Shown here: positions 1-64,000 of the stretch, one piece after another
Layout of the letters: every line of letters begins with the position of its first letter
How positions within the stretch are numbered: the stretch's first letter is position 1
Origin: Lytechinus pictus
Taxonomy: Eukaryota
Direction of reading: 5' to 3'
DNA: 64,000 bases
Assembly (NCBI RefSeq): GCF_037042905.1
Contig: NC_087250.1
Location: 15,006,001-15,070,000, forward strand
Notes under the pieces: model-generated
What the model saw: the letters and a program-made list of their open reading frames with translations, nothing else
Told to the model about the DNA's origin: nothing
Databases searched by the model: none
Program-made: the position numbers and the translations under genes

Positions 1-1144
1 CCACCACCCTCTGTTTCAAAGTCCGGAGACTAATCCACTGGGCCACAACGCTCCACAAACGAATGATTTGAGTGTCAAATGAGCCGATAGATTGAACATA
101 TTGGCTATCCATAGTTAAACTACAACTTCAGAACACAATTTAATTAAACTCCTGAGTTCAGAATATGGGCCGTAGACTTGAGTACAATCACTCAAATTTT
201 AAGAATACAGAAGCTGATAGGCAACAAATAAATACTGAGAATTACATGCAATAAATTACAGGCAAGAATTAAATCTGAGATGCTTAACATTAAATACCAT
301 ATGCAGGTCTTGAGTAACCTCATTATAAGGGGTACATGTAGGTCTTTTTGGCATTCTTTCTTTTGAGTTACTTTTTTAAAGATAAGAGTGATGATAATGA
401 TGATAATAATAAAAATAATAACACTTACAATTATCAATCTTAAGAACCATGATGAGGATGATGATAATAATAATAATGATAATAACAATAATACTAATAC
501 CGATAAAACAGTACAGGCCAGAAAAATAATATCAATAGTCCATTATAACATAGCAATAGCAATAACAATTTCACAATAATATTGATAAAGAAAACTAACG
601 GTTGTAATGAAAATGAAAAAAGAAACAATAAGCACCACTATAATGATATCATATTGATGATAACAATTCAAACTATCTGTAGTTTCTAAAAACACTCTAG
701 CATGCATTAAAGAAAAACCATGTTATTTCAAAAATAAAAACAAGATTTTCTTTAGAAAAATACAAAACATGGGTACTAAAATAATAAAAAGCTAGATACA
801 GGATTTTCCAAAAGGGAGAAGGGGGGCACATTTTCCTGAAGAAAATTTGACCCCAAAAAAAAAGAAAAAAAAAGGTCCTCCTTGTTTATGAATGACATAT
901 TCCCATTAAAACTATAGGCTGCGACTTTAAAAGTGGGGAGCACACTTGGGTAAAAACAGCATATTTACATTAAATTGATTAATTATGGCTCTCAAAGGGG
1001 GGGGGGGGGCACGGGCCGGATGTGCCCCCCCCCCCCGATCTGCTACTGATTATCATTAGTGTCATTCATAATTCATAAAGGATTTGCAACCCCTCTCTGT
1101 TATCATTTCGAAGAGCCCCAATTTCGGATTATAACAGATCAAAT

Positions 1145-1728
1145 CCGGGGGGGGGGGGGCCACTTACATTGACGAGTGGATACCATGCGCGACCAAAAAA
1201 ACACGTAAAAAGGATATCTTTTTCAAGATAGGACACGTTACGTACGTAACGTGATAAGGGTGTCAAAAACACAAAAATAAGGAAAAAAGGGTATCTATTT
1301 CGGAAGGAAAAATACGTGTTTAGGGTTAAATTTGTGGAGATGATAAAACAAAATTAAAATGTTGTAAGAAGGATGTCCTTTTTGCCCCAAAACTACGTGT
1401 TTAGACTTACAGTCCGATTTGCGCGAGGTGAGGTAGGTGGGGCTGTACTAAACCAAATGGGGTGTATAAAAGGCAAAACCGAGGACCGATCGACGGACCC
1501 GTGACACAACAATAAAATATCGCTGTACTTGTTTAGGGGTTCATTTCAGGGAATACTTACCAAGAGTATCGTTTCGTTTCCAATACTCGTTAAGGGTAGG
1601 GTTTCAGACGCCAATACTTGTTAAGGGGTGCATTTTCAGAATAAGGAAAATACGTGTTTAGGGTGCTTTTCGAGACCCCATGGTCGCGCATGGTATCCAC
1701 TCGTCAATGGAAGTGGCCCCCCCCCGGG
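1145..1728. mobile_element. MITE with about 45-bp TIRs and 8-bp TSD (hAT-like)
   Basis: TIR GGGGCCACTTaCATTGACGAGTGGATACCATGCGCGACCA and its reverse complement. TSD GATCAAAT at 1137-1144 and 1729-1736. Confidence 0.85.
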
Positions 1729-3099
1729 GATCAAATACCCTAATAAAAATTATTAATAATGAATCTTGCATCATGGCAGAGATGAATAATGGTTCTTTTG
1801 TCTTTAAAGGTGAAAGAAAGTAGTTGCAGCTAACAATAATTTCATGACAAAGTCTTTTAAATCAAGGTTAACGGTTACAATTATATATCATCACTGATCT
1901 ACACCTGGTACATTAATGTAAACTTATCTTTGTGAAATCATGAAATCTTAGCTGAAAACCGATAATTCTGATGATCACTAACACAGAAAAGCAAATGTGG
2001 GAGTGTATTAAAAATTCTTCGAAAAATACCCGACATTTGATGGAATTCTGTGCTTATTTTGCTAATTTCTCAGCAATTACACATTTTCTACCAGTCATTT
2101 GGCACATAATTTATTGTATACAAACACTTTTGCGGTAATTTCATTGGATTCTGTTCAACCTCATTTTTAGATCGTTACCACAACTTGTTTTTATCTCTAA
2201 CCCCCTCAAGACAACCCCCTTGGGCCCTCTATCATTTTGTCAGTGAAAATAAATATAAAAAAAGAGAGAAAAAAGTGAAAAAAGAAGAGAAAAGAGTACA
2301 AAGAGGAAGAAAGGCCAATAAAGAAGGAAGATAAGTATAAAAAGAAGTGCTAGGTCCTGTAACTATTTGATACCATAAAATACATGTATGACAACACTCT
2401 TAGCTAATCAACAGTTTAAAGCTACTTAAATCAGTCAATCTGATTGGCTGAATATGTGCATTTGTTATTATCAGGATTATTATGAAATGGGAGCCTGAAG
2501 TTGAATTCATGTATAGAAACTTTAATACACATTAATGAATACTTTCCTAGCAGTCCTTATGACTAGTGGGCTTGCCCCAACTCCAACTAGTCCTTGCTGT
2601 TACATACTGTTCACAGAGGTACATGATCAATAACCATCAAAAGAGTTAATATACCATCAAAAGAGTTAATATAAATATTAATATTAAAATGCATGATTGG
2701 ATATTAAATATATATATAACAGTTACAGTATATATAGTTGTCAAAAATATATTATAGCAATTAGCAAATGATACATTACGTAGTTCTTATTCATCTTTGC
2801 TGTTGATGAAATTGTTAGTGTTAAACACAAGCTCGATTAAACCAAAATAGTTCTAGATATTTATCCTAAACAATTCTAAATTGCAGCGGACTTGACCTTT
2901 AAAATCATGGGCATTAGCCGCTCACTGTAATACCAGTAATATAACTTCCCTGTATCTTGTGTAGGTACCATCATAACTAAATTGAAAAGAAAAGAGTTCA
3001 AAGAGCCCAGTTTAATGAAAAGTAAAAACCAAATGAGCTTGCGAGATATCTCAGATTTGAATATATACATTTAAATTATCACAAAAGAGTCACCAGTTA

Positions 3100-3956
3100 A
3101 ACTAGAACTATCACTGAAGGTGATTAATACCCCCGTCTTACGCCGTTGCCATGGCAACAGTTTCCAACACATGGAAAAAAAATGTTTTGCCCATCTGTAC
3201 CCCAAGACCTATGTGTGAGCACAATATCAAGAGAATTGGTTAAAAACTGATGAAGTAGTTTGAACTGCAAGATTTTTGCCTAATTTTTGATATATAATAC
3301 ATTGTTACCATGGTAACACAATTTCCGACATATGCAAAAATGTGTGAGCCAAATTTCATTAGAATTGGTTGAAAACTGATCAAGTACTTCAAACCGAAAG
3401 ATCATAAGTAATTTGGGGCATATAATATGTTGTTACCATGGCAACACAATTTCCGACACACACAAAATTATGTGTCATCTTTACCTCAAAACCAATGTGT
3501 GAGCCAAATTTCACGATGATTGGTTGAAAATTGATGAAGTAATTAAAAGTAAACTGCAAGTTTTTCACCCAATTTTTGTCATATAATATGTCATTACCAT
3601 GGCAACATTTCTGACACACACACAAAATATGTCATCACATCTTTTCATCAGTGTCTGCCACTAGTGCCACATTTCATGACAAATGGTTAAAAACTAAGGA
3701 AGTGGATTGAACTGCGAGATTTTTACATTATTTTGGACAAAATATACTGTTACCATGGCAACACAATTTCCGACACATGCGAAAAATGTGTCTTGCATAT
3801 CTTCGCCCCAACACAAATTTGTGTTCCAAGTTTCATGAGAATTGGTTAAAAACTGAGGTAGTAGTTTTATGCGCAAGATTTGCAATGGACCGACTGACCG
3901 CTCGCTGATTCCTAAAGGCCTATACCTCCTTCAAACTTTGTTTGGCGGGGGCATAA
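3100..3956 (-). mobile_element. Non-autonomous Helentron/DINE-like (rolling-circle) element with internal tandem repeats
   Basis: The minus strand starts TTATGCCCCCG and ends CGGGGGTATTA (subterminal IR), then hairpin ATCAC-CTTCA-GTGAT and CTAGTT. Internal repeats of about 130-160 bp contain GTTACCATGGCAAC. Confidence 0.65.
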
Positions 3957-4067
3957 TAAAGACTGACCAGTGTACTACAGTTCTGCAAGATTGGCATGTC
4001 AGATGATACTGCATATTTTTTACAATATGAATCAAAGCCTTGGCCAGGCTTTACAAGATAATCAAAC

Positions 4068-4286
4068 CTGGGGGGTGTTTCACAAAGATGTAAGTATAAC
4101 TCAGAGTCGCACTTAAATACCAAGTTGTGTACGGTATGAAAGGCTTGACTGCATTGGTCAGATCGTGCCATGAGGATGCGCACTAATGCGTATCTATCAA
4201 TAAGATCGCGCGTTGCATATCATGTACGCGTTGGCATTTAAGTGCGACTTAAGTCATACTTAAATCTTTGTGAAACGCCCCCCGGG
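4068..4286. mobile_element. Hairpin MITE (Harbinger-like)
   Basis: GGGGGGTGTTTCACAAAGAT...ATCTTTGTGAAACGCCCCCC, with extensive internal inverted symmetry. Confidence 0.75.
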
Positions 4287-4365
4287 TTACCCTTTTCCTG
4301 CACCTTATTTTGGCATCTAGGCATGGGAGACCTGCCCACTGCTTTTTAAAAGAAAGAGAGAGATT

Positions 4366-4652
4366 TGTTCCAATAACCATTTGGTCCAATCATCACTTCA
4401 TCTAATCACCAGTTCGTCTATGACCATTTCGTCTCATAACCAGTTGGTCTAATATTCATTTTATTTTAATTAATTTTGCCCAATTAACACTTAGTCTAAT
4501 GGTATATGGACAAAATGGCTATTGGACCAACTGGTTATTAGACGAAATTGCAATTAGACCATGTGGATAGTAGACGAACTGATGGTAGACCAAATGATAG
4601 TAGACGAGTTGGTAATTGGACGAATTGGCATTGGACCAAATGAAAATAGACC
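4366..4652. repeat. Inverted array of degenerate short (about 17-20 nt) repeats
   Basis: ttggtccaat/ttcgtcta units in the left half and tagacgaa/ttggacc units in the right half. Confidence 0.6.
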
Positions 4653-4830
4653 GGCACGAACTGACCCCCCTGCTTTTTGAAAGATAAATCAAACCAAGTT
4701 ATCCTTTTCATGTTTCAGGCAAGACCCACCCTCTGCTTTTAAAAGAGATAATCAAACTGGGTTACCCTTTTCCTGCACGTTACTGAGGCAAGCAAGACCA
4801 CCCGCACTGCTTTTTAAAAAGAGAGATATA

Positions 4831-6993
4831 TCAAACAGGGTTACCCTTTTCATGAACCTTACTATGGCACGCAAGACCTGCCCTCTGCTTAAAGGCTTGA
4901 GGGCAGAGCGGACATTTGTAAGGTTTCTCTTCAGAGTGTATCCTCAGGTGGTTCTTCAAGGTGGACTTTGTCTTGACGCGTTGCCCGCACAGCTCGCACA
5001 CAAATGGCTTCTCGTCAGTGTGGGTCTTCATGTGACAAGCCAATCCAGCTCTCTGCCTGAACATCTTCGGGCAAAGCGTACATTTGAAGGTCCTCTCGTC
5101 GGAGTGCAAGGCCTTGTGGTTCTGCAGGGTTTTGTTATCAGCAAAGGCGGCGCCGCATTCCTTGCATAGGTACGGACGCTCTCCTGAGTGGATCCGCATG
5201 TGAGCCTTGTACGAGTGATTCTGGGTGAAGCCCTTGTTGCATTCTGCACACCAGAATGGCTTGATGTCAGATGCCATTTCAGGATGGGCATTCATCCTAT
5301 GGCAGGCCAACCCAGCCCGCTGCTTGAATACCTTCGGACACAAGGGACATTGGAAGTTCTTTGAGTCCAAGCGGAATAGCTTATGTTTATGCAATGTAGT
5401 ACTATCAGCACAATTTGCACCACAGTCGTCGCATTCATAGGGCCTATGAATCTGCATGTGCATCATATACGATTGGTTGTTTGTGAAGCTTTGATTGCAC
5501 TCTGTGCACCAGAATGGCGTTTCCTCGCAGTGGGTTTGGATGTGGATGTTCATTGCTTTCCTTGAGGCAAAGTCTTGGCCACACTTGAGACATTGGTATT
5601 GCTTGAAATTCAGTAGAGAATGCTGGTGTTCAGTGAAAAAAGGTGAGAACTGTTCATCGCCAAGAGTAGAGGAACCATCTTCCATCAACATAACCTGATC
5701 AGTTTCATCCGAAGCTGTCAATGCTCTTGAGGAAAGATTTTCCTTTATCAATCTTTCTGTTTCTTTACAGTATTGTATAGACTTTGTAGGTTTTATTGGT
5801 TTTCTTTTCCTCTTCATATTCTTACTGCTTGTAGCTTCCGAGTTACTCAGTCCATTCTTTCTCTTCCTTACAAGTTCCAAAGTTTTTTCTAATGAAGTCA
5901 TAGCATGATTCGCTCTTAATTCATTTGAAGAAAAGGTAGTACATAGTAGAGCACCTTGAGGGACACCAGGTAATTCATTGCTCATAGTATTCTCATCAAT
6001 ATTAGCACTAGTCATGCATTCTGCCTCTGGGTTTTCATAATTTTTCATTTCACTGGTTGGCAGGGAACTTCCTAGAGAAACTGTATTATTTTGTGATGTT
6101 TTTGAAGAACAATTTGTAATTTGGCAGTTTTGGGCAGAAAATGTGCCACTTTGTAATGTGCTCGAAGAACAATACATATTTTTGGAAGAAACCTGGAGAT
6201 GACTATCCTGACAATCCAACGCTGAGGAAGCTGTACTATGTGCTTCAGGCTCAACTTTAATCTTATCTGACAAAAAATAAGTTGATGAAGGACCTAATAG
6301 TGCACCTTGAAGAACCCCATGCGATGCCACAGTTAAATCCATAGGCACGTCTTCTGTTCTCTCATCACGACTATCACTAATTATACTTTCTTTCAAATCA
6401 ATCTTCCTGTTATGTTCATGAAACATTTCACTGCCTTTCCTTAATATGGCGACATTGTGCGTTGAAATTTCCGAAGACAAGGCATTATCTTGTAAAAAGC
6501 TTGAAGAACTCATGCCATGTCCTAAATGATTTGAAAGATAACTCTTGGTTCTATTTTGTGGCTCCTCTATCGGCTCTTGGCAAATTAACCCAATGGAAGT
6601 TGAGTGGTATTCTGGAGCACTAAATGCAATAGAATGACCAACAGGTAATGTAGTACCAAAAAGTGCGCCTTGAGGGACACCAGGCACTTGATACCCTGTA
6701 AGCGGTGATCCTCCATCAATTGTACTGCTGTGCAGACCAGAGACTTCAGAATCTTCTCTTAACACTGTGCGTCTATCCAAGAAACGCACAGAAGAAAATG
6801 CAATACGCTGTGACAAATTCGAACAAATGCCACTTCCCGAAGGTGCCCCCTGATTTTCTACTTTCCTGGTTCGGTCATCGAAGATGACAGAAGCTGATTC
6901 AAATTCAGGAGGTTCATTCTTAATTATGACATCATTTCCTTTTGCACTTTCCAGAGGATCCATACCTTTTTTTAGCTTTTCAGGAGATTCCAT
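4831..6993 (-). CDS. C2H2 zinc-finger protein, 720 aa, single coding exon; 9 C-terminal fingers (one degenerate)
   Basis: The long ORF has CxxC...HxxxH repeats with SGERPY/TDEKPF/SEEKPY linkers. The first in-frame ATG is at 6993 (MESPEKL), with an in-frame TGA just upstream. A candidate acceptor ttcttgtcctgtccAG|G starts the exon at 7116. The N-terminal region has a PMDLT (CtBP-type) motif, IKNE/IKVE SUMO-consensus motifs and basic NLS-like stretches. Confidence 0.93.
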   Translation of the reverse strand: MESPEKLKKGMDPLESAKGNDVIIKNEPPEFESASVIFDDRTRKVENQGAPSGSGICSNLSQRIAFSSVRFLDRRTVLREDSEVSGLHSSTIDGGSPLTGYQVPGVPQGALFGTTLPVGHSIAFSAPEYHSTSIGLICQEPIEEPQNRTKSYLSNHLGHGMSSSSFLQDNALSSEISTHNVAILRKGSEMFHEHNRKIDLKESIISDSRDERTEDVPMDLTVASHGVLQGALLGPSSTYFLSDKIKVEPEAHSTASSALDCQDSHLQVSSKNMYCSSSTLQSGTFSAQNCQITNCSSKTSQNNTVSLGSSLPTSEMKNYENPEAECMTSANIDENTMSNELPGVPQGALLCTTFSSNELRANHAMTSLEKTLELVRKRKNGLSNSEATSSKNMKRKRKPIKPTKSIQYCKETERLIKENLSSRALTASDETDQVMLMEDGSSTLGDEQFSPFFTEHQHSLLNFKQYQCLKCGQDFASRKAMNIHIQTHCEETPFWCTECNQSFTNNQSYMMHMQIHRPYECDDCGANCADSTTLHKHKLFRLDSKNFQCPLCPKVFKQRAGLACHRMNAHPEMASDIKPFWCAECNKGFTQNHSYKAHMRIHSGERPYLCKECGAAFADNKTLQNHKALHSDERTFKCTLCPKMFRQRAGLACHMKTHTDEKPFVCELCGQRVKTKSTLKNHLRIHSEEKPYKCPLCPQAFKQRAGLACHSKVHEKGNPV

Positions 6994-7357
6994 TATCTCG
7001 CAAAAGATTCTCAAGAAATCTCTGGATTCATGTTGGTTTGGTCATGTCATCAGCATCAGCAATGCTGCTCCAAGATATCCAAACTGGTCAGTTGAAATTG
7101 GTCATCTTTTGGCCACCTGGACAGGACAAGAACACAACATTTTTATTTCATTTTAAATAATCAAGTCAGTTCCAATAGATAACAGCACACATTGAAGGAC
7201 TATTTCAGACCCTTATCCAGATAAATGCTGGATCTCAATTCATAGAATTTGTAAAATCCTATTTCTTTCTGCTTTGAGGTTTTCATTACATGTATTTTAA
7301 TAGTAATTTACATTTATATTCCGTTTCTAAGCGCGTTACATTGCAATTATTACACTA

Positions 7358-7466
7358 CCAGTCACAATTCTTTGACTACCCGTTTCACCAGAGAATAGAT
7401 TTGGTCCACTTAATCTATTGTTCTCTGGTGAAACAGGTAAACAGGTAGTCAAAGAATTGTGACTGG
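7358..7466. mobile_element. 109-bp hairpin MITE with TA TSD (Tc1/mariner-like)
   Basis: TA-CCAGTCACAATTCTTTGACTACC...GGTAGTCAAAGAATTGTGACTGG-TA, a perfect 23-bp TIR. Confidence 0.8.
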
Positions 7467-8997
7467 TACTACTGTATTACCCCTAACATCGGATCCTGGT
7501 TTGCCCGCACACAATGTATACTTTCTCCAATCCCTAAGGAGAATTCCAACAAGAGTTCTAAGACTCAATTGGAAGGCATAATATGTTTTTCACAGCCTCT
7601 CATATTTTCCCTTTTACTCTCATACACCACGTTGGTTTTGTTTACTCCATTTGAACCCCATTTTTACATCAAAATATAAAATTTTAAACATAATTTACAA
7701 AATAATCACAACAAATAAATATTATAATTTCTGTAGAAATTCAGAATATTAAACTAATTAATAATACAATGTCCAAATTAGTCAGTTACATCAATTTTTA
7801 CATCAGACAAGAGTCTCTTTCATTGAAATATCAATAAAAGGTGTCTCTAAAACAAAGGGCACCGTGTTCTAGATAAGAAAAATAATGAAAATTTCGATTT
7901 TATTCCGTTATGTTTGTGAATCTTTTCATTTTTTTCTCTTTTTACCTCATAAAGTAAGCTCCAGATATCGACTACAATGAATTAGTAAGACCAACAAAAT
8001 ATTTGATCTACATTTATTGAAATATATGATTTTATGGAAAGTCATCATTCCAAAATAAAAGGTTCAGGTGATGATGAAGACTAAATATTTTTCAGATTTT
8101 GCGATTATCGCTATCTAACGATGTCGTGAACGTGAACGAACTTGGTTGGAAGACAAAATTGCGTTTGGCTTTGTGATTGTGAAACGGAAAGCGCTGATTT
8201 ATCGCTTATCTTCCCATCTCGGAAGAAAGGGACTTCTACTCCTAGGGCATTCCTACGTATTGGTCATCTCGACGAAACAGGCCCTAGAATGCTAGATTCT
8301 ACAATTACAAAGAACTTAGAAGAAACATCATCTTGGTGAAGTGACAGAACATGAAATGAAACGTATGGGACCGAAGATAACTGCTCGAACACAATCCCAA
8401 ACAAATATAGCACAGTACTGTAGTGTAGATCTTTATTTTTTGTCATTTTCATTGGAGAGGATATAATCAGAAACATTCTTCACGTACTTACAGTTACAAG
8501 TCATCGACTTCACTTACTGTCTCAATGAAACGAATCAGACGAGAATGAAAAAATTTGACGAAAGATTTTTTTAATCCGGCATTACCATAGATCTACGGTA
8601 GTCTTCCTGCGCTCAGACCTTATTCGATCGAGAAGCAACCGTAGATCATGAGATGATGAGACCATTCAATGATATAGATCCCGCATCCAGTCCGGCGTGG
8701 TTTTAGACTATTTCTTCTTAGATTTTAAATTTGCAATAATTTATTTACTTTATTTATTTATTTATTCATTTATTCCTTTATTCATTTATTTATTTATTCA
8801 TTCATTTATTCATATATTCAGGTCTTTATTCATTTATTTATTTATTCATTTACTTTTTTCTTAAATTTATTAATTAAAAAAATCTCTTTATTCATTTATT
8901 AGTTTTTATACAATCATTTAATTTATCTATTTTTGTTTTGCATAATTATTATCATTATTATTTTTATTACTGTTATTATAATTTTTTATACGATCAT

Positions 8998-11900
8998 AGG
9001 CGGATCCAGTCGGGGGGTCCCGAGGGGCCCGGCCCCCCCCCTATTGGCGGAGCAAAAAAAGGAAAAAAAGGGGAAAGAAAGAAAAAAAAAAAAAAAAAAG
9101 AAGGGAAGAGAGAGGAGAAAAAAAGAAGGGGGAAACAAAAGAGGAAGAAGACGAGTGAATAAAATAAGATGAGGGGAAGACTTGGAAAATAATTAAGAAA
9201 ATATTTTTGCTCGCGCTTCGTGCTCGCATTGCATTTTAGATGATTTACATATCTTGTTCAATTAATATGGAGTTTAAATATCAATATATAATATACAAAC
9301 ATATTTCATCTCGGAAATCGAACTTTCATTATTTTGTGTGATTTACAAATTGATTTTTAAAAAGTGCTCTGTAAAAATGTCAGTTTTATGGTCTTAATAT
9401 TATCATTTTCTGCTCGCGCTGCGCGCTCGCAAATTTTGATTTATCAGGTACTTATTATTTTCGTGTATTCCATAAAGTTTTCAAAATATCCCTTTTCAGG
9501 TCTGATTGTCAAAAACGTATCAGCTAGCGCTGCACGCTCGCATTTTGATTGGCGAGTTATGTATGTCTCAATATTGATTATACAACAAACTCATTTTTAA
9601 AATCCCCTTTTCATGACAGTGTATAAAAAAATATAGGCTCGCAATTTGCGCTCGCATTAATGGTTAATAATATATCAACTGATGCATCCTAGTTATAATT
9701 AGAAAAGTGATTGAAATGTCCAGTTTTCAGGCCATCATATCATCATATTTCGCGCCCTCATTAGGCATTAATGAATAAAATATTAATTTGATAATTGAAC
9801 TGTCCCTTTTGTTTCATCTCGAGCTTAGCAAGAGGAATAGGCAGGCAGTATTCATTTTCATATGATGACATGTCCTACGGACATTATCATTATATATCCA
9901 GTTTCAGATCACAATATCAAAAATTTTCTGCTCGCGCTTTGTGCTCTCAAATAATGTAGAAAGATCCCCTATTAATCATTCTTTTCATGATTTATAAAAC
10001 ATGAATAGAGTGTCTCGTTTTTAGGTCTAAATCTCGATTTTTTTTTCCGCTCGCGCTTCGCGCTCGCATCAATTGTTTAGTTACATAGCTATCTTGTTCA
10101 CATTATAAAAATTGTCCATTCTTTATGTAGAAGCAGTGGCGTACCGTGGGTCACGGCATTGGGGGGGGGGGCACCCGAAAAAAATTAGTCACTTAGTGAG
10201 CGCGCGAAGCGCGCTCAGTTGCCAGGTATACTGACTTAAACTGACCTAATAAAGACAGTTTAAGGACAGTGCCATTAAATGGATATGTATCTCACTGATC
10301 ACGTAATGCGAGCGAAAGCTGAAATTTTTTGATATTCAGACTTAAAAAGGGACATTATAAGCACATTTTTGTAATCATGATACGTACCTTTCTCGCTAAA
10401 CAAACAGTGCGAGTGCGAAGCGCGAGCTGAAATTTTTGACCTAAAACAGGGACGCTTTAAGGACTATTTTTTTAAGGAATCCATTAAGAGTACACATATC
10501 TCACCATAGTCATCTAATGCGAGTGCCAAGCGCATGATGATTGTGTTAGAATTACATCTAAACACATAAAGTACTTTTTGTAGTCATTGTAATCGTGATT
10601 ATCATACGCGTCGTCGCATCTCACTAATCAAATATTGCGAGCGCGAAGCGCGAGCTGAATTTTTTGGAAATTCAGACCTGAGGAGGGGCATTCTAAGGCT
10701 TATTTGTAGGAATTCACGAAGACTATGCGTATTTCACTAACCAAATGACGCGAGCGCGAATCACAAACTGAAATTTTTTTATTTTCAGATCAGAAAAAGG
10801 GACATTTTAAGGACTGATTTTAAGAATTCATGAAGAGCAGACATATCTCACCAATCCACTAATGCGAACGTAAGCACGGACAGGAAATGTTTTATATTAA
10901 GACTTTAAAATGGGGCAATCTAATAAGCAGTCATGAAAAAGAAGCATATGTCACTACGTAAAAGAATAATAAATCGAAGTGCGAGGAAATATATTTGGTG
11001 TATATTGACTTGAAAACGGGAGGTTTTAGTACAACAGGATTATATATCTTGTTAAACAGACAATGCAAGCGCCAGGAACAATGAAGACATAGGCCCTGAG
11101 CAAATTATGTTTCTTAAAGTTACGAATTTTTTTATTTTCATGTATAACATAATTATAATATAATATATTATAATAAACAATAATTTCTTCTTTCCCACTA
11201 CGTTTCTTTCCCTTTCTCCCTCTTTTTCTCCTTTTCCCCGTTTTTTTTTTTTTTGGCCAGCCGATTGGGGGGGGGGGGGCACGTGCCCCCCCCATGCCCC
11301 CCCGTAGTTACGCCACTGTGTAGAAATGTCAAAAATGTTCAGCTCGCGCTTCGCGCTCGCATGATTTGATTGCTCAAATATGTAACGTCTCCATGGCTAA
11401 GTGGCAGTCCTAAACAAGTACCTTTTCGATCAGTTCAAAACGCATATGAAAATTTTCTGCTCGCGCTTTGCGCTCGCATTATTAATGTAAGGAAGATCCT
11501 CAATTACTCGTCCTTTTCATGATTTACAAAACATGAATAGATCGAGTGTCTCTTTCAGTAGGTCTAAATTTTGAAATTTTCCGCTCGCGCTTCGCGCTCA
11601 CATTAATTGTTTAGTTATATACCTATTCTGTTTAAGTTGTAAAAAGTGCTTAGAATTTCCATTCTTGGGTAAAAATGTCAAAAAATTTCAGCTCGCGCTT
11701 CGCGCTCGCATTATTTGATTTTTAAAATATGTAACGTCTTCATGGGTAACTGCATGCAATCTTTAACAAATAAATTTTCCATCAGTTCATTTCTGCTCGC
11801 GCTTCGCGTTCGTAGTAATTATTTAGTTGCATACACATCTTTTAGGATAACATACATTGCCCAGAATGTTCAAATTTTAGGAAAAAATACACAAGATTTC

Positions 11901-12118
11901 CAAAATATTTAGCTCGCGCTTCGCGTTCGCATTATATAAATAGGGATTATGATATATTATACATTTATGTTGATTAATAAGAATAAACCTAAAAAGTGAC
12001 TATTAGGACTACCCCTTCAAAGAAACCAAAAATCATCCTCGAGCGGCCGATCGAGGAAAATATGGCTGAAAAAAAATTCCGGCCCCCCCCCTATTGGCGA
12101 AGGCTGGATCCGCCCCTG
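8998..12118. mobile_element. Large non-autonomous TIR element with internal GCTCGCGCTTCGCGCTCGCA tandem units
   Basis: Ends AGGCGGATCCAG...CTGGATCCGCCCCTG. Candidate 8-bp TSD ACGATCAT/ACGATAAT. The repeated motif recurs roughly every 120 bp. Confidence 0.7.
10134..11318. mobile_element. Nested TIR element (hAT-like) inside the 8998-12118 element
   Basis: CAGTGGCGTA...TACGCCACTG termini, TSD TGTAGAAG/TGTAGAAA, and the internal GCGAGCGCGAAGCGCGAGC motif in the opposite orientation to the host element. Confidence 0.8.
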
Positions 12119-12198
12119 ACGATAATTACTATATTAATATCATAATTATTTATAATTATTTTGTTATTTCCTTTGTCATCATATCAGCATCATCATAT

Positions 12199-12462
12199 GA
12201 CCGGTGTGTTATTGGCTCAGTTAGTAGAGCGTCCGTCTCACAACCGGGAGGTCGGGGGTTCAAATCCCGGTCGCGTCAGAACAAAAGACGTTAAAAGATG
12301 GGAGTTGCTGCTACCCTGTTTGGCGTTCAACGATTAAAGGGATAGTCTCATCGATCTGGCGCTGCACAGTGGCTGTCGGGCCCACGATCAATTGGGCAAA
12401 ATAAATTTTCGGAGTATATATTTCATTTCTGGTGTCTATTTCGAACAATAAAATATGGATTT
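12199..12462 (+). mobile_element. tRNA-derived SINE
   Basis: A-box TGGCTCAGTTAGTAG and B-box GGTTCAAATCC, followed by a non-tRNA body. A partial copy lies at about 18137-18186. Confidence 0.7.
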
Positions 12463-13935
12463 TAAGATCATCATTTTAAATTAAATTTGAATTTAGGCGG
12501 ATCTATGGAGCCTGGCTGGGGTGAAGCGCCTGCCCGCGGGGGGGGGGGGGAATTAGCTAGCAAGAAGGCAGAAGGTCCCATTTTTGTAAGTCTTTGGTAT
12601 GACTGTTATTCTAGTTGTATTTAACTATTTTATAGTCGTATTTTACTATAACAGAGTTATTTCTGACTAGAATATATGTCAAAAATGTGACTAGACATAT
12701 CAGTTGCACCCAGCTGACTACTGGTCTAGTCAAATTGACTGATATGTTTTAGGAGTGTACCCCCAAATATGTGATAAGTGATTCCATTATCCCAATAGAG
12801 AATGAATATAATCGTACATGGTAAAAACATCAGAACAACACAATAAAGTACCATATCAAAATACTGCATGTTTGAAGATCATCACATCATTATCATGATT
12901 ATGAGCACCGTTTTTACAACTTTTAATTTACACAGGCAATTAAAAAACACCTTCACTTCATTTGTTATCTATATGACAGTGATAAACATTTAATGTATCC
13001 TATATATACAAACATATTTATTGCACATGATTATTGTTATTCATTTAATGTTATTATTATGACTAATATTATTATAAGCATTATCGTCATGGTTATCATT
13101 GACTCCAGAGACATCTTTGAATAAAGACAATACCACACTTTATAAAATAGATAATAATAATGATATCTTATTGAGCGCACACACCGTCCAGAGACGTAAA
13201 TGGCGCTAGCGCAGCAACAGTTCCTCAGTTGGATACAAAATTTTATACACGTACATTACAAACAGCTACTTATTGTTTAGGTCCAACTAATACTTTTGCA
13301 CCAGAGTCATACAAATTGTATAGAATAATCGTTTAAAATACTATAAAATAAGCGTTTAAAAATTAGATAAAATATTAGTCGTATGGAGTTAGAATTAAAA
13401 CTCTATAAAAGCTTAACTGCACTTTTGTATTACACTTATCTGCTTATGATCTGTATTTTTAGTTCAATTATACAAAATGTTTGAGGGAAAACATCGCTAC
13501 AGTTGTTAAAACCCAGTCTCATTCATGCTTTAGTAAACACTCTGAAAAACATACAGTAAAATTTTACCCAATATTGGGTAGAAAAGAAACATATATGTTT
13601 GCTGGGTATTTCAAAGCATCACTTGTACAAAATAATTTACAAAATATGGTATCTTTTTACCCAACCAACATGTATGTTCCCATTTTACCTAATATTGGGT
13701 AAACCCTTTTTTTTATAGAGTGAAGGGTCAGTAAATGTGAATATTATATTCCGGTATCATTAAACATGTTAAACATTTGCCAATGATATAGGCAACGTGT
13801 AGTGGTCATTGGCTAATTTTTCAGCCACAAGAGAGTTCAAATTTGGCACTTACAGCCGTTAGAATTCATATATGTAACACCCAGCGACCTCTTGATCTGT
13901 AATGTTTTAATGTTTATCGAAAATTTGCCCTTTAA

Positions 13936-14653
13936 CCCTGAAAGGAAAGAGCTATTTGAGATGTATTGACGACTGGGGGGGGGGGGGGATGGTCACGATC
14001 GCGATGCCCCCGATTCTGATATCGGTCGCCGTTCACGCGATCGCGGCGAAATTTGGCACGCATATTCTTCACCACATAAACTACAAGCCAGTATTAAAAT
14101 AAATTCCGAAAATAATTATTTTGTTGATTTATATTGAATAAAATATTAAAATTTATTCGTGAAAAACTTTATTTGCATATTTAACATCAAATTTCACTTC
14201 AAATTTTTCATTTTTCCCAAGATGTCATCTTTGTCATTTATGGTTTACTCAAAGAAAACTGCGAAAGCCAAATTTTATTCCCTGTGTATTTCTTGTTTAA
14301 AAAAATGTATTTCCTTGTTTGTTTCATCTTTTGTTTTTCATTGTTCTTTTCAACGGAAATTATTACAGCCCATGTTTATAACAACTAAATTAAACCCTAG
14401 ATTAATTTTACACACTACTGAATGAAAAATAATCACCCTTTTATTACAAATTTCATCTTCCGTAGACTTTGTGCACAAAGTACAAAAAATGGCAATTTTC
14501 GGCATGACATATGTCTCGTAAAAAGGTCACATGGCGTCGCGATGCTATACCTATACGTCGCAAATGTGTTCTCAAAAGTTGCGCGAGATTTCAATGAAAA
14601 AAGTCACACGAATTTGCGGTGCAGAAATATCAAAGCGTTGAGGCATCATAGGG
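13936..14653. mobile_element. piggyBac-like non-autonomous element
   Basis: TTAA-CCCT...AGGG-TTAA termini. Confidence 0.6.
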
Positions 14654-15563
14654 TTAAGCGCCTATATACTTTACAAACCAAGTTATTGGTTTACAAAGCT
14701 TTGAGATTGTATCCTTAAATGTTCAGCCGATTCTATGGTTTGAACAGTTGAAAGCCTTTTTATACGCAGATAAATTATATTGACTATGGGCACCCGATCA
14801 AAACAGTTTTTGATGTTATCGGTAAAAAAAACATTAAAAATATAATAGGCCTATACTTCACATCATAACTGTTTAAGGGCGCACATATTACACAAAATTC
14901 AATATTTTTAAGTACTCGATCGAGGTAATTCTTCATCTGTTACCACGGTGTTTTTCCTTAGTTTAAAGCAGCTACAAACTAGTATTAATAGCCACCCCAA
15001 GTCCTTAACTATACCCAAAACTGGCCCGGTAGCTAACCCATAATGCAACATCCTGAGCAGTGTAGTCTTTTAACTTAGGCCCATTTGAATTATATTTATG
15101 ACAAACGGTGAATGAGAGACCACATAGTTTGCTCCCTCTTCAAAAGGTAAATACGTTGGAAGGATACGAGGAAGACAAACAATGTTGCCTTTTTGACGAG
15201 TAAAAATTGACCCAGTAATTCATCATAAAACTTATTGTTCCGGGAGCCTAAAATGATTAAGTTTCGCTCAGTTAAAATTAATAGAACTTTGTTACCATAG
15301 GGAAAAGATAAACTAGTAGTTATATCTTTCAAAATAAAGAAAAAAGAGTCACTAAACAAAACCAAACCCTTGACAAATCACCATCGCTCTCTGGTGACTG
15401 AGGTAAAAGATTAATCACGTGATTAAACTTTTAACCAATCGTATGGCAGCCTAGATAGCATGTGGAATACAAAATTCAAAGGCGACCTTTTCATAGTCGT
15501 TAAAAAGCAGACACGCCATCGGAACGCAACAACATTACATCAAAGTTGATCACTAATGTGACG

Positions 15564-18500
15564 TCACGAAGCTTTGTCTTGTTCCTCGTTGTCCACGTGA
15601 TTAACCACGTTATACTTGGATTCTTCCGTCTGCCTACATTGAAGAACACTGTTACAAAGAGAGAGAGAGGGAGAGAAGGAGAGAAGGAGAATTAAACATC
15701 TCTACTCGGCTAGTACTAGTGAACACTTTTTCATGACGAAGTTTTTTATTTCATTTTGAGTTTATTCTATTTGACTGACTCCGAGTAAAAATTATCAACT
15801 TTGTTTATAATCATACATGTATAGATAGATAGATAGAAAGATAGGTAGATAGATAGAGATTGATAGATGGATATAGATAGATAGAGATAGAGAGGAAGAG
15901 AGAGAGAGAGGGAGTACTGTTAAAAATAATTTAAACAACGCTGTTTACTATGTAAATCGTACAGTAATTGTTTTTAAACATTTTAAACAAGTGTTTAAAA
16001 TCTTAAACATCAAAGTTTTGAATCAAATATTGAATTATCAGTAATTTAAACATGGTTGTTTAAGATTTCAAACACTTGTTTAAACTGTTTAAACAACTAC
16101 TGTGCGATCCACATCTTAAACAGCGTTGTTTAAATTATTTTTAACAGAGAGAGAGATACTGTAAAGGTAGAGAGCATGAGATGAAACGAGATAGTGGGAG
16201 ATGCAGGGGGGGGGGGGGAGCGAGAGGGAAAAGGTGGATTCTCGGGCAAAATAGTTATTTAAAAAATGAAATTTACCCAACGCAGGTTGCAGGGATAATC
16301 TGGAACGCAGACGTGAAGAAAAACACTAAGGGAGGGTAAAATGAGACGGTTGCGGAGTAGATGTTATTTGCTATGATGGGGGTCAATAATGTTCCAATGC
16401 TGTCCATACAGCCCACAAACGCCAACATTAAACCTGTAAAAATACAAATAAATGATAATGATAACAACAATGAACAGTCCTTTAAATGTATAGCGCATAC
16501 AGGGCCTTATTATATAGGAACGATTTTTCTAGTGGGGGTGCTGATATAAATTTGAAAAAAAAAATGGATTTCACTAAAAACTGGAGATCAATTTGGTCTC
16601 GAGAAATTTGAAAAGCCAACCCACCCCCCAAAAAAAACAAGGGTTTGAATACAAAATGCAGAATACCTGGGGGTGTTGCCTATATGGAGAATAATACACG
16701 CAGCAACCCCAAGAAATTTTTTTTTGGTGCTGCCCAGGGCGATGAGCGCATATCACATCATAATTACAACGTCTCTAATCAGTGGCGTTATGAGCCAAAA
16801 ACTTTGAGGGGGCTCAATATTGCATATCGCGTAAAATTAATAAAAAGTTGCAAGAGAGCGAAGCGGGTGAGCAAAAATTTCAACATTTTCATTAAAGACC
16901 AAGTTTGTAGTAAATTTTGACATAATATCAATTTTTCACCCTTAGCCATTTCCTTTTATTTCCTGTTCTCTTCATTCTTTTTGGTGGTGATTTTTTTTTT
17001 GGGGGGGAAGGCTCTTGCCCCCAAGCCCCCCATCTGTACGCCAGTGTCTCAAATCCACTGGACCACAACGCTCTAAATGAAACGATAATAAAACTTCGAA
17101 TCAAATTTGAACTAAGTTACTTATCAACGGGGTTGGGTCCTATTGCTCGTAACAATAATAACAAAGATATTACTATCAACCAATCAAATTCGATTATTTC
17201 AGCAAAGCTTTAATCTTTGCATGTCACTGAGATGTCACTATTTTGTGAAAAATAAACGAAACTTTAAAACGTCATAACTTTCTTATTCCACATCCGATTT
17301 TGATGGAATTTTCAGCATTATGCTACTTTGATTTTTCTCTATTTATTCAAATCAAGATATTTTCTGGATGAACTTGACCTTTAATCTAAGTTCCACTCAT
17401 ACCTGGCCAGTGTCCTGACCCATAATGCTAGTGTAGTCTAGTAATATAGACCCACTTGAATGATAACATGCTAATTAACTACTCAATGCATCTATACCGC
17501 AATAATTATGTGACCAAGTAGCAAAACAATTACTTTTCCTCACAATACATTTTAGTTTCTCTATGTACAAATACAATTATAGGTCAATTTATTCTCTGTA
17601 GTATTAGTAGATATCTGAAATCGTATAATTTAAGACTATGTATTTATAAATCACAGTCAATGAGAGACCACACACAGTTCACTCCCCCTTTAAAGGCCTA
17701 CCTTTTTCATCCTCTCTCGCAAGCTTGGAAAGTTGAGATCGTATCACCGGGAAACATATTGCATTAAAGAGACCAACACCAGAACCTATGATGGAATAAG
17801 GTTCAAGGTTTATTCATTATCAACATTTCACATTTTCAAAGATCAATAACTCAAACAAACAATAATAATATAAATGATACAAATTGTCATAAATAAACAT
17901 AAAAATATCGTTGTAAATATGAAATGCATGTAACAATGGAATAAAAAAAGGTACTAGAAAGTATTCTTGTAATTGGTTTTAATAATAATGACAAAGAAAG
18001 AAAATTAGAAGTGTTGATATGAGGGAGCCAAAAGTAGAAGAATAGAAAGAAACACAGTTTACATTAGGGTTTCAGATCGTTATATCAACAACAATAAGAT
18101 TAGAAAACAATAGGATAGCAATTATTATTTGTGGTCTGGCTCAGTTGGTAGAGCGTCCGTCTCACAACTGGGAGGTCAGGAATTCAAGGGAATTCATGGG
18201 ATAAGTTTTAGTTTAGCAATTATGTTATGTTATATGAAATTCATAAATTTCAATGTTTAATGGTTTCAATATGACTAGAAATTCTTCCAAGAGCCGGTGT
18301 GAAGTTATTTATCTGCCGATAGACTGAAGGTACCAAAATATATATATATATTTTTTTTTTGAGAAAATTATATTTTCATCTATTTTTTTTTACTACAAGA
18401 TATATGGGAAGCTGCTCGCATATGACTCACAAATTGTTATGTTTTAATAGCATATATATTGTTTTCTCTTCACGTTATCCTTATTTTCTATTCATATTTG

Positions 18501-21500
18501 CTAATGGGTTGGTGGGGGTCGAATATTGTAATTTTTTTCAAAGTGATAAAAAAGAAAAACGGTAAGGGAAGGACCTGAACATGAAAAATGAGTTGGCCCT
18601 ATCAACTGTTTCCATCCATTATTCTTGTGCATATACAGCTCATATATACATACATGATTATACACTAAGAAATTGGGTTCAAATATGAACCCTATATGGT
18701 TGGTACAAGAGTAGCACTTCAGGGATGCCTGAGTGTAATTATGCCTATTTGTGTACCTTTAATGGTGCACAAAGCACCCATTAAGCACCCTATGTAGGTT
18801 AAAGTATTATCGACCTTAATGGTCAATCATTTTGTTTTATGCAAATACAAATGAAAAGGTGATTGTTTTGGATTTTATCCACTTAGAGCACATTGCAGCC
18901 CAGAAGGTACAAGTGTTTCATTAAGGGTGCAAAAACTTCTTAGTGTGTATCCTCAAACAACATGTCCGTACGATATGGAATTATTATTATACACTGTAAA
19001 AACTGTGGTGTTAAAACTGACACCAGTTGGTGTATATACATGACCACACCCTGAGGTGTTAAAATTACACCCTAGAGATTGAACATCACACCAAAGAGAG
19101 TAAATGCAGGCAATCAAATGCGTTGCAATAACACCTATCAGTGTTAAACTGACACTGTCAATTTAACACCGGAGTACAATAACTGGTGTGGTCCTCTATG
19201 TACATGGTTAACACCACAGTTTTTGCTCTGTACAACTTACCAATGAATAGTTGATAACCTCTCTGGGCAAGAGCAATGATGAGAAACAGGACGGTGGTAT
19301 TTATAAAACTAAGCTGAAGAATCGAGTTTTCACTCAGAATACGACTTAAAAGGGCAGCGCAAAATATCATACCTGCATGTGAAAAGGGAGAAAATAGGAT
19401 ATTTCTTAAAACATTTATTATATAATAATTGCAATTTAAAAGCATATGAAACATAATTATTAAGGTATAAAACTGTGAGCAAATGAACAAATAAAATAGC
19501 CTTTGGTATATTAAGTTGTACTGCATCATTCTGATGAGAAAATAATGTGTTATCTTATCTTTAAAATCATAAGAAATAGCTACAAACGTCGAAAGCGGCA
19601 AATGAAATTATCTCTGTTTTCACAGAAATATAAATACCTATTAAAATGTATTCAGATTTGATAGGAAGCTTGGGCCTACTAATTTCTAGTCACTATGACT
19701 CTGAAACTAGTCAGAGCGCAAACCATTTGGACTACTAGTAACTAGTCAAACTTTCTTGTAAATGAAAAAGTAAAAAAGGGGCTTAAGCTTTCGATCCTAG
19801 CAGAATCTTCGTCGGAGGCAAAATGAATCTTGTAAATGAATAGAATGTTAGAACAAAATAACTAGAATCTGGTCAAAACCACTAGAATCCAGTCGAAAAA
19901 AAAACGTGACACGAATATCGAGTCAAAATCTGACAAGGTGTTTTTTTCTTCAGAGTATGCGTACCTATACTTTGGATAGCTATTCCTACGATGTTCATGA
20001 CTGATACCATCAAAGGACTGAGGCAGAACGGCACACCAAGAGCATAGACCACTACTAATTGTGTCTGAACTCTGGCAGTGATTATAATGCAGATCATTAC
20101 AATCGTGTACATTATTACTTTCAGCCGACGATCATTGGTGTTGATCTGATGGAAAGGGCATAAAGGAAGAAAAAACATTCATTTACAAAACTTCTGATAA
20201 TAGTTAAATTGATCATTCTGATCAGGATATAATGTGTCATCTTATCTTTAAACTCATTTGAAATAGTTAATCACACGCCCATCACTTTCTGAGATACAAA
20301 TTAAACTATACGTTGTTTAGAACTACAGTGCGTCCCACAAAAAAACTAAACCGAGATTTATCGATGATTTATCATAACTTAATCACAAATACAATAGACA
20401 TATGACCTATCATTGTAAAGCTTAGAATCTCCTCTTTCATTTAAAATTACTTAGATTATTTCTCATTCACGCATGAGTGAGCAAAAACAATTTGAAGAGG
20501 GGATATCAAAAAGTCATTTGGCGGGCTGTATCTGGGTTTCAAAAAGAAAACCACATTTTTAGAATGTTTAATATCTGCTCTTTAATTTGATACCTCAATT
20601 ACAGAAAATGGTCAAGAAATAACAAAGTTCTGGTTATTTGAAATAAGGCTTGAATTTCATAAAATGAAGAGGATTTTCGGGTTAGCGTTCAAACACACTC
20701 CAACTCTGTTTTGTTGACGATCAGCCATGCATTAAGTCTTTTGTAAACCATGCGAGAGCTTCTGTGTGAAACTGGTGAAAACAGGTTTATTTAATGAAAT
20801 TATGGAAATACAAGCATTATTTCAAAGGACTATAACTTTTTTACTCCTTGACCATTTTTTTGTGATTAAGGTATCAAAAGAAAGAGGAGATATTGAACTT
20901 TTTAGGCATGTGATTTTCTTTTTGAATTTCAGATACCCCCCGTCAAATGAGTTTTTGGTATCCTTTCTTCAAATTGTTTTTGCTCACTCATGCGTGAATG
21001 AGGAATAATCTAAGTAATATCAGATGAAAGAGGAGATTCTAAGCTTTACATTGGTAGGTCATTCGTCTATTGTATTTGTGAGTAAGTTATGATAAATAAT
21101 CGCTAAATCTCGGTTTCGTTTTTTCTGGGACGCACTGTACAGATAGAGAAAATAATAATGAAAGTAACCCGGGATGTTTGCCCGGATACACTATGTATTG
21201 CATTATATTCTATAATGGGATTGAATAAAATGAAGTTCTATATCCCCTTTTTTCAGACAAACCAAACCTCAGTTCGTCTAAATTCACCAGTATCTTGATT
21301 TCTTGCAATTCCAAAAACTCCCATAATCTTGGAGGCAATTTTATTTGCTCAAGCAGTGTTCTACTTTGTGAACTACTCTAAATCCTTAATATTCTGAAAA
21401 CTTCCGAAGGTTGTTTGACCTATAACACCAATCAGACAAAAAAAGTATTTTCTTTTCTTTTCGGGTGCTCCATGGTAACTTTTGGAGGAAAAAAAATCGG

Positions 21501-24500
21501 AGACCACCTTTTTTGCCTCTGGGCGCACTTTTTAAGGGGATCTTGGTTATAATTTTGAGGGCTAATTTTCTACCTACCAAAGTCGATTCTATGAGAAGGA
21601 GACCTAAATTTATTTCTCTTCATGAGTACCACAGGGAGGTGTTTTGGGCCCTGTTTTGTTTTACATCGCAAGGGCCTCAAAAAGTTTCATTGCATATCGT
21701 TGGGTACAGTGAACCTCCACCACCGGTTATTTACAATTCCCTGGAAATCGTGGGTGTTGAATTTAAGGATATCATCTATTTGCAGATCATAAGCATGGTT
21801 CTTGTGGAGAGGTCACTTTCGAGTGTTTTCCGTTTTTCTTTTAATATTTAAAAAAAAAAAGCGAAAAACACAGACATTGCACACAGTAAAAACGCTGTTT
21901 AAAATTTATACAACGCTGCGTATTATATGAACCTTACAGTAGTTGTTTAAAAGTTTAAGCAACCATGCTTAACTTATTGAGAATCAAATATTAGAAATCA
22001 ATCTTTATTGTTTAAGACTTCAAACACTTCTATACTGTCACATAATAGCTCAGTCGGTAGAGTGAGGGTTTCGTATTCCGGTGACCCGGGTTCGATTCCC
22101 AAATGGTGCGCCAGTGCATGCCCTTTGGTAAGGCATTTAGAACCTCATTCCCATGCAGGTCCCTCGGAGAGGACATTATGCCGTCGGTCCTCTGGCTGCT
22201 TGCTTACAAACATTCATGCTTCCTGAGCAATCAGGTAAAACAAAAGTCACTACAAAAAGAATCACATTATAAACAGCGCTGTACTTCAAAAACTCCGGTG
22301 TTGATTTAGCACCAGTCCGGAATCTATTATGTCCACACCTGGGGCCCGTTGCAGAAAGAGTTGCAATCAATCGCAACTCTAAAAATCATGCGCCACTTGA
22401 TTTTCAACCAATCAACAACGCGCATTTGGGACTTGCGATTGATCTTTTGGCTTGCGTTTAAACGCAACTCTTTCTGCAACGGGCCCCAGAGAAGTGTTAA
22501 ACAACACCAGTTTCGTTTTGGTCTAACACCAGATAGGTGTTTATATACAACACCAATTAGTATTAAAACAGCATCGGTTTGATTCCAAACTGGTGTTGAT
22601 TCAATACTTCTCTGGTGCGTGTCGACATAATTTATAGATACCGGGCTGGTGTTAAATCAACACCGGAGTTTTTGCAGTGTGTATACAAATTTTAAGCAGC
22701 GTCTTTACTGTGTAAGGCAATATAAGACGTACCCTCAGTATATCAACAACACCGGAAATGAACTCCTTCACACCAACATCGTTCCTTGCTTTCTTCCTAT
22801 CTACTGTCTCGATCAGTATCTTGGGTAGAGCGACATAGGCCAGAGACATCACCGAACATCCGAGAGCGAGGCAGACTGGCGCTATGTACTTATGAAAAGA
22901 CTGATCCGGACTGTATTGCAAAGCGACCCCGAGGGATATCTGACCGACACCCATACCTGTGCGACGAATAATTAAAAAAACAAATGACGACAACACGGTG
23001 GGGATGATAATGTTATAAAATATTGTTGATGGAGATAATAGTATTACTAAAATAACGCGAACATTAATGAGAATAATAGCAACGATATAATAATTATGAC
23101 GATGATGATGATGATAATAATAGAACAATAATAATCAAAGCAATAAAAGGCCTAATGACAGGAATAATAATAATAATAATGAGAATAATAATCATAATAC
23201 TTTTAATAATGACGATGATGATAATAATAAAGATAAGAGTAATATAGTAAAACAAAAAGAGATAATCATGATGATAATAACTCTAATCGTAATGACAATA
23301 ATGATACTTACAATAATAATTACATTAGCCTTTATAAATAACGACAAATACATGTAATGATAACGATAATAAGAATTTATGAAAGTAAATAAGTTCGATT
23401 AATTCTACTTTTGAAATTACGGCGAATTTTTGTTTTTTGTTGCAATTAAATGATTCTTTAAAAGTTTTCAGGTTCTGTAACGTCAAAACATGTTATTTAA
23501 TTCTTGCTAATCATCTTGAAGAAGAATTTGAAAAAAAAATTATGAGCTCAAAATTTGACACTATGATGTGAAATTGCCCTACCAACAAAAAATATCGTTT
23601 CCAATGTGACGACTCGAGTAGTTCTGGATTTTACTGACGTCACATCCGCTATATAAGCCACACCCGTCGACAGAAGAAGGGCCTGTCCCCCGGTAGCGCC
23701 CGAAATAAAATCTCCTATGAGCAAATACTCCATCGGAGCTTGAAAGTAGACGATACCCAAGTAAACCACGGATAACAAGCAGTAACCGGTGATGTTCAGA
23801 CAGAAAGCCGGTTTGCGACCGAACCGATCGCTCAGAGATCCGACGAAAATAGCCATGAAGACACCTATAGGATGAATAGGAAAGAAGCCGTATACTCCTT
23901 TATTCACTTTATTGATATACCAACATTTCATTCTTAATGTAAAAATGTACTTTGTTGCATTAAAAACTATCAAAATGTCAAATTCATTACTTTAAGAATC
24001 ATTTGTGTAGTGAACAAAAGGAAATTATTTTCATTAAGAAATTGGATCAAGAAAACGTCTCGAATTAGCCTACATAGGTCTGCATTCGTTTTGCGTGTGA
24101 CAGCCCTTTAAAGGGAGGGGGGCGAACTGAATATAAACCTTTTGAGATTAAAAACGGAGAATATATTAGTTTGTAAGATTGTTTGTGTAGAGGAACTTAA
24201 GGACAACTCCACCCCAACAAAAATTTGGCTTGAATAAAAGGAGAAAAATCCACAACTCTGAGAATTTCATCAAAATCGGATGCAAAATAAGATTGTTGTG
24301 ACATTTTAAGGATTTGCTTAATTTCACAATGCGCATCCTGGTCAGTATGCAAATGAGGGGACTGATGACATCAATCACTCACTATTTCTTTTGTATTTCA
24401 TTATATAAAGTATGAAATATTTCAATTTCGAAGAAATGATTTATTCCTTCCTGATCATATACCATGCATGGTATTAAAATAATGTGGTTAAGTCAAGTCG

Positions 24501-25876
24501 GTCATTATTGCCAAATCTGTAAAAAAAAAAAAAAAAAAATTTGTAATTAAAAAAAAAAAAAACCAAAAGAAATATTGAGTGGAGGACATCATCGACTCTC
24601 TCATTTGCATATCACAGAGTTGTGCATAGAACTGTTTTGTGAGAAATAAGCGAAACTTTAAAAAAGACCTAACTTTCTTATTTTATATCCGATTTGGATG
24701 AAATTGTCAGTGTTATTCTTGTTTGCTTTTTCTCTGTTTATTCAAATAAACATTTTTCTCGGATGGACGTGACCTTTAAGTGATTAAAGGGGAGGGGGAA
24801 GCACTTGTTTTGCCATCTGGTGTTATTGCGCTATGAATGTATTGAGTAATAGTCTGTTATTACTCAAGTGGCCTGTATTCCAAGACTAAACTGTTCAGAA
24901 AAGTTGCATTATGGGTTAGGAACCTGGCCATATTTGAGCAGTTGAGGACTTGAGCTGGTGCTATACAATATTAATGGTTCGTATTAGCTTTACGTTTCCA
25001 GTACGTCGCTTAGGAAAATGACAATACTTACCCGGTACGGCATATGCAAGGCCCAGATAGAGGAGCCATGTTGCTGTTTCTGCTTGAATGGCGTCATCAA
25101 TGTGACTTTGGTTTGAGGTTGAGTTCGTTCCACATGTTGATGAGGCAGAGTTGTTTTTTACTAGCGAGTGGTTGTATTTCACTGAGATTCTATCGTGGAG
25201 ATATTCAGCCTAGGATTGAAATTCAAGATGGAATATTAATAATAATATTTCATATGGTTAAAAAAACTTCAATAATTGTCACATCACAGTGCAATACATT
25301 AATCTACAATAATCACCCAATTATTTGGAAAAAGCGATTGAGAACTTAGGCCTAAGAGAAAATATACGGATGCAGTTTTAGAAATTCATATATATACACG
25401 TATACATACATCAATTAAACGAAGTTCTCTAAAATCACCCCATTAATAATCAAAATCGCAACAAGAAAATTAACCCCCCCCCCTCTGAGATCGGAATTTT
25501 GTACAGCATGCAGCTTGTACAATATTTATATATATATATATAAGTAAAAGTAAAACAAAAGTAAAACAGCTTACGAAAGCGGATCGTCTCGTGTGTGTGA
25601 CAAGAAATCTCAAGAAAGTGCCATGATGTGATTAAATCTTAAAAAGCCAGATATTCATACCTTCATCGTTGATATCAACTGATATGTCAGGCATGTGAGG
25701 GCAACGGGGATTTCAACTGTGACGTAACGTGATGCCGCCCTCTTGAGTTGAAATTCAAATTTGTCATCTTGAGTTTGGATTGGTCTGTGTAAAGGATCGG
25801 TATATTTGATGTCTGCCTCGTCAGGGGCCTTGCCTGAGGATCCACTGCATTGCTTTCTAGAATCGTCTGCTTTCAT
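15564..25876 (-). CDS. SLC46A1-like: SLC46-family (proton-coupled folate transporter-like) MFS transporter, paralog A, 9 coding exons, 512 aa
   Basis: Exons on the minus strand: 25876-25661, 25209-25032, 23864-23583, 22956-22733, 20145-19965, 19372-19241, 17785-17702, 16433-16277, 15648-15564. All introns are GT-AG with consistent phases, giving 1539 nt open. Motifs: MFS motif A GSLSDRFGRK, AYIADVTSVKSRTTR, PVIRSQLSKL, NNIYSATVSFYP. Confidence 0.9.
15916..16148. mobile_element. Hairpin MITE; related copies at about 21882-22713, 46656-46880 and 47320-47538
   Basis: CTGTTAAAAATAATTTAAACAACGCTGTTT...AAACAGCGTTGTTTAAATTATTTTTAACAG. Confidence 0.75.
19767..19827 (-). ncRNA. 61-bp insertion consisting of a variant hammerhead motif, flanked by a 13-bp direct repeat
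   Basis: The minus strand reads GCCT-CCGACGA-A-GATTCT(GCT)AGGATC-GAAA-GC-TT-AAGC. TCTTGTAAATGAA occurs at 19754-19766 and 19828-19840. Confidence 0.55.
20326..21137. mobile_element. Tc1/mariner-type non-autonomous element with long TIRs
   Basis: TA-CAGTGCGTCCCA...TGGGACGCACTG-TA, with inverted similarity extending more than 250 bp. Confidence 0.85.
21882..22713. mobile_element. Nested cluster: a MITE containing a tRNA-SINE (about 22037-22250) and a second MITE (about 22282-22680), which itself contains a third MITE (22339-22489)
   Basis: Paired termini CACAGTAAAAACGCTG/CAGCGTCTTTACTGTG, AAAAACTCCGGTGTTGATTTA/TAAATCAACACCGGAGTTTTT and CTGGGGCCCGTTGCAGAAAG/CTTTCTGCAACGGGCCCCAG. SINE boxes AGCTCAGTCGGTAG and GGTTCGATTCC. 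Confidence 0.75.
23000..23375. repeat. Degenerate (AAT/GAT)n low-complexity tract; similar tract at about 385-665
   Basis: Direct reading of the sequence. Confidence 0.8.
24197..24779. mobile_element. Kolobok-like MITE (TTAA-flanked); related pieces at about 1803-2200, 17220-17384 and 25914-26300
   Basis: TTAAGGACAACTCCACCCC...GGATGGACGTGACCTTTAA, with subterminal inverted similarity. Confidence 0.6.
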
Positions 25877-28464
25877 ACTCTGTGATCAAAGAATAGATTT
25901 CAAGCGTTATGGTTTAAAGGTTAAGTTCACCCTGAAAAAATACATTTAAAAAATAGCAGAAAAAAAAACACTGGTGAAGATTTGAGGAAATTCATCAAAG
26001 ATTGAAAGTTAATAGATTTTTTTTGTTTTGTAAATCAATGAAATATCATTTCTTAGAAAAATGAGAGTGGGTTTTACTGCATGTATACCATCAGTATATC
26101 AAAAGACAAATTATTTCACAAATGCTTCTGAAAGAAAAAAGTTTCTAGTCATCATGAACCATTAAAATTTTTTGAAATTTATGCATTTTATATTACACAA
26201 CAAATGGAACGGCTGCTCGTATGACGACACAAAAAACTAATAAAATTCAAATAATTTTTCTCAAACTTTCACCAAAATTTTTTTCATTAATTTTTCTTTT
26301 TTTTCTCGTCATGATGTTTGTGAGAGAAGATTATTCAAATCAAACCACCGTTGGTCACTCACTTTTTCTGGTACAATTTAGTTCCCATTGTTATTCTGAT
26401 TCCAGTCTAACTTTTCAAATTAGACAGTTCAGCACTTGTCATTTCATATTTCATTTTTAAAAGAAAGCATATCATAAAGATGAAATATTTATGGCTTAAG
26501 GAAATATAATGAAATCAACAACTGAAAATAGCATCACATACAACGTCACACTGCATGCAGGTATACTCCATTTGTAATGCTTTTTTGGCGGCTAAGTACT
26601 GGGTATCGTTTCTTCCTTGATATAATCGACTAAAATTTTAAAGTTAATTCTATCTGTGTTTAATGGATGTGAACAAACGGTATTTTAAGATTAATATAAT
26701 TTCTCCTCTCGAGGTGGGGGCGAAACCCGGGGCCCCTTCGATACGCCATCACATGATGTATTTATCTCGATGGCTCCCGTTGCATAAAAGTTACTATTAC
26801 GGTAACTTTGCCGTCCATTTGTAACTCCCCAAAATACTTGATTCTGATTGGCTGACTGGCAGTGTTACCATGGTAGTTACCTGGCAACGGGCCACAGGAG
26901 TCTCAGAGTAAACCAATTAAGCAACGTTCTTGTACAGCAAGTAGCCGGTGCTCTAGCAACTGCCCTTGATGTTGATTGATTTTGATTGGCTGAGAAGCAG
27001 GTTCTATTATTGTCGGATAGGAAAAATCCATGTTTCGAATATGGGGATGAAACATTTATGTATTCCTTTGCATTAATATACCGTTTTCTTGCTTTATACA
27101 ATATGATATATACATGAATGTATTTAAAGAAAAAACATCGATAGTGTTCTTAATACAAAAAAATATTCAGACTACACAATATTATAAAACGTTAAACATG
27201 GGGGAAATCCTTTCTCCCGGTCATTTCTGAGACCTTTTGGATATGTACTAACACCAATTCGTGATACCTGAAAAGCTATAGCTATAGGCCATCCCACTTT
27301 TTAACACACACGCGCATACACACATCTGAGACACGCGCACTACATTCATCTGAGACTCACGCACACACACTCTTCTGATACACAATCATGTAACCACACT
27401 CATATACACTCATGTAATCACCCATACATGATCACACACTCGGGAGACAAGGTAAACCATGACAGTCACACCAACGAAACCGACTCCAGACCGATAAAAG
27501 CTAATCCGTCTATTCGAACGACATATTTTTGGTCGGTTGGAGGGCTATTTGGTTTATGTGACTGAGGCTGAATTACTATTTCGCCAATATCATTTTATTC
27601 CTGCACTCACTCTCACGTAATTTCCTCTTTTGTGTTATGTATATTGTCCCCATTTCGGTCGGGAAGTTTGGAACGATTGAGGTATCTATTGCTTGAATGA
27701 ATCATAACAAAAAACAGGGGAGGGGGGCGGCTTTCAATAGGCAGATCTGTGCACATTTATAGTACACCACTATTGAACTGTGCACAGTAATAAACCTTGC
27801 AAATATTGACGATGTTATCAGCTGCTGTAGCAAGTATAGGGCAATGTTTATATGTACAAACAACGAACATGTACACAGATACAACATCCATTTATACGTT
27901 TACAAAAATTAAAAAAAACTCAAGGCGCACGAGTTTCAAGGTAACTATAATATTGCTGCAAACACCAGTGTTGAAACATATGTAGCTATCATAACTTTAA
28001 AGGAACCATCATTAATTAAAACATATTATCGGAACGCTCTCGCCGGAAGAAGAAAGTTTGATGAACCATGATGCAAGCTAGCATAACACAAGTTTATCAA
28101 AACAAGGGAAAAGTTCACAGTGTCAACTGAATTGCAACTGAGATTATGATTACTTTTCCCAATTATGTATACAAATATGAACATATTGGCTATACATTAT
28201 GTTTATACCTGAAGAAGAAGAAAAAAGTAAATATTTCAAACGTACAGCAGGACATCGCAGACAGGGTAAAGACAAAAATCGGCATTTTTCAACTTTGCCA
28301 TATTCCCATGCACTTTGATTGTGGGGCATCAACGGAAAGACAAGACAAGAAAAGAAAATAATAAAAGTGTTTCGTCTGGTACATCGATCCCCATACGAAC
28401 AGTACATCGATCCTATAGGCATATTGATATCATGCGCATATTGATAACTCCATTTACATGCATA

Positions 28465-28596
28465 TATTATATATGTATATATATATATATATATAGTGTG
28501 ATGATAAGTTTACTTCTACATATATATACATGTAGTATATATAGATATATATACTACATATATATATGTAGTATATATATATATACTGTATATACA

Positions 28597-28648
<52 letters not shown>
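28465..28648. repeat. (TA)n microsatellite; others at about 28903-29040, 33800-33917, 48509-48605 and 49056-49107
   Basis: Direct reading of the sequence. Confidence 0.9.
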
Positions 28649-28652
<4 letters not shown>

Positions 28653-28902
28653 GTTCTGACTCTCCCCTTTGAAACAGAGGGTCGTGTGTTCGAATCGTAG
28701 CCATGGCGTATTTTCCTTCAGCAAGAAATTTATCCACACTGTGCTGCACTCGACCCAGGTGAGGTGAATGGGTACCCGGCAGGAGTAATTCCTTGCATGC
28801 ACTGAGCGCCGGTGATGGTAGCTCGAGCTAAAGCCGGGGTAATAATAGCAGCGCTTTGTATCCTCTGGCAAAAAGCGCTCTATAAATCCAACTATTATTA
28901 TT
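28648..28902 (+). mobile_element. tRNA-derived SINE embedded in (TA)n; same family at 43912-44213 (+), about 38905-39145 (-), and fragments at 1-56 and about 17045-17075
   Basis: B-box GTTCGAATC, conserved body GCAAGAAATTTATCCACACTGTGCTGCACTCGACCCAGGTGAGGTGAATGGGTAC and an (ATT)n tail. Confidence 0.75.
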
Positions 28903-31689
28903 ATATATATATATATGTAGTATAAATATATATATATGTAGTATAAATATATATATATATATGTATATATATGTAGTATATATATAGATATATATATACA
29001 TATTTACATGTAAATATTTATATATATTAATATATATATCATTTGAATTCGGCAGTTCACATGTTGAATCAATATCGATCAAACCAAGGTAGAAACTTTC
29101 ATGCATATTCCAACATACTTTATACACACAAACACACATAAATATTTTATGCACATTCAACTTTTTAGAGGGTTTTTATACCGCTTAATCAATGATTACA
29201 TACGAGTTAAACATTGCAATTACATGCCCGCACAAAAAAATACCTCGATAAGCACACACACTAATAAACATCAATACAGCTTACATTCACGTTCATAGAG
29301 ATGGTTGATAAACGATTATTGTACCTACCTTATCTACTGGTAAGTCAAGTGTCGTCCCCTTCTCAACGGTCAATGCCAATTATATTGTTGTTGGTACCTA
29401 TTCAGAGAGTCACATTGCAGACGACCGGTTTTTGGTGAGGTCAACTCTTCAGTGCATTGAGGGTACGTATATATTGACAAAATGAGTAAAATTCAGGTGC
29501 TGGATAAGTAGTCTTCCGTAACAGACCCAGTCGTTTCAATAATAAGGAAAAATATTCAGGTCAACCTTTCGATGTTCATGGCTCTTTAAGATATTCGTAA
29601 ATAAGTAGAAGTGCTTAAAATATGAACTTAAAAAGAAACGGGTGTGAATAATAAAGTTAAGTAATTAAGACCGATAATGAATTTGGTTCATAGAACTCAT
29701 GCGGGAACAGACTTTCAAAACTTTAAACAATTGAAAGTAGGCAAAGCTGAGGATTTGATTTTACAATAAAAATGATAAAGAAATGATAAATACGATATTA
29801 GCAACAACCCTAAAGCTGGTTTAGTTTCCACTAAAGAAAGACAGTTCTTTAGTAAATAAAATGATGAATAAAATGAAAATACGATATTGAGAAGAAACAT
29901 ATGGAATTCGTTTGTTTAGCAAAAAAGACAGTATTTTAATAAACAAAATAATACAGATATTGGAAATACGGTATTGAGAAGATCCCTAAAATGGCTTAGG
30001 CCTAGTTACCACAAAACAAATGCAAAATCCTATTGTTTAAAAAAAATGTTAAATAAATTTAAAATACGATATTAGCAAGAACCCTAAATTTTGCTTAGTT
30101 ACCATAAACATAGCCAGCATTTTATGAAATAAAATAAAGAAATCGAAAGATACGATATTGAGAAAAACCCTAAAGTTCGTTTAGTTATCACAAAGCAAAG
30201 ATATAGTATTTCATTAAATAAATACATGTTTATTGCAGTCAATAAACATATTTCGAACTAGTGTTACCTTGGTTGGTTAATATGCATGGGCCCAATCGCA
30301 AAAGTAGTTGCAATCAAACGCATCTCTTTAAATCATTCGCATCTTGATTTTTAACCAATCAGATGCGAGTATCTGGACTTGTGCATGATTCTTTTAATTG
30401 CAATTAAACGCAACTCCTTCTGCAACGGGACCCTGGTGCATGGGTATGATGAATTAACATTTAAAAAGCTTTATCAATGGAAATGAGGTAAGAAAAACAC
30501 ATCAACCACCTTCCTGTTTCCGGTGCATGACGAGAAATCACGTGACCGTATACCTCGAGGTCAAAATACATTGATTACCACCATCCATTCTAAAACACGC
30601 CAGGTCAGGGCGCGTTTCATAAAACTTGTTATTATAACAAAGTTTCAATAACAGTTAAAAGCTACCGAAATATCTCCCTTTGATTGGCTGACAGTAAACT
30701 TGTTATAGAAATCGTGCATTTGTTATCTTTGTTTAACGGACACAAGATACTTTCTAATCTCTTGGCTATTTACGTGCCATTCTAGTACAAGTATGATACT
30801 GAGGAATCTGTACTCTAAAACAATATATTTAAATTTGAATAGATATCTTTATAAGAAGGTCACATTATTGAATTTCTTTATATTTCTATTTGAAGATGAA
30901 TAGATCATATTCGTTCAAATGTTGCTGCCTTTCTCCCCCAAAACCCTTTTATTTTATAAAAGAAATTCTATTCAAGCTTTGGCCACCTACCAAAGTTCCA
31001 CAACCAAGGAAAATTCGAAAAAAAGGGGAAAAACGAAATAGAAAAAAAGTGAAATATGATATTAATTGTGGAATATTACGTCAATATCTATCACAAAATT
31101 ACATTTTCATTTTGAAAGTAAAACGACATTGTCGCTCGCTTGCTTCGCTTGTGGCGTTTTCGAAGTCTACCCACATGCACCATGATGTGTACCCTTACAT
31201 CAATGCGCCCCCGAATATTATAGTGTACATATCAGTGCCCCTCCCTCCGATGAGGTATGTATTTTTAATTTGAAAAGATGGTTTGAGAGTGCATGATATT
31301 GACCTGTTTTTATCTAACAATAGATACAGCTGTAATCAGAGTCGACGAAATAGACCTTATTTACATCGAGGGTATTTGAAGATAGATGTTCACTTATATA
31401 TCCATTTCAAGGAGCTAGCTGATACACTTCGGCGGTTACAACGGTTACATAAAATGAACAAAAAGGAAATTAATTACAGCAAATGTTATTTTTTTCTTCT
31501 CATTTAGTGACGATATTTCACTATGAATGTTAATGTTGGGGCTGATGAGAACTCTTTATCGAACATTTTTTTGGAAAAAACACATTTTTGGAGTAATGAT
31601 TTGTTAGGTTAACATTTATTATATAATAAGTATGAACGCATAATACATGTACATGTATAAGGGTAATACGACCATATACAATGAATTAT

Positions 31690-32920
31690 CAATGTAGAGG
31701 TGGCAGTACGTCACACTGTCAACATGGTCAATGCTGAAGATAACTCACAGTTCCCCACACTGTTTCCAAAAGGGTTATCTGACAGTGTGGAACATGGCGT
31801 GAAAGTGTGAAGGCATTTCCACATTCACTGATATTATGAGATTTGAGTGTTACAACAGTCAGTGGGAATCGCATTTTTTGTAGGCCCGTACTCTGATCTC
31901 ATGTTTAATTCATACCCTAGTCTAAACTTGTGGTTTAACTATGGAAAGCCAATCGTGACAGAAATCGCTAACAGTACACGTTTAATAGTCAGCTCATTTG
32001 AAACATAAATCATTCACAATCGACTGGGAATAATTACTGACACTACTCTCTCCGTCATTAAAACACAAGGAAAAAGCCAAGTAAAGATAGGCAACCAATT
32101 ATAGTGTAAATGCAATTTTTAAATTTTTGGCTTCCCATAATTTTAACACATAACTTATAGACCATGGTCTAGGTTAAACTAGATTTCAGAATACGGGTCA
32201 AAGAGTCCACTTGCGAATAAACTGTGAACATGCACACTATAGAGGTGTCCACACTGTAGCATTATCTCCACATTGCCAAATTTGAGCATTACAACAGTGT
32301 GGAATCACATTTTCACAAAGTGCACTATGTGAACACGCTGTGAACGCCCACATTAAATTTTCGACAGTCTGAAATCATCTTCATTTTTTTTAAGTTGAGT
32401 ATCTTAACAGAGTGAAATCGCATTTTCACACCTTTTATCACATAGTGTGTGAAAAGTGTAGACACCGTTGAACACGCATAATACAAAGGTGTCCACAGAG
32501 TAACATCATTTCCACAATGTAAAATTTGAGCATGTCAATACTGTGAACTATATCTTCTCATAGTCCGCTATTTGAAAACACTGTTAAAGCCCATACTGAG
32601 GTGTCGACAGTGTGAATTTATTTTCATTCATTCTAATTTGAGCATTTCAACAGTGTGGAATCGCATTTTCAGATTGTCCACTATGTGTATATTCTGTGAA
32701 CACGCACAATGTTAAGGTCTCCACAGTGTGAATATCTCACTGTTAGGCTTCGTATTTTAGCAATGTGAATCACATCTTTACGTAGTCCGCTATGTGGACA
32801 CATTGAATACACAGTGTGGTAAATCTTTACACTATTCTTTTGATCATTTGAAGTGTGTAATCACATGTTTACATAGTCTGTTATGTGAACACACTGTGTG
32901 ATATTGTGTTCTTACCAGGG
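31690..32920. repeat. Degenerate tandem repeat (about 100-bp unit), interrupted by a MITE at about 31882-32140
   Basis: Recurrent ACAGTGTGGAATCGCATTTT...ACTATGTGAACAC units. Related fragments lie at about 37580-37650 and 43020-43110. Confidence 0.65.
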
Positions 32921-32949
32921 ATTCGATATCATATATACTTAAAAAAACA

Positions 32950-33228
32950 TCTGGGCTCCGTCTTACAAAGAGTTATGATTGATCCAATCAATCTCAACTA
33001 TACGGAAAATCCATCCATACCATATTTTCTTTCTACAGAAAATTTGCATAATCCGTTTAGTAAAGAAAAAGAATCGCACTGAATCTTCAAGAGAACGACG
33101 AATGTATGAATACACATCATATCTAGAAAATAGTTTGAACAAATTTGTATTTTAGATGATGACGTTGCTGGCCATCCATAGTTGTGGTTGATCGGATCAA
33201 TTGCAACTCTTTGTAAGACGGGGCCCAG
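32950..33228. mobile_element. Harbinger-like MITE
   Basis: CTGGGCTCCGTCTTACAAAGAG...CTCTTTGTAAGACGGGGCCCAG. Confidence 0.75.
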
Positions 33229-33837
33229 ATATGAACAGACGCATGTCAATAAGTAAACACGATTAATTAATAATGGTATGATCAAGGGCCGGCAACACGA
33301 AGCTTATATAGCAACAATCGAAATCTTTTTACGATTGATTGCATTGACTACAATGTACAATTATCGTGAATATCAAGTGTACGATTAATCACTAATCTTT
33401 GTGTTACGGGTCTCAGTTCTATCACAGGCAGCAAACATAGATTAATATAAATTTTTGATCAAAAAGAGGAATTTCCACATAAAATCTTATCAAATTGATT
33501 ATTGCACCAGATTTAACATCACAAAAGATTATAAAATTCGAAGATTGCACTAATGGTAAAATATGAATGATGAGTTATCTCAGATAAAATATATATTCTG
33601 ATAATATAAAAACATATATATACATATGTGTGTGTGTGTGTACATACATGGTCTTATTTCAGTTGTAATCATGAAAATAATAATAAGCATAATGGTGTAA
33701 TAATGGTGAAAATTTATGACAAAATCACACCACAGCTATATAATATAGTTGAAAGTAGAAACCATGATATTAACTTTCCAGCAGACAGACAATTAAACCT
33801 ATATATATTAAACCTATACATATTACATATATATAGC

Positions 33838-33906
<69 letters not shown>

Positions 33907-35432
33907 TATATATATACACCCTTCCAAAGATTTTATTTACTGATTATCGTCAAAATTATGTATTTTCTCGCACAATATACATGTACATGCATAATTGAAT
34001 GACATATTTTTTTCCCACCATTGATTGATTGATCATGTAATTGAATTCGACAAACTAACTGATCTATTTATTTCAGTGCACATATAATCAACAGCAACAT
34101 ATCAAAATCATAGCACCAAAGTCTCATTAACAACGTGGTATTTAAAAAAAAAGATTGAGCTCATTGCGCAATAACAAATTTTCTTTTAAGTAGTTATTTC
34201 ATATCAGGTAAGTCGTCATCACACAGGGAGCAGCTATAAGAAGATACAATGACATATATAACTGAACAAAGATCTTTGATGTAGGAATTTTCGCTTCACG
34301 ACGTACGAATGTTTCAAGAATATAGTAAATATATTGGAAATGCCCGTCAAAATGACAAAAAACAGCTTGGAGGTCTTTATCGAAAATTGGTGCGAACAGG
34401 AACAGGAGCATCATCCTTAGTATTATACGTTGAAGAAAAATTGTAAAAATGTCGTTTGTCCAGACTCATTGACTAAACTGCTGTTTTGATTCATCAATTA
34501 TCGACGAAGATTATTGGCTGTTCTTTGTCATAACAATACATTTTCTATGTTCTTGAATCCTCCGTAGGTCGCTGTGCAAAGACTCTCTACTGCTCTAACT
34601 TACACTCTAAAAAAGTGAGTAAAAATTTACCCAATATTTGGTAGACAGGGAACAAGCATGTCTGTGTATTTTTCCCCATATTGGGCAAAATGCAAGTTTA
34701 AAGGGTAAATTTCAACGCAACATTGCGTAAAATTTACAAAGTATTTGGTATCATTTTACCCAGCAAGCATACATGTTCCCATTTTACCCAATATTTGGTA
34801 AACTGTTTTTAGAGTTGTACACAAATGATATACAGACCTATAAATATATCGTATAAAAATCTGAATAATAGTATTTGCATATATATATCTTTGGTAACAA
34901 GAAGATGAGGAAGATATATCATTTGTTTATTAAAACCTGTTTAAAACGTTGTGTATGTAAACAAATAATAACAATTAAATCTGCTTTGCATATTGGGTGC
35001 ATATATCGGTTGCTCCATGAATAAGAAATCATAAACAATAAGAAAAAATATGAAATCAGCCTTGCGATAGAGCCTAGACATAAAAAGGTCAACATTACAT
35101 TATGCAAATATCAAAATAAAAAAAACGTGTGCGATTTCCGAGGTTAAACATCCCTGGGGAGATACAGTATGTAACATATTTATTTAGTGGAAAAGTGCAC
35201 TTGTGCTTACGAATGCCAAAATATCCATGACGTCAGTACTTTAATATAGTAAGGTGATATTGATAAATGGGAATTGATCTGTAAGTTTCACGTTAGCGGT
35301 AATATCTAAAATGATGATATAAAATGTATGTAAACAAAGTTGAGGTAACAACATGATGGTATCAATATAAAATACCGCTTTAGTACTTAATTCTGGCCAA
35401 AATAAGTAGATTCTCCTTTGTCACATTCTGAT

Positions 35433-38400
35433 TTAGTTTTCCTTTTCATCGCTGTCGTTGACAAGTTGCTTGTAAGAGTTCCTTTGACTCAACTGCAATA
35501 AGCTGTGTGGTTAAGGGGAGACAAAATAAATCACAGGTGAAAAAAATGCTTAACATTGTACAATATATCCGTAGTATTATGCCATATTATTCGTAAAATT
35601 ATTGGCCCGTATTCTGAAGTAAGGTTTAACTTAGACCACGGTCTAACTCTGTGCTAAAATTATGGAGAAGCCAAAAGTTCAATATTGTTCTATATTTCTT
35701 ATGTTGAGTATTTTGTTTCCTTTTACTTTCATAATGAAGGAAAATACTTCAGCTATCATTCCCCGACTTTTATTAACAATTTTGGTGCCATAAGAGTTAA
35801 TAATTTGAATGTGTACTATTAAGGATTTGTGCTCCAATTCGCTCTCCATAGTTAAACCACAACTTTAAACCAGAGTTTAATTTAAACCCGAGTTCAGAAT
35901 ACGGGCCATTGGGTTTACGATTTCAATATAGTCGGACTGGCATTAAACGTTTATTTCATCCCGATGTGTGATTGAATTGGAAGGGTAAACTAATGCCTTT
36001 CACGGAATGATGTCGAACTTGTATTTCATACGGCCGTTATGTCCACTCTGATTTGCATACCACTTTTCCCTATTCTTGATTTCTATTCTTTCGGCATTCA
36101 GTAATAATTGACCATTATTCTTAATTATTTTTTTACTGTTTGATCTTATTTTCTGTAATTAAAAAAATATCCAGTTGTGAAAACTTTCAATCAAGCCATG
36201 GACTAGCATTTTGCGAAACTTTCTCCTCAATTTTAAGTGGACGACTGGTTTTAGATAGGGTCCATGGATAGATCTTTCTTTGTGATTCGGATAGCTCTTG
36301 CATTCAGGCATCTCCTCGTTACTTTCGATTCATATCAAACTTATACTGTATCGAGTGAGTCCAATCATTTGCCAAAGGGGGGTTGGGAGATATTTTGATC
36401 CTCATTTCCCCCCGACTGGAAGCTGTGCAAAAAGCCGAGGTCGGGTGGATGGTCAGTCATAAATATTTAATTACGAGTACATTTTATCTATATTTTTTTT
36501 TTACCGGCAGGATATCATGTAGGGCAAGCGGATTTTCCCTTTTAAATAGAGACACATTTTTGTTTGTGTAATAAAATTCTGCACCCGCCTTCCCTTATTT
36601 AAATAACTTTTCTTCTTCTTTTTGTCATTTTCCTTTTTCTTTTTTTCTCCTCTCTTTTACCTTCACTCTTCTCTTTTTTTCTACCTGTCCCTGCTATCAA
36701 CCTTGTTGGCACCACGAATAGGGTGGATGTGTGTGTGTGTGTGTGTGTGTGGGGGGGGGGGGGGTGGGTGGCTGGATCCGCTCATGCTAACTATCATTTA
36801 GATAATAGAAATACTTGATCTATCCTTTGCACGCTGATGTTGCAATTGAGCACATTCGTACAATTAAATTCAACAATCGTAATAATTAGTTTTCTCCCCT
36901 AACTTCATATTAGAGAAGCTAATAAATGGCAAAAGCTCTCGGACAACATCTATACATGTATAATAATCATCAGTGTCAATCGTTCAAAATGGAAATCTGG
37001 AGTCATAGAAAATAAAATAATTCAGCGGGTAATCAAACTTACCCTGTTACAATGATCGGGATGATGTGCAGACCGCATAGGAAAAAGAAGACGAAGGGCG
37101 GATAGAAGTATAATGTACTGGAGTAGATGGAATTTGAAATAAGAGGTGATAGGAATCCCGCCAATCCATCCATACAGCCAATGAAAGCCAACATTAGTCC
37201 TTCATTTCGAGAAAAAAAATGAATATTAGAGACTTTTCGCAAGTATGCAACGGGGACAGGCTCAAGAACACAGCAAATGCTTCTAAAACACTCTTCAAAT
37301 GACATTAAATAGCTGGGAGGTCTTTGTCGAATATTGGTGAACCAGGGCACCATTTCATAGAGCTGTTTGTAAATTGGGAGCGACTTTAAGAACGACTGGT
37401 GATCCTTTCTTGTGGTAAATGGTATAATAATTTGGCGATGGTTTAGCGCGTAAGAAAGGATCACCAGTCGTTCTTAAAGTCGCTCCTAACTGACGAACAG
37501 CTTTATGAAACGGACCCCCGGAACAGCAATTTCGTCAAAGGTTTCGGAGCTGACGAAAAATGGTCTTTTGCAGTTTAAACAATGTGAATAATATTTCACA
37601 TAGTCCACTACGTGAACACTCTGTGTGACACTGTGTTCGTTCTAGCAGGGATATGTTGCTGTCAATATCTTACATTTTATTTTTCAAGGTCAAACTTAAA
37701 TGATGTCATTGTAAAGTTCCCCTTTAAAGCAAGAGTTACACCAAAACCGAATTCTCCTGAAAAAATTCGGACCGATTCTAGCCGAATTAGGCCTAATTCT
37801 GATGGTTTCGGTGGATTCGAATGTTCCCCAATCCTTCCTGAATTTTCTCGCATTCGCTGAGAACAGAATACTCCTGAAACCAACCGAATGCGTGGATTCG
37901 GAGCTGCTTCGGTTCCGGTGTAACCCGGTCTTAATCATTCAGTCACATCAACCAAGCCAAGTCCCGATCGATTGCAACTTTTTTCTAATGTCATATCACT
38001 AGTCGATCTTCAGTCGGTTTAACTAGCGGACTAGAAATCAAGTGCAAATTTGCCACGACGGTGATTTTTTAACCTGGTTTCTAAGAAAACATGAATGCTT
38101 GTAACAACCAGAGGACCGACGTCTTTAGGTCATCTCCGGACCTGGTAATGAGGATTAATGCCTTACCAAAGGGCACTAGAGCACCAAGTGGGAATTAATT
38201 GCTAAAATTATGACTGACTTTTGTTTAACCCAGACTTGACTTGCAATTGATTGCAAGTTTCTTGTGTACCTTTCTCATGTGCGGCAGACATCTTGGATAG
38301 TTGAGATCGTATCACTGGGAACGAAAGAGCCTTCACAAGACTGAGAGCAGAACCTTCAAATGCATAAAAATAAATATACGATATTAGATGATTATCTGAA

Positions 38401-41400
38401 AAAACACATGATGTAAATGCACTTTTATTACTATCAGTCGTGAAATACAGAAAAAATCTTACATGAATATAACTTTATTTCGGATTGTACTTTTTACGAA
38501 TTCACAAAAAGAGTCAAACGCCATTATTTCGAGTACAAGAAAAATATCGCAGCGTTGAAATTCCAGTCATCATCATTTCCATATTTATGAAGTAATAAAC
38601 GTTATATTATTTATGGGCGGAATACTGCATGATTATTTTGTTATCACTTATGTAAACTTCATTTTCACGAGACCCACACTCTAATACTCACTTAGATATA
38701 GCATCCATTTCGTTGTCGCCAAGCCTGTAATTAAACTGGTCAATATGGAATTCACCAAACATATCTGAAGTATCCAGTTATCGTTAAGGAATCGAGGTAG
38801 CACCGCACCACCAACAATCATTCCTGAAACGATAGTTATTGAAATGAAATATTACATTTGTCAACATGTACCGTACCATCCACAATCATTCCTGAAACAA
38901 TAGTATAATAATAATATAATAACAACGCAGTTCTTGTATAGCGCACATCACATTATGTCATAACGTCCCTATACGCTTCCAAAGGACTTGGATATTGTTA
39001 CCTTGGCTTTAGCTTCACGGTCTTTTACAGCGCGGTGGCATTTCAAGGAATTAATTACTGCCAGGTAACCAATCATCTTACCTTGGTTGAGTGCAGCACA
39101 GCGTGGATGAATTTCTTGTTGAAGGAAATTATACCATGGCTAGGGTTCGAACCTACGACCCTCTGCATATAAATCAGAAGAGTAATCCACTGGGCCACAA
39201 CGCTACAGAAGGTGCAACGCATTATCACACAATCAATGCTGAATGAATACAAAGTACTAGTATATACGGTATCTACAAGAATTATTTGAATACTAAATAC
39301 AGACAGTATATCCTCACGTAATTATTAACACTTGCAGGACATTTATAAACATACTACTAAATCCCCTTTAATACAACAAATTAGCAACATTAAAAAATCC
39401 TTTTATTGCTGTAATTTTCCATTAATAAGAGTCTTCATATCTTAATAAAAATGATAGACGTCGATGAGAGCTCCTGCATGACTTACCTATGGACCCAAAG
39501 TTGACGTTGATGACAGCTCATGCATGACTTACCTATGAACCCAGAGCTGACGTTGATGACAGCTCATGCATGACTTACCTATGGACCCAAAGTTGACGGT
39601 GATAACAGCTCATGCATGACTTACCTATGGACCCAAAGTTGACGTTGATGACAGCTCATGCATGACTTACCTATGAACCCAGAGCTGACGTTGATGACAG
39701 CTCATGCATGACTTACCTATGGACCCAGAGTTTACGTTGATGACAGCTCGTGCATGACTTACCAAAGGACTAAGAGTTTACGTTGATGACAGCTCGTGCA
39801 TGACTTACCAAAGGACTAAGAGTTGACGTTGATGACAGCTCATGCATGACTTACCTATGGACCCAGAGATGACATGTGTGACACTGACCAATGACACATC
39901 CGATGGTAGATAAAAAAGCTCAAATTTTCGACTTACTTATCACGCAGGAGCCAGTGGACATTATAGTTTCGATAAGCTGACAGACGTCGACAACTCTTGG
40001 AAGTAGTCCCTATGGACCCAAAGGTCACAGATGTGGTGCTAGTGAAGGACACATAAACAATTCGTATTTACCTATCACACAGGAGCTCCCGAGCAAGTTG
40101 TCATATTAGAATCAATAAGCTGACGGAGTTCGATTAACGCTCATGCATGACTTCTCCATATGGACCCAAAGCCCACAGATGTGATGCTGACGAAAGACGA
40201 ATCCAAAAGCCCTAAGCAGATGACCCAAAGGATCTATTTACTTATTGTGCAGGAGCTCCATTGACAACTAGTGGAAATTATAGTTTCAGTAAGCTGACCG
40301 ACATCGGCCACAGCTCTTCCGTGACCTCCCTACGGACCCAAAGACCACAGACGTAATGCTGACGAAAGGGCACATCCAAAGTACTAAGTACTGTGGTCAT
40401 TAGAGTCTCGATATACTGACAGACTTCGATGAAGTTCCTGCATGACTTACCTATGGATCCAGAGACAACGGATGTGACACTGACGAAGGACACTTCCAAA
40501 GGCCCTAGACAGAAGGGCTCACCCAAGCTGTAAACGACGAAAACCTGAGATGCTGATTGGACTACAAAAACGGCGAACATCATGATGACAGTATAGCCAA
40601 TCACTTTCATTCGCCGTTTATCTGTATTTTCCTGCATGAGAAGAAAATAACTGATATCACAGAAGGGTAGACAGAAATAATCGTCTTTTCAATCAAGGGA
40701 TATGTTAACAGTCTATTACTACTATTACTATTATTACTACTATTCCCATCACAGAGGTACGTGGGGCCAACGAAGTTCAGCGGTACAACATAATGTACAA
40801 AGACTATATATTTTGGTCAGACACAAGGTCTAAGTGAGTAACGATAATACTTCAAATTGAAAAGGATGTCTGAAAACCGCCAGACACGCGTTGAGCCTCT
40901 GAAATATTTGCTCCCCCTTTAACCTGATTGGAAGGCAAGGGGGGGGGGGGGAGGTTATGGGATGCATTTCATTAATGTAATCAGTACACTATGTTATTAA
41001 CTTTCAAACAGGCTGTAGATTTACAGAACACTTTTTTATATTCTAGGTCCGTCTAAGTTCTTCAAAAATGAACTAAAGAATACTTCATTCCCATCGTGTT
41101 TCGCATAATCTCACCTTCAATAAGTGATAGATTCCGACTAGGACCTTTGTTACTTGTGAACCGGCCTTATCAGCCTTCTTCCTATCAACAGTCTCGATGA
41201 TCAACCATGGGGAAAGAACATACACCAGTGATGCAAGGGTACACCCTAAAGCTATCCACAGCGGGGGAAGATACTTATTGAGCGTCGGGTCCTGACTCTC
41301 CTGCAGAGTAAACCCAAGCGCTATTTGTCCGATCCCGAACCCAACAAACAGCATGGTCTCTACGATGACAATACGCATCGTTCTCGTTTTCGCTGAGGAC

Positions 41401-42735
41401 AAGTCGGACACGTAGGCTGCACTCGTTGAGAGGAGCAGCGAAAGCCCTCCGCCGAGACCGCCGATGAGATCCCCGGCGATGAAGGCCGGGATGGGGAGGT
41501 GGAAGTAGATGACGAGGATATTGCCAGCGGTGTTTAAGAGGTAACCGAAAAGGCACAATCCCAGGGCCGGTTTACGGCCGAGCCGGTCGCTGATGGATCC
41601 GAGGATTATAGCCATGAACAGACCTGAAATGGAACAATCAGTCAAGACCACGGTGAAAAGAATCATAGAAACAAGATCGAGGAGAGGGAACGGATGATTT
41701 AAAACCTTCACAATATCAATACACTCATGGAGAGCATTAAACATTTGTCGTAAGTCATGTCAGATCTTACAACTTTCCTAGACATTGATTGACTGAAGAG
41801 CACGGTTCATTTGGTAACCAACTGCCAGTAAAATACTTTGTCGAATAAAACATATCGCTCGATCTATTTAAGTTAGTCAAACTCGATCTGGCTCTCATTA
41901 CACAACGCTTCTGACAATGCTGTCCTTTCACATAATGACCAATGTAATCATGGGTACATAAATTGCCCTTCCAATGGCTAACCTTTTCTTTTGTCACAAG
42001 ACAAAGGTCTATAAGTTCGTTTTGTATCCAACTAGCTCATCTTCTTACTATTTCGTCTTTTCAACGTGACGTGTAGCTATTTCACCCAATTACCAGAACT
42101 GCTTGCCACGTTCTCTGGCTCGTTTTACTTTAGATTGGACGAATCAGACCAACTTATTAGACCAAGAGATAATTAGCCCAAGTGAGCATCAGACCTTTTG
42201 TGAATATTGAGACCGATTCACACAAAAAAACTTGACCAACGCGGGTTAGCCCGAAAGCATAATGACCCATAGATTGATTACACCAAAGAATTTGAAACCA
42301 GGCTTCAATAATCCATCTTCACTTACCTGGAATTGCGTTTATTGCACCAAGAATAAGAAGCCACTGGGCAGTTGTAGCTTGGATGCCATCTTCAACACTC
42401 GAAGAATTTCCACCACATGTTTTATTGTGCGTCGATGTGTTGTAGTGGTAGACATCCCTTGCTATCCGCTCCCTGAGGTATTCCGACCGCAACGTGCTGA
42501 GAATACTTATGCTCAAAGTCACTAGAAGAAGTGGCAGTTCGACCGTTAGGTACCTAGAGCGCGCCCTCTCGAGATTGACCTGAAAGGCTTTCTCAGGATG
42601 CAATGATGGGTTGGGTACTGGGATATAACTCGCGTTGATGCTTGGGGTTTTCGTAGGGTTGCCAGAATTAGTACTGAAGTCATCCTCGTTGACACTGCGC
42701 CCTCTCACCAACTCGTCATACGCACTGTCTTCCAT
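35433..42735 (-). CDS. SLC46A1-like: SLC46-family MFS transporter, paralog B, 7 coding exons, 513 aa
   Basis: Exons on the minus strand: 42735-42327, 41623-41115, 40631-40451, 38823-38692, 38353-38270, 37199-37043, 35502-35433. Introns are GT-AG with consistent phases, giving 1542 nt. Motifs: GSISDRLGRK, AYVSDLSSAKTRTMR, PVIRSQLSKM. Internal exons of 181/132/84/157 nt match paralog A in length. Confidence 0.9.
35604..35907. mobile_element. MITE of the GGCCCGTATTCTGAA TIR family; other copies at about 31882-32140 and 60-171
   Basis: GGCCCGTATTCTGAA...TTCAGAATACGGGCC termini. Confidence 0.8.
37343..37520. mobile_element. Hairpin MITE
   Basis: TTTCATAGAGCTG...AGCGACTTTAAGAACGACTGGTGATCCTTTCTT and its inverted copy. 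Confidence 0.75.
38905..39145 (-). mobile_element. tRNA-derived SINE (same family), minus strand
   Basis: Reverse complement of the A/B boxes (ccactgggccacaacgct, gggttcgaacc) and of the body. Confidence 0.7.
39471..39870. repeat. 46-bp minisatellite (9 units) derived from the exon3/intron3 donor junction of SLC46 paralog B
   Basis: ACTTACC recurs at 39481, 39527, 39573, 39619, 39665, 39711, 39757, 39803 and 39849. The unit matches catgacttacctatgga at the true donor (40441-40457). Confidence 0.92.
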
Positions 42736-43911
42736 TGTGTGCGCCTCTTCTGCAATGTAAATTCAGTAAAGTTTATAAGTAGGTTGTTTGAATTTAATAG
42801 CATTGTTGATTCACATCCGGTTCGGCCGGAAGGTCAAACGGTCTAGGCCTCGTAACACAAAGGTTAGCGATAAATCGCTAAATGAAATGGCCTATCAAGA
42901 TCATATACCATGATCCATATACCATATTTCTCAGTACACTGACTAGGAGCCAATCAAAATCGTTCTTTCAAATTAGCGATTGATCGCTATTCTTTGTGTA
43001 ACGGGGCCCTGGATTTCGCGAACTATCATGTTGAATTTGAGCATTTCAATAGTGGAACACATCTTCCCATTGTGCAATATGTAAACACACTGGGAATTTC
43101 ACACTGTGTGATACAACGTTCTTTTCAGCGAGTTTATATACCGCCCTTTTACACGGAAAAAAAAATCGTAATTTGAATGATGATTCCAATGAAAAATAAG
43201 GCTAATGAGGAATTTTAGCACGTGTGAAACCAAATTAGAATGACGAACGCTAATGACAATCACGAATTCAAATCCTACTCAGCATGCACAGGGGTGAATT
43301 CCAGCTAGGGTCCACTCAAATTAAGGTACGAATTTACCGTGTGAAAGATCCGTTGATTCTAAAGACGAATTACAATCATCATCACAATGATGATTCAAGA
43401 TTCACGTGTGAAAAGGCCCATAGTGCAAGCCTTGTAGAATATTTCCTGAGTTGTTTTGTCAATCGAGGAACAGCAGGCCTATATTCTATCATACAATTGA
43501 CTTGGTAATAATGGAAACATGTGGAACCGATTTTTTGAAATGTGTTTGAGCAATGTGCCTGAAAATGTCATATCCGATGCATGACGGTGTGTGTCAGGGT
43601 GTGTGTTGGGGGTGGGGTGGGTGTGTATGTGTGCGCGCGGGGGGGGGGGGCAGCTCACATATCACATATCGCATGTTAGTGAGTATATCTCTGAAGTAGT
43701 AAATATTAAATCTTTAAAGGATCGTAAATTCTTTAACAGGTTTTCGTCAATTCAAAGCTCTAAATAGCATAAGAAAAAAAAAAACCAATAATATTGATGG
43801 CTTTGATTTTTTTGTCACGTTTCAAATTTATCTTTAATGTTTGCAATACTTTTTGGGCTATTGAATTTTAATTTCGGGCAACCAAAACAAAAATAAAATA
43901 TGATGATTTTT

Positions 43912-44213
43912 GGGGGCACGTCGTGGTCTAGTGATTCTTACTCTTGCCTTTCAAACAGAGGGTCGTGGGTTCGAATCCTAGCCATGGCGTGTTTTTCTTC
44001 AGCAAGAAATTTGTCCACACAGTGCTGTACTCGACCAAGGCGAGGTGAATGGGTACGCGGCAGGATTAATTCCTTGAATGCTTGAGCGCCTAGGCAGCCC
44101 AGCTTTAGCCGGGGTAATAATAGCAGGGCCTGCTGGGAGAACAGTTTTCGGAACTGAAGTGGCTACTCTGGGTAAATATACCGCTATTATCATTATCATT
44201 ATTATTATTATTA
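43912..44213 (+). mobile_element. tRNA-derived SINE (same family as 28648-28902)
   Basis: GTGGTCTAGTG A-box, GGTTCGAATCC B-box, shared body and (ATT)n tail. Confidence 0.75.
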
Positions 44214-47200
44214 CCTACAAGAAATAGTGTGAAGCCTTGCTGTAAGTCTATGTTGACATTTCCAGATTACCAACGACCGTGAAGCCTGGCCTTATAAAAA
44301 AAATCAGCAATGAACATAGATAAACATATGAAAAATAGCCCCAGTGGCCCCCAAAAATTGTGGAACTATTCAAGGGTGCTTTTTAAATCACAAAAATGAA
44401 AATAGCCCTCGATAAATTTTTGGCCTGCATTAGTTCCAACCTCGATGACAACCCAAGAACTCCTAAATCTATTTATTACCATTCAAAATTAGCCTTTGGT
44501 ATGGCACGTTCTTTCTATGACGAGAATATATTCTGTCACGTGGAACGACAATTTTTAACTCATTATAGTGATCACACACATCATTTATAATGCAAATACA
44601 TTAGAATATATTCTTTTCACTTGATGTATATGCAATAAATGTTTTGACAGATTTATTGCCAGTATATCACGTTTCATTTTTTCATGCATAACCTTATTGA
44701 TAAGAGTTTAACCTTTTGTTTACATCCCTGACCTACGTTTCTGACACCCCTAAGGGCCCGCGAAAATGGGGGGGGGGGGGCTTCAGTCTATCCACTTTTT
44801 CCCCCCAAACCGTGTACAAAACGTAAAAATGACTTCTGATTGTGAATTTTTCATGGTCAGCCCCCAATTTCAAAACCGTTCCCATTCCCCTTCACCTTTT
44901 TGTTTTACAATTAAAAATAAAAATAAAAAAGTTATTCAAATTCAAATTCAATTTTTTTTTATTTCACTTCCATCAAACAAAAACACATTGTATACCATAT
45001 ATAAACATAAATATTTGTATCCGTTGCAATCCGTTATTGAATTGAATTGCACGGTTCGTGTAGGATTTTGATATATATTATTTCTATTACAAATAGAATT
45101 GAATTTGAACTTGAATATGGGATCAGATATGGATTCAAAATCACCATGCGAACTGGGCAAAAATTTTGATGCACATATCACTTTTAACAAAACAAATAGG
45201 TAATAATAATCACAAGACATTTTCTATATTTTTTGCCAGCGCGTTTTATGTTGAGAAATAATGTAGCAACGTAACATTCAAATCGAACTTTTAACACTAG
45301 TTTGTTCTAAATGTAAAGTTGTTTCCCCGCATTGACAAGAACGTCACAAAAAAAAAACAATTAATCACGAGTTAATTCTATAAAAGTTTATGAAGCTTAT
45401 ACGCACTTCACATCATGAATCATGTGACACATCGAGTGCGCATATAGTCCGAACTTTGGTTTATAATACATCATATGCACCGGTTATCATTAGGTTAAAA
45501 GCCAAGGTCAGTAGGCCCTACGTTGGAGGCGGTTCTGATGACCTGACTCATATTGTTTACGAGATATTGGCTAGCTTGGGCCCGAAAGAGGTGTATGGGG
45601 ATATTTTGTTGGCGGTGGCACGTTGGTGGTTGGGGGTATTAAGGCCCTCGCAAAAAAGGGCGATTCTTTCTTTAACCATTTTTGGTTTAACTACTTTTTA
45701 TTAGATTCTCTTATACTAGTAGTCTGTTTTGTTTGTGATTTTATCAATGTCTTTTTATGATGAAGGGCATAAATGCGTTTTATTAGCCAATCAACTTTTG
45801 TATTGATTGTGTTTTATACCGTTCACTCTGTTAGTTTAGTAATGGTAAGATTTATTGAGGAGGACCTCGATTGGGATTAGTTATTTAGTCAATCTTTTTT
45901 CCTTTCCCTCCATTTGCGTGAAAATCTCGTTCCTATTGCTTTTTATTCTTGGTTGATGATGCCGGATGAAATGTTTGAATTCACCAGCTTTCGTCAAAGA
46001 CTTCTTCGTATGCTTCTATGCTGTAGTCTGCTGGGCAAACCGTTCACTCGAGTAAAGGGTCTGAATTGCAGCCTACTCATGCCTTGTGTACTGAAGGCCC
46101 TGAAACAGCAAGATTTGTATGTGCTAGTCTTTGCGTGGAGACACACTTGTTGATCAAAGTTTCAATCAGGGTCTGTGCCTGCAGACTACTTCATATGCAT
46201 TTGACAATACATGTTCTAAGGTTTTTCTTTTTTAATCCGTCATGCATCATGAAAGCAAAAATCCCTAACAAAACAGTCTGAGGACACGGATTCAAACGTG
46301 TATAAATCGGAGATTTTACTCTGTGGACCATTGACATCGCAGCTTTCATTTAACTCAAATACGATATGAACGCGGAATACACAAGAACATTATTATATAT
46401 CAAACTGGCAATTGTCATTCTGTGTAATGGGGAAATCAAAACATATTTATAACATTCTGAAATGATGATTTTTATCAGAAGTTCATAGCTAATTATAAGT
46501 CAAGCGCCAAAAAAAAATGATACTGGTATACTGCGGATAGCTTTATTAACGTGAATGACATTAAGGTAAATATTTTGAATTTAAAATATGAGTATAATAA
46601 ATTTGCGTCACAAATCAGTGACAGCCGCTTCTGCAATTACGTTTAATCACCCAATACACAGTTAAAACGCTGTTTAAAAGATTAATGTTATACAACACTC
46701 TTTACTATAATAACCATACAGTGGTTGTTTAACCAGTTCAAACAAGTGTTTAAAATCTTAAACAGCAGAGTTTATTGTTTAATTCTCAATAGATTAAGCA
46801 TGGTTATTTAAACTGTGAAGAACTACTGTACGTTTCATATAGTAAACATCGTTGTATAAAGCTTTACACGGCGTTTTTCTTGGCCTGTCGCATATTGTTC
46901 ACGATATATACCCTACGGGTCCACAAGCCCTAAAGCGTTTTGATGAGATCAACAGAGCAACTCTGACACAGCAGAACGCTAACACGAAAATACAATGTCA
47001 AGCCCGAATACTACTCAGACTGATTCTGTTTTTGATCGCCTGTATAGGCCTTGTATGTTCCACAAGCTTTACACAATCACAAACATTTTAATACTTACAT
47101 AATTTAAATACTCAGTAGCCTCCCTGTGCGTAAATCACTCCATTCTTGTCTTAATGCATGAAATTTACAATGGAATACATATATAGATTTCAATGTATGC

Positions 47201-48524
47201 ATTGAGAAACTTATGTCAATACTGAACTTAGCGGGCATGAAATAAAGGGGCCAACTTTGTTTGAACATTGTTGACTAGTCTGTGATATCAGACTGCATTG
47301 TTGAGATGCATTTCTTTATACACAGTAAAAACGCTGTTTAAGATTTTATACAACGCTGTCTACTATATGAACCTTACAGTATTTGTTTAACCGTTTAAAC
47401 ATTCATGTTTAATTTATTGAAGATTAGATATTGAAAATTATACTTTGTTGCTTAAGATTTAAACACTTGTTTAAACTTTAAACAATTACTGTAAGGTTCA
47501 TATAGTAAACAGCTTTGTATATTTTTTTTTACTGTGTAACCGATATGATGTTATTGAAGGGAGAAGTTTATTCAATCAATAAACAAATATGAATTGATGC
47601 ATGGTCTCATTCCGCCAAGAGTAGGCGCCATTATACCGGTAATGACATTTTCAATTTATCATAACAATGTGAAATTTGCTTAAACTGTGACAATTCAGTA
47701 CATATTCTAGTTGAAGGCAATAATGAAAAAAAAAACGGATATAGTTTGCAAGTGTGAAAGAAGAGTCTTAGGGTCAAGTTAAAAGGTCAGTTCAAGAGTA
47801 GATATTCATCATATCTATTTTCCAAAATATTTCATGCCTTTAAGTTATTCTAGTTAATGATAAAAATATGATAAATTTACATAACGCAGCCACGTTACTT
47901 TCCTGTACTTAAAAAAAAAAAAACTCGCATTGCTTACACCACACATTAAAAAATATATTCAATACTTTTAAATACATTCAGATTGGGGCGTGTATTCATT
48001 GTCATTTTGTTCCTTACATGTCTTTCATGAATTTTATTCTAAAAAGCAATTCAAAACGATAAATCTCTCAATCTTTTAACTCAATAAATACTGTTTTAGT
48101 AAAGATTCAGTTTCACCACAATTTCAAGTTTTCTCCTTTGTTTAGATTGACTAATATGATTAATTTATTTAAATATAATAAAGACTACCATCAATACAAT
48201 ACCCTTCCCACTCTAAATTCCATTATCCTGTAGCATTCAATCAGTCAACCCTTTATCTATTTAAATCCACTGGTCCTCGAATATGGAATTCCCTCCCTTC
48301 CACTGTAATTTCTAGCACAAATGTTACTGCTATGCATTTAAAAAAACCCTCAAAAGTTCACTTGTAATTATGTATGCCAATTAATCACATAATTCATATC
48401 CATACCCTTTTCCTGACCCCCTCCCCCTCTCCCGTATAAGTTTATCGTCTTATTTCTTATGTATTGTTTGTGTTTATTATTGTTGCCTTTTTACTTGTAT
48501 GTACGTTTATATATATATATATAT

Positions 48525-48606
<82 letters not shown>

Positions 48607-48684
48607 CGATATTACGTTCCGCGTGTTGGACATAGAAGATATTAATGAGGCAAAGTGGTAATGCATTGTACTTAGTTCCAACAG

Positions 48685-48744
48685 TTTATTTTGAATTCCA
48701 AATTTTCGACGTTAAACATACGTCTTCCTCAGGGATACAATAAA
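48685..48744 (-). ncRNA. Identical hammerhead ribozyme motif in the opposite arm of the inverted repeat
   Basis: Exact reverse complement of 48954-49013. Confidence 0.65.
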
Positions 48745-48953
48745 GCTCACAGAGACAAGAACTGAAATAATAACATTCATGATTGTGGTAGTCATGGAAC
48801 CGCGCACAAAACAGCATCACCATCATAATAATAAAAAAAATTAAAAAAAAGCATGCTTTTTTATTATTATTATGATGGTGATGCTGTTTTGTGCGCGGTT
48901 CCATGACTACCACAATCATGAATGTTATTATTTCAGTTCTTGTCTCTGTGAGC

Positions 48954-49013
48954 TTTATTGTATCCCTGAGGAAGACGTATGTTTAACGTCGAAAATTTGG
49001 AATTCAAAATAAA
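48954..49013 (+). ncRNA. Minimal type I hammerhead ribozyme motif (Penelope-like element type)
   Basis: TCC-CTGAGGA-A-GACGT(ATGTTTA)ACGTC-GAAA-AT-TT-GGA. This gives the CUGAnGA core at 48966-48972, a 5-bp stem II, GAAA at 48991-48994, a palindromic AAATTT stem III and stem I TCC/GGA. AATAAA follows. Confidence 0.65.
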
Positions 49014-49051
49014 CTGTTGGAACTAAGTACAATGCATTACCACTTTGCCTC

Positions 49052-49111
<60 letters not shown>

Positions 49112-50476
49112 TGGCAGAAGCGGATCTAGAGGGGGGGTTGGGGGGGTTGCAACCCCCCAAAAAAAAATATCCGGGGACCATTTTTTTTAATCTTATCTTT
49201 TTTAGATGCAAGAAAACGCCATTTTCACACACAGATTTTCAAAAATTTTCCCTACTGTGGGAGGGGGGACACCCCCTCCCACACCCTCCCCCCTCGCTCG
49301 CTCCGCTCGCTTGGACTCGGTCGCTACGCTCCCTCGCATACCACCCCAACCCCCCCTTTATAAAAAGCTGGATCCGCCCCTGATTGGGTGTACCACTCAT
49401 CAAGCTTTTGCTTTTAGGGGCACCCTATAATCATTTAAACTATACTGTACATTCATGTATGATTTTGTATATATTTTGGTTTGTATATTGATTTTTCAAA
49501 TGATTGAATAAAATGAATGAAAAAAAAACCTGTGTGTTTCTTCTTTTACTTCTTCTTCGTCTTATCTTCTATTTCTTATTCTTCTTTTTTCTTCTCCCTC
49601 TTCTTCTGTTATTTTCCTCTCCTTCTCCTCCTTTTTCTTCTTCTTCTCCTCCTCCCCCTCTTTCTTCTTCTTCCTCCTCCTCTTTCAATCACCGTTCTGC
49701 CTCATCCGGTGGCGGATCTGGGGGGGGGGGAACAGCCCCTCTTTTTGAGAGCCATGATAACAATTTGTAATGTAACTCGTTTTTACGCAAGTGTCCCCCC
49801 TCGAAAAAGAGGAATTTTTTTTGCTTGTCTAATTTTCCACGGACAAAATGACCTTCAATACGTCCAGGCGCGGATCCAGGGGGGGGGGGGGGGGGGAGGG
49901 GGCACAGGGGGCACAGGGGGCACGTGCCCCTTTTTGAGAAGCAAAATTGATATTTGTAATGTAAAAATGCCATTAAAACCAAGGTGTGCCCCCTCAAGTG
50001 TTGACTTTTATAAAGGTTTGGGGTGACTATGAGGTTCTCTGTAAATATTTTGTTCGACTTTGCTTTGTTCCTTACAGGAATGGCGTTTTGTTTGGACATC
50101 TTTTAACCTCTATACCTATCATATCCTATGTACTGAGTCTGTATTACTCAATGTACATTTTGTGCATGTGCAGAGTTTCTATTGCTCTCTGCTCTGCTCT
50201 CCACTTGTACATTTACTTGTACAATACCAGTCACACATCTTTGATGCCTGTTTGCCTGGCTCAGCCAGGGAACGGTGAATTACATGTATCTAGTGTTCTC
50301 TTTTTTGAGGCAGGTGGGCAGTGTCGGGGATGTGTGGCTGGCGGTGTTATTTAATTGCACCTGGCAAGACTTTATTAAGCTTTTTTATTCTGCCAAACTA
50401 GTCTTAAGCATTAAAGATATCTAATATAACTTTTTTGTGTATTTTTTTTTAAATAATATATAAGTGTAATTTTTGT

Positions 50477-53400
50477 ATGTATAATCTTGAGAGCCAATAT
50501 CTCAATAATATTACAAGATTAAATAGTTTTTTATCACCTGATGTTGATACCGAAGATGCTACTTTTAACTTATCTAATAATGTTTTTTCTATTTCTAAAT
50601 TTAGAACCAAATTGATGGATTGTGTGTCAAATAATAATTGTATAAATGATAAACACTTTTCATGTTTACATATAAACTGTCAAAGTCTTTCTAAAGAACC
50701 ATGATAATTTTTTTTTAATTCTTAAGCTGTTTAGATATCAACCCTACAATTATCGGCCTAACAGAGACGTGGATTTCCGAATCCACACCAAATGCAATAT
50801 TTAATATCGATGACTATAAATACGTTGGTTTAGAACGTAAGAATAAAAGAGGTGGAGGAGTTGGTTTTTACATTCGTAATAATGTTGAATACACCCATGT
50901 AACAGAGTTTGATATTAATGAATGCCACGTAGAAGGTATATTTCTGGAATTGAAACTTTGTAATAATTCTATATATGTCGCATCTATTTACAGACCACCT
51001 GGTCAGCCCATTGGTTTATTTGTTAATTCATTATGTGCAATACTGGATAAAATGAATATATCTTGTAAAAAACTGTATTTACTAGGGGATTATAATATCG
51101 ACTTGTTAAAAGTGAATAGGAATTATGAGGTTAATATTTTTTAGACACTTTGATATCTTATTCCCTGAACACTTTAATTCGTTATCCAACCAGAGTCACT
51201 GATCACTCTGCGACTCTGTTGGATAACATCTTCACCATTGACGAAAGTGTTTTTTTGTCAGGTGCATTGTTTTCAGACATAAGTGATCACTTTCTTGTTT
51301 TTTGTTTAAGTATAACACCATTCTTAATTGTAATAAATATAATAATATATCTGGGAAGCGGTGTAACATCTCAGATCAAAACATTGCTAAATTTATTCTT
51401 GAATTAAATAAAGTTGTTTGGAATGCTGATCATGAAGATCCTAATAAGTCTTATGATAAGTTTTTATACAAATTTTTACATGCACACAATGTATGCTTTC
51501 CATATTCCTCTTTTTCCATAACCAATAAGAATAGGAGCTATAAGCCATGGATGACAAAAGAAATACAAAAGTTAACTAAAACAAAATGTAAGATGTATAA
51601 GAAATTTATTAAGAATCCATCTGAATATAGGAAATGTGTTTATAAGAAATCAAGAAATAAACTCACAAATTTAATTAAAAAAAACAAAAAAAGAATATTA
51701 TCGATTACAGTTCCAAAATGCCTCTGGTGATATGAAACAAACATGGAAAGTGATTAATAAAACACTTGGTCGTTCTCATAAGAATACTGGTCTTGATAAA
51801 ATTACATACCAGGATCAGGTCTTAACAGATAATAGAGTGATATGTAATACAATAAACAAACACTTTATTAACATTGGTCCGAAGATACATTCTGAATTTA
51901 GATCTAATATAAATACTCAATCTGATTTATTAAAGTATATTACTAAAAACGACAAATCTTTATTTTTGTCCCCAATAACTCCTAAAGAAATATTGGAATT
52001 GTAACTGGTTTTAAAAATAATGTCAGTGCTGATTTTGATGGTATTGATGTCAAGGTTGTAAAGAAGTCAATACATGTAATTGCTAAATTATTATGTGATA
52101 TATTCAATTCTTCTTTTGTTACTGGGATTTTCCCAGACCAGCTTAAGATTGCAAGAGTGGTCCCTGTTTTTAAATCTGGTTCTCCTGACATCATTTAAAA
52201 TTATCGTCCAATTTCCGTTCTATCCATTTTTTTCAAAAATATTAGAAAGATGTATTTATTCTCGTTTACATAGTTTCATTTCTCAGTGCAATATTCTTAA
52301 CAATAATCAGTTTGGTTTTAGAAAGGGGCACTCCACATCTTCGGCCTTAGCAGAAGTTGTATATAAAGTCACAAGTGCATTAGATAAACATGAAACAATG
52401 ATTGGTCTTTTTATTGATTTAAGCAAAGCTTTTGACTCACTTGATCATGATTTATCATTACGTAAATTAAGTTATTATGGAATTAGGGGGATTGCACTCA
52501 GTTTATTTGACAATTATTTTCAAAATCGTAAACAGTTTGTTTCGATTGACAATTTTTCTTCCTCGATGCAAGGTATAAGATGTGGAGTGCCTCAAGGGTC
52601 GATCCTCGGCCCACTTCTGTTTAGAATTTACATCAACGATTTAAGTAATGTCTCCAAAATTGTGGACTCTATTTTATATGCAGATGACACCAGCTTGTTC
52701 AGGTCCCATAAAAATGTACAAACTTTACAAAATATTTTCAATAGGGAACTGAAATATGTATCAAACTGGCTTACTGTTAATAAATTAACCTTAAATGTTA
52801 AGAAATCAAATTTTTTGTTTTTTACAAATGAAAATAGATCACAATTCAAATTTGAGGTCTGTTTATATGAGATGCCAGTTAATGAAGTAACATTTACTAC
52901 CTTTCTAGGTGTTAATGTTGATAATAAGTTAACTTGGAATGAACATGCTGGTGTCGCCTGCAACAAAGTTGCCAACATCTTTGGTGTTATGTATAAACCT
53001 CACACATTGCCGAAGAATATTCTTTTATTGTATAATACCTTGATTTTACCATATTTGAATTATTGCAATATAGCCTGGGGTAATACCTTCCAAACACATA
53101 TTAACAGAATATTTCTTTTGCAGAAAAAAACCATTAGAATTATAACTCACTCTTCTTATCTCTCCCATTCTGGACCATTGTTTACATCTTTGAAAATTTT
53201 GAATATAATGGATTTAAATAGAATGAATATTGCACTTTTCATGTTTTTCTATAAAAAGGATCTCTTGCCTAATTCCCTTAAGAATTATTTTGTATTAAAC
53301 ACATCTGTACATACTTATTCAACAAGAAATGCCCAAAATATCCATATTCCACAGTGCAGTACTTCCATCTTCAAAAACAGTATATTTTATCAAGGACCAG

Positions 53401-53779
53401 TTATTTGGAACTCAATCCCTTCTGACATTCAATCAAGCCCTTCGGTATCTGATTTTAAAAGGAAATACAAAACATTTTTATTGTCTAAGTCTTAGATTTA
53501 TTTTTGGTTCTCCCCCCCCCATTCTCATTCGGTTAAGGTTTAGTTAGGTGTTTGTTTGTTTGTTATGTTTTTTCTCATTGAATTTGTGATTATATGATGT
53601 TTTTAATATTTCTTACAAGTACAATTTTTGTTATGGGTTGGCCTCACACAAGGTTTCTTCCTTTTTGGCCATTACCTTCCTCACTTTCTTTAAATTTGAT
53701 GTACATTGTATTTACATTGTCTATTTTTTAAATGTATTTTTATCTTGATCTCTTGAGGAGAAATAGATGAAACTTGAAA
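50477..53779 (+). mobile_element. Decayed non-LTR retrotransposon (CR1/L2-group, Crack-like) ORF2: APE endonuclease plus reverse transcriptase
   Basis: Endonuclease motifs LHINCQSL, IGLTETW, RGGGVGFYI, IYRPP, LGDYNIDLL, PTRVT..TLLDNIF, SDH. RT motifs QFGFRKG, FIDLSKAFD, GVPQGSILGPLLF, YADDT. Several frameshifts and stops. T-rich 3' UTR ending tgaaacttgaaa. Confidence 0.92.
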
Positions 53780-54303
53780 TATTTTGTTCAAGATGTAAGG
53801 GTTAGTGTAAGTGTTATTTTCATTAAAAAATATATATCGATATTCCTGATTCACATTGTATTACAGAGTCATTGAATAATGAAGTAATTTTTATCTCAGC
53901 AATGAAAATATATTTAGAATTGAAAATGATGTGTGTTTTAAACTTACATAATTATAGTAATAATGCGATTGTCATTGTTTTTCCCAAAATTTTGTTATGT
54001 CCCCCCCAAAAAAAATTCCTAAATTTCAATGTAGATGAATTTTGTTCATTTGTGCAAAATAATCCATAATCATATCTTGATTGAGCTTTAGAAGCGTCGC
54101 ATTCGAAGAGAAAATGGGTAATGTTCCATATACATGGCTCTTTTACAAAGAAATAAAAGTTTTGTAAAGCCTGTTTAGAATATTAATGGAGAAAACCTCA
54201 ATGGAAAATCTCAAAAACCATTAAATGCTTTTAACAATAGTTGATATACCCATGATATATCTGCGTTGTCTAATGATTTAGTTGTGCAACATCGGTGTGA
54301 GTG

Positions 54304-54749
54304 CACTGTTAGAAAATTTATCCTTAAAATAAAATAAGTTCCTGCAGCAGAGTCTCGAGAACACCTGTAAACCAGACTGCGTAATCTTACATTATATCAT
54401 GTAAAATTACAGGAAATTGGTATTTGGTGTATGGAATCTTACAAATTTCCTTAAATAAAACAAAATTTTCCCCTTTTTAAGCAGACCTGGGGCCCGTTGC
54501 AGAAAGAGTTGCAATCAATCGCAACTCTATAAATCGTGCGCAACTTGATTTTCAACCAATCAACAGCGCGCATTTGGGACTTGCGATTGATTTTTTGGCT
54601 TGCGTTTAAACGCAACTCTTTCTGCAACGGACCACTGTTCTGTTAAATTGTAGAAAAATTCCTGTTTCATGAATTTACAAAATGATTCTGTTATTGCTTT
54701 TTGCAAAATCTTGTTATTTTTTTCTGTAAAATCAGTTTTTTTAACAGTG
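54304..54749. mobile_element. MITE containing a nested GGGGCCCGTTGCAGAAAG-family MITE (54487-54633)
   Basis: CACTGTTAGAAAA...TTTTTTAACAGTG termini. The inner element is near-identical to 22339-22489. Confidence 0.7.
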
Positions 54750-54825
54750 GGGGAAGGGTAGACTTGATTCTTAAAGCAAGTGCGAGGGGTGATGACTTGG
54801 GAATAGACCGAGACCGAGAGAGTAG

Positions 54826-55000
54826 CGACATTAAGTAATAAAGGAGATGGGAAACCAGTTACAGTAATAACACTTTTACTAACCCAACTTAGGGGCAAAC
54901 CTCATTTACAGTGCGCGGCCATCGTAAGGGCCGATAAGACATCATCCCTCGCAGAGGGCGACATTTCACAATACACATCAAACATAATAACATATTGGCG
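54826..55000 (-). repeat. 3' LTR
   Basis: 175-bp direct repeat of 59459-59633, preceded on the minus strand by a polypurine tract. Confidence 0.88.
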
Positions 55001-55383
55001 CAACCACTTTTCTCTATCTTTCCATTTGAATTAAGTCAACCTCAAACCAAATGGCTTGGGGGACAATTACTTTCTAAACAACAAAATCAATTCACTCTTT
55101 AAAAAGGTAAACAAAGGTATATCTGTAGTTATCTCGTCAAACCATGGATTCCGGAAAACATACCGGTAGACCTGCAAGGAAGGTATCACATATTAATCAA
55201 AGTAAGTTAACAGATCAGTATCAATACGAAGTATTGGCCATTACCATGGTTACTACATAAAACTAATTAAAAGGCATAATGTACCTTTAACCATTATACA
55301 ACATGTACAACAAGCGTGAATAGATAAGTAACCAAGATCTTATCTAGTATCTACCCTTCTATCTGTAGGCAAAACACACAAGA

Positions 55384-55422
<39 letters not shown>

Positions 55423-56942
55423 CCAACATCTCATCTACCCTTCAATCTGTAGGCAAAACACACACCAAAATTTAATAGTCAATCAACATGACCTAATGTA
55501 TATCAAGCCAACCAAAGAGGGGAAACAACTCTAATAGCCATAAAACATGTATGCTAAAAAAGCTAAAAACCTGTAAAACAGTCAAATTCATGTAGCAACA
55601 TCAATATTGTCAACACACACTATACAACTAACAGTTAAAGCATGACTAAGGATAAAAGCTAAAAAAGGCATTACTAAATAAAATACATCCATAAACACGA
55701 TCACCGTGGACACTGCATATGCTATAAAACTAAACGGGCATAGCAATATGCAATACATTCATAAGTACAATCATTGTGGACACTTTTGATGCAAATACTG
55801 AAAAATGTAAAATGCAACTTACATTTTTGTTGAGTTTCATGCGAAATATAAATGCAAATGAATAACATCACTACCTTGCATACTGAAGACAAACAATCCT
55901 ATCATAGTAAGCACATAAACAATCCAATGATACATTTTCCAACTGTAAGAACATGTAAGGATATGGAGGCCCACAAGTCCTGCTAAGCAAAATACAGTCT
56001 TTGCACAAAAGTAGTAATAGCAAACACTAAACAAAATGTAAAACAAATAGGCAAAGGGTCACATAAAGCAAATAAAAACTGGGATAGGTAAAGTAGAAAA
56101 ACATAAACGTGTACAAATTGTTCCAGCAGTAAAAAAAATAGGTGTAGGTACAATGGGCACTATCCAGCCACCACAGCTCAGCTATGAAATGCGCAATGTC
56201 TAAAGGCAAACCAACAAAACATGACAAACTAAAAGCAAATTACTGGACTACCATAAACTATGGAAAGTAAAAAATGTATTCATGAAGTGCCAAAAGATTA
56301 CTAACCTAAAATAGCTGATAAAAAAGGGCATTCAGGCTCACACTATACATCCTGATAATAATATCTCAACATTTAATAAAAATCAGTATGACATGAATAC
56401 ATGTAATTTAAAAACGAAAAGTAATTATAAATATCGGATTACCAACTCGTCACTAAAATGGAAATTACCAAAATAAACATGTAATCAATAACTTTTAGTC
56501 ATAAAAAATTTATATGTACAAGGAAACAATCTGACATCTAACTGTATGGTACCCAATATAACCAAAGGGATACAATTTATTTAGCAATATCAAAACAATG
56601 ATAATATGGTCCATTGGTACATTATATATACAAATATCAGTAAAGGCTGAAAATATACTGAATCAAAAATATGCACAAATCACATCACAAAAAAAGGCAA
56701 AAAGAAAAGAGACAAAAGCATAACAGGAAAAAAAGAAAACAAAGAAGACTGGAGTATATACTGTCCATATCAGTATGATGAGTATAAGAATACCAGTTCA
56801 TATGCTGTCATGAATGAGTCCTCTGTATCGAAGTCCCTAGATATGTGTCACTCAAAGAATGCGATGGAACATTAAAACAAAGTCCTTGCCCATCAACATC
56901 CCCGAAAGGGTCTCTTGAAGAAGGGTCATATCAGACGGCAAT

Positions 56943-59308
56943 CTAGTAAGGGGTCCTGCGAGATTTAAAGTCAATATCTGGAGGACGACCTGGGGGGAGT
57001 CCAATGTGTTCTCCAACAGGGTGACATGGCCGACTCTGTGAAGTCATCATGAGGGCAAAAGTGAAGGGCACAACGGTGTCTGGCCACCTGAACTGAGGAT
57101 CCAACATCTTGCAGCGCCAGGGATCACTGGTAGGACCTGAAGCATCACCGGGGATATCACCAGGAGAATCCGGGGGTCGACCAGGAGGGTCATTGGTACG
57201 TAGGATACAAGGATGAGGATCCATATGATGATGCTCGGCGACGGTGATGTTGTGCATGAGAGCACAAGAACCCTTGACCACAGGAGTTGAAAGAGGAAGG
57301 GTATTTAGGTGGCACCAACTGTCATCATACAATGTAGGATCCAATGACCGACTACGATCTGGTTGAGATACAGAAACATCAGATGAGTCATGGACTGCAC
57401 AGTTTATACGGTATAAAGAGTCATGATCAGGATCCGATGGCTGTTGAGGTATCATAAGCTCACTGGTGGGCTCCACGGCTATAGGATGTCGGTCTGAGAC
57501 AACAACAGGTTCGATGTCTCTAACGACTTCACTTGTAGATGACTGGTCTGCAACAGCAGGATGGGCTCGTTCACAATCACAGGAGTCCGGAGTTGAAACA
57601 AGGTAAGATTGGTCAACGCCATCGGACGTAGAGTCAGGTAAGCCAGCAGCAAGCGCATCGGATAGAGGGATGGCCGAAGGACCGTACAGATACGATGGTC
57701 CATCACCGAATGATACTGCGCGCTTAGCCGGGCGGATAAACACGTCATGCAATTCCATGAATGGAATTCCAGCCTGTACAGCAACATCCAAAGACTCTAC
57801 CACTAATCCTTTGAAGAGAAACTGTCTGTTGTCCCTTGTGAATGTGAGACAGGTATCACCTACAATCGCAAGAGGGGAGGAATTGTCAGTAGGTTGAACT
57901 GATAGGGAAGTGGCGGTTATCTCGGCCCCAAGGTCTTAGACCACAGAACGTTGAATCAAATTCTCCGCAGAACCACAGACAATGCTCACACGGACACACC
58001 GATCACCATGGAACAGTTCCACGAAGGGAGTCACGGGGGCCTGATTAGGCACAACGAATGAACTAGCCACAGACCTATGTGGCGTACTGTGAAGACCTTG
58101 GACCTCATCTGACTCTGATGATTGTCCATTGCACCAGTGAGGGTCTCCCTGAATTGCTGACTCTGACTTCGAGTCATCAAAGTAACCAAGATGTAAACTA
58201 GGATCTATGGAGGAACGATCCACGGCATACGATGAACAGTCAACATAATCAGTAGGAATACAGCCTGGAACATGATCACAACCAGGGTCATGATCGACAA
58301 TCAACTCATCGCAGGTATCACTACAAGTCTGGAAATTGGTGTAGCCGAGAATGCTAGCGGCCTTGCGAGCTCGAGTAATCATGCGCCTTTCATGGTCAGG
58401 CAAGAATGGACAGTCACCAATATGGTGGCGGTAACCATGCCGACTAGCATTAAGACAAAGTGGGCACACAACTTGGTTTGCGTTAGGCCTATGATGAACT
58501 AAGGCGGGCCTAGGACTAGTCTGAATCGATGAAGGTGTAATATGCTATAACTATTGGTATCCTGGATATGTTCAGGACTCGACATATACTGATAGTAAGG
58601 TACATCACACTTGTGGTTATCATATACGTCATAATAGGCAGATCTATCATACATCTCTTTACTAGACCTACTACCGATATCATCTCTCGATTCATGATCA
58701 TCGTACACGGCTTGATGATTGTTAAGCTTATGGCTTAAGTGTGCGTGTAAAACTCTAATCTGATTCTGAGGATATGATTGGCTATGTAGATCTAGGCATG
58801 ACTTTTGTCTGGAATCATCCAACTTATAAGTAACTTGATCACAATGAAAACTGTCATAATCTTCTGGTTCACTCTCATCAACATAATCATCTTCCGGGTC
58901 ATTCTCATGATCATCTTCTGATTCATTCTCAACCTCATAGACATAATCATCTTCCGATTCTGGTTCATTCTCATCACCATAATCATCTTCTGGTTCTTTC
59001 TCCACTTCATAATCATCGTCTGGTTTATTCTCATTCACACAATTACGACCATTAGGACTGGCCCTGTCACCGACAAGTTCAACATCATCCACACGATGAA
59101 ATCTACTAATTTTACTATGTCTAACTCTAATTTCTTGATTTACTGTGTAATTTCTTGATTTACTGATTGTGTAATTACTTGATTTACTAATTGCATGACT
59201 AGAAATGTTTTGAATCTCTGACAGAAAAGTACAAGAACCAACTTGACTGGGGCGACCTCGCTCTCGGGCCTGAGGGCGAGGTCTTGACCTCGGTGAGGGA
59301 ACAGCCAT
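56943..59308 (-). pseudogene. Disrupted gag-protease ORF of the LTR element
   Basis: ORF 59308-58499 (acidic EPEDDY repeats) is frameshifted relative to 58469-57936 (zinc knuckle and start of protease). After one stop at 57936 the same frame continues to 56943 (rest of protease, PPGRPPD twice). Confidence 0.7.
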
Positions 59309-59435
59309 TCAAAGGACTGTATGTGGGACTACGGCACTGAGGTAGTAAAAAATTGTTACACCTATCACGACACATTTTTGCCGACCAACTGGTTGCTCGG
59401 ATAGCATGAATCCCATCGATGAGCGGAGCAGGCAA

Positions 59436-59458
59436 GGTTCAAATCCCAGCTGTCACCA
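59436..59458 (-). promoter_or_regulatory. Primer binding site complementary to a tRNA 3' end (Leu-like, tentative)
   Basis: The plus strand reads GGTTCAAATCCCAGCTGTCACCA, which is a T-arm, an acceptor strand and CCA. Confidence 0.75.
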
Positions 59459-59633
59459 CGACATTAAGTAATAAAGGAGATGGGAAACCAGTTACAGTAA
59501 TAACACTTTTACTAACCCAACTTAGGGGCAAACCTCATTTACAGTGCGCGGCTATCGTAAGGGCCGATAAGACATCATCCCTCGCAGAGGGCGACATTTC
59601 ACAATACACATCAAACATAATAACATACTGGCG
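59459..59633 (-). repeat. 5' LTR
   Basis: 175-bp direct repeat of 54826-55000, adjacent to the PBS. Confidence 0.88.
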
Positions 59634-60099
59634 TAGAGCAAAAGAGAGAGGGAGAGAAAGAATGATAGCAATTTTAGGTGGAAATTTCTTTGCATTTTTT
59701 GATAAAATATCAATGCATCTATAGGCAAACATACCTGCATTAAATATAACCCCCCCCCCAAAAAAAAAAGGCACCAGGATCTAGATAGGGATTGGTCACT
59801 CTCCCACGCATTCAAAATCCACGACATATTCACTTTACTTTCAACCTTAGCAGGGAATGGTATAGGCCTACTAAAGATGGAGACCAATTCGAAAAGGAAA
59901 TGTCCTCTGTTTTTGATGGTCATAGCTACATAGGCCCAAGTATGACAATAATAGCTCTTCATTAATTCCGCACCTGGTGTGATGTGATGGAAGAAGAAGA
60001 ATACATAATTTCTATAACACATCAGACTAGCACTGATCATATAGCACAGCATTACAGCTACTGTACAGACAACAAAAATGCAAGCTGTCAATCAGCTGT

Positions 60100-60250
60100 C
60101 AGGTCAATTGTGACGCAATGTGCAAAACTGCACGTCATGCGCACAACTGCTTAAAGGGTGTATATGCGCATTGATGATGATGACGTAATGGTTTTCCAGC
60201 AAAATATGGCGACCGGCTGAGGAAGAGATGATGGAGATAGTTAGGTTGGA
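60100..60250 (+). promoter_or_regulatory. Probable promoter and first non-coding exon of the PRDM9-like gene
   Basis: Local CpG enrichment (about 60100-60600), CRE/ATF-like sites TGACGCAA (60111), CACGTCA (60131) and TGACGTAA (60181), and a YY1-like AATATGGCG at about 60203. It lies 2.4 kb upstream of the KRAB exon. Confidence 0.45.
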
Positions 60251-60608
60251 TCTTCTTTAGTTTAGTTACGCATATCAGATATCATCTTTGGTAACAGAAA
60301 TTCTGTGTCTGTCATTGAACAGCGTAAGTATTGTAAAACAATTTAGAAATAAGCTTAAATACTAATAGACTTTGAATTTTGATCCGACAACTCTTGTCAG
60401 ATTCGGTGCAGCCTGATGATGGTTCATTGGTTACTGCGGCAGCCCGAACACGTCGTGTCGAGGTCCCCGGGGCAAGTTCATTGGTTAAAGTGCTGCGGCA
60501 GGACGTCAGCCAGCCCAATTAGGCCGGCCCAAGGGCAAGGCAGCTGTTTGCTGACGATCCAGGGGCAGGGACACCGGTAAATTGCAAGATCATTTCATTT
60601 GTAGAACC

Positions 60609-60666
60609 GTGAATGTGAGAGTGAGAGAGATATAACGCGTTATATCTCTCTCACTCTCACATTCAC
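60609..60666. repeat. 58-bp perfect loopless palindrome
   Basis: GTGAATGTGAGAGTGAGAGAGATATAACG|CGTTATATCTCTCTCACTCTCACATTCAC. Confidence 0.95.
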
Positions 60667-62694
60667 CGGTACTTTCAAGTAGGCTAGACTCACGTCTTTC
60701 TTTAGTCAGATCTAGGCCTACTAGATTCTAGGACTAGGCTAGTTTTAGTTTCAAAGAAAGTCAAGAGACAAGAGCCAGGGACTAAGTAGTAAGTAGATTA
60801 AGATAAAGATTAAGAAGAGTAACTTTGTTAGGGCCTAGCCCTAAGTCTAAGACTTAAAAAAAATATGGTACTTACCGTACTAGGCCCTAGTAGTCGTAGA
60901 CTGCTTGGTATTAATATTATAATAAAGGTATTTTAGAAGAACTTTTGTACATTAGTCATTAGGAATAGGATAAGACCTCTTAGACTTAGTCTTACCGTTA
61001 AGCTTTTGTTTAACTTTAAATAAGGGTACCGGTACCGGTATTATTCGCCCAACAGAAGTTAGACTTAGATCTAGACTAGAGTATGGTCAGGCAGCGTGGT
61101 CACCATCTTTATGAGTATGAATGATATAACGTTAGGCCTAGATCTAAATGTATCATGTAGATCTAGATCTATAACTATTAGATCTTGATCTAGTTTGATG
61201 AATTAAATAAGGCAATAAGTTTGGGGCCTGGATCAGTGGATGAGCAGAAGCAGTTAGCTTTAAATTATAGACTCCAACGTCTGTCCAACGTCTGTGTCTG
61301 AATAGTAGTACATAGACTAGACTAGATCTGGGCCTACATAAGTCATAACATAAAGTTAGATCTACATAAGCCTTAAGGTTCAGTTCTGGACGCAGTATCT
61401 TCTGTTCCTCTGCTAAAAGTGCTAGGCTCTAACATAGTATGTCCAGCTCCCGGTGATAAACAGTGACGAGTTGATGGTCTATCAATGTGACATGTTTCCA
61501 CGGCTCCTACAGGAAGCTAAACACAGGCCCAGGGCAGTATAAAGCCTTTTTTTGGCCACTAAGGCACTACTAGCCTATAATGAGTGTACAGTAAGGGACC
61601 ATTTCGTCAGTGTATTTTTTGGCACATAAACACAATCTATTTTGCTATTTTTCAGAAGTTATAGGGAATTTCTGTAACTTTTAAGTAATTTTTATTATGT
61701 TTTAGGACTTGAAGATTATATTTATGTGTTTTTTAATGACAAATAAAGAATAAGAGCTTTCTAAATTTTGTGGTCCCAGCTAACCTAATCTAGACGTCTA
61801 TTTATGAAATATGAGGTAGAGCTAGATCTTGAGCGATGTATGTGATAAATCATGCTAATAAAAAATTAGTCTAGATCTAGATCTAAATTGATTTTTTTTT
61901 GTTAAAAATGCTATTTTTTTGTGGGAGTGCCTATCTAACTTAGAGTCTAATAAGTTACACGAACCAATCCAGATATTTCCATGAATGACATAGATTCTAC
62001 TAGATCTAGGCCTATTGCCAATGAATAGGGGGTAGAGCAGTAGATCCTACTAGAGATCTAGTAGTAGAAGGCCTAGATCTATTGGTCTTGCACCTTCACA
62101 GGCCAGAAGACCGAGAGGTGAGTCTAGGTAGGGGCCTAGTCTAGTCTAGGGCTGGCCTGGGCTAGGGGTTGTCATGGTTGTATAAAATGGCTATAGATTT
62201 TAGCTCTATAGCATATAGATCTAGATCTAGGTCTAGACTGGAAAGAAATGCAGAATGAAGCACTTTTCACGAGACAGATAAAGAAAATTACTGTTTTTTT
62301 TGGACTCTGGGCCTACCTTTTTTAGATCAGCCGAGGTAGTCTATATGGCTCATCCGGTCGTCCTCTCTGTGGGCTTTCCCTGAATCAATCGCTAGCAAAC
62401 ACCAATAAGATGTTGGCGGTAGGAAATAACCTGTAGGTCTACTCTAGCTGATATAATACATGTAGGCCTAGATTCTAGATCTAGATCTTGATTAGATCCG
62501 AAGTGCAAAGTAAAGTTATTTGTGACCTGTGGCTTATGTTGAACAAGCTGACAGTCGACTTTGAACCTATCTAAGTTTTTCTGCAAAGCAGATATCTAGA
62601 CTCGTCTCAGTTTTAGATGTGTCTAGTTGAATATCCCTCTTTCTAAGATTCTTGTTTCGTTTTTTTTTTACAATCTCACTCAGAGTTGTTCATC

Positions 62695-62830
62695 ATGCCA
62701 TTGCCAGCTACCGATGATTATTCAGCCGTACAGGCTTACTTCACAGCCAAGGAATGGGCAGAAACTAGTGATTATGAAAAACTACGTCTCAAGAATATCA
62801 AGGAAAACTATGAGATGATGATCGAAGTCG
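62695..62830 (+). CDS. PRDM9-like: First coding exon of a PRDM9/Meisetz-like gene, encoding an ancestral KRAB-A domain; the rest of the gene is not in the window
   Basis: Acceptor ...ctcactcAG at 62683, ATG at 62695 and a phase-1 donor G|gtaagt at 62830. The exon translates MPLPATDDYSAVQAYFTAKEWAETSDYEKLRLKNIKENYEMMIEVG, which matches the PRDM9/SSX aKRAB pattern (YFxxxEWxxxxxxEKxRxxNxKxNY). Confidence 0.8.
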
Positions 62831-64000
62831 GTAAGTTGACCATCATGATTAAAGTTTAGTCTAGACTGCAAACTTTGCAAGTGAACTTCTCTTCTTGGCT
62901 TATAGTCAAGAGTGTCAGTGTCACATGTACACTACCTCAATCAATTTCATTTTTTTCAAAGGAAAATGGAAAATGGTTTTTAATCCATGGAATTACTATG
63001 GAATACACTTGTTGAATATTTTCAGGTGTTGCCGAGGTGTTTCTGAAGCCACTTGGGTGGGAATGCCAAATTTTCCTAGGGTAAAGTAACAACTTGGTTT
63101 AAAAACCAAGTCTCTTTTTTTTATAATTATAAAAGGAAACACATAAGACTTTCAGAGTCATGTTGTTTTAGCATAGTATACGGCGCGTAGCAATCCCCAG
63201 TGAATATTTGCGCGAAGTCATGTCTAACAAAGTCATAGTCTTAATTTCAGTGAAGGACATTCATTTAACCATCATCAAGAACAATGCAATTGCACAAATA
63301 CATACCAATATTAATTATCAAACAAATTGCATATTACAAATAGAATACATAGAGAATACACCAGCAAAAAAAGCAAAATGATGGTTTGGTGACCCTGGTG
63401 ATGATGCATTTGGCAATCTTACTCCTCCCTGTTGACCAATAAGAGTTGACAGTTTTCTTGGCACTCTTATTGATCAATGGTATTGATCCTTTTTACATTA
63501 AGTTACAATTTTATGTGTGTGTATATCTATTTAATTAAATCAAACATTGTCCGTGTAAAATTACCAGAGGTGACAATCCTTTAGGGTTGTAGAGAAACAT
63601 CCCCAAAGATTTTCAAATGGCCAAAGAGGCAGAAAGAAAGAAGAAGAAGAAGGAAAAAAAACAGAACAAAGAAGAAAGAGCATAAAGAGAGAGTTATGGT
63701 TATGCAAATCAGTACTTCATAAATTATTCAATTGAGAAAAACATAAATGAAGAATTGATTGGCATGATAATGCATTTTTTATTTATGCAGGACTGATTGT
63801 GCCCTAACATTCTAAACAAATAATATCAGTCCAGCTTTGGTTATCCACATATCTGTATGCAGTTTACCATTCATGCAAGACTAAATGTGTCCTTTCCTGG
63901 TAATTTCATTTAACATTTTATATCCTGTAATATTTCTTTAAATGTGCCTTTTCCTGGTAATTCTATTTAATATTTTATATCCTGTACCACTTCTTTTTCA

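Follow-up and report, generated by a model that had tools for sequence, protein, structure and literature searches.

The 454-base insert described here lies in a 64-kb window (the whole 64,000-nt stretch of Lytechinus pictus DNA that was analysed). It very probably arose from one recent event in which an endonuclease-type Penelope-like element (PLE), or a member of a non-autonomous family that PLEs mobilise, inserted into a (TA)n microsatellite with severe 5' truncation (Table 1). The insert consists of two inverted pseudo-LTR (pLTR) copies joined head to head. It encodes nothing: with no reverse transcriptase (RT), no endonuclease and no tandem copy, it was dead on arrival. Its hammerhead type, opposite-strand pair, tail and microsatellite target have all been published already, and the insert is real but ordinary. 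Its value is that of a clean and very young specimen of PLE head-to-head ends, and its unmutated junction with a central palindrome could separate models of head-to-head formation once copies of the family have been collected.

The two arms were compared for complementarity and presented 0 mismatches over 196 nt. A second repeat comparison extended them to 202 nt when one mismatch was allowed. Each arm ends in ATAT, 4 nt that could equally be counted as part of the TA tract. The identity of the arms indicates that the insertion is recent. An earlier note, made from the sequence of this DNA, had described a recent unit formed by a perfect 196-bp inverted repeat with a 29-nt centre, about 33 extra nucleotides on its left and flanking (TA)n, and our comparisons reproduced all of these features, the 33 nt being found on the left side only. 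The same note had called the 29 nt a spacer. Its length was correct, but the spacer is not featureless, as a perfect 18-bp palindrome sits inside it (48845-48862). Outward from this palindrome the two sides are nearly symmetric, except that A/T runs are longer on the left. We found no further copy of the arm inside the 64-kb window.

Table 1. Features of the insert and its flanks (positions in the window)
Feature	Position	Strand	Remark
Left (TA)n tract, about 49 units	48508..48605	.	putative insertion target
One-sided 33-nt tail, 3' end of left copy	48606..48638	-	PLE signature
20 open codons, from ATG (48666) to the tail end	48607..48666	-	weak candidate for the 5' end of the parent ORF
Left arm: 5'-truncated pLTR copy running on into the tail	48639..48834	-	
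Left-copy minimal type I hammerhead motif	48697..48735	-	C3, 48732; predicted cleavage 3' of U17 (48700)
Head-to-head junction, 29 nt, with 18-bp palindrome	48835..48863	.	
Right arm: inverted pLTR copy without tail	48864..49059	+	
Right-copy minimal type I hammerhead motif	48963..49001	+	C3, 48966; predicted cleavage 3' of U17 (48998)
Right (TA)n tract, about 28 units	49056..49111	.	putative insertion target

Both outward-pointing hammerhead motifs announced by the earlier note were located, one per arm, each followed by AATAAA. On the sense strand, the 5' part of the motif comprises a U-rich flank, a 3-bp stem I, CUGAGGA, an extra A and a 5-bp stem II opened by G-C, and the 3' part comprises GAAA, A-U, U, U, stem I and an AU-rich flank. 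This corresponds to the core CUGANGA(H)-stem II-GAAA-N/N-U-H closed by stem I, and each arm is a pLTR with a minimal type I hammerhead, as in PLE insertions. A descriptor of minimal hammerheads, which was composed after the motif had been seen, yielded 2 matches in the 64-kb window, only at these two motifs, and it matched 0 of 200 dinucleotide shuffles. The two matches amount to a single independent one, given the identity of the arms. The Rfam profiles returned 33 matches at E up to 5 for positions 46000-52000, with no hammerhead family among them. The Rfam matches to miRNA and sRNA families were discarded, as they scored under the gathering scores and only mirror the hairpin structure.

Every position of the motif fits the consensus given under Fig. 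S3 for the minimal hammerheads (min-HHRs) of metazoan PLEs (Cervera and De la Pena 2014, PMC4209133), which agrees with the PLE-type minimal type I hammerhead proposed from sequence alone. The window motif and the min-HHRs have in common the extra base after A9, G10.1-C11.1, the palindromic 15.2/16.2, a 5-bp stem II, an AAUU stem III, a 3-bp stem I and U-rich and AU-rich flanks. The PLE-linked row of Crassostrea gigas ends in A-U-U-U, as the window motif does, and the sequence of the window family was absent from those rows of the Fig. S3 supplement that were compared. The same paper describes dual min-HHRs lying 100-700 bp apart on opposite strands, which are probably truncated PLEs. The spacing in the window (234 bp) falls inside this range, and the opposite-strand dual layout is already in print and hence not new. 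We also rejected U17 as a novelty, since U is frequent at this position in the published alignment, including in the identical A-U-U-U ending (PMC4209133). Hammerheads with A, C or U at H17 are cleavable (PMC3138052, PMC3884650). The cleavage position of 16 metagenome motifs (see below) is C in 14 and A in 2, whereas the window motif has U.

In the predicted fold of a single arm, stem II presented pair probabilities of 0.77-0.88 and stem I of 0.2-0.3. When the whole unit was folded, on either strand, the predicted probability of stem II dropped to about 1e-18 because the arms pair with each other. Predicted energies were about -353 kcal/mol for the read-through RNA and about -244 kcal/mol for a single DNA strand. 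These predictions favor the idea, raised in the earlier note, that a long read-through hairpin would compete with the ribozyme fold. Moreover, the motifs lie on opposite strands, so that no transcript contains both in sense and a mutual dimer is impossible. Published single min-HHR motifs do not cleave and dimers do so weakly (PMC4209133). Given the opposite strands and the modelled 196-bp duplex of the read-through RNA, both hammerheads, passengers of the pLTR, are most likely without activity at this locus. It is vanishingly unlikely that the host uses the insert as a source of dsRNA or endo-siRNA, or as a cruciform regulating the SLC46-like gene located 5.8 kb away. The strong folding energies predicted for RNA and DNA would suit such a role, and PLE copies yield small RNAs in a rotifer (PMC3846280). 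However, the identical arms mark a very young insertion, the arms have no similarity to the SLC46-like gene and none of the 12 RNA reads recovered from a public run (X23, see below) is assignable to the locus. The sequence and these 12 reads gave no evidence of dsRNA production, of a cruciform or of an effect on the SLC46-like gene.

Parts of the insert sequence are present in other public data: an index search identified 20 sequencing runs from three organisms and 8 studies. The indexed runs listed as containing it included no RNA run, which carries no information on expression. Four runs (X1, X5, X10 and X23) were aligned to positions 48606-48863 at 85% likeness, with 48808-48863 skipped as repeat. 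This yielded 18 contigs for X1, 102 for X10, 1 for X5 and 12 RNA reads for X23, the reads coming from about 6 in 100 of that run. The tail belongs to the family, being found in contigs of X1 and X10 and in reads of X23. At least three X10 contigs end at 48639 and then enter unlike flanks, and the right arm of the insert stops at the same boundary. The family thus presents an optional tail (33 nt, within the 30-40 bp expected) together with tail-less ends at a fixed boundary (48639). Among the loose ends listed, a tail-less end at 48647 and a 5' end at 48703 enter TA-like sequence in X1, and more 5' ends lie at 48684, 48740 and 48749. At least two opposite-strand joints were found elsewhere in X10 (48673/48747 and 48682/48770), and the alignment depth drops from thousands near the hammerhead toward the centre. 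The loose ends and TA-like flanks point to a dispersed family with variable 5' truncation and AT-rich or microsatellite targets, contig depth giving no copy number.

The variable 5' ends, the other joints and the tail-less ends suggest one recent truncated insertion rather than a hairpin that moves as a fixed unit or a tandemly arranged retrozyme. Alternatively, the entire palindrome could move independently, as a fold-back retrozyme or a long-TIR MITE whose copies include this junction. The identical arms and the TA flanks would allow this, the run alignment having covered only sequence outside the junction zone. We consider such a unit highly unlikely. The ends of the insert are asymmetric with a tail on one side, the family has other 5' ends and at least two other joints, its depth declining toward the centre, and retrozymes are defined as head-to-tail tandems, whereas the window holds two inverted copies. 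Nor does a one-sided tail, with ends and joints that vary across family copies, correspond to a MITE or fold-back element. The claim that the palindrome is a retrozyme-type unit was therefore not retained. An assembly or library fold-back artefact would also produce arms without mismatch, and no independent read was obtained over the junction, whose zone (48808-48863) was skipped in the alignment. This explanation is nevertheless barely credible: the symmetry ends at the family boundary with unlike unique sequence beyond it on both sides, A/T runs are not equally long in the two halves of the centre and opposite-strand joints of the family occur in an independent run of another organism.

In the hammerhead core of the family copies, the commonest variant falls at the free position N7 (235/333 of the depth in X1 and 1356/1971 in X10), and no variant was listed at C3, U4, A6, G8, A9, G10.1, C11.1, A13-A15.1, U16.1 and U17. 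Minor core variants affect G5 (1 contig), G12 (3 contigs), 15.2 (2 contigs) and two stem II bases in X10. Matching depths further suggest that stem II gains a sixth pair (G.U), missing in the window copy, in three X1 contigs. The variation thus lies mainly at N7 and at the edge of loop II, and among the family contigs none of the five core pairs of stem II showed a compensatory double change. The 12 RNA reads of X23 form no pile of ends and are too few to judge self-cleavage; 2 of them match at 99% or more, and three quarters continue into unlike sequence.

The layout of the insert is that published for PLE insertions. These elements are often truncated at the 5' end and accompanied by a neighbouring truncated copy in inverted orientation, have a tail of 30-40 bp at one end and favor microsatellites (Craig et al. 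2021, PMC8557442), a description also given in PMC8969392. Inverted pLTRs, a 31-bp tail and palindromes at the inverted junction have been reported as well (Arkhipova et al. 2013, PMC3846280), and the 193-bp pLTR of Adineta Pen2 carries an 18-bp palindrome at its 5' end (PMC8557442, PMC3846280). The insert has in common with such endonuclease-containing (EN+) PLE insertions an inverted, 5'-truncated adjacent copy placed head to head, a one-sided tail, a junction palindrome and a microsatellite target (PMC8557442, PMC3846280). It differs from them by the absence of an ORF between the copies and of a readable target-site duplication, both flanks being (TA)n. The inverted pseudo-LTR ends suggested by the earlier note are thus a published signature of PLE insertion (PMC8557442, PMC4209133, PMC3846280). 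Naiad and Chlamys PLEs share the (TA)n targeting, the inverted structure and the tail, but Naiads are described in PMC8557442 as devoid of canonical hammerheads, in contrast to the window family, which has one. Non-LTR retrozymes of animals are similarly non-coding, with a type I hammerhead and an origin from PLE pLTRs. However, they form head-to-tail tandem arrays (Li, Clavereau and Pollet 2026, bioRxiv 10.64898/2026.07.22.740005), whereas the window locus is head-to-head and two cuts cannot give a unit-length RNA.

The origin of the inverted structures of PLEs has been called unresolved (PMC8557442), and self-priming on an antisense template has been proposed for the inverted copies (PMC3846280). 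For the window insert, we propose that a PLE GIY-YIG endonuclease cut within the (TA)n tract may have primed cDNA synthesis. A first cDNA starting at an outer RT site would have produced the left copy with its tail, and the inverted copy would have ended at an inner RT site, yielding the right copy without tail. Synthesis of both copies would have ended some 100-120 nt 5' of the hammerhead, and the copies would have met at the 18-bp palindrome in head-to-head orientation, through self-priming of a folded-back strand or through the pairing of two cDNA ends. In vitro, the Poseidon element PAc of Anolis carolinensis cuts and extends both strands of AT-rich DNA and uses two internal RT start sites, the interval between them being the tail (Frangieh et al. 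2024, PMC11167929). Two such starts account for ends with and without tail, and the AT-rich targets resemble those found here. The PAc hammerhead cleaves only with the protein, and insertion needs no cleavage (PMC11167929). PAc differs from the window family in having a protein, as the latter is known from non-coding ends only, and the PAc paper leaves inverted copies aside, the word 'inverted' appearing there only for a blocking dT.

It is also conceivable, although rather unlikely, that two cDNAs, one per RT start, were primed on either side of a double-strand cut and paired by their 3' ends via the 18-bp palindrome encoded by the element. Under such two-ended priming, the run-length differences of the centre would represent independent RT slippage and not the fold-back of one strand. 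A search of the open literature on the inverted ends of PLEs (subscription papers lie outside this scope) yielded only PMC3846280, which does not mention twin priming. If two-ended priming is true, the many young joints of the family could separate it from antisense self-priming (PMC3846280). Another possibility is that a solo PLE end was inserted first and was duplicated in inverted orientation later, by local replication or repair primed at the palindrome. Identical arms and a central palindrome suit such a template switch. The second copy, however, halts at the family boundary 48639, which is unexpected for a random event, and inverted pairs recur in unrelated families and are the published rule for PLEs (PMC8557442), leaving a later duplication only a very slight probability.

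The insert was also used to look for a parent element. The comparison of four PLE-like pieces with the 64-kb window (tblastn) gave a best E of 0.6 and no PLE ORF, an absence that is expected of a truncated copy. The RT nearest to the insert is of another kind: a broken LINE remnant (50719-53495, + strand), with Pfam Exo_endo_phos and RVT_1 domains and L1 ORF2p as its closest solved relative, lies 1.7 kb away. This contradicts the earlier statement that no RT is nearby, but the remnant, an APE-type LINE, is no PLE and was rejected as the parent. In known PLEs, the ORF start lies in the pLTR end and tail (PMC11167929, PMC3846280). An open frame of 20 codons, like the one that runs from the ATG at 48666 to the tail end of the left copy, is common by chance too, and a protein search with 48 residues around the putative ORF start returned no candidate, which is weak evidence. 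DNA patterns specific to the family had 0 matches in bacterial and archaeal genomes. Matches to viral contigs, 1 per pattern, were rejected as chance; one (L015) contains the 20-nt pattern only and the other (L016) lacks U16.1. The parent of the family may be a non-autonomous element.

We further scanned metagenome contigs with a pattern of the core and stem II and identified 14 loci, 6 of which present outward inverted pairs (L001, L002, L005, L008, L011 and L013). These loci have only about 32 nt of the hammerhead in common with the window (6 of the 14 at E < 1e-3) and represent about two families from a small number of other hosts, which suggests that they are analogues and not relatives. 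The pair of L013 flanks decayed ORF pieces, one of which is GIY-YIG-like (Atlas 0.95 by features, TM 0.69) and matches GIY-YIG clusters of the Atlas that also carry HTH_animal and RVT_1. This piece recurs in L005 and L002 (tblastn). A second Atlas query with a metagenome piece returned no match, and Pfam gave nothing significant on four metagenome ORF pieces, the GIY-YIG match of L011 having an E of 0.075. An RT-like piece was recognised by eye alone. Locus L005 presents a one-sided extension of about 40 nt that is common to L002 and L006. Stem II covariation was left uncounted among these loci, as the search pattern fixes those bases. At the unfixed positions of the 16 metagenome motifs, which belong to about two families, 15.2 and 16.2 pair in all 16 (11 Watson-Crick and 5 G.U) and U16.1 is present in 14. 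As far as these contigs indicate, the outward-pair architecture recurs with the hammerhead and with more or less ORF between the arms, and the window copy appears to be its fully truncated case. A near head-to-head pair, the second copy of which is missing half its hammerhead, lies at L008:300-560.

The first coding exon of the SLC46-like gene (- strand, about 42319-42762) lies about 5.8 kb to the left of the insert, close to the 6 kb of the earlier note, and its exon at 41088-41759 matches the proton-coupled folate transporter (E 3.6e-15). The insert may serve as a polymorphic marker near this transporter gene. Two sets of MFS-transporter exons on the - strand (22652-23991 and 37039-42762) are consistent with two SLC46-like paralogues, of which only the second was compared. 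In an intron of the SLC46-like gene, a 46-bp unit is repeated 9 times in tandem with 91% matches (39457-39873). A C2H2 zinc-finger gene with an open frame of 736 codons is located at 4831-7041 (- strand).

Several other repeats were observed in the window. Direct repeats of 175 bp, 98.9% identical and about 4.5 kb apart, lie at 54826-55000 and 59459-59633, each followed by TGGCG. Between them lie broken - strand frames (56943-59308) that encode a Cys/His cluster as well as an acidic repeat, for which Pfam found nothing significant. This repeat pair (54826-59633) is possibly a young LTR-type or split-direct-repeat retroelement. An 816-bp element (20324-21139), about 79% self-complementary and with CAGTG...CACTG ends between TA dinucleotides, is by appearance a Tc1/mariner-like MITE. 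A family of short palindromic MITE-like sequences occurs at 15916-16147, 21881-22029, 46654-46878 and 47318-47535, two of them within 2 kb to the left of the insert, and a perfect 58-bp palindrome with no loop is found at 60609-60666. Finally, a G-rich MITE-like repeat with GGCGGATC-type ends (49113-49380) adjoins the right TA tract, and similar ends are present at 49705 and 49863.

Follow-up and report, generated by a model that had tools for sequence, protein, structure and literature searches.

The window, the 64,000 nt of Lytechinus pictus DNA that we analysed, carries near its right-hand end an exon on the forward strand with which, judged by homology, the coding part of a sea-urchin PRDM9-like gene begins, and which specifies the ancestral KRAB-A domain of its product. 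The features of the locus are as follows.

60201..60329, + strand: candidate promoter or non-coding first exon, with GTAAGT as donor at 60324 and, at 60201, a YY1-like word; speculative
62648..62683, + strand: predicted splice acceptor read in the sequence, a pyrimidine tract with a T run that ends in CAG
62684..62830, + strand: first coding exon of the PRDM9-like gene, 147 nt, made up of 11 nt of 5' UTR, 45 codons and one base
62695..62697, + strand: start codon, equivalent to Met1 of the homologous RefSeq proteins
62716..62829, + strand: ancestral KRAB-A domain (residues 8-45), the same sequence as in XP_030849319
62831..62836, + strand: predicted phase-1 splice donor GTAAGT, from the sequence and from the end of homology to spliced proteins at this point
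62831..64000, + strand: probable start of the following intron, without a match to the next residues of the homologues

The 45 codons that begin with the ATG at 62695 encode MPLPATDDYSAVQAYFTAKEWAETSDYEKLRLKNIKENYEMMIEV. Codon 45 is followed by a single base, the G at 62830, and then by GTAAGT, which makes the donor one of phase 1; the AG of the acceptor was read at 62682-62683. Frame 1 from 62684 was also considered and rejected as the coding frame. An earlier note on this DNA had described an exon with a phase-1 donor that was absent from the list of open reading frames, and both statements held: acceptor, ATG and donor are all present in the sequence, and the exon is missing from the list because its stop-to-stop frame (62647-62856) has only 70 codons, the listed frames being of at least 100 aa.

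Identity to the spliced homologues ends exactly at G46, after which the homologues continue with LDVGPPEFM whereas the genomic frame reads KLTIMIKV-stop. A tblastn search with the following residues of four homologues (P0004, P0006, P0007 and P0008; such numbers denote proteins of our collection) gave no match in 62831-64000, and none of seven candidate acceptors in 62861-64000 yielded LDVGPPEFM. The best looking of the acceptors, at 63025, reads GVAEVFLKPLGW and was rejected, its resemblance to the leader of P0029 reaching only E 0.72. Among 52 relatives from the phmmer search described below, a pattern allowed 47 to be cut at this glycine; by hand count, 24 of these continue with the aKRAB-B PxxF motif and 23 with unrelated residues, which begin with lysine, as in the window, in 12 cases. 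Unrelated residues after the glycine are what read-through of a phase-1 GTAAG donor is expected to produce, and since vertebrate-type sequences are included, the position of the phase-1 intron after G46 looks conserved. We infer that a phase-1 splice joins the exon to one that lies past the end of the window and would supply the aKRAB-B motif PPEFM.

Upstream, 60201..60329 can be offered only as a guess for a promoter or non-coding first exon. The word at 60201 is one that we take to be YY1-like, and the CpG observed/expected ratio is 0.88 at 60201-60400 as against 0.15-0.76 in the neighbouring 200-bp bins. The candidate first exon carries upstream ATGs, and seven candidate donors lie in 59500-62660. 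The composition of this region is unusual: CTAG is enriched at 60001-63000 (10, 13 and 21 per kb, versus 0-8 in the other 61 one-kb bins), and many short AGATCTAG repeats occur in the same interval, around the exon and upstream of it. A perfect 58-bp palindrome of two 29-bp arms without a loop lies at 60609-60666, and two tandem 57-bp copies, 86% identical, lie at the window edge (63882-63995).

The rest of the window holds genes and repeats of other kinds. A single long frame at 4831-7041 on the minus strand encodes a 720-aa C2H2 zinc-finger protein that matches P0076 at 100%; over the part searched it is 43% identical to a S. purpuratus protein, and it has no KRAB and no SET. Exons of two similar tandem major-facilitator transporter genes, presumably SLC46-like, were found on the minus strand at about 22650-24000 and at 37040-42760, with a Pfam MFS_1 match at 41088-41759. 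A broken LINE-type element at 50719-53495 (+) includes a frame for reverse transcriptase (Pfam RVT_1, E 1.9e-27) besides pieces that resemble an endonuclease. At 56943-59308 (-), three frames that follow one another (330, 202 and 269 aa) gave no convincing Pfam match and, by eye, resemble a decayed retrotransposon gag/protease-like region.

The identity of the domain could be established by comparison with published profiles. Residues 8-45 of the exon (38 residues) are letter-identical to the aKRAB-A listed for S. purpuratus XP_030849319 in Table S1 of Lorenz 2022 (PMC8835667). In that table this domain scores E 1.3e-20 with the PRDM9-type profile, 1.4e-15 with the all-aKRAB profile, 1.5e-9 with the coelacanth type, 3.7e-7 with the SSX type and 1.2e-3 with the human modern KRAB-A, and its Pfam KRAB column is empty (PMC8835667). 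Our own Pfam scan of the 45-residue exon peptide likewise returned no family, so that there is no modern KRAB (PF01352) at the gathering score, and a PDB sequence search with the peptide gave only four chance matches (E 0.94-1.5). When the 2074 stop-to-stop segments of the window were searched with a profile of our own, the exon frame scored E 1.1e-21 and the next best segment E 0.45; the profile was built from 20 homologous segments, none of them more than 50% identical to the exon, chosen from 73 found with the exon itself, and the test is thus partly circular. In a phmmer search of 1.84 billion representative proteins, 55 relatives of the exon were found at E <= 0.001. Among the five best families for each of 52 new relatives scanned, a Pfam KRAB match occurs in 18, of which nine lie above the gathering score, and a PR/SET match in 12. 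An ESM Atlas search with residues 1-80 of P0004 gave one KRAB/SSXRD cluster at 0.76, which is a lead only.

On the Table S1 identity, the relatives and the distant-homologue profile together, the exon is, by homology, an ancestral KRAB-A (aKRAB-A, InterPro IPR003655 type) of the PRDM9 type and not a modern KRAB. This bears out the ancestral-KRAB exon of PRDM9 type that had been claimed, the published domain that scores 1.3e-20 being the same over residues 8-45. The search with KRAB profiles had a divided outcome, as Pfam reported nothing while the PRDM9-specific and home-made profiles detected the domain. A chance KRAB-like reading in non-coding DNA, to which the empty Pfam result, the lack of a meaningful PDB match and the 70-codon frame might seem to point, is already refuted by the proteins of three sea-urchin species that match at 46/46, by the 55 relatives among 1.84 billion proteins and by correct splice signals exactly at the homology boundary. 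As for its activity, section 2.1 of Lorenz 2022 states that aKRAB-A has a gap in the VMLE region, on which TRIM28 binding depends, and the human PRDM9 aKRAB-A is called inactive in silencing in the same article (PMC8835667); by analogy, the urchin aKRAB would not be expected to act as a TRIM28-type repressor.

Having identified the domain, we turn to the gene that it belongs to. When longer proteins were searched with the exon, nine of 14 candidates matched, all of them from sea urchins and 93-100% identical, and most carry the RefSeq names PRDM9-like or PRDM7-like. All 46 residues match at residues 1-46 of L. pictus P0004 (XP_063956495, 800 aa) and P0002, L. variegatus P0012 (XP_041466715) and S. 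purpuratus P0011 (XP_030849319), and at residues 10-55 of L. variegatus P0003 (XP_041466345), which has nine extra N-terminal residues. The closest homologues of the exon (43-46/46) are without exception sea-urchin PRDM9/PRDM7-like proteins or truncated forms of them, which agrees with the earlier proposal that a PRDM9/Meisetz-like gene starts here. That note had also called the exon unannotated, and in this it was mistaken: RefSeq PRDM9-like proteins carry the exact N-terminus, and the identical domain stands in a table published in 2022. Exon and gene family are both already known from these two sources, and the exon adds nothing to the catalogue.

The gene is most likely the one represented by the full-length RefSeq model XP_063956495 (P0004), to go by the match of its N-terminus. 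Among L. pictus P0004, P0006 and P0008, only P0004 matches at 46/46, the other two differing at one residue each. The exon is nearly invariant among the paralogues (43-46/46), the truncated P0005, P0009 and P0011 included, and therefore identifies the copy weakly; P0002, a L. pictus model that lacks half of the PR/SET, is also identical to it at 46/46. P0004, P0006, P0008 and P0076 appear to lie on the window's L. pictus chromosome, and the exons for SSXRD, PR/SET and fingers probably lie beyond the window.

In the predicted product of P0004, aKRAB-A and aKRAB-B are followed by an SSXRD-like motif (231-256), then by a zinc knuckle and PR/SET, and finally by a single isolated finger and the tandem array. 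Its PR/SET matches Pfam PF21549 at 299-418 (E 1.7e-44). Pfam recognises an SSXRD stretch in the caecilian PRDM9 P0074, with which the segment 231-256 can be aligned. The segment is found at E 8.9e-14 with a mixed eight-sequence profile as against E 1.7 with a vertebrate-only SSXRD profile of three sequences, and SSXRD was not among the Pfam families listed for P0004; in six of nine urchin homologues, those with full family lists, neither Pfam KRAB nor Pfam SSXRD was found. When S. purpuratus P0007 was searched against the PDB, the PR/SET of human and mouse PRDM9 came out best (E 1.7e-47 to 8.1e-46), followed by the PRDM11 family at E 3.7e-32. Tyrosines 82, 147 and 163 of the human chain (counted by hand) match tyrosines of P0007 and are spaced like Y276, Y341 and Y357, the catalytic tyrosines in the numbering of the Rudler preprint (10.64898/2026.09.07.749791). 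Motifs with all three equivalents are present in seven of the ten urchin proteins checked, P0004 among them; in the remaining models, P0002, P0006 and P0011, the PR/SET domain is missing its second half.

The exon might instead start a truncated or SET-less PRDM9 paralogue, or be an orphan duplicated exon. Five proteins (P0005, P0006, P0009, P0010 and P0011) share it nearly exactly (43-46/46), and two of them, P0009 and P0010, pass from the SSXRD-like motif to the first finger without a PR/SET; aKRAB-finger proteins without a SET domain occur in Lytechinus as well, several of them on this contig, and no following coding exon was found within 62831-64000. Against this, the SET-less Lytechinus family differs from the exon at 13 or more of the 46 residues (22-33/46 identical), the exon is identical to that of the full-length P0004, and its acceptor, start and donor are intact. 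We consider this explanation improbable, and take the full-length P0004 gene as the preferred reading in what follows.

The PRDM9-like gene is present in several copies. L. pictus has two apparently full-length models (P0004 and P0008) and one truncated model (P0006), L. variegatus has two apparently full-length copies (P0003 and P0012), and the finger arrays of these four full-length proteins differ. Over 345 N-terminal columns, identity to P0004 amounts to 96% for L. variegatus P0012 and to 87% for P0008, which is from the same species as P0004, and in a tree of 11 proteins P0004 and P0012 were joined at 94/94, just under the bar of the tool. Since P0004 is closer to P0012 than to P0008, one or more duplications are probably older than the divergence of L. 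pictus from L. variegatus; alternatives to this sequence-based view are allelic haplotigs and gene conversion. The place of P0008 relative to S. purpuratus was not settled by the same tree (88/86 for the S. purpuratus clade), and with this support we do not claim that P0008 split off before Lytechinus and Strongylocentrotus parted. The RefSeq proteins suggest several full-length PRDM9 copies per genome in Lytechinus, as in cnidarians, where such copies were reported in 10 of 28 species as an unprecedented pattern (Rudler, 10.64898/2026.09.07.749791). Urchins go unmentioned in the main text of that preprint, and they may be among the 97 metazoan PRDM9 sequences that it tabulates (10.64898/2026.09.07.749791).

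The finger arrays were compared by the fraction of their diversity that falls on positions -1, 2, 3 and 6, the last, atypical finger of each array being excluded by pattern. P0004 gave 0.51 (six complete tandem fingers), P0008 0.51 (10 fingers), P0003 0.61 (five), P0012 0.59 (seven), P0002 0.48 (nine) and P0015 0.46 (nine), and Diadema P0078 gave 0.41. All six urchin PRDM9-like arrays hence fall at 0.46-0.61, versus 0.19 for the control P0076 and 0.26-0.31 for five SET-less aKRAB-finger proteins. By a formula that may differ from ours, full-length vertebrate PRDM9 spans 0.33-1.0, and truncated copies reach 0.52 in vertebrates and 0.78 in cnidarians (Rudler preprint, 10.64898/2026.09.07.749791). 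As the urchin values lie within the full-length range but overlap that of truncated copies, they fit hotspot function and are no proof of it. Between species the arrays have no recognition helix (positions -1 to 6) in common, which is expected from fast turnover. A rank test on contact positions was dropped, as it did not separate PRDM9 arrays from ordinary arrays (p 0.0001-0.04 in the controls also).

Several published studies touch on this family. Vervoort 2016 counts 18 Prdm genes in S. purpuratus (PMC4760075), and for Nematostella, Lottia and Capitella a rapid evolution of the fingers was described by Oliver 2009 (PMC2779102). The criteria for vertebrate PRDM9 were defined by Baker 2017, the available portion of which leaves the sea urchin unmentioned (PMC5519329), and urchin finger genes are treated without PRDM9 in the corresponding portion of Wells 2023 (PMC10547256). 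The introduction of Lorenz 2022 cites the sea-urchin Meisetz homologue as the root of the KRAB motif (PMC8835667). Neither a Lytechinus PRDM9 study nor a sea-urchin hotspot study was among the literature matches listed, most subscription journals lying outside the coverage. Reference 13 of Lorenz 2022 is presumably Birtle and Ponting 2006.

PRDM9 is the gene that positions recombination hotspots in mammals. Were the vertebrate mechanism, as summarised in the Rudler introduction (10.64898/2026.09.07.749791), to be carried over to the urchin gene, its finger array would bind DNA motifs in meiotic cells, its PR/SET domain would trimethylate H3K4 and H3K36, and KRAB/SSXRD would help to bring in the break machinery; hotspots would thereby sit at the binding sites of the finger array. 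By this analogy the urchin gene may place recombination hotspots, a reading which we hold tentatively and put at close to an even chance. The Rudler 2026 preprint calls it largely unknown whether hotspots are placed by PRDM9 in animals other than vertebrates (10.64898/2026.09.07.749791), and in termites full-length PRDM9 and hotspots coexist and could not be linked (PMC12047536).

It is also quite conceivable, if somewhat short of an even chance, that the gene is full-length and places no hotspots, its product being a sequence-specific regulator of chromatin or transcription, or a short-lived redundant duplicate. Each of the two Lytechinus species has at least two apparently full-length copies; in vertebrates the role is usually kept by one copy, and fingers that evolve fast can be a remnant (10.64898/2026.09.07.749791). 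The finger diversity of P0004 is moderate, and the absence of a sea-urchin hotspot study from the matches listed would sit well with the same explanation. It is opposed by the presence in P0004, as far as testable, of all the sequence hallmarks that track hotspot function in vertebrates, and by the lack of any recognition helix identical between species, as fast turnover predicts.

Returning to hotspot placement by the urchin gene, we can extend it to a wider scenario that we regard as rather unlikely: the exon might start one of two or more coexisting intact Lytechinus PRDM9 genes, of which one or more pairs would predate the species split and each would have its own fast-changing array, and which would jointly direct hotspots. 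If true, PRDM9 would direct recombination in an invertebrate deuterostome, through full-length copies that have persisted side by side for a long time. It would also mean that the same lineage shed the enzyme domain and gave rise to KRAB-zinc-finger-like genes, independently of vertebrates. From their sequences, the SET-less aKRAB-finger proteins look like a separate birth of the KRAB-zinc-finger layout. A profile of five SET-less relatives matched the KRAB of ZFP568 weakly (E 0.0051) and ZNF93 not significantly (E 0.61). PHD fingers are carried by P0056 and P0084, and THAP domains by P0043 and P0082. Laboratory breeding and gene editing are established in L. pictus, and sea-urchin gametes are accessible, so that the PRDM9-like genes of urchins could make the question of hotspot placement outside vertebrates testable.

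Among known systems, SSX and the modern KRAB zinc-finger proteins have a homologous box. The PRDM9-type profile scores far better than that of the SSX aKRAB (1.3e-20 versus 3.7e-7), SSX being restricted to mammals according to section 2.1 of Lorenz 2022 (PMC8835667), and the human profile of modern KRAB-A reaches only E 1.2e-3. Within Lytechinus, the SET-less aKRAB zinc-finger proteins (P0029, P0030, P0056, P0083 and P0084) have the same type of aKRAB exon, with 22-32/46 residues identical in the four that were compared, and three of them (P0029, P0030 and P0056) have the linker and first finger in common with P0004 but, unlike P0004, no SSXRD-like motif or PR/SET. From vertebrate PRDM9, for which alone hotspot function has been shown, the urchin proteins differ in that their aKRAB and SSXRD fall below Pfam detection. 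The full-length urchin proteins nevertheless share with it (human PR/SET 4IJD and 6NM4) the domain order, the three tyrosines and the variable contact sites of the fingers, and the aKRAB-A of the exon can be aligned by direct search with that of the Microcaecilia PRDM9 XP_030069220 (P0074) at 49% identity (E 8.6e-4). The likeness is closest to the urchin PRDM9-like proteins P0004, P0003, P0012 and P0011, with which the residues of the exon, its start (plus nine residues in P0003) and the break at G46 are all shared.
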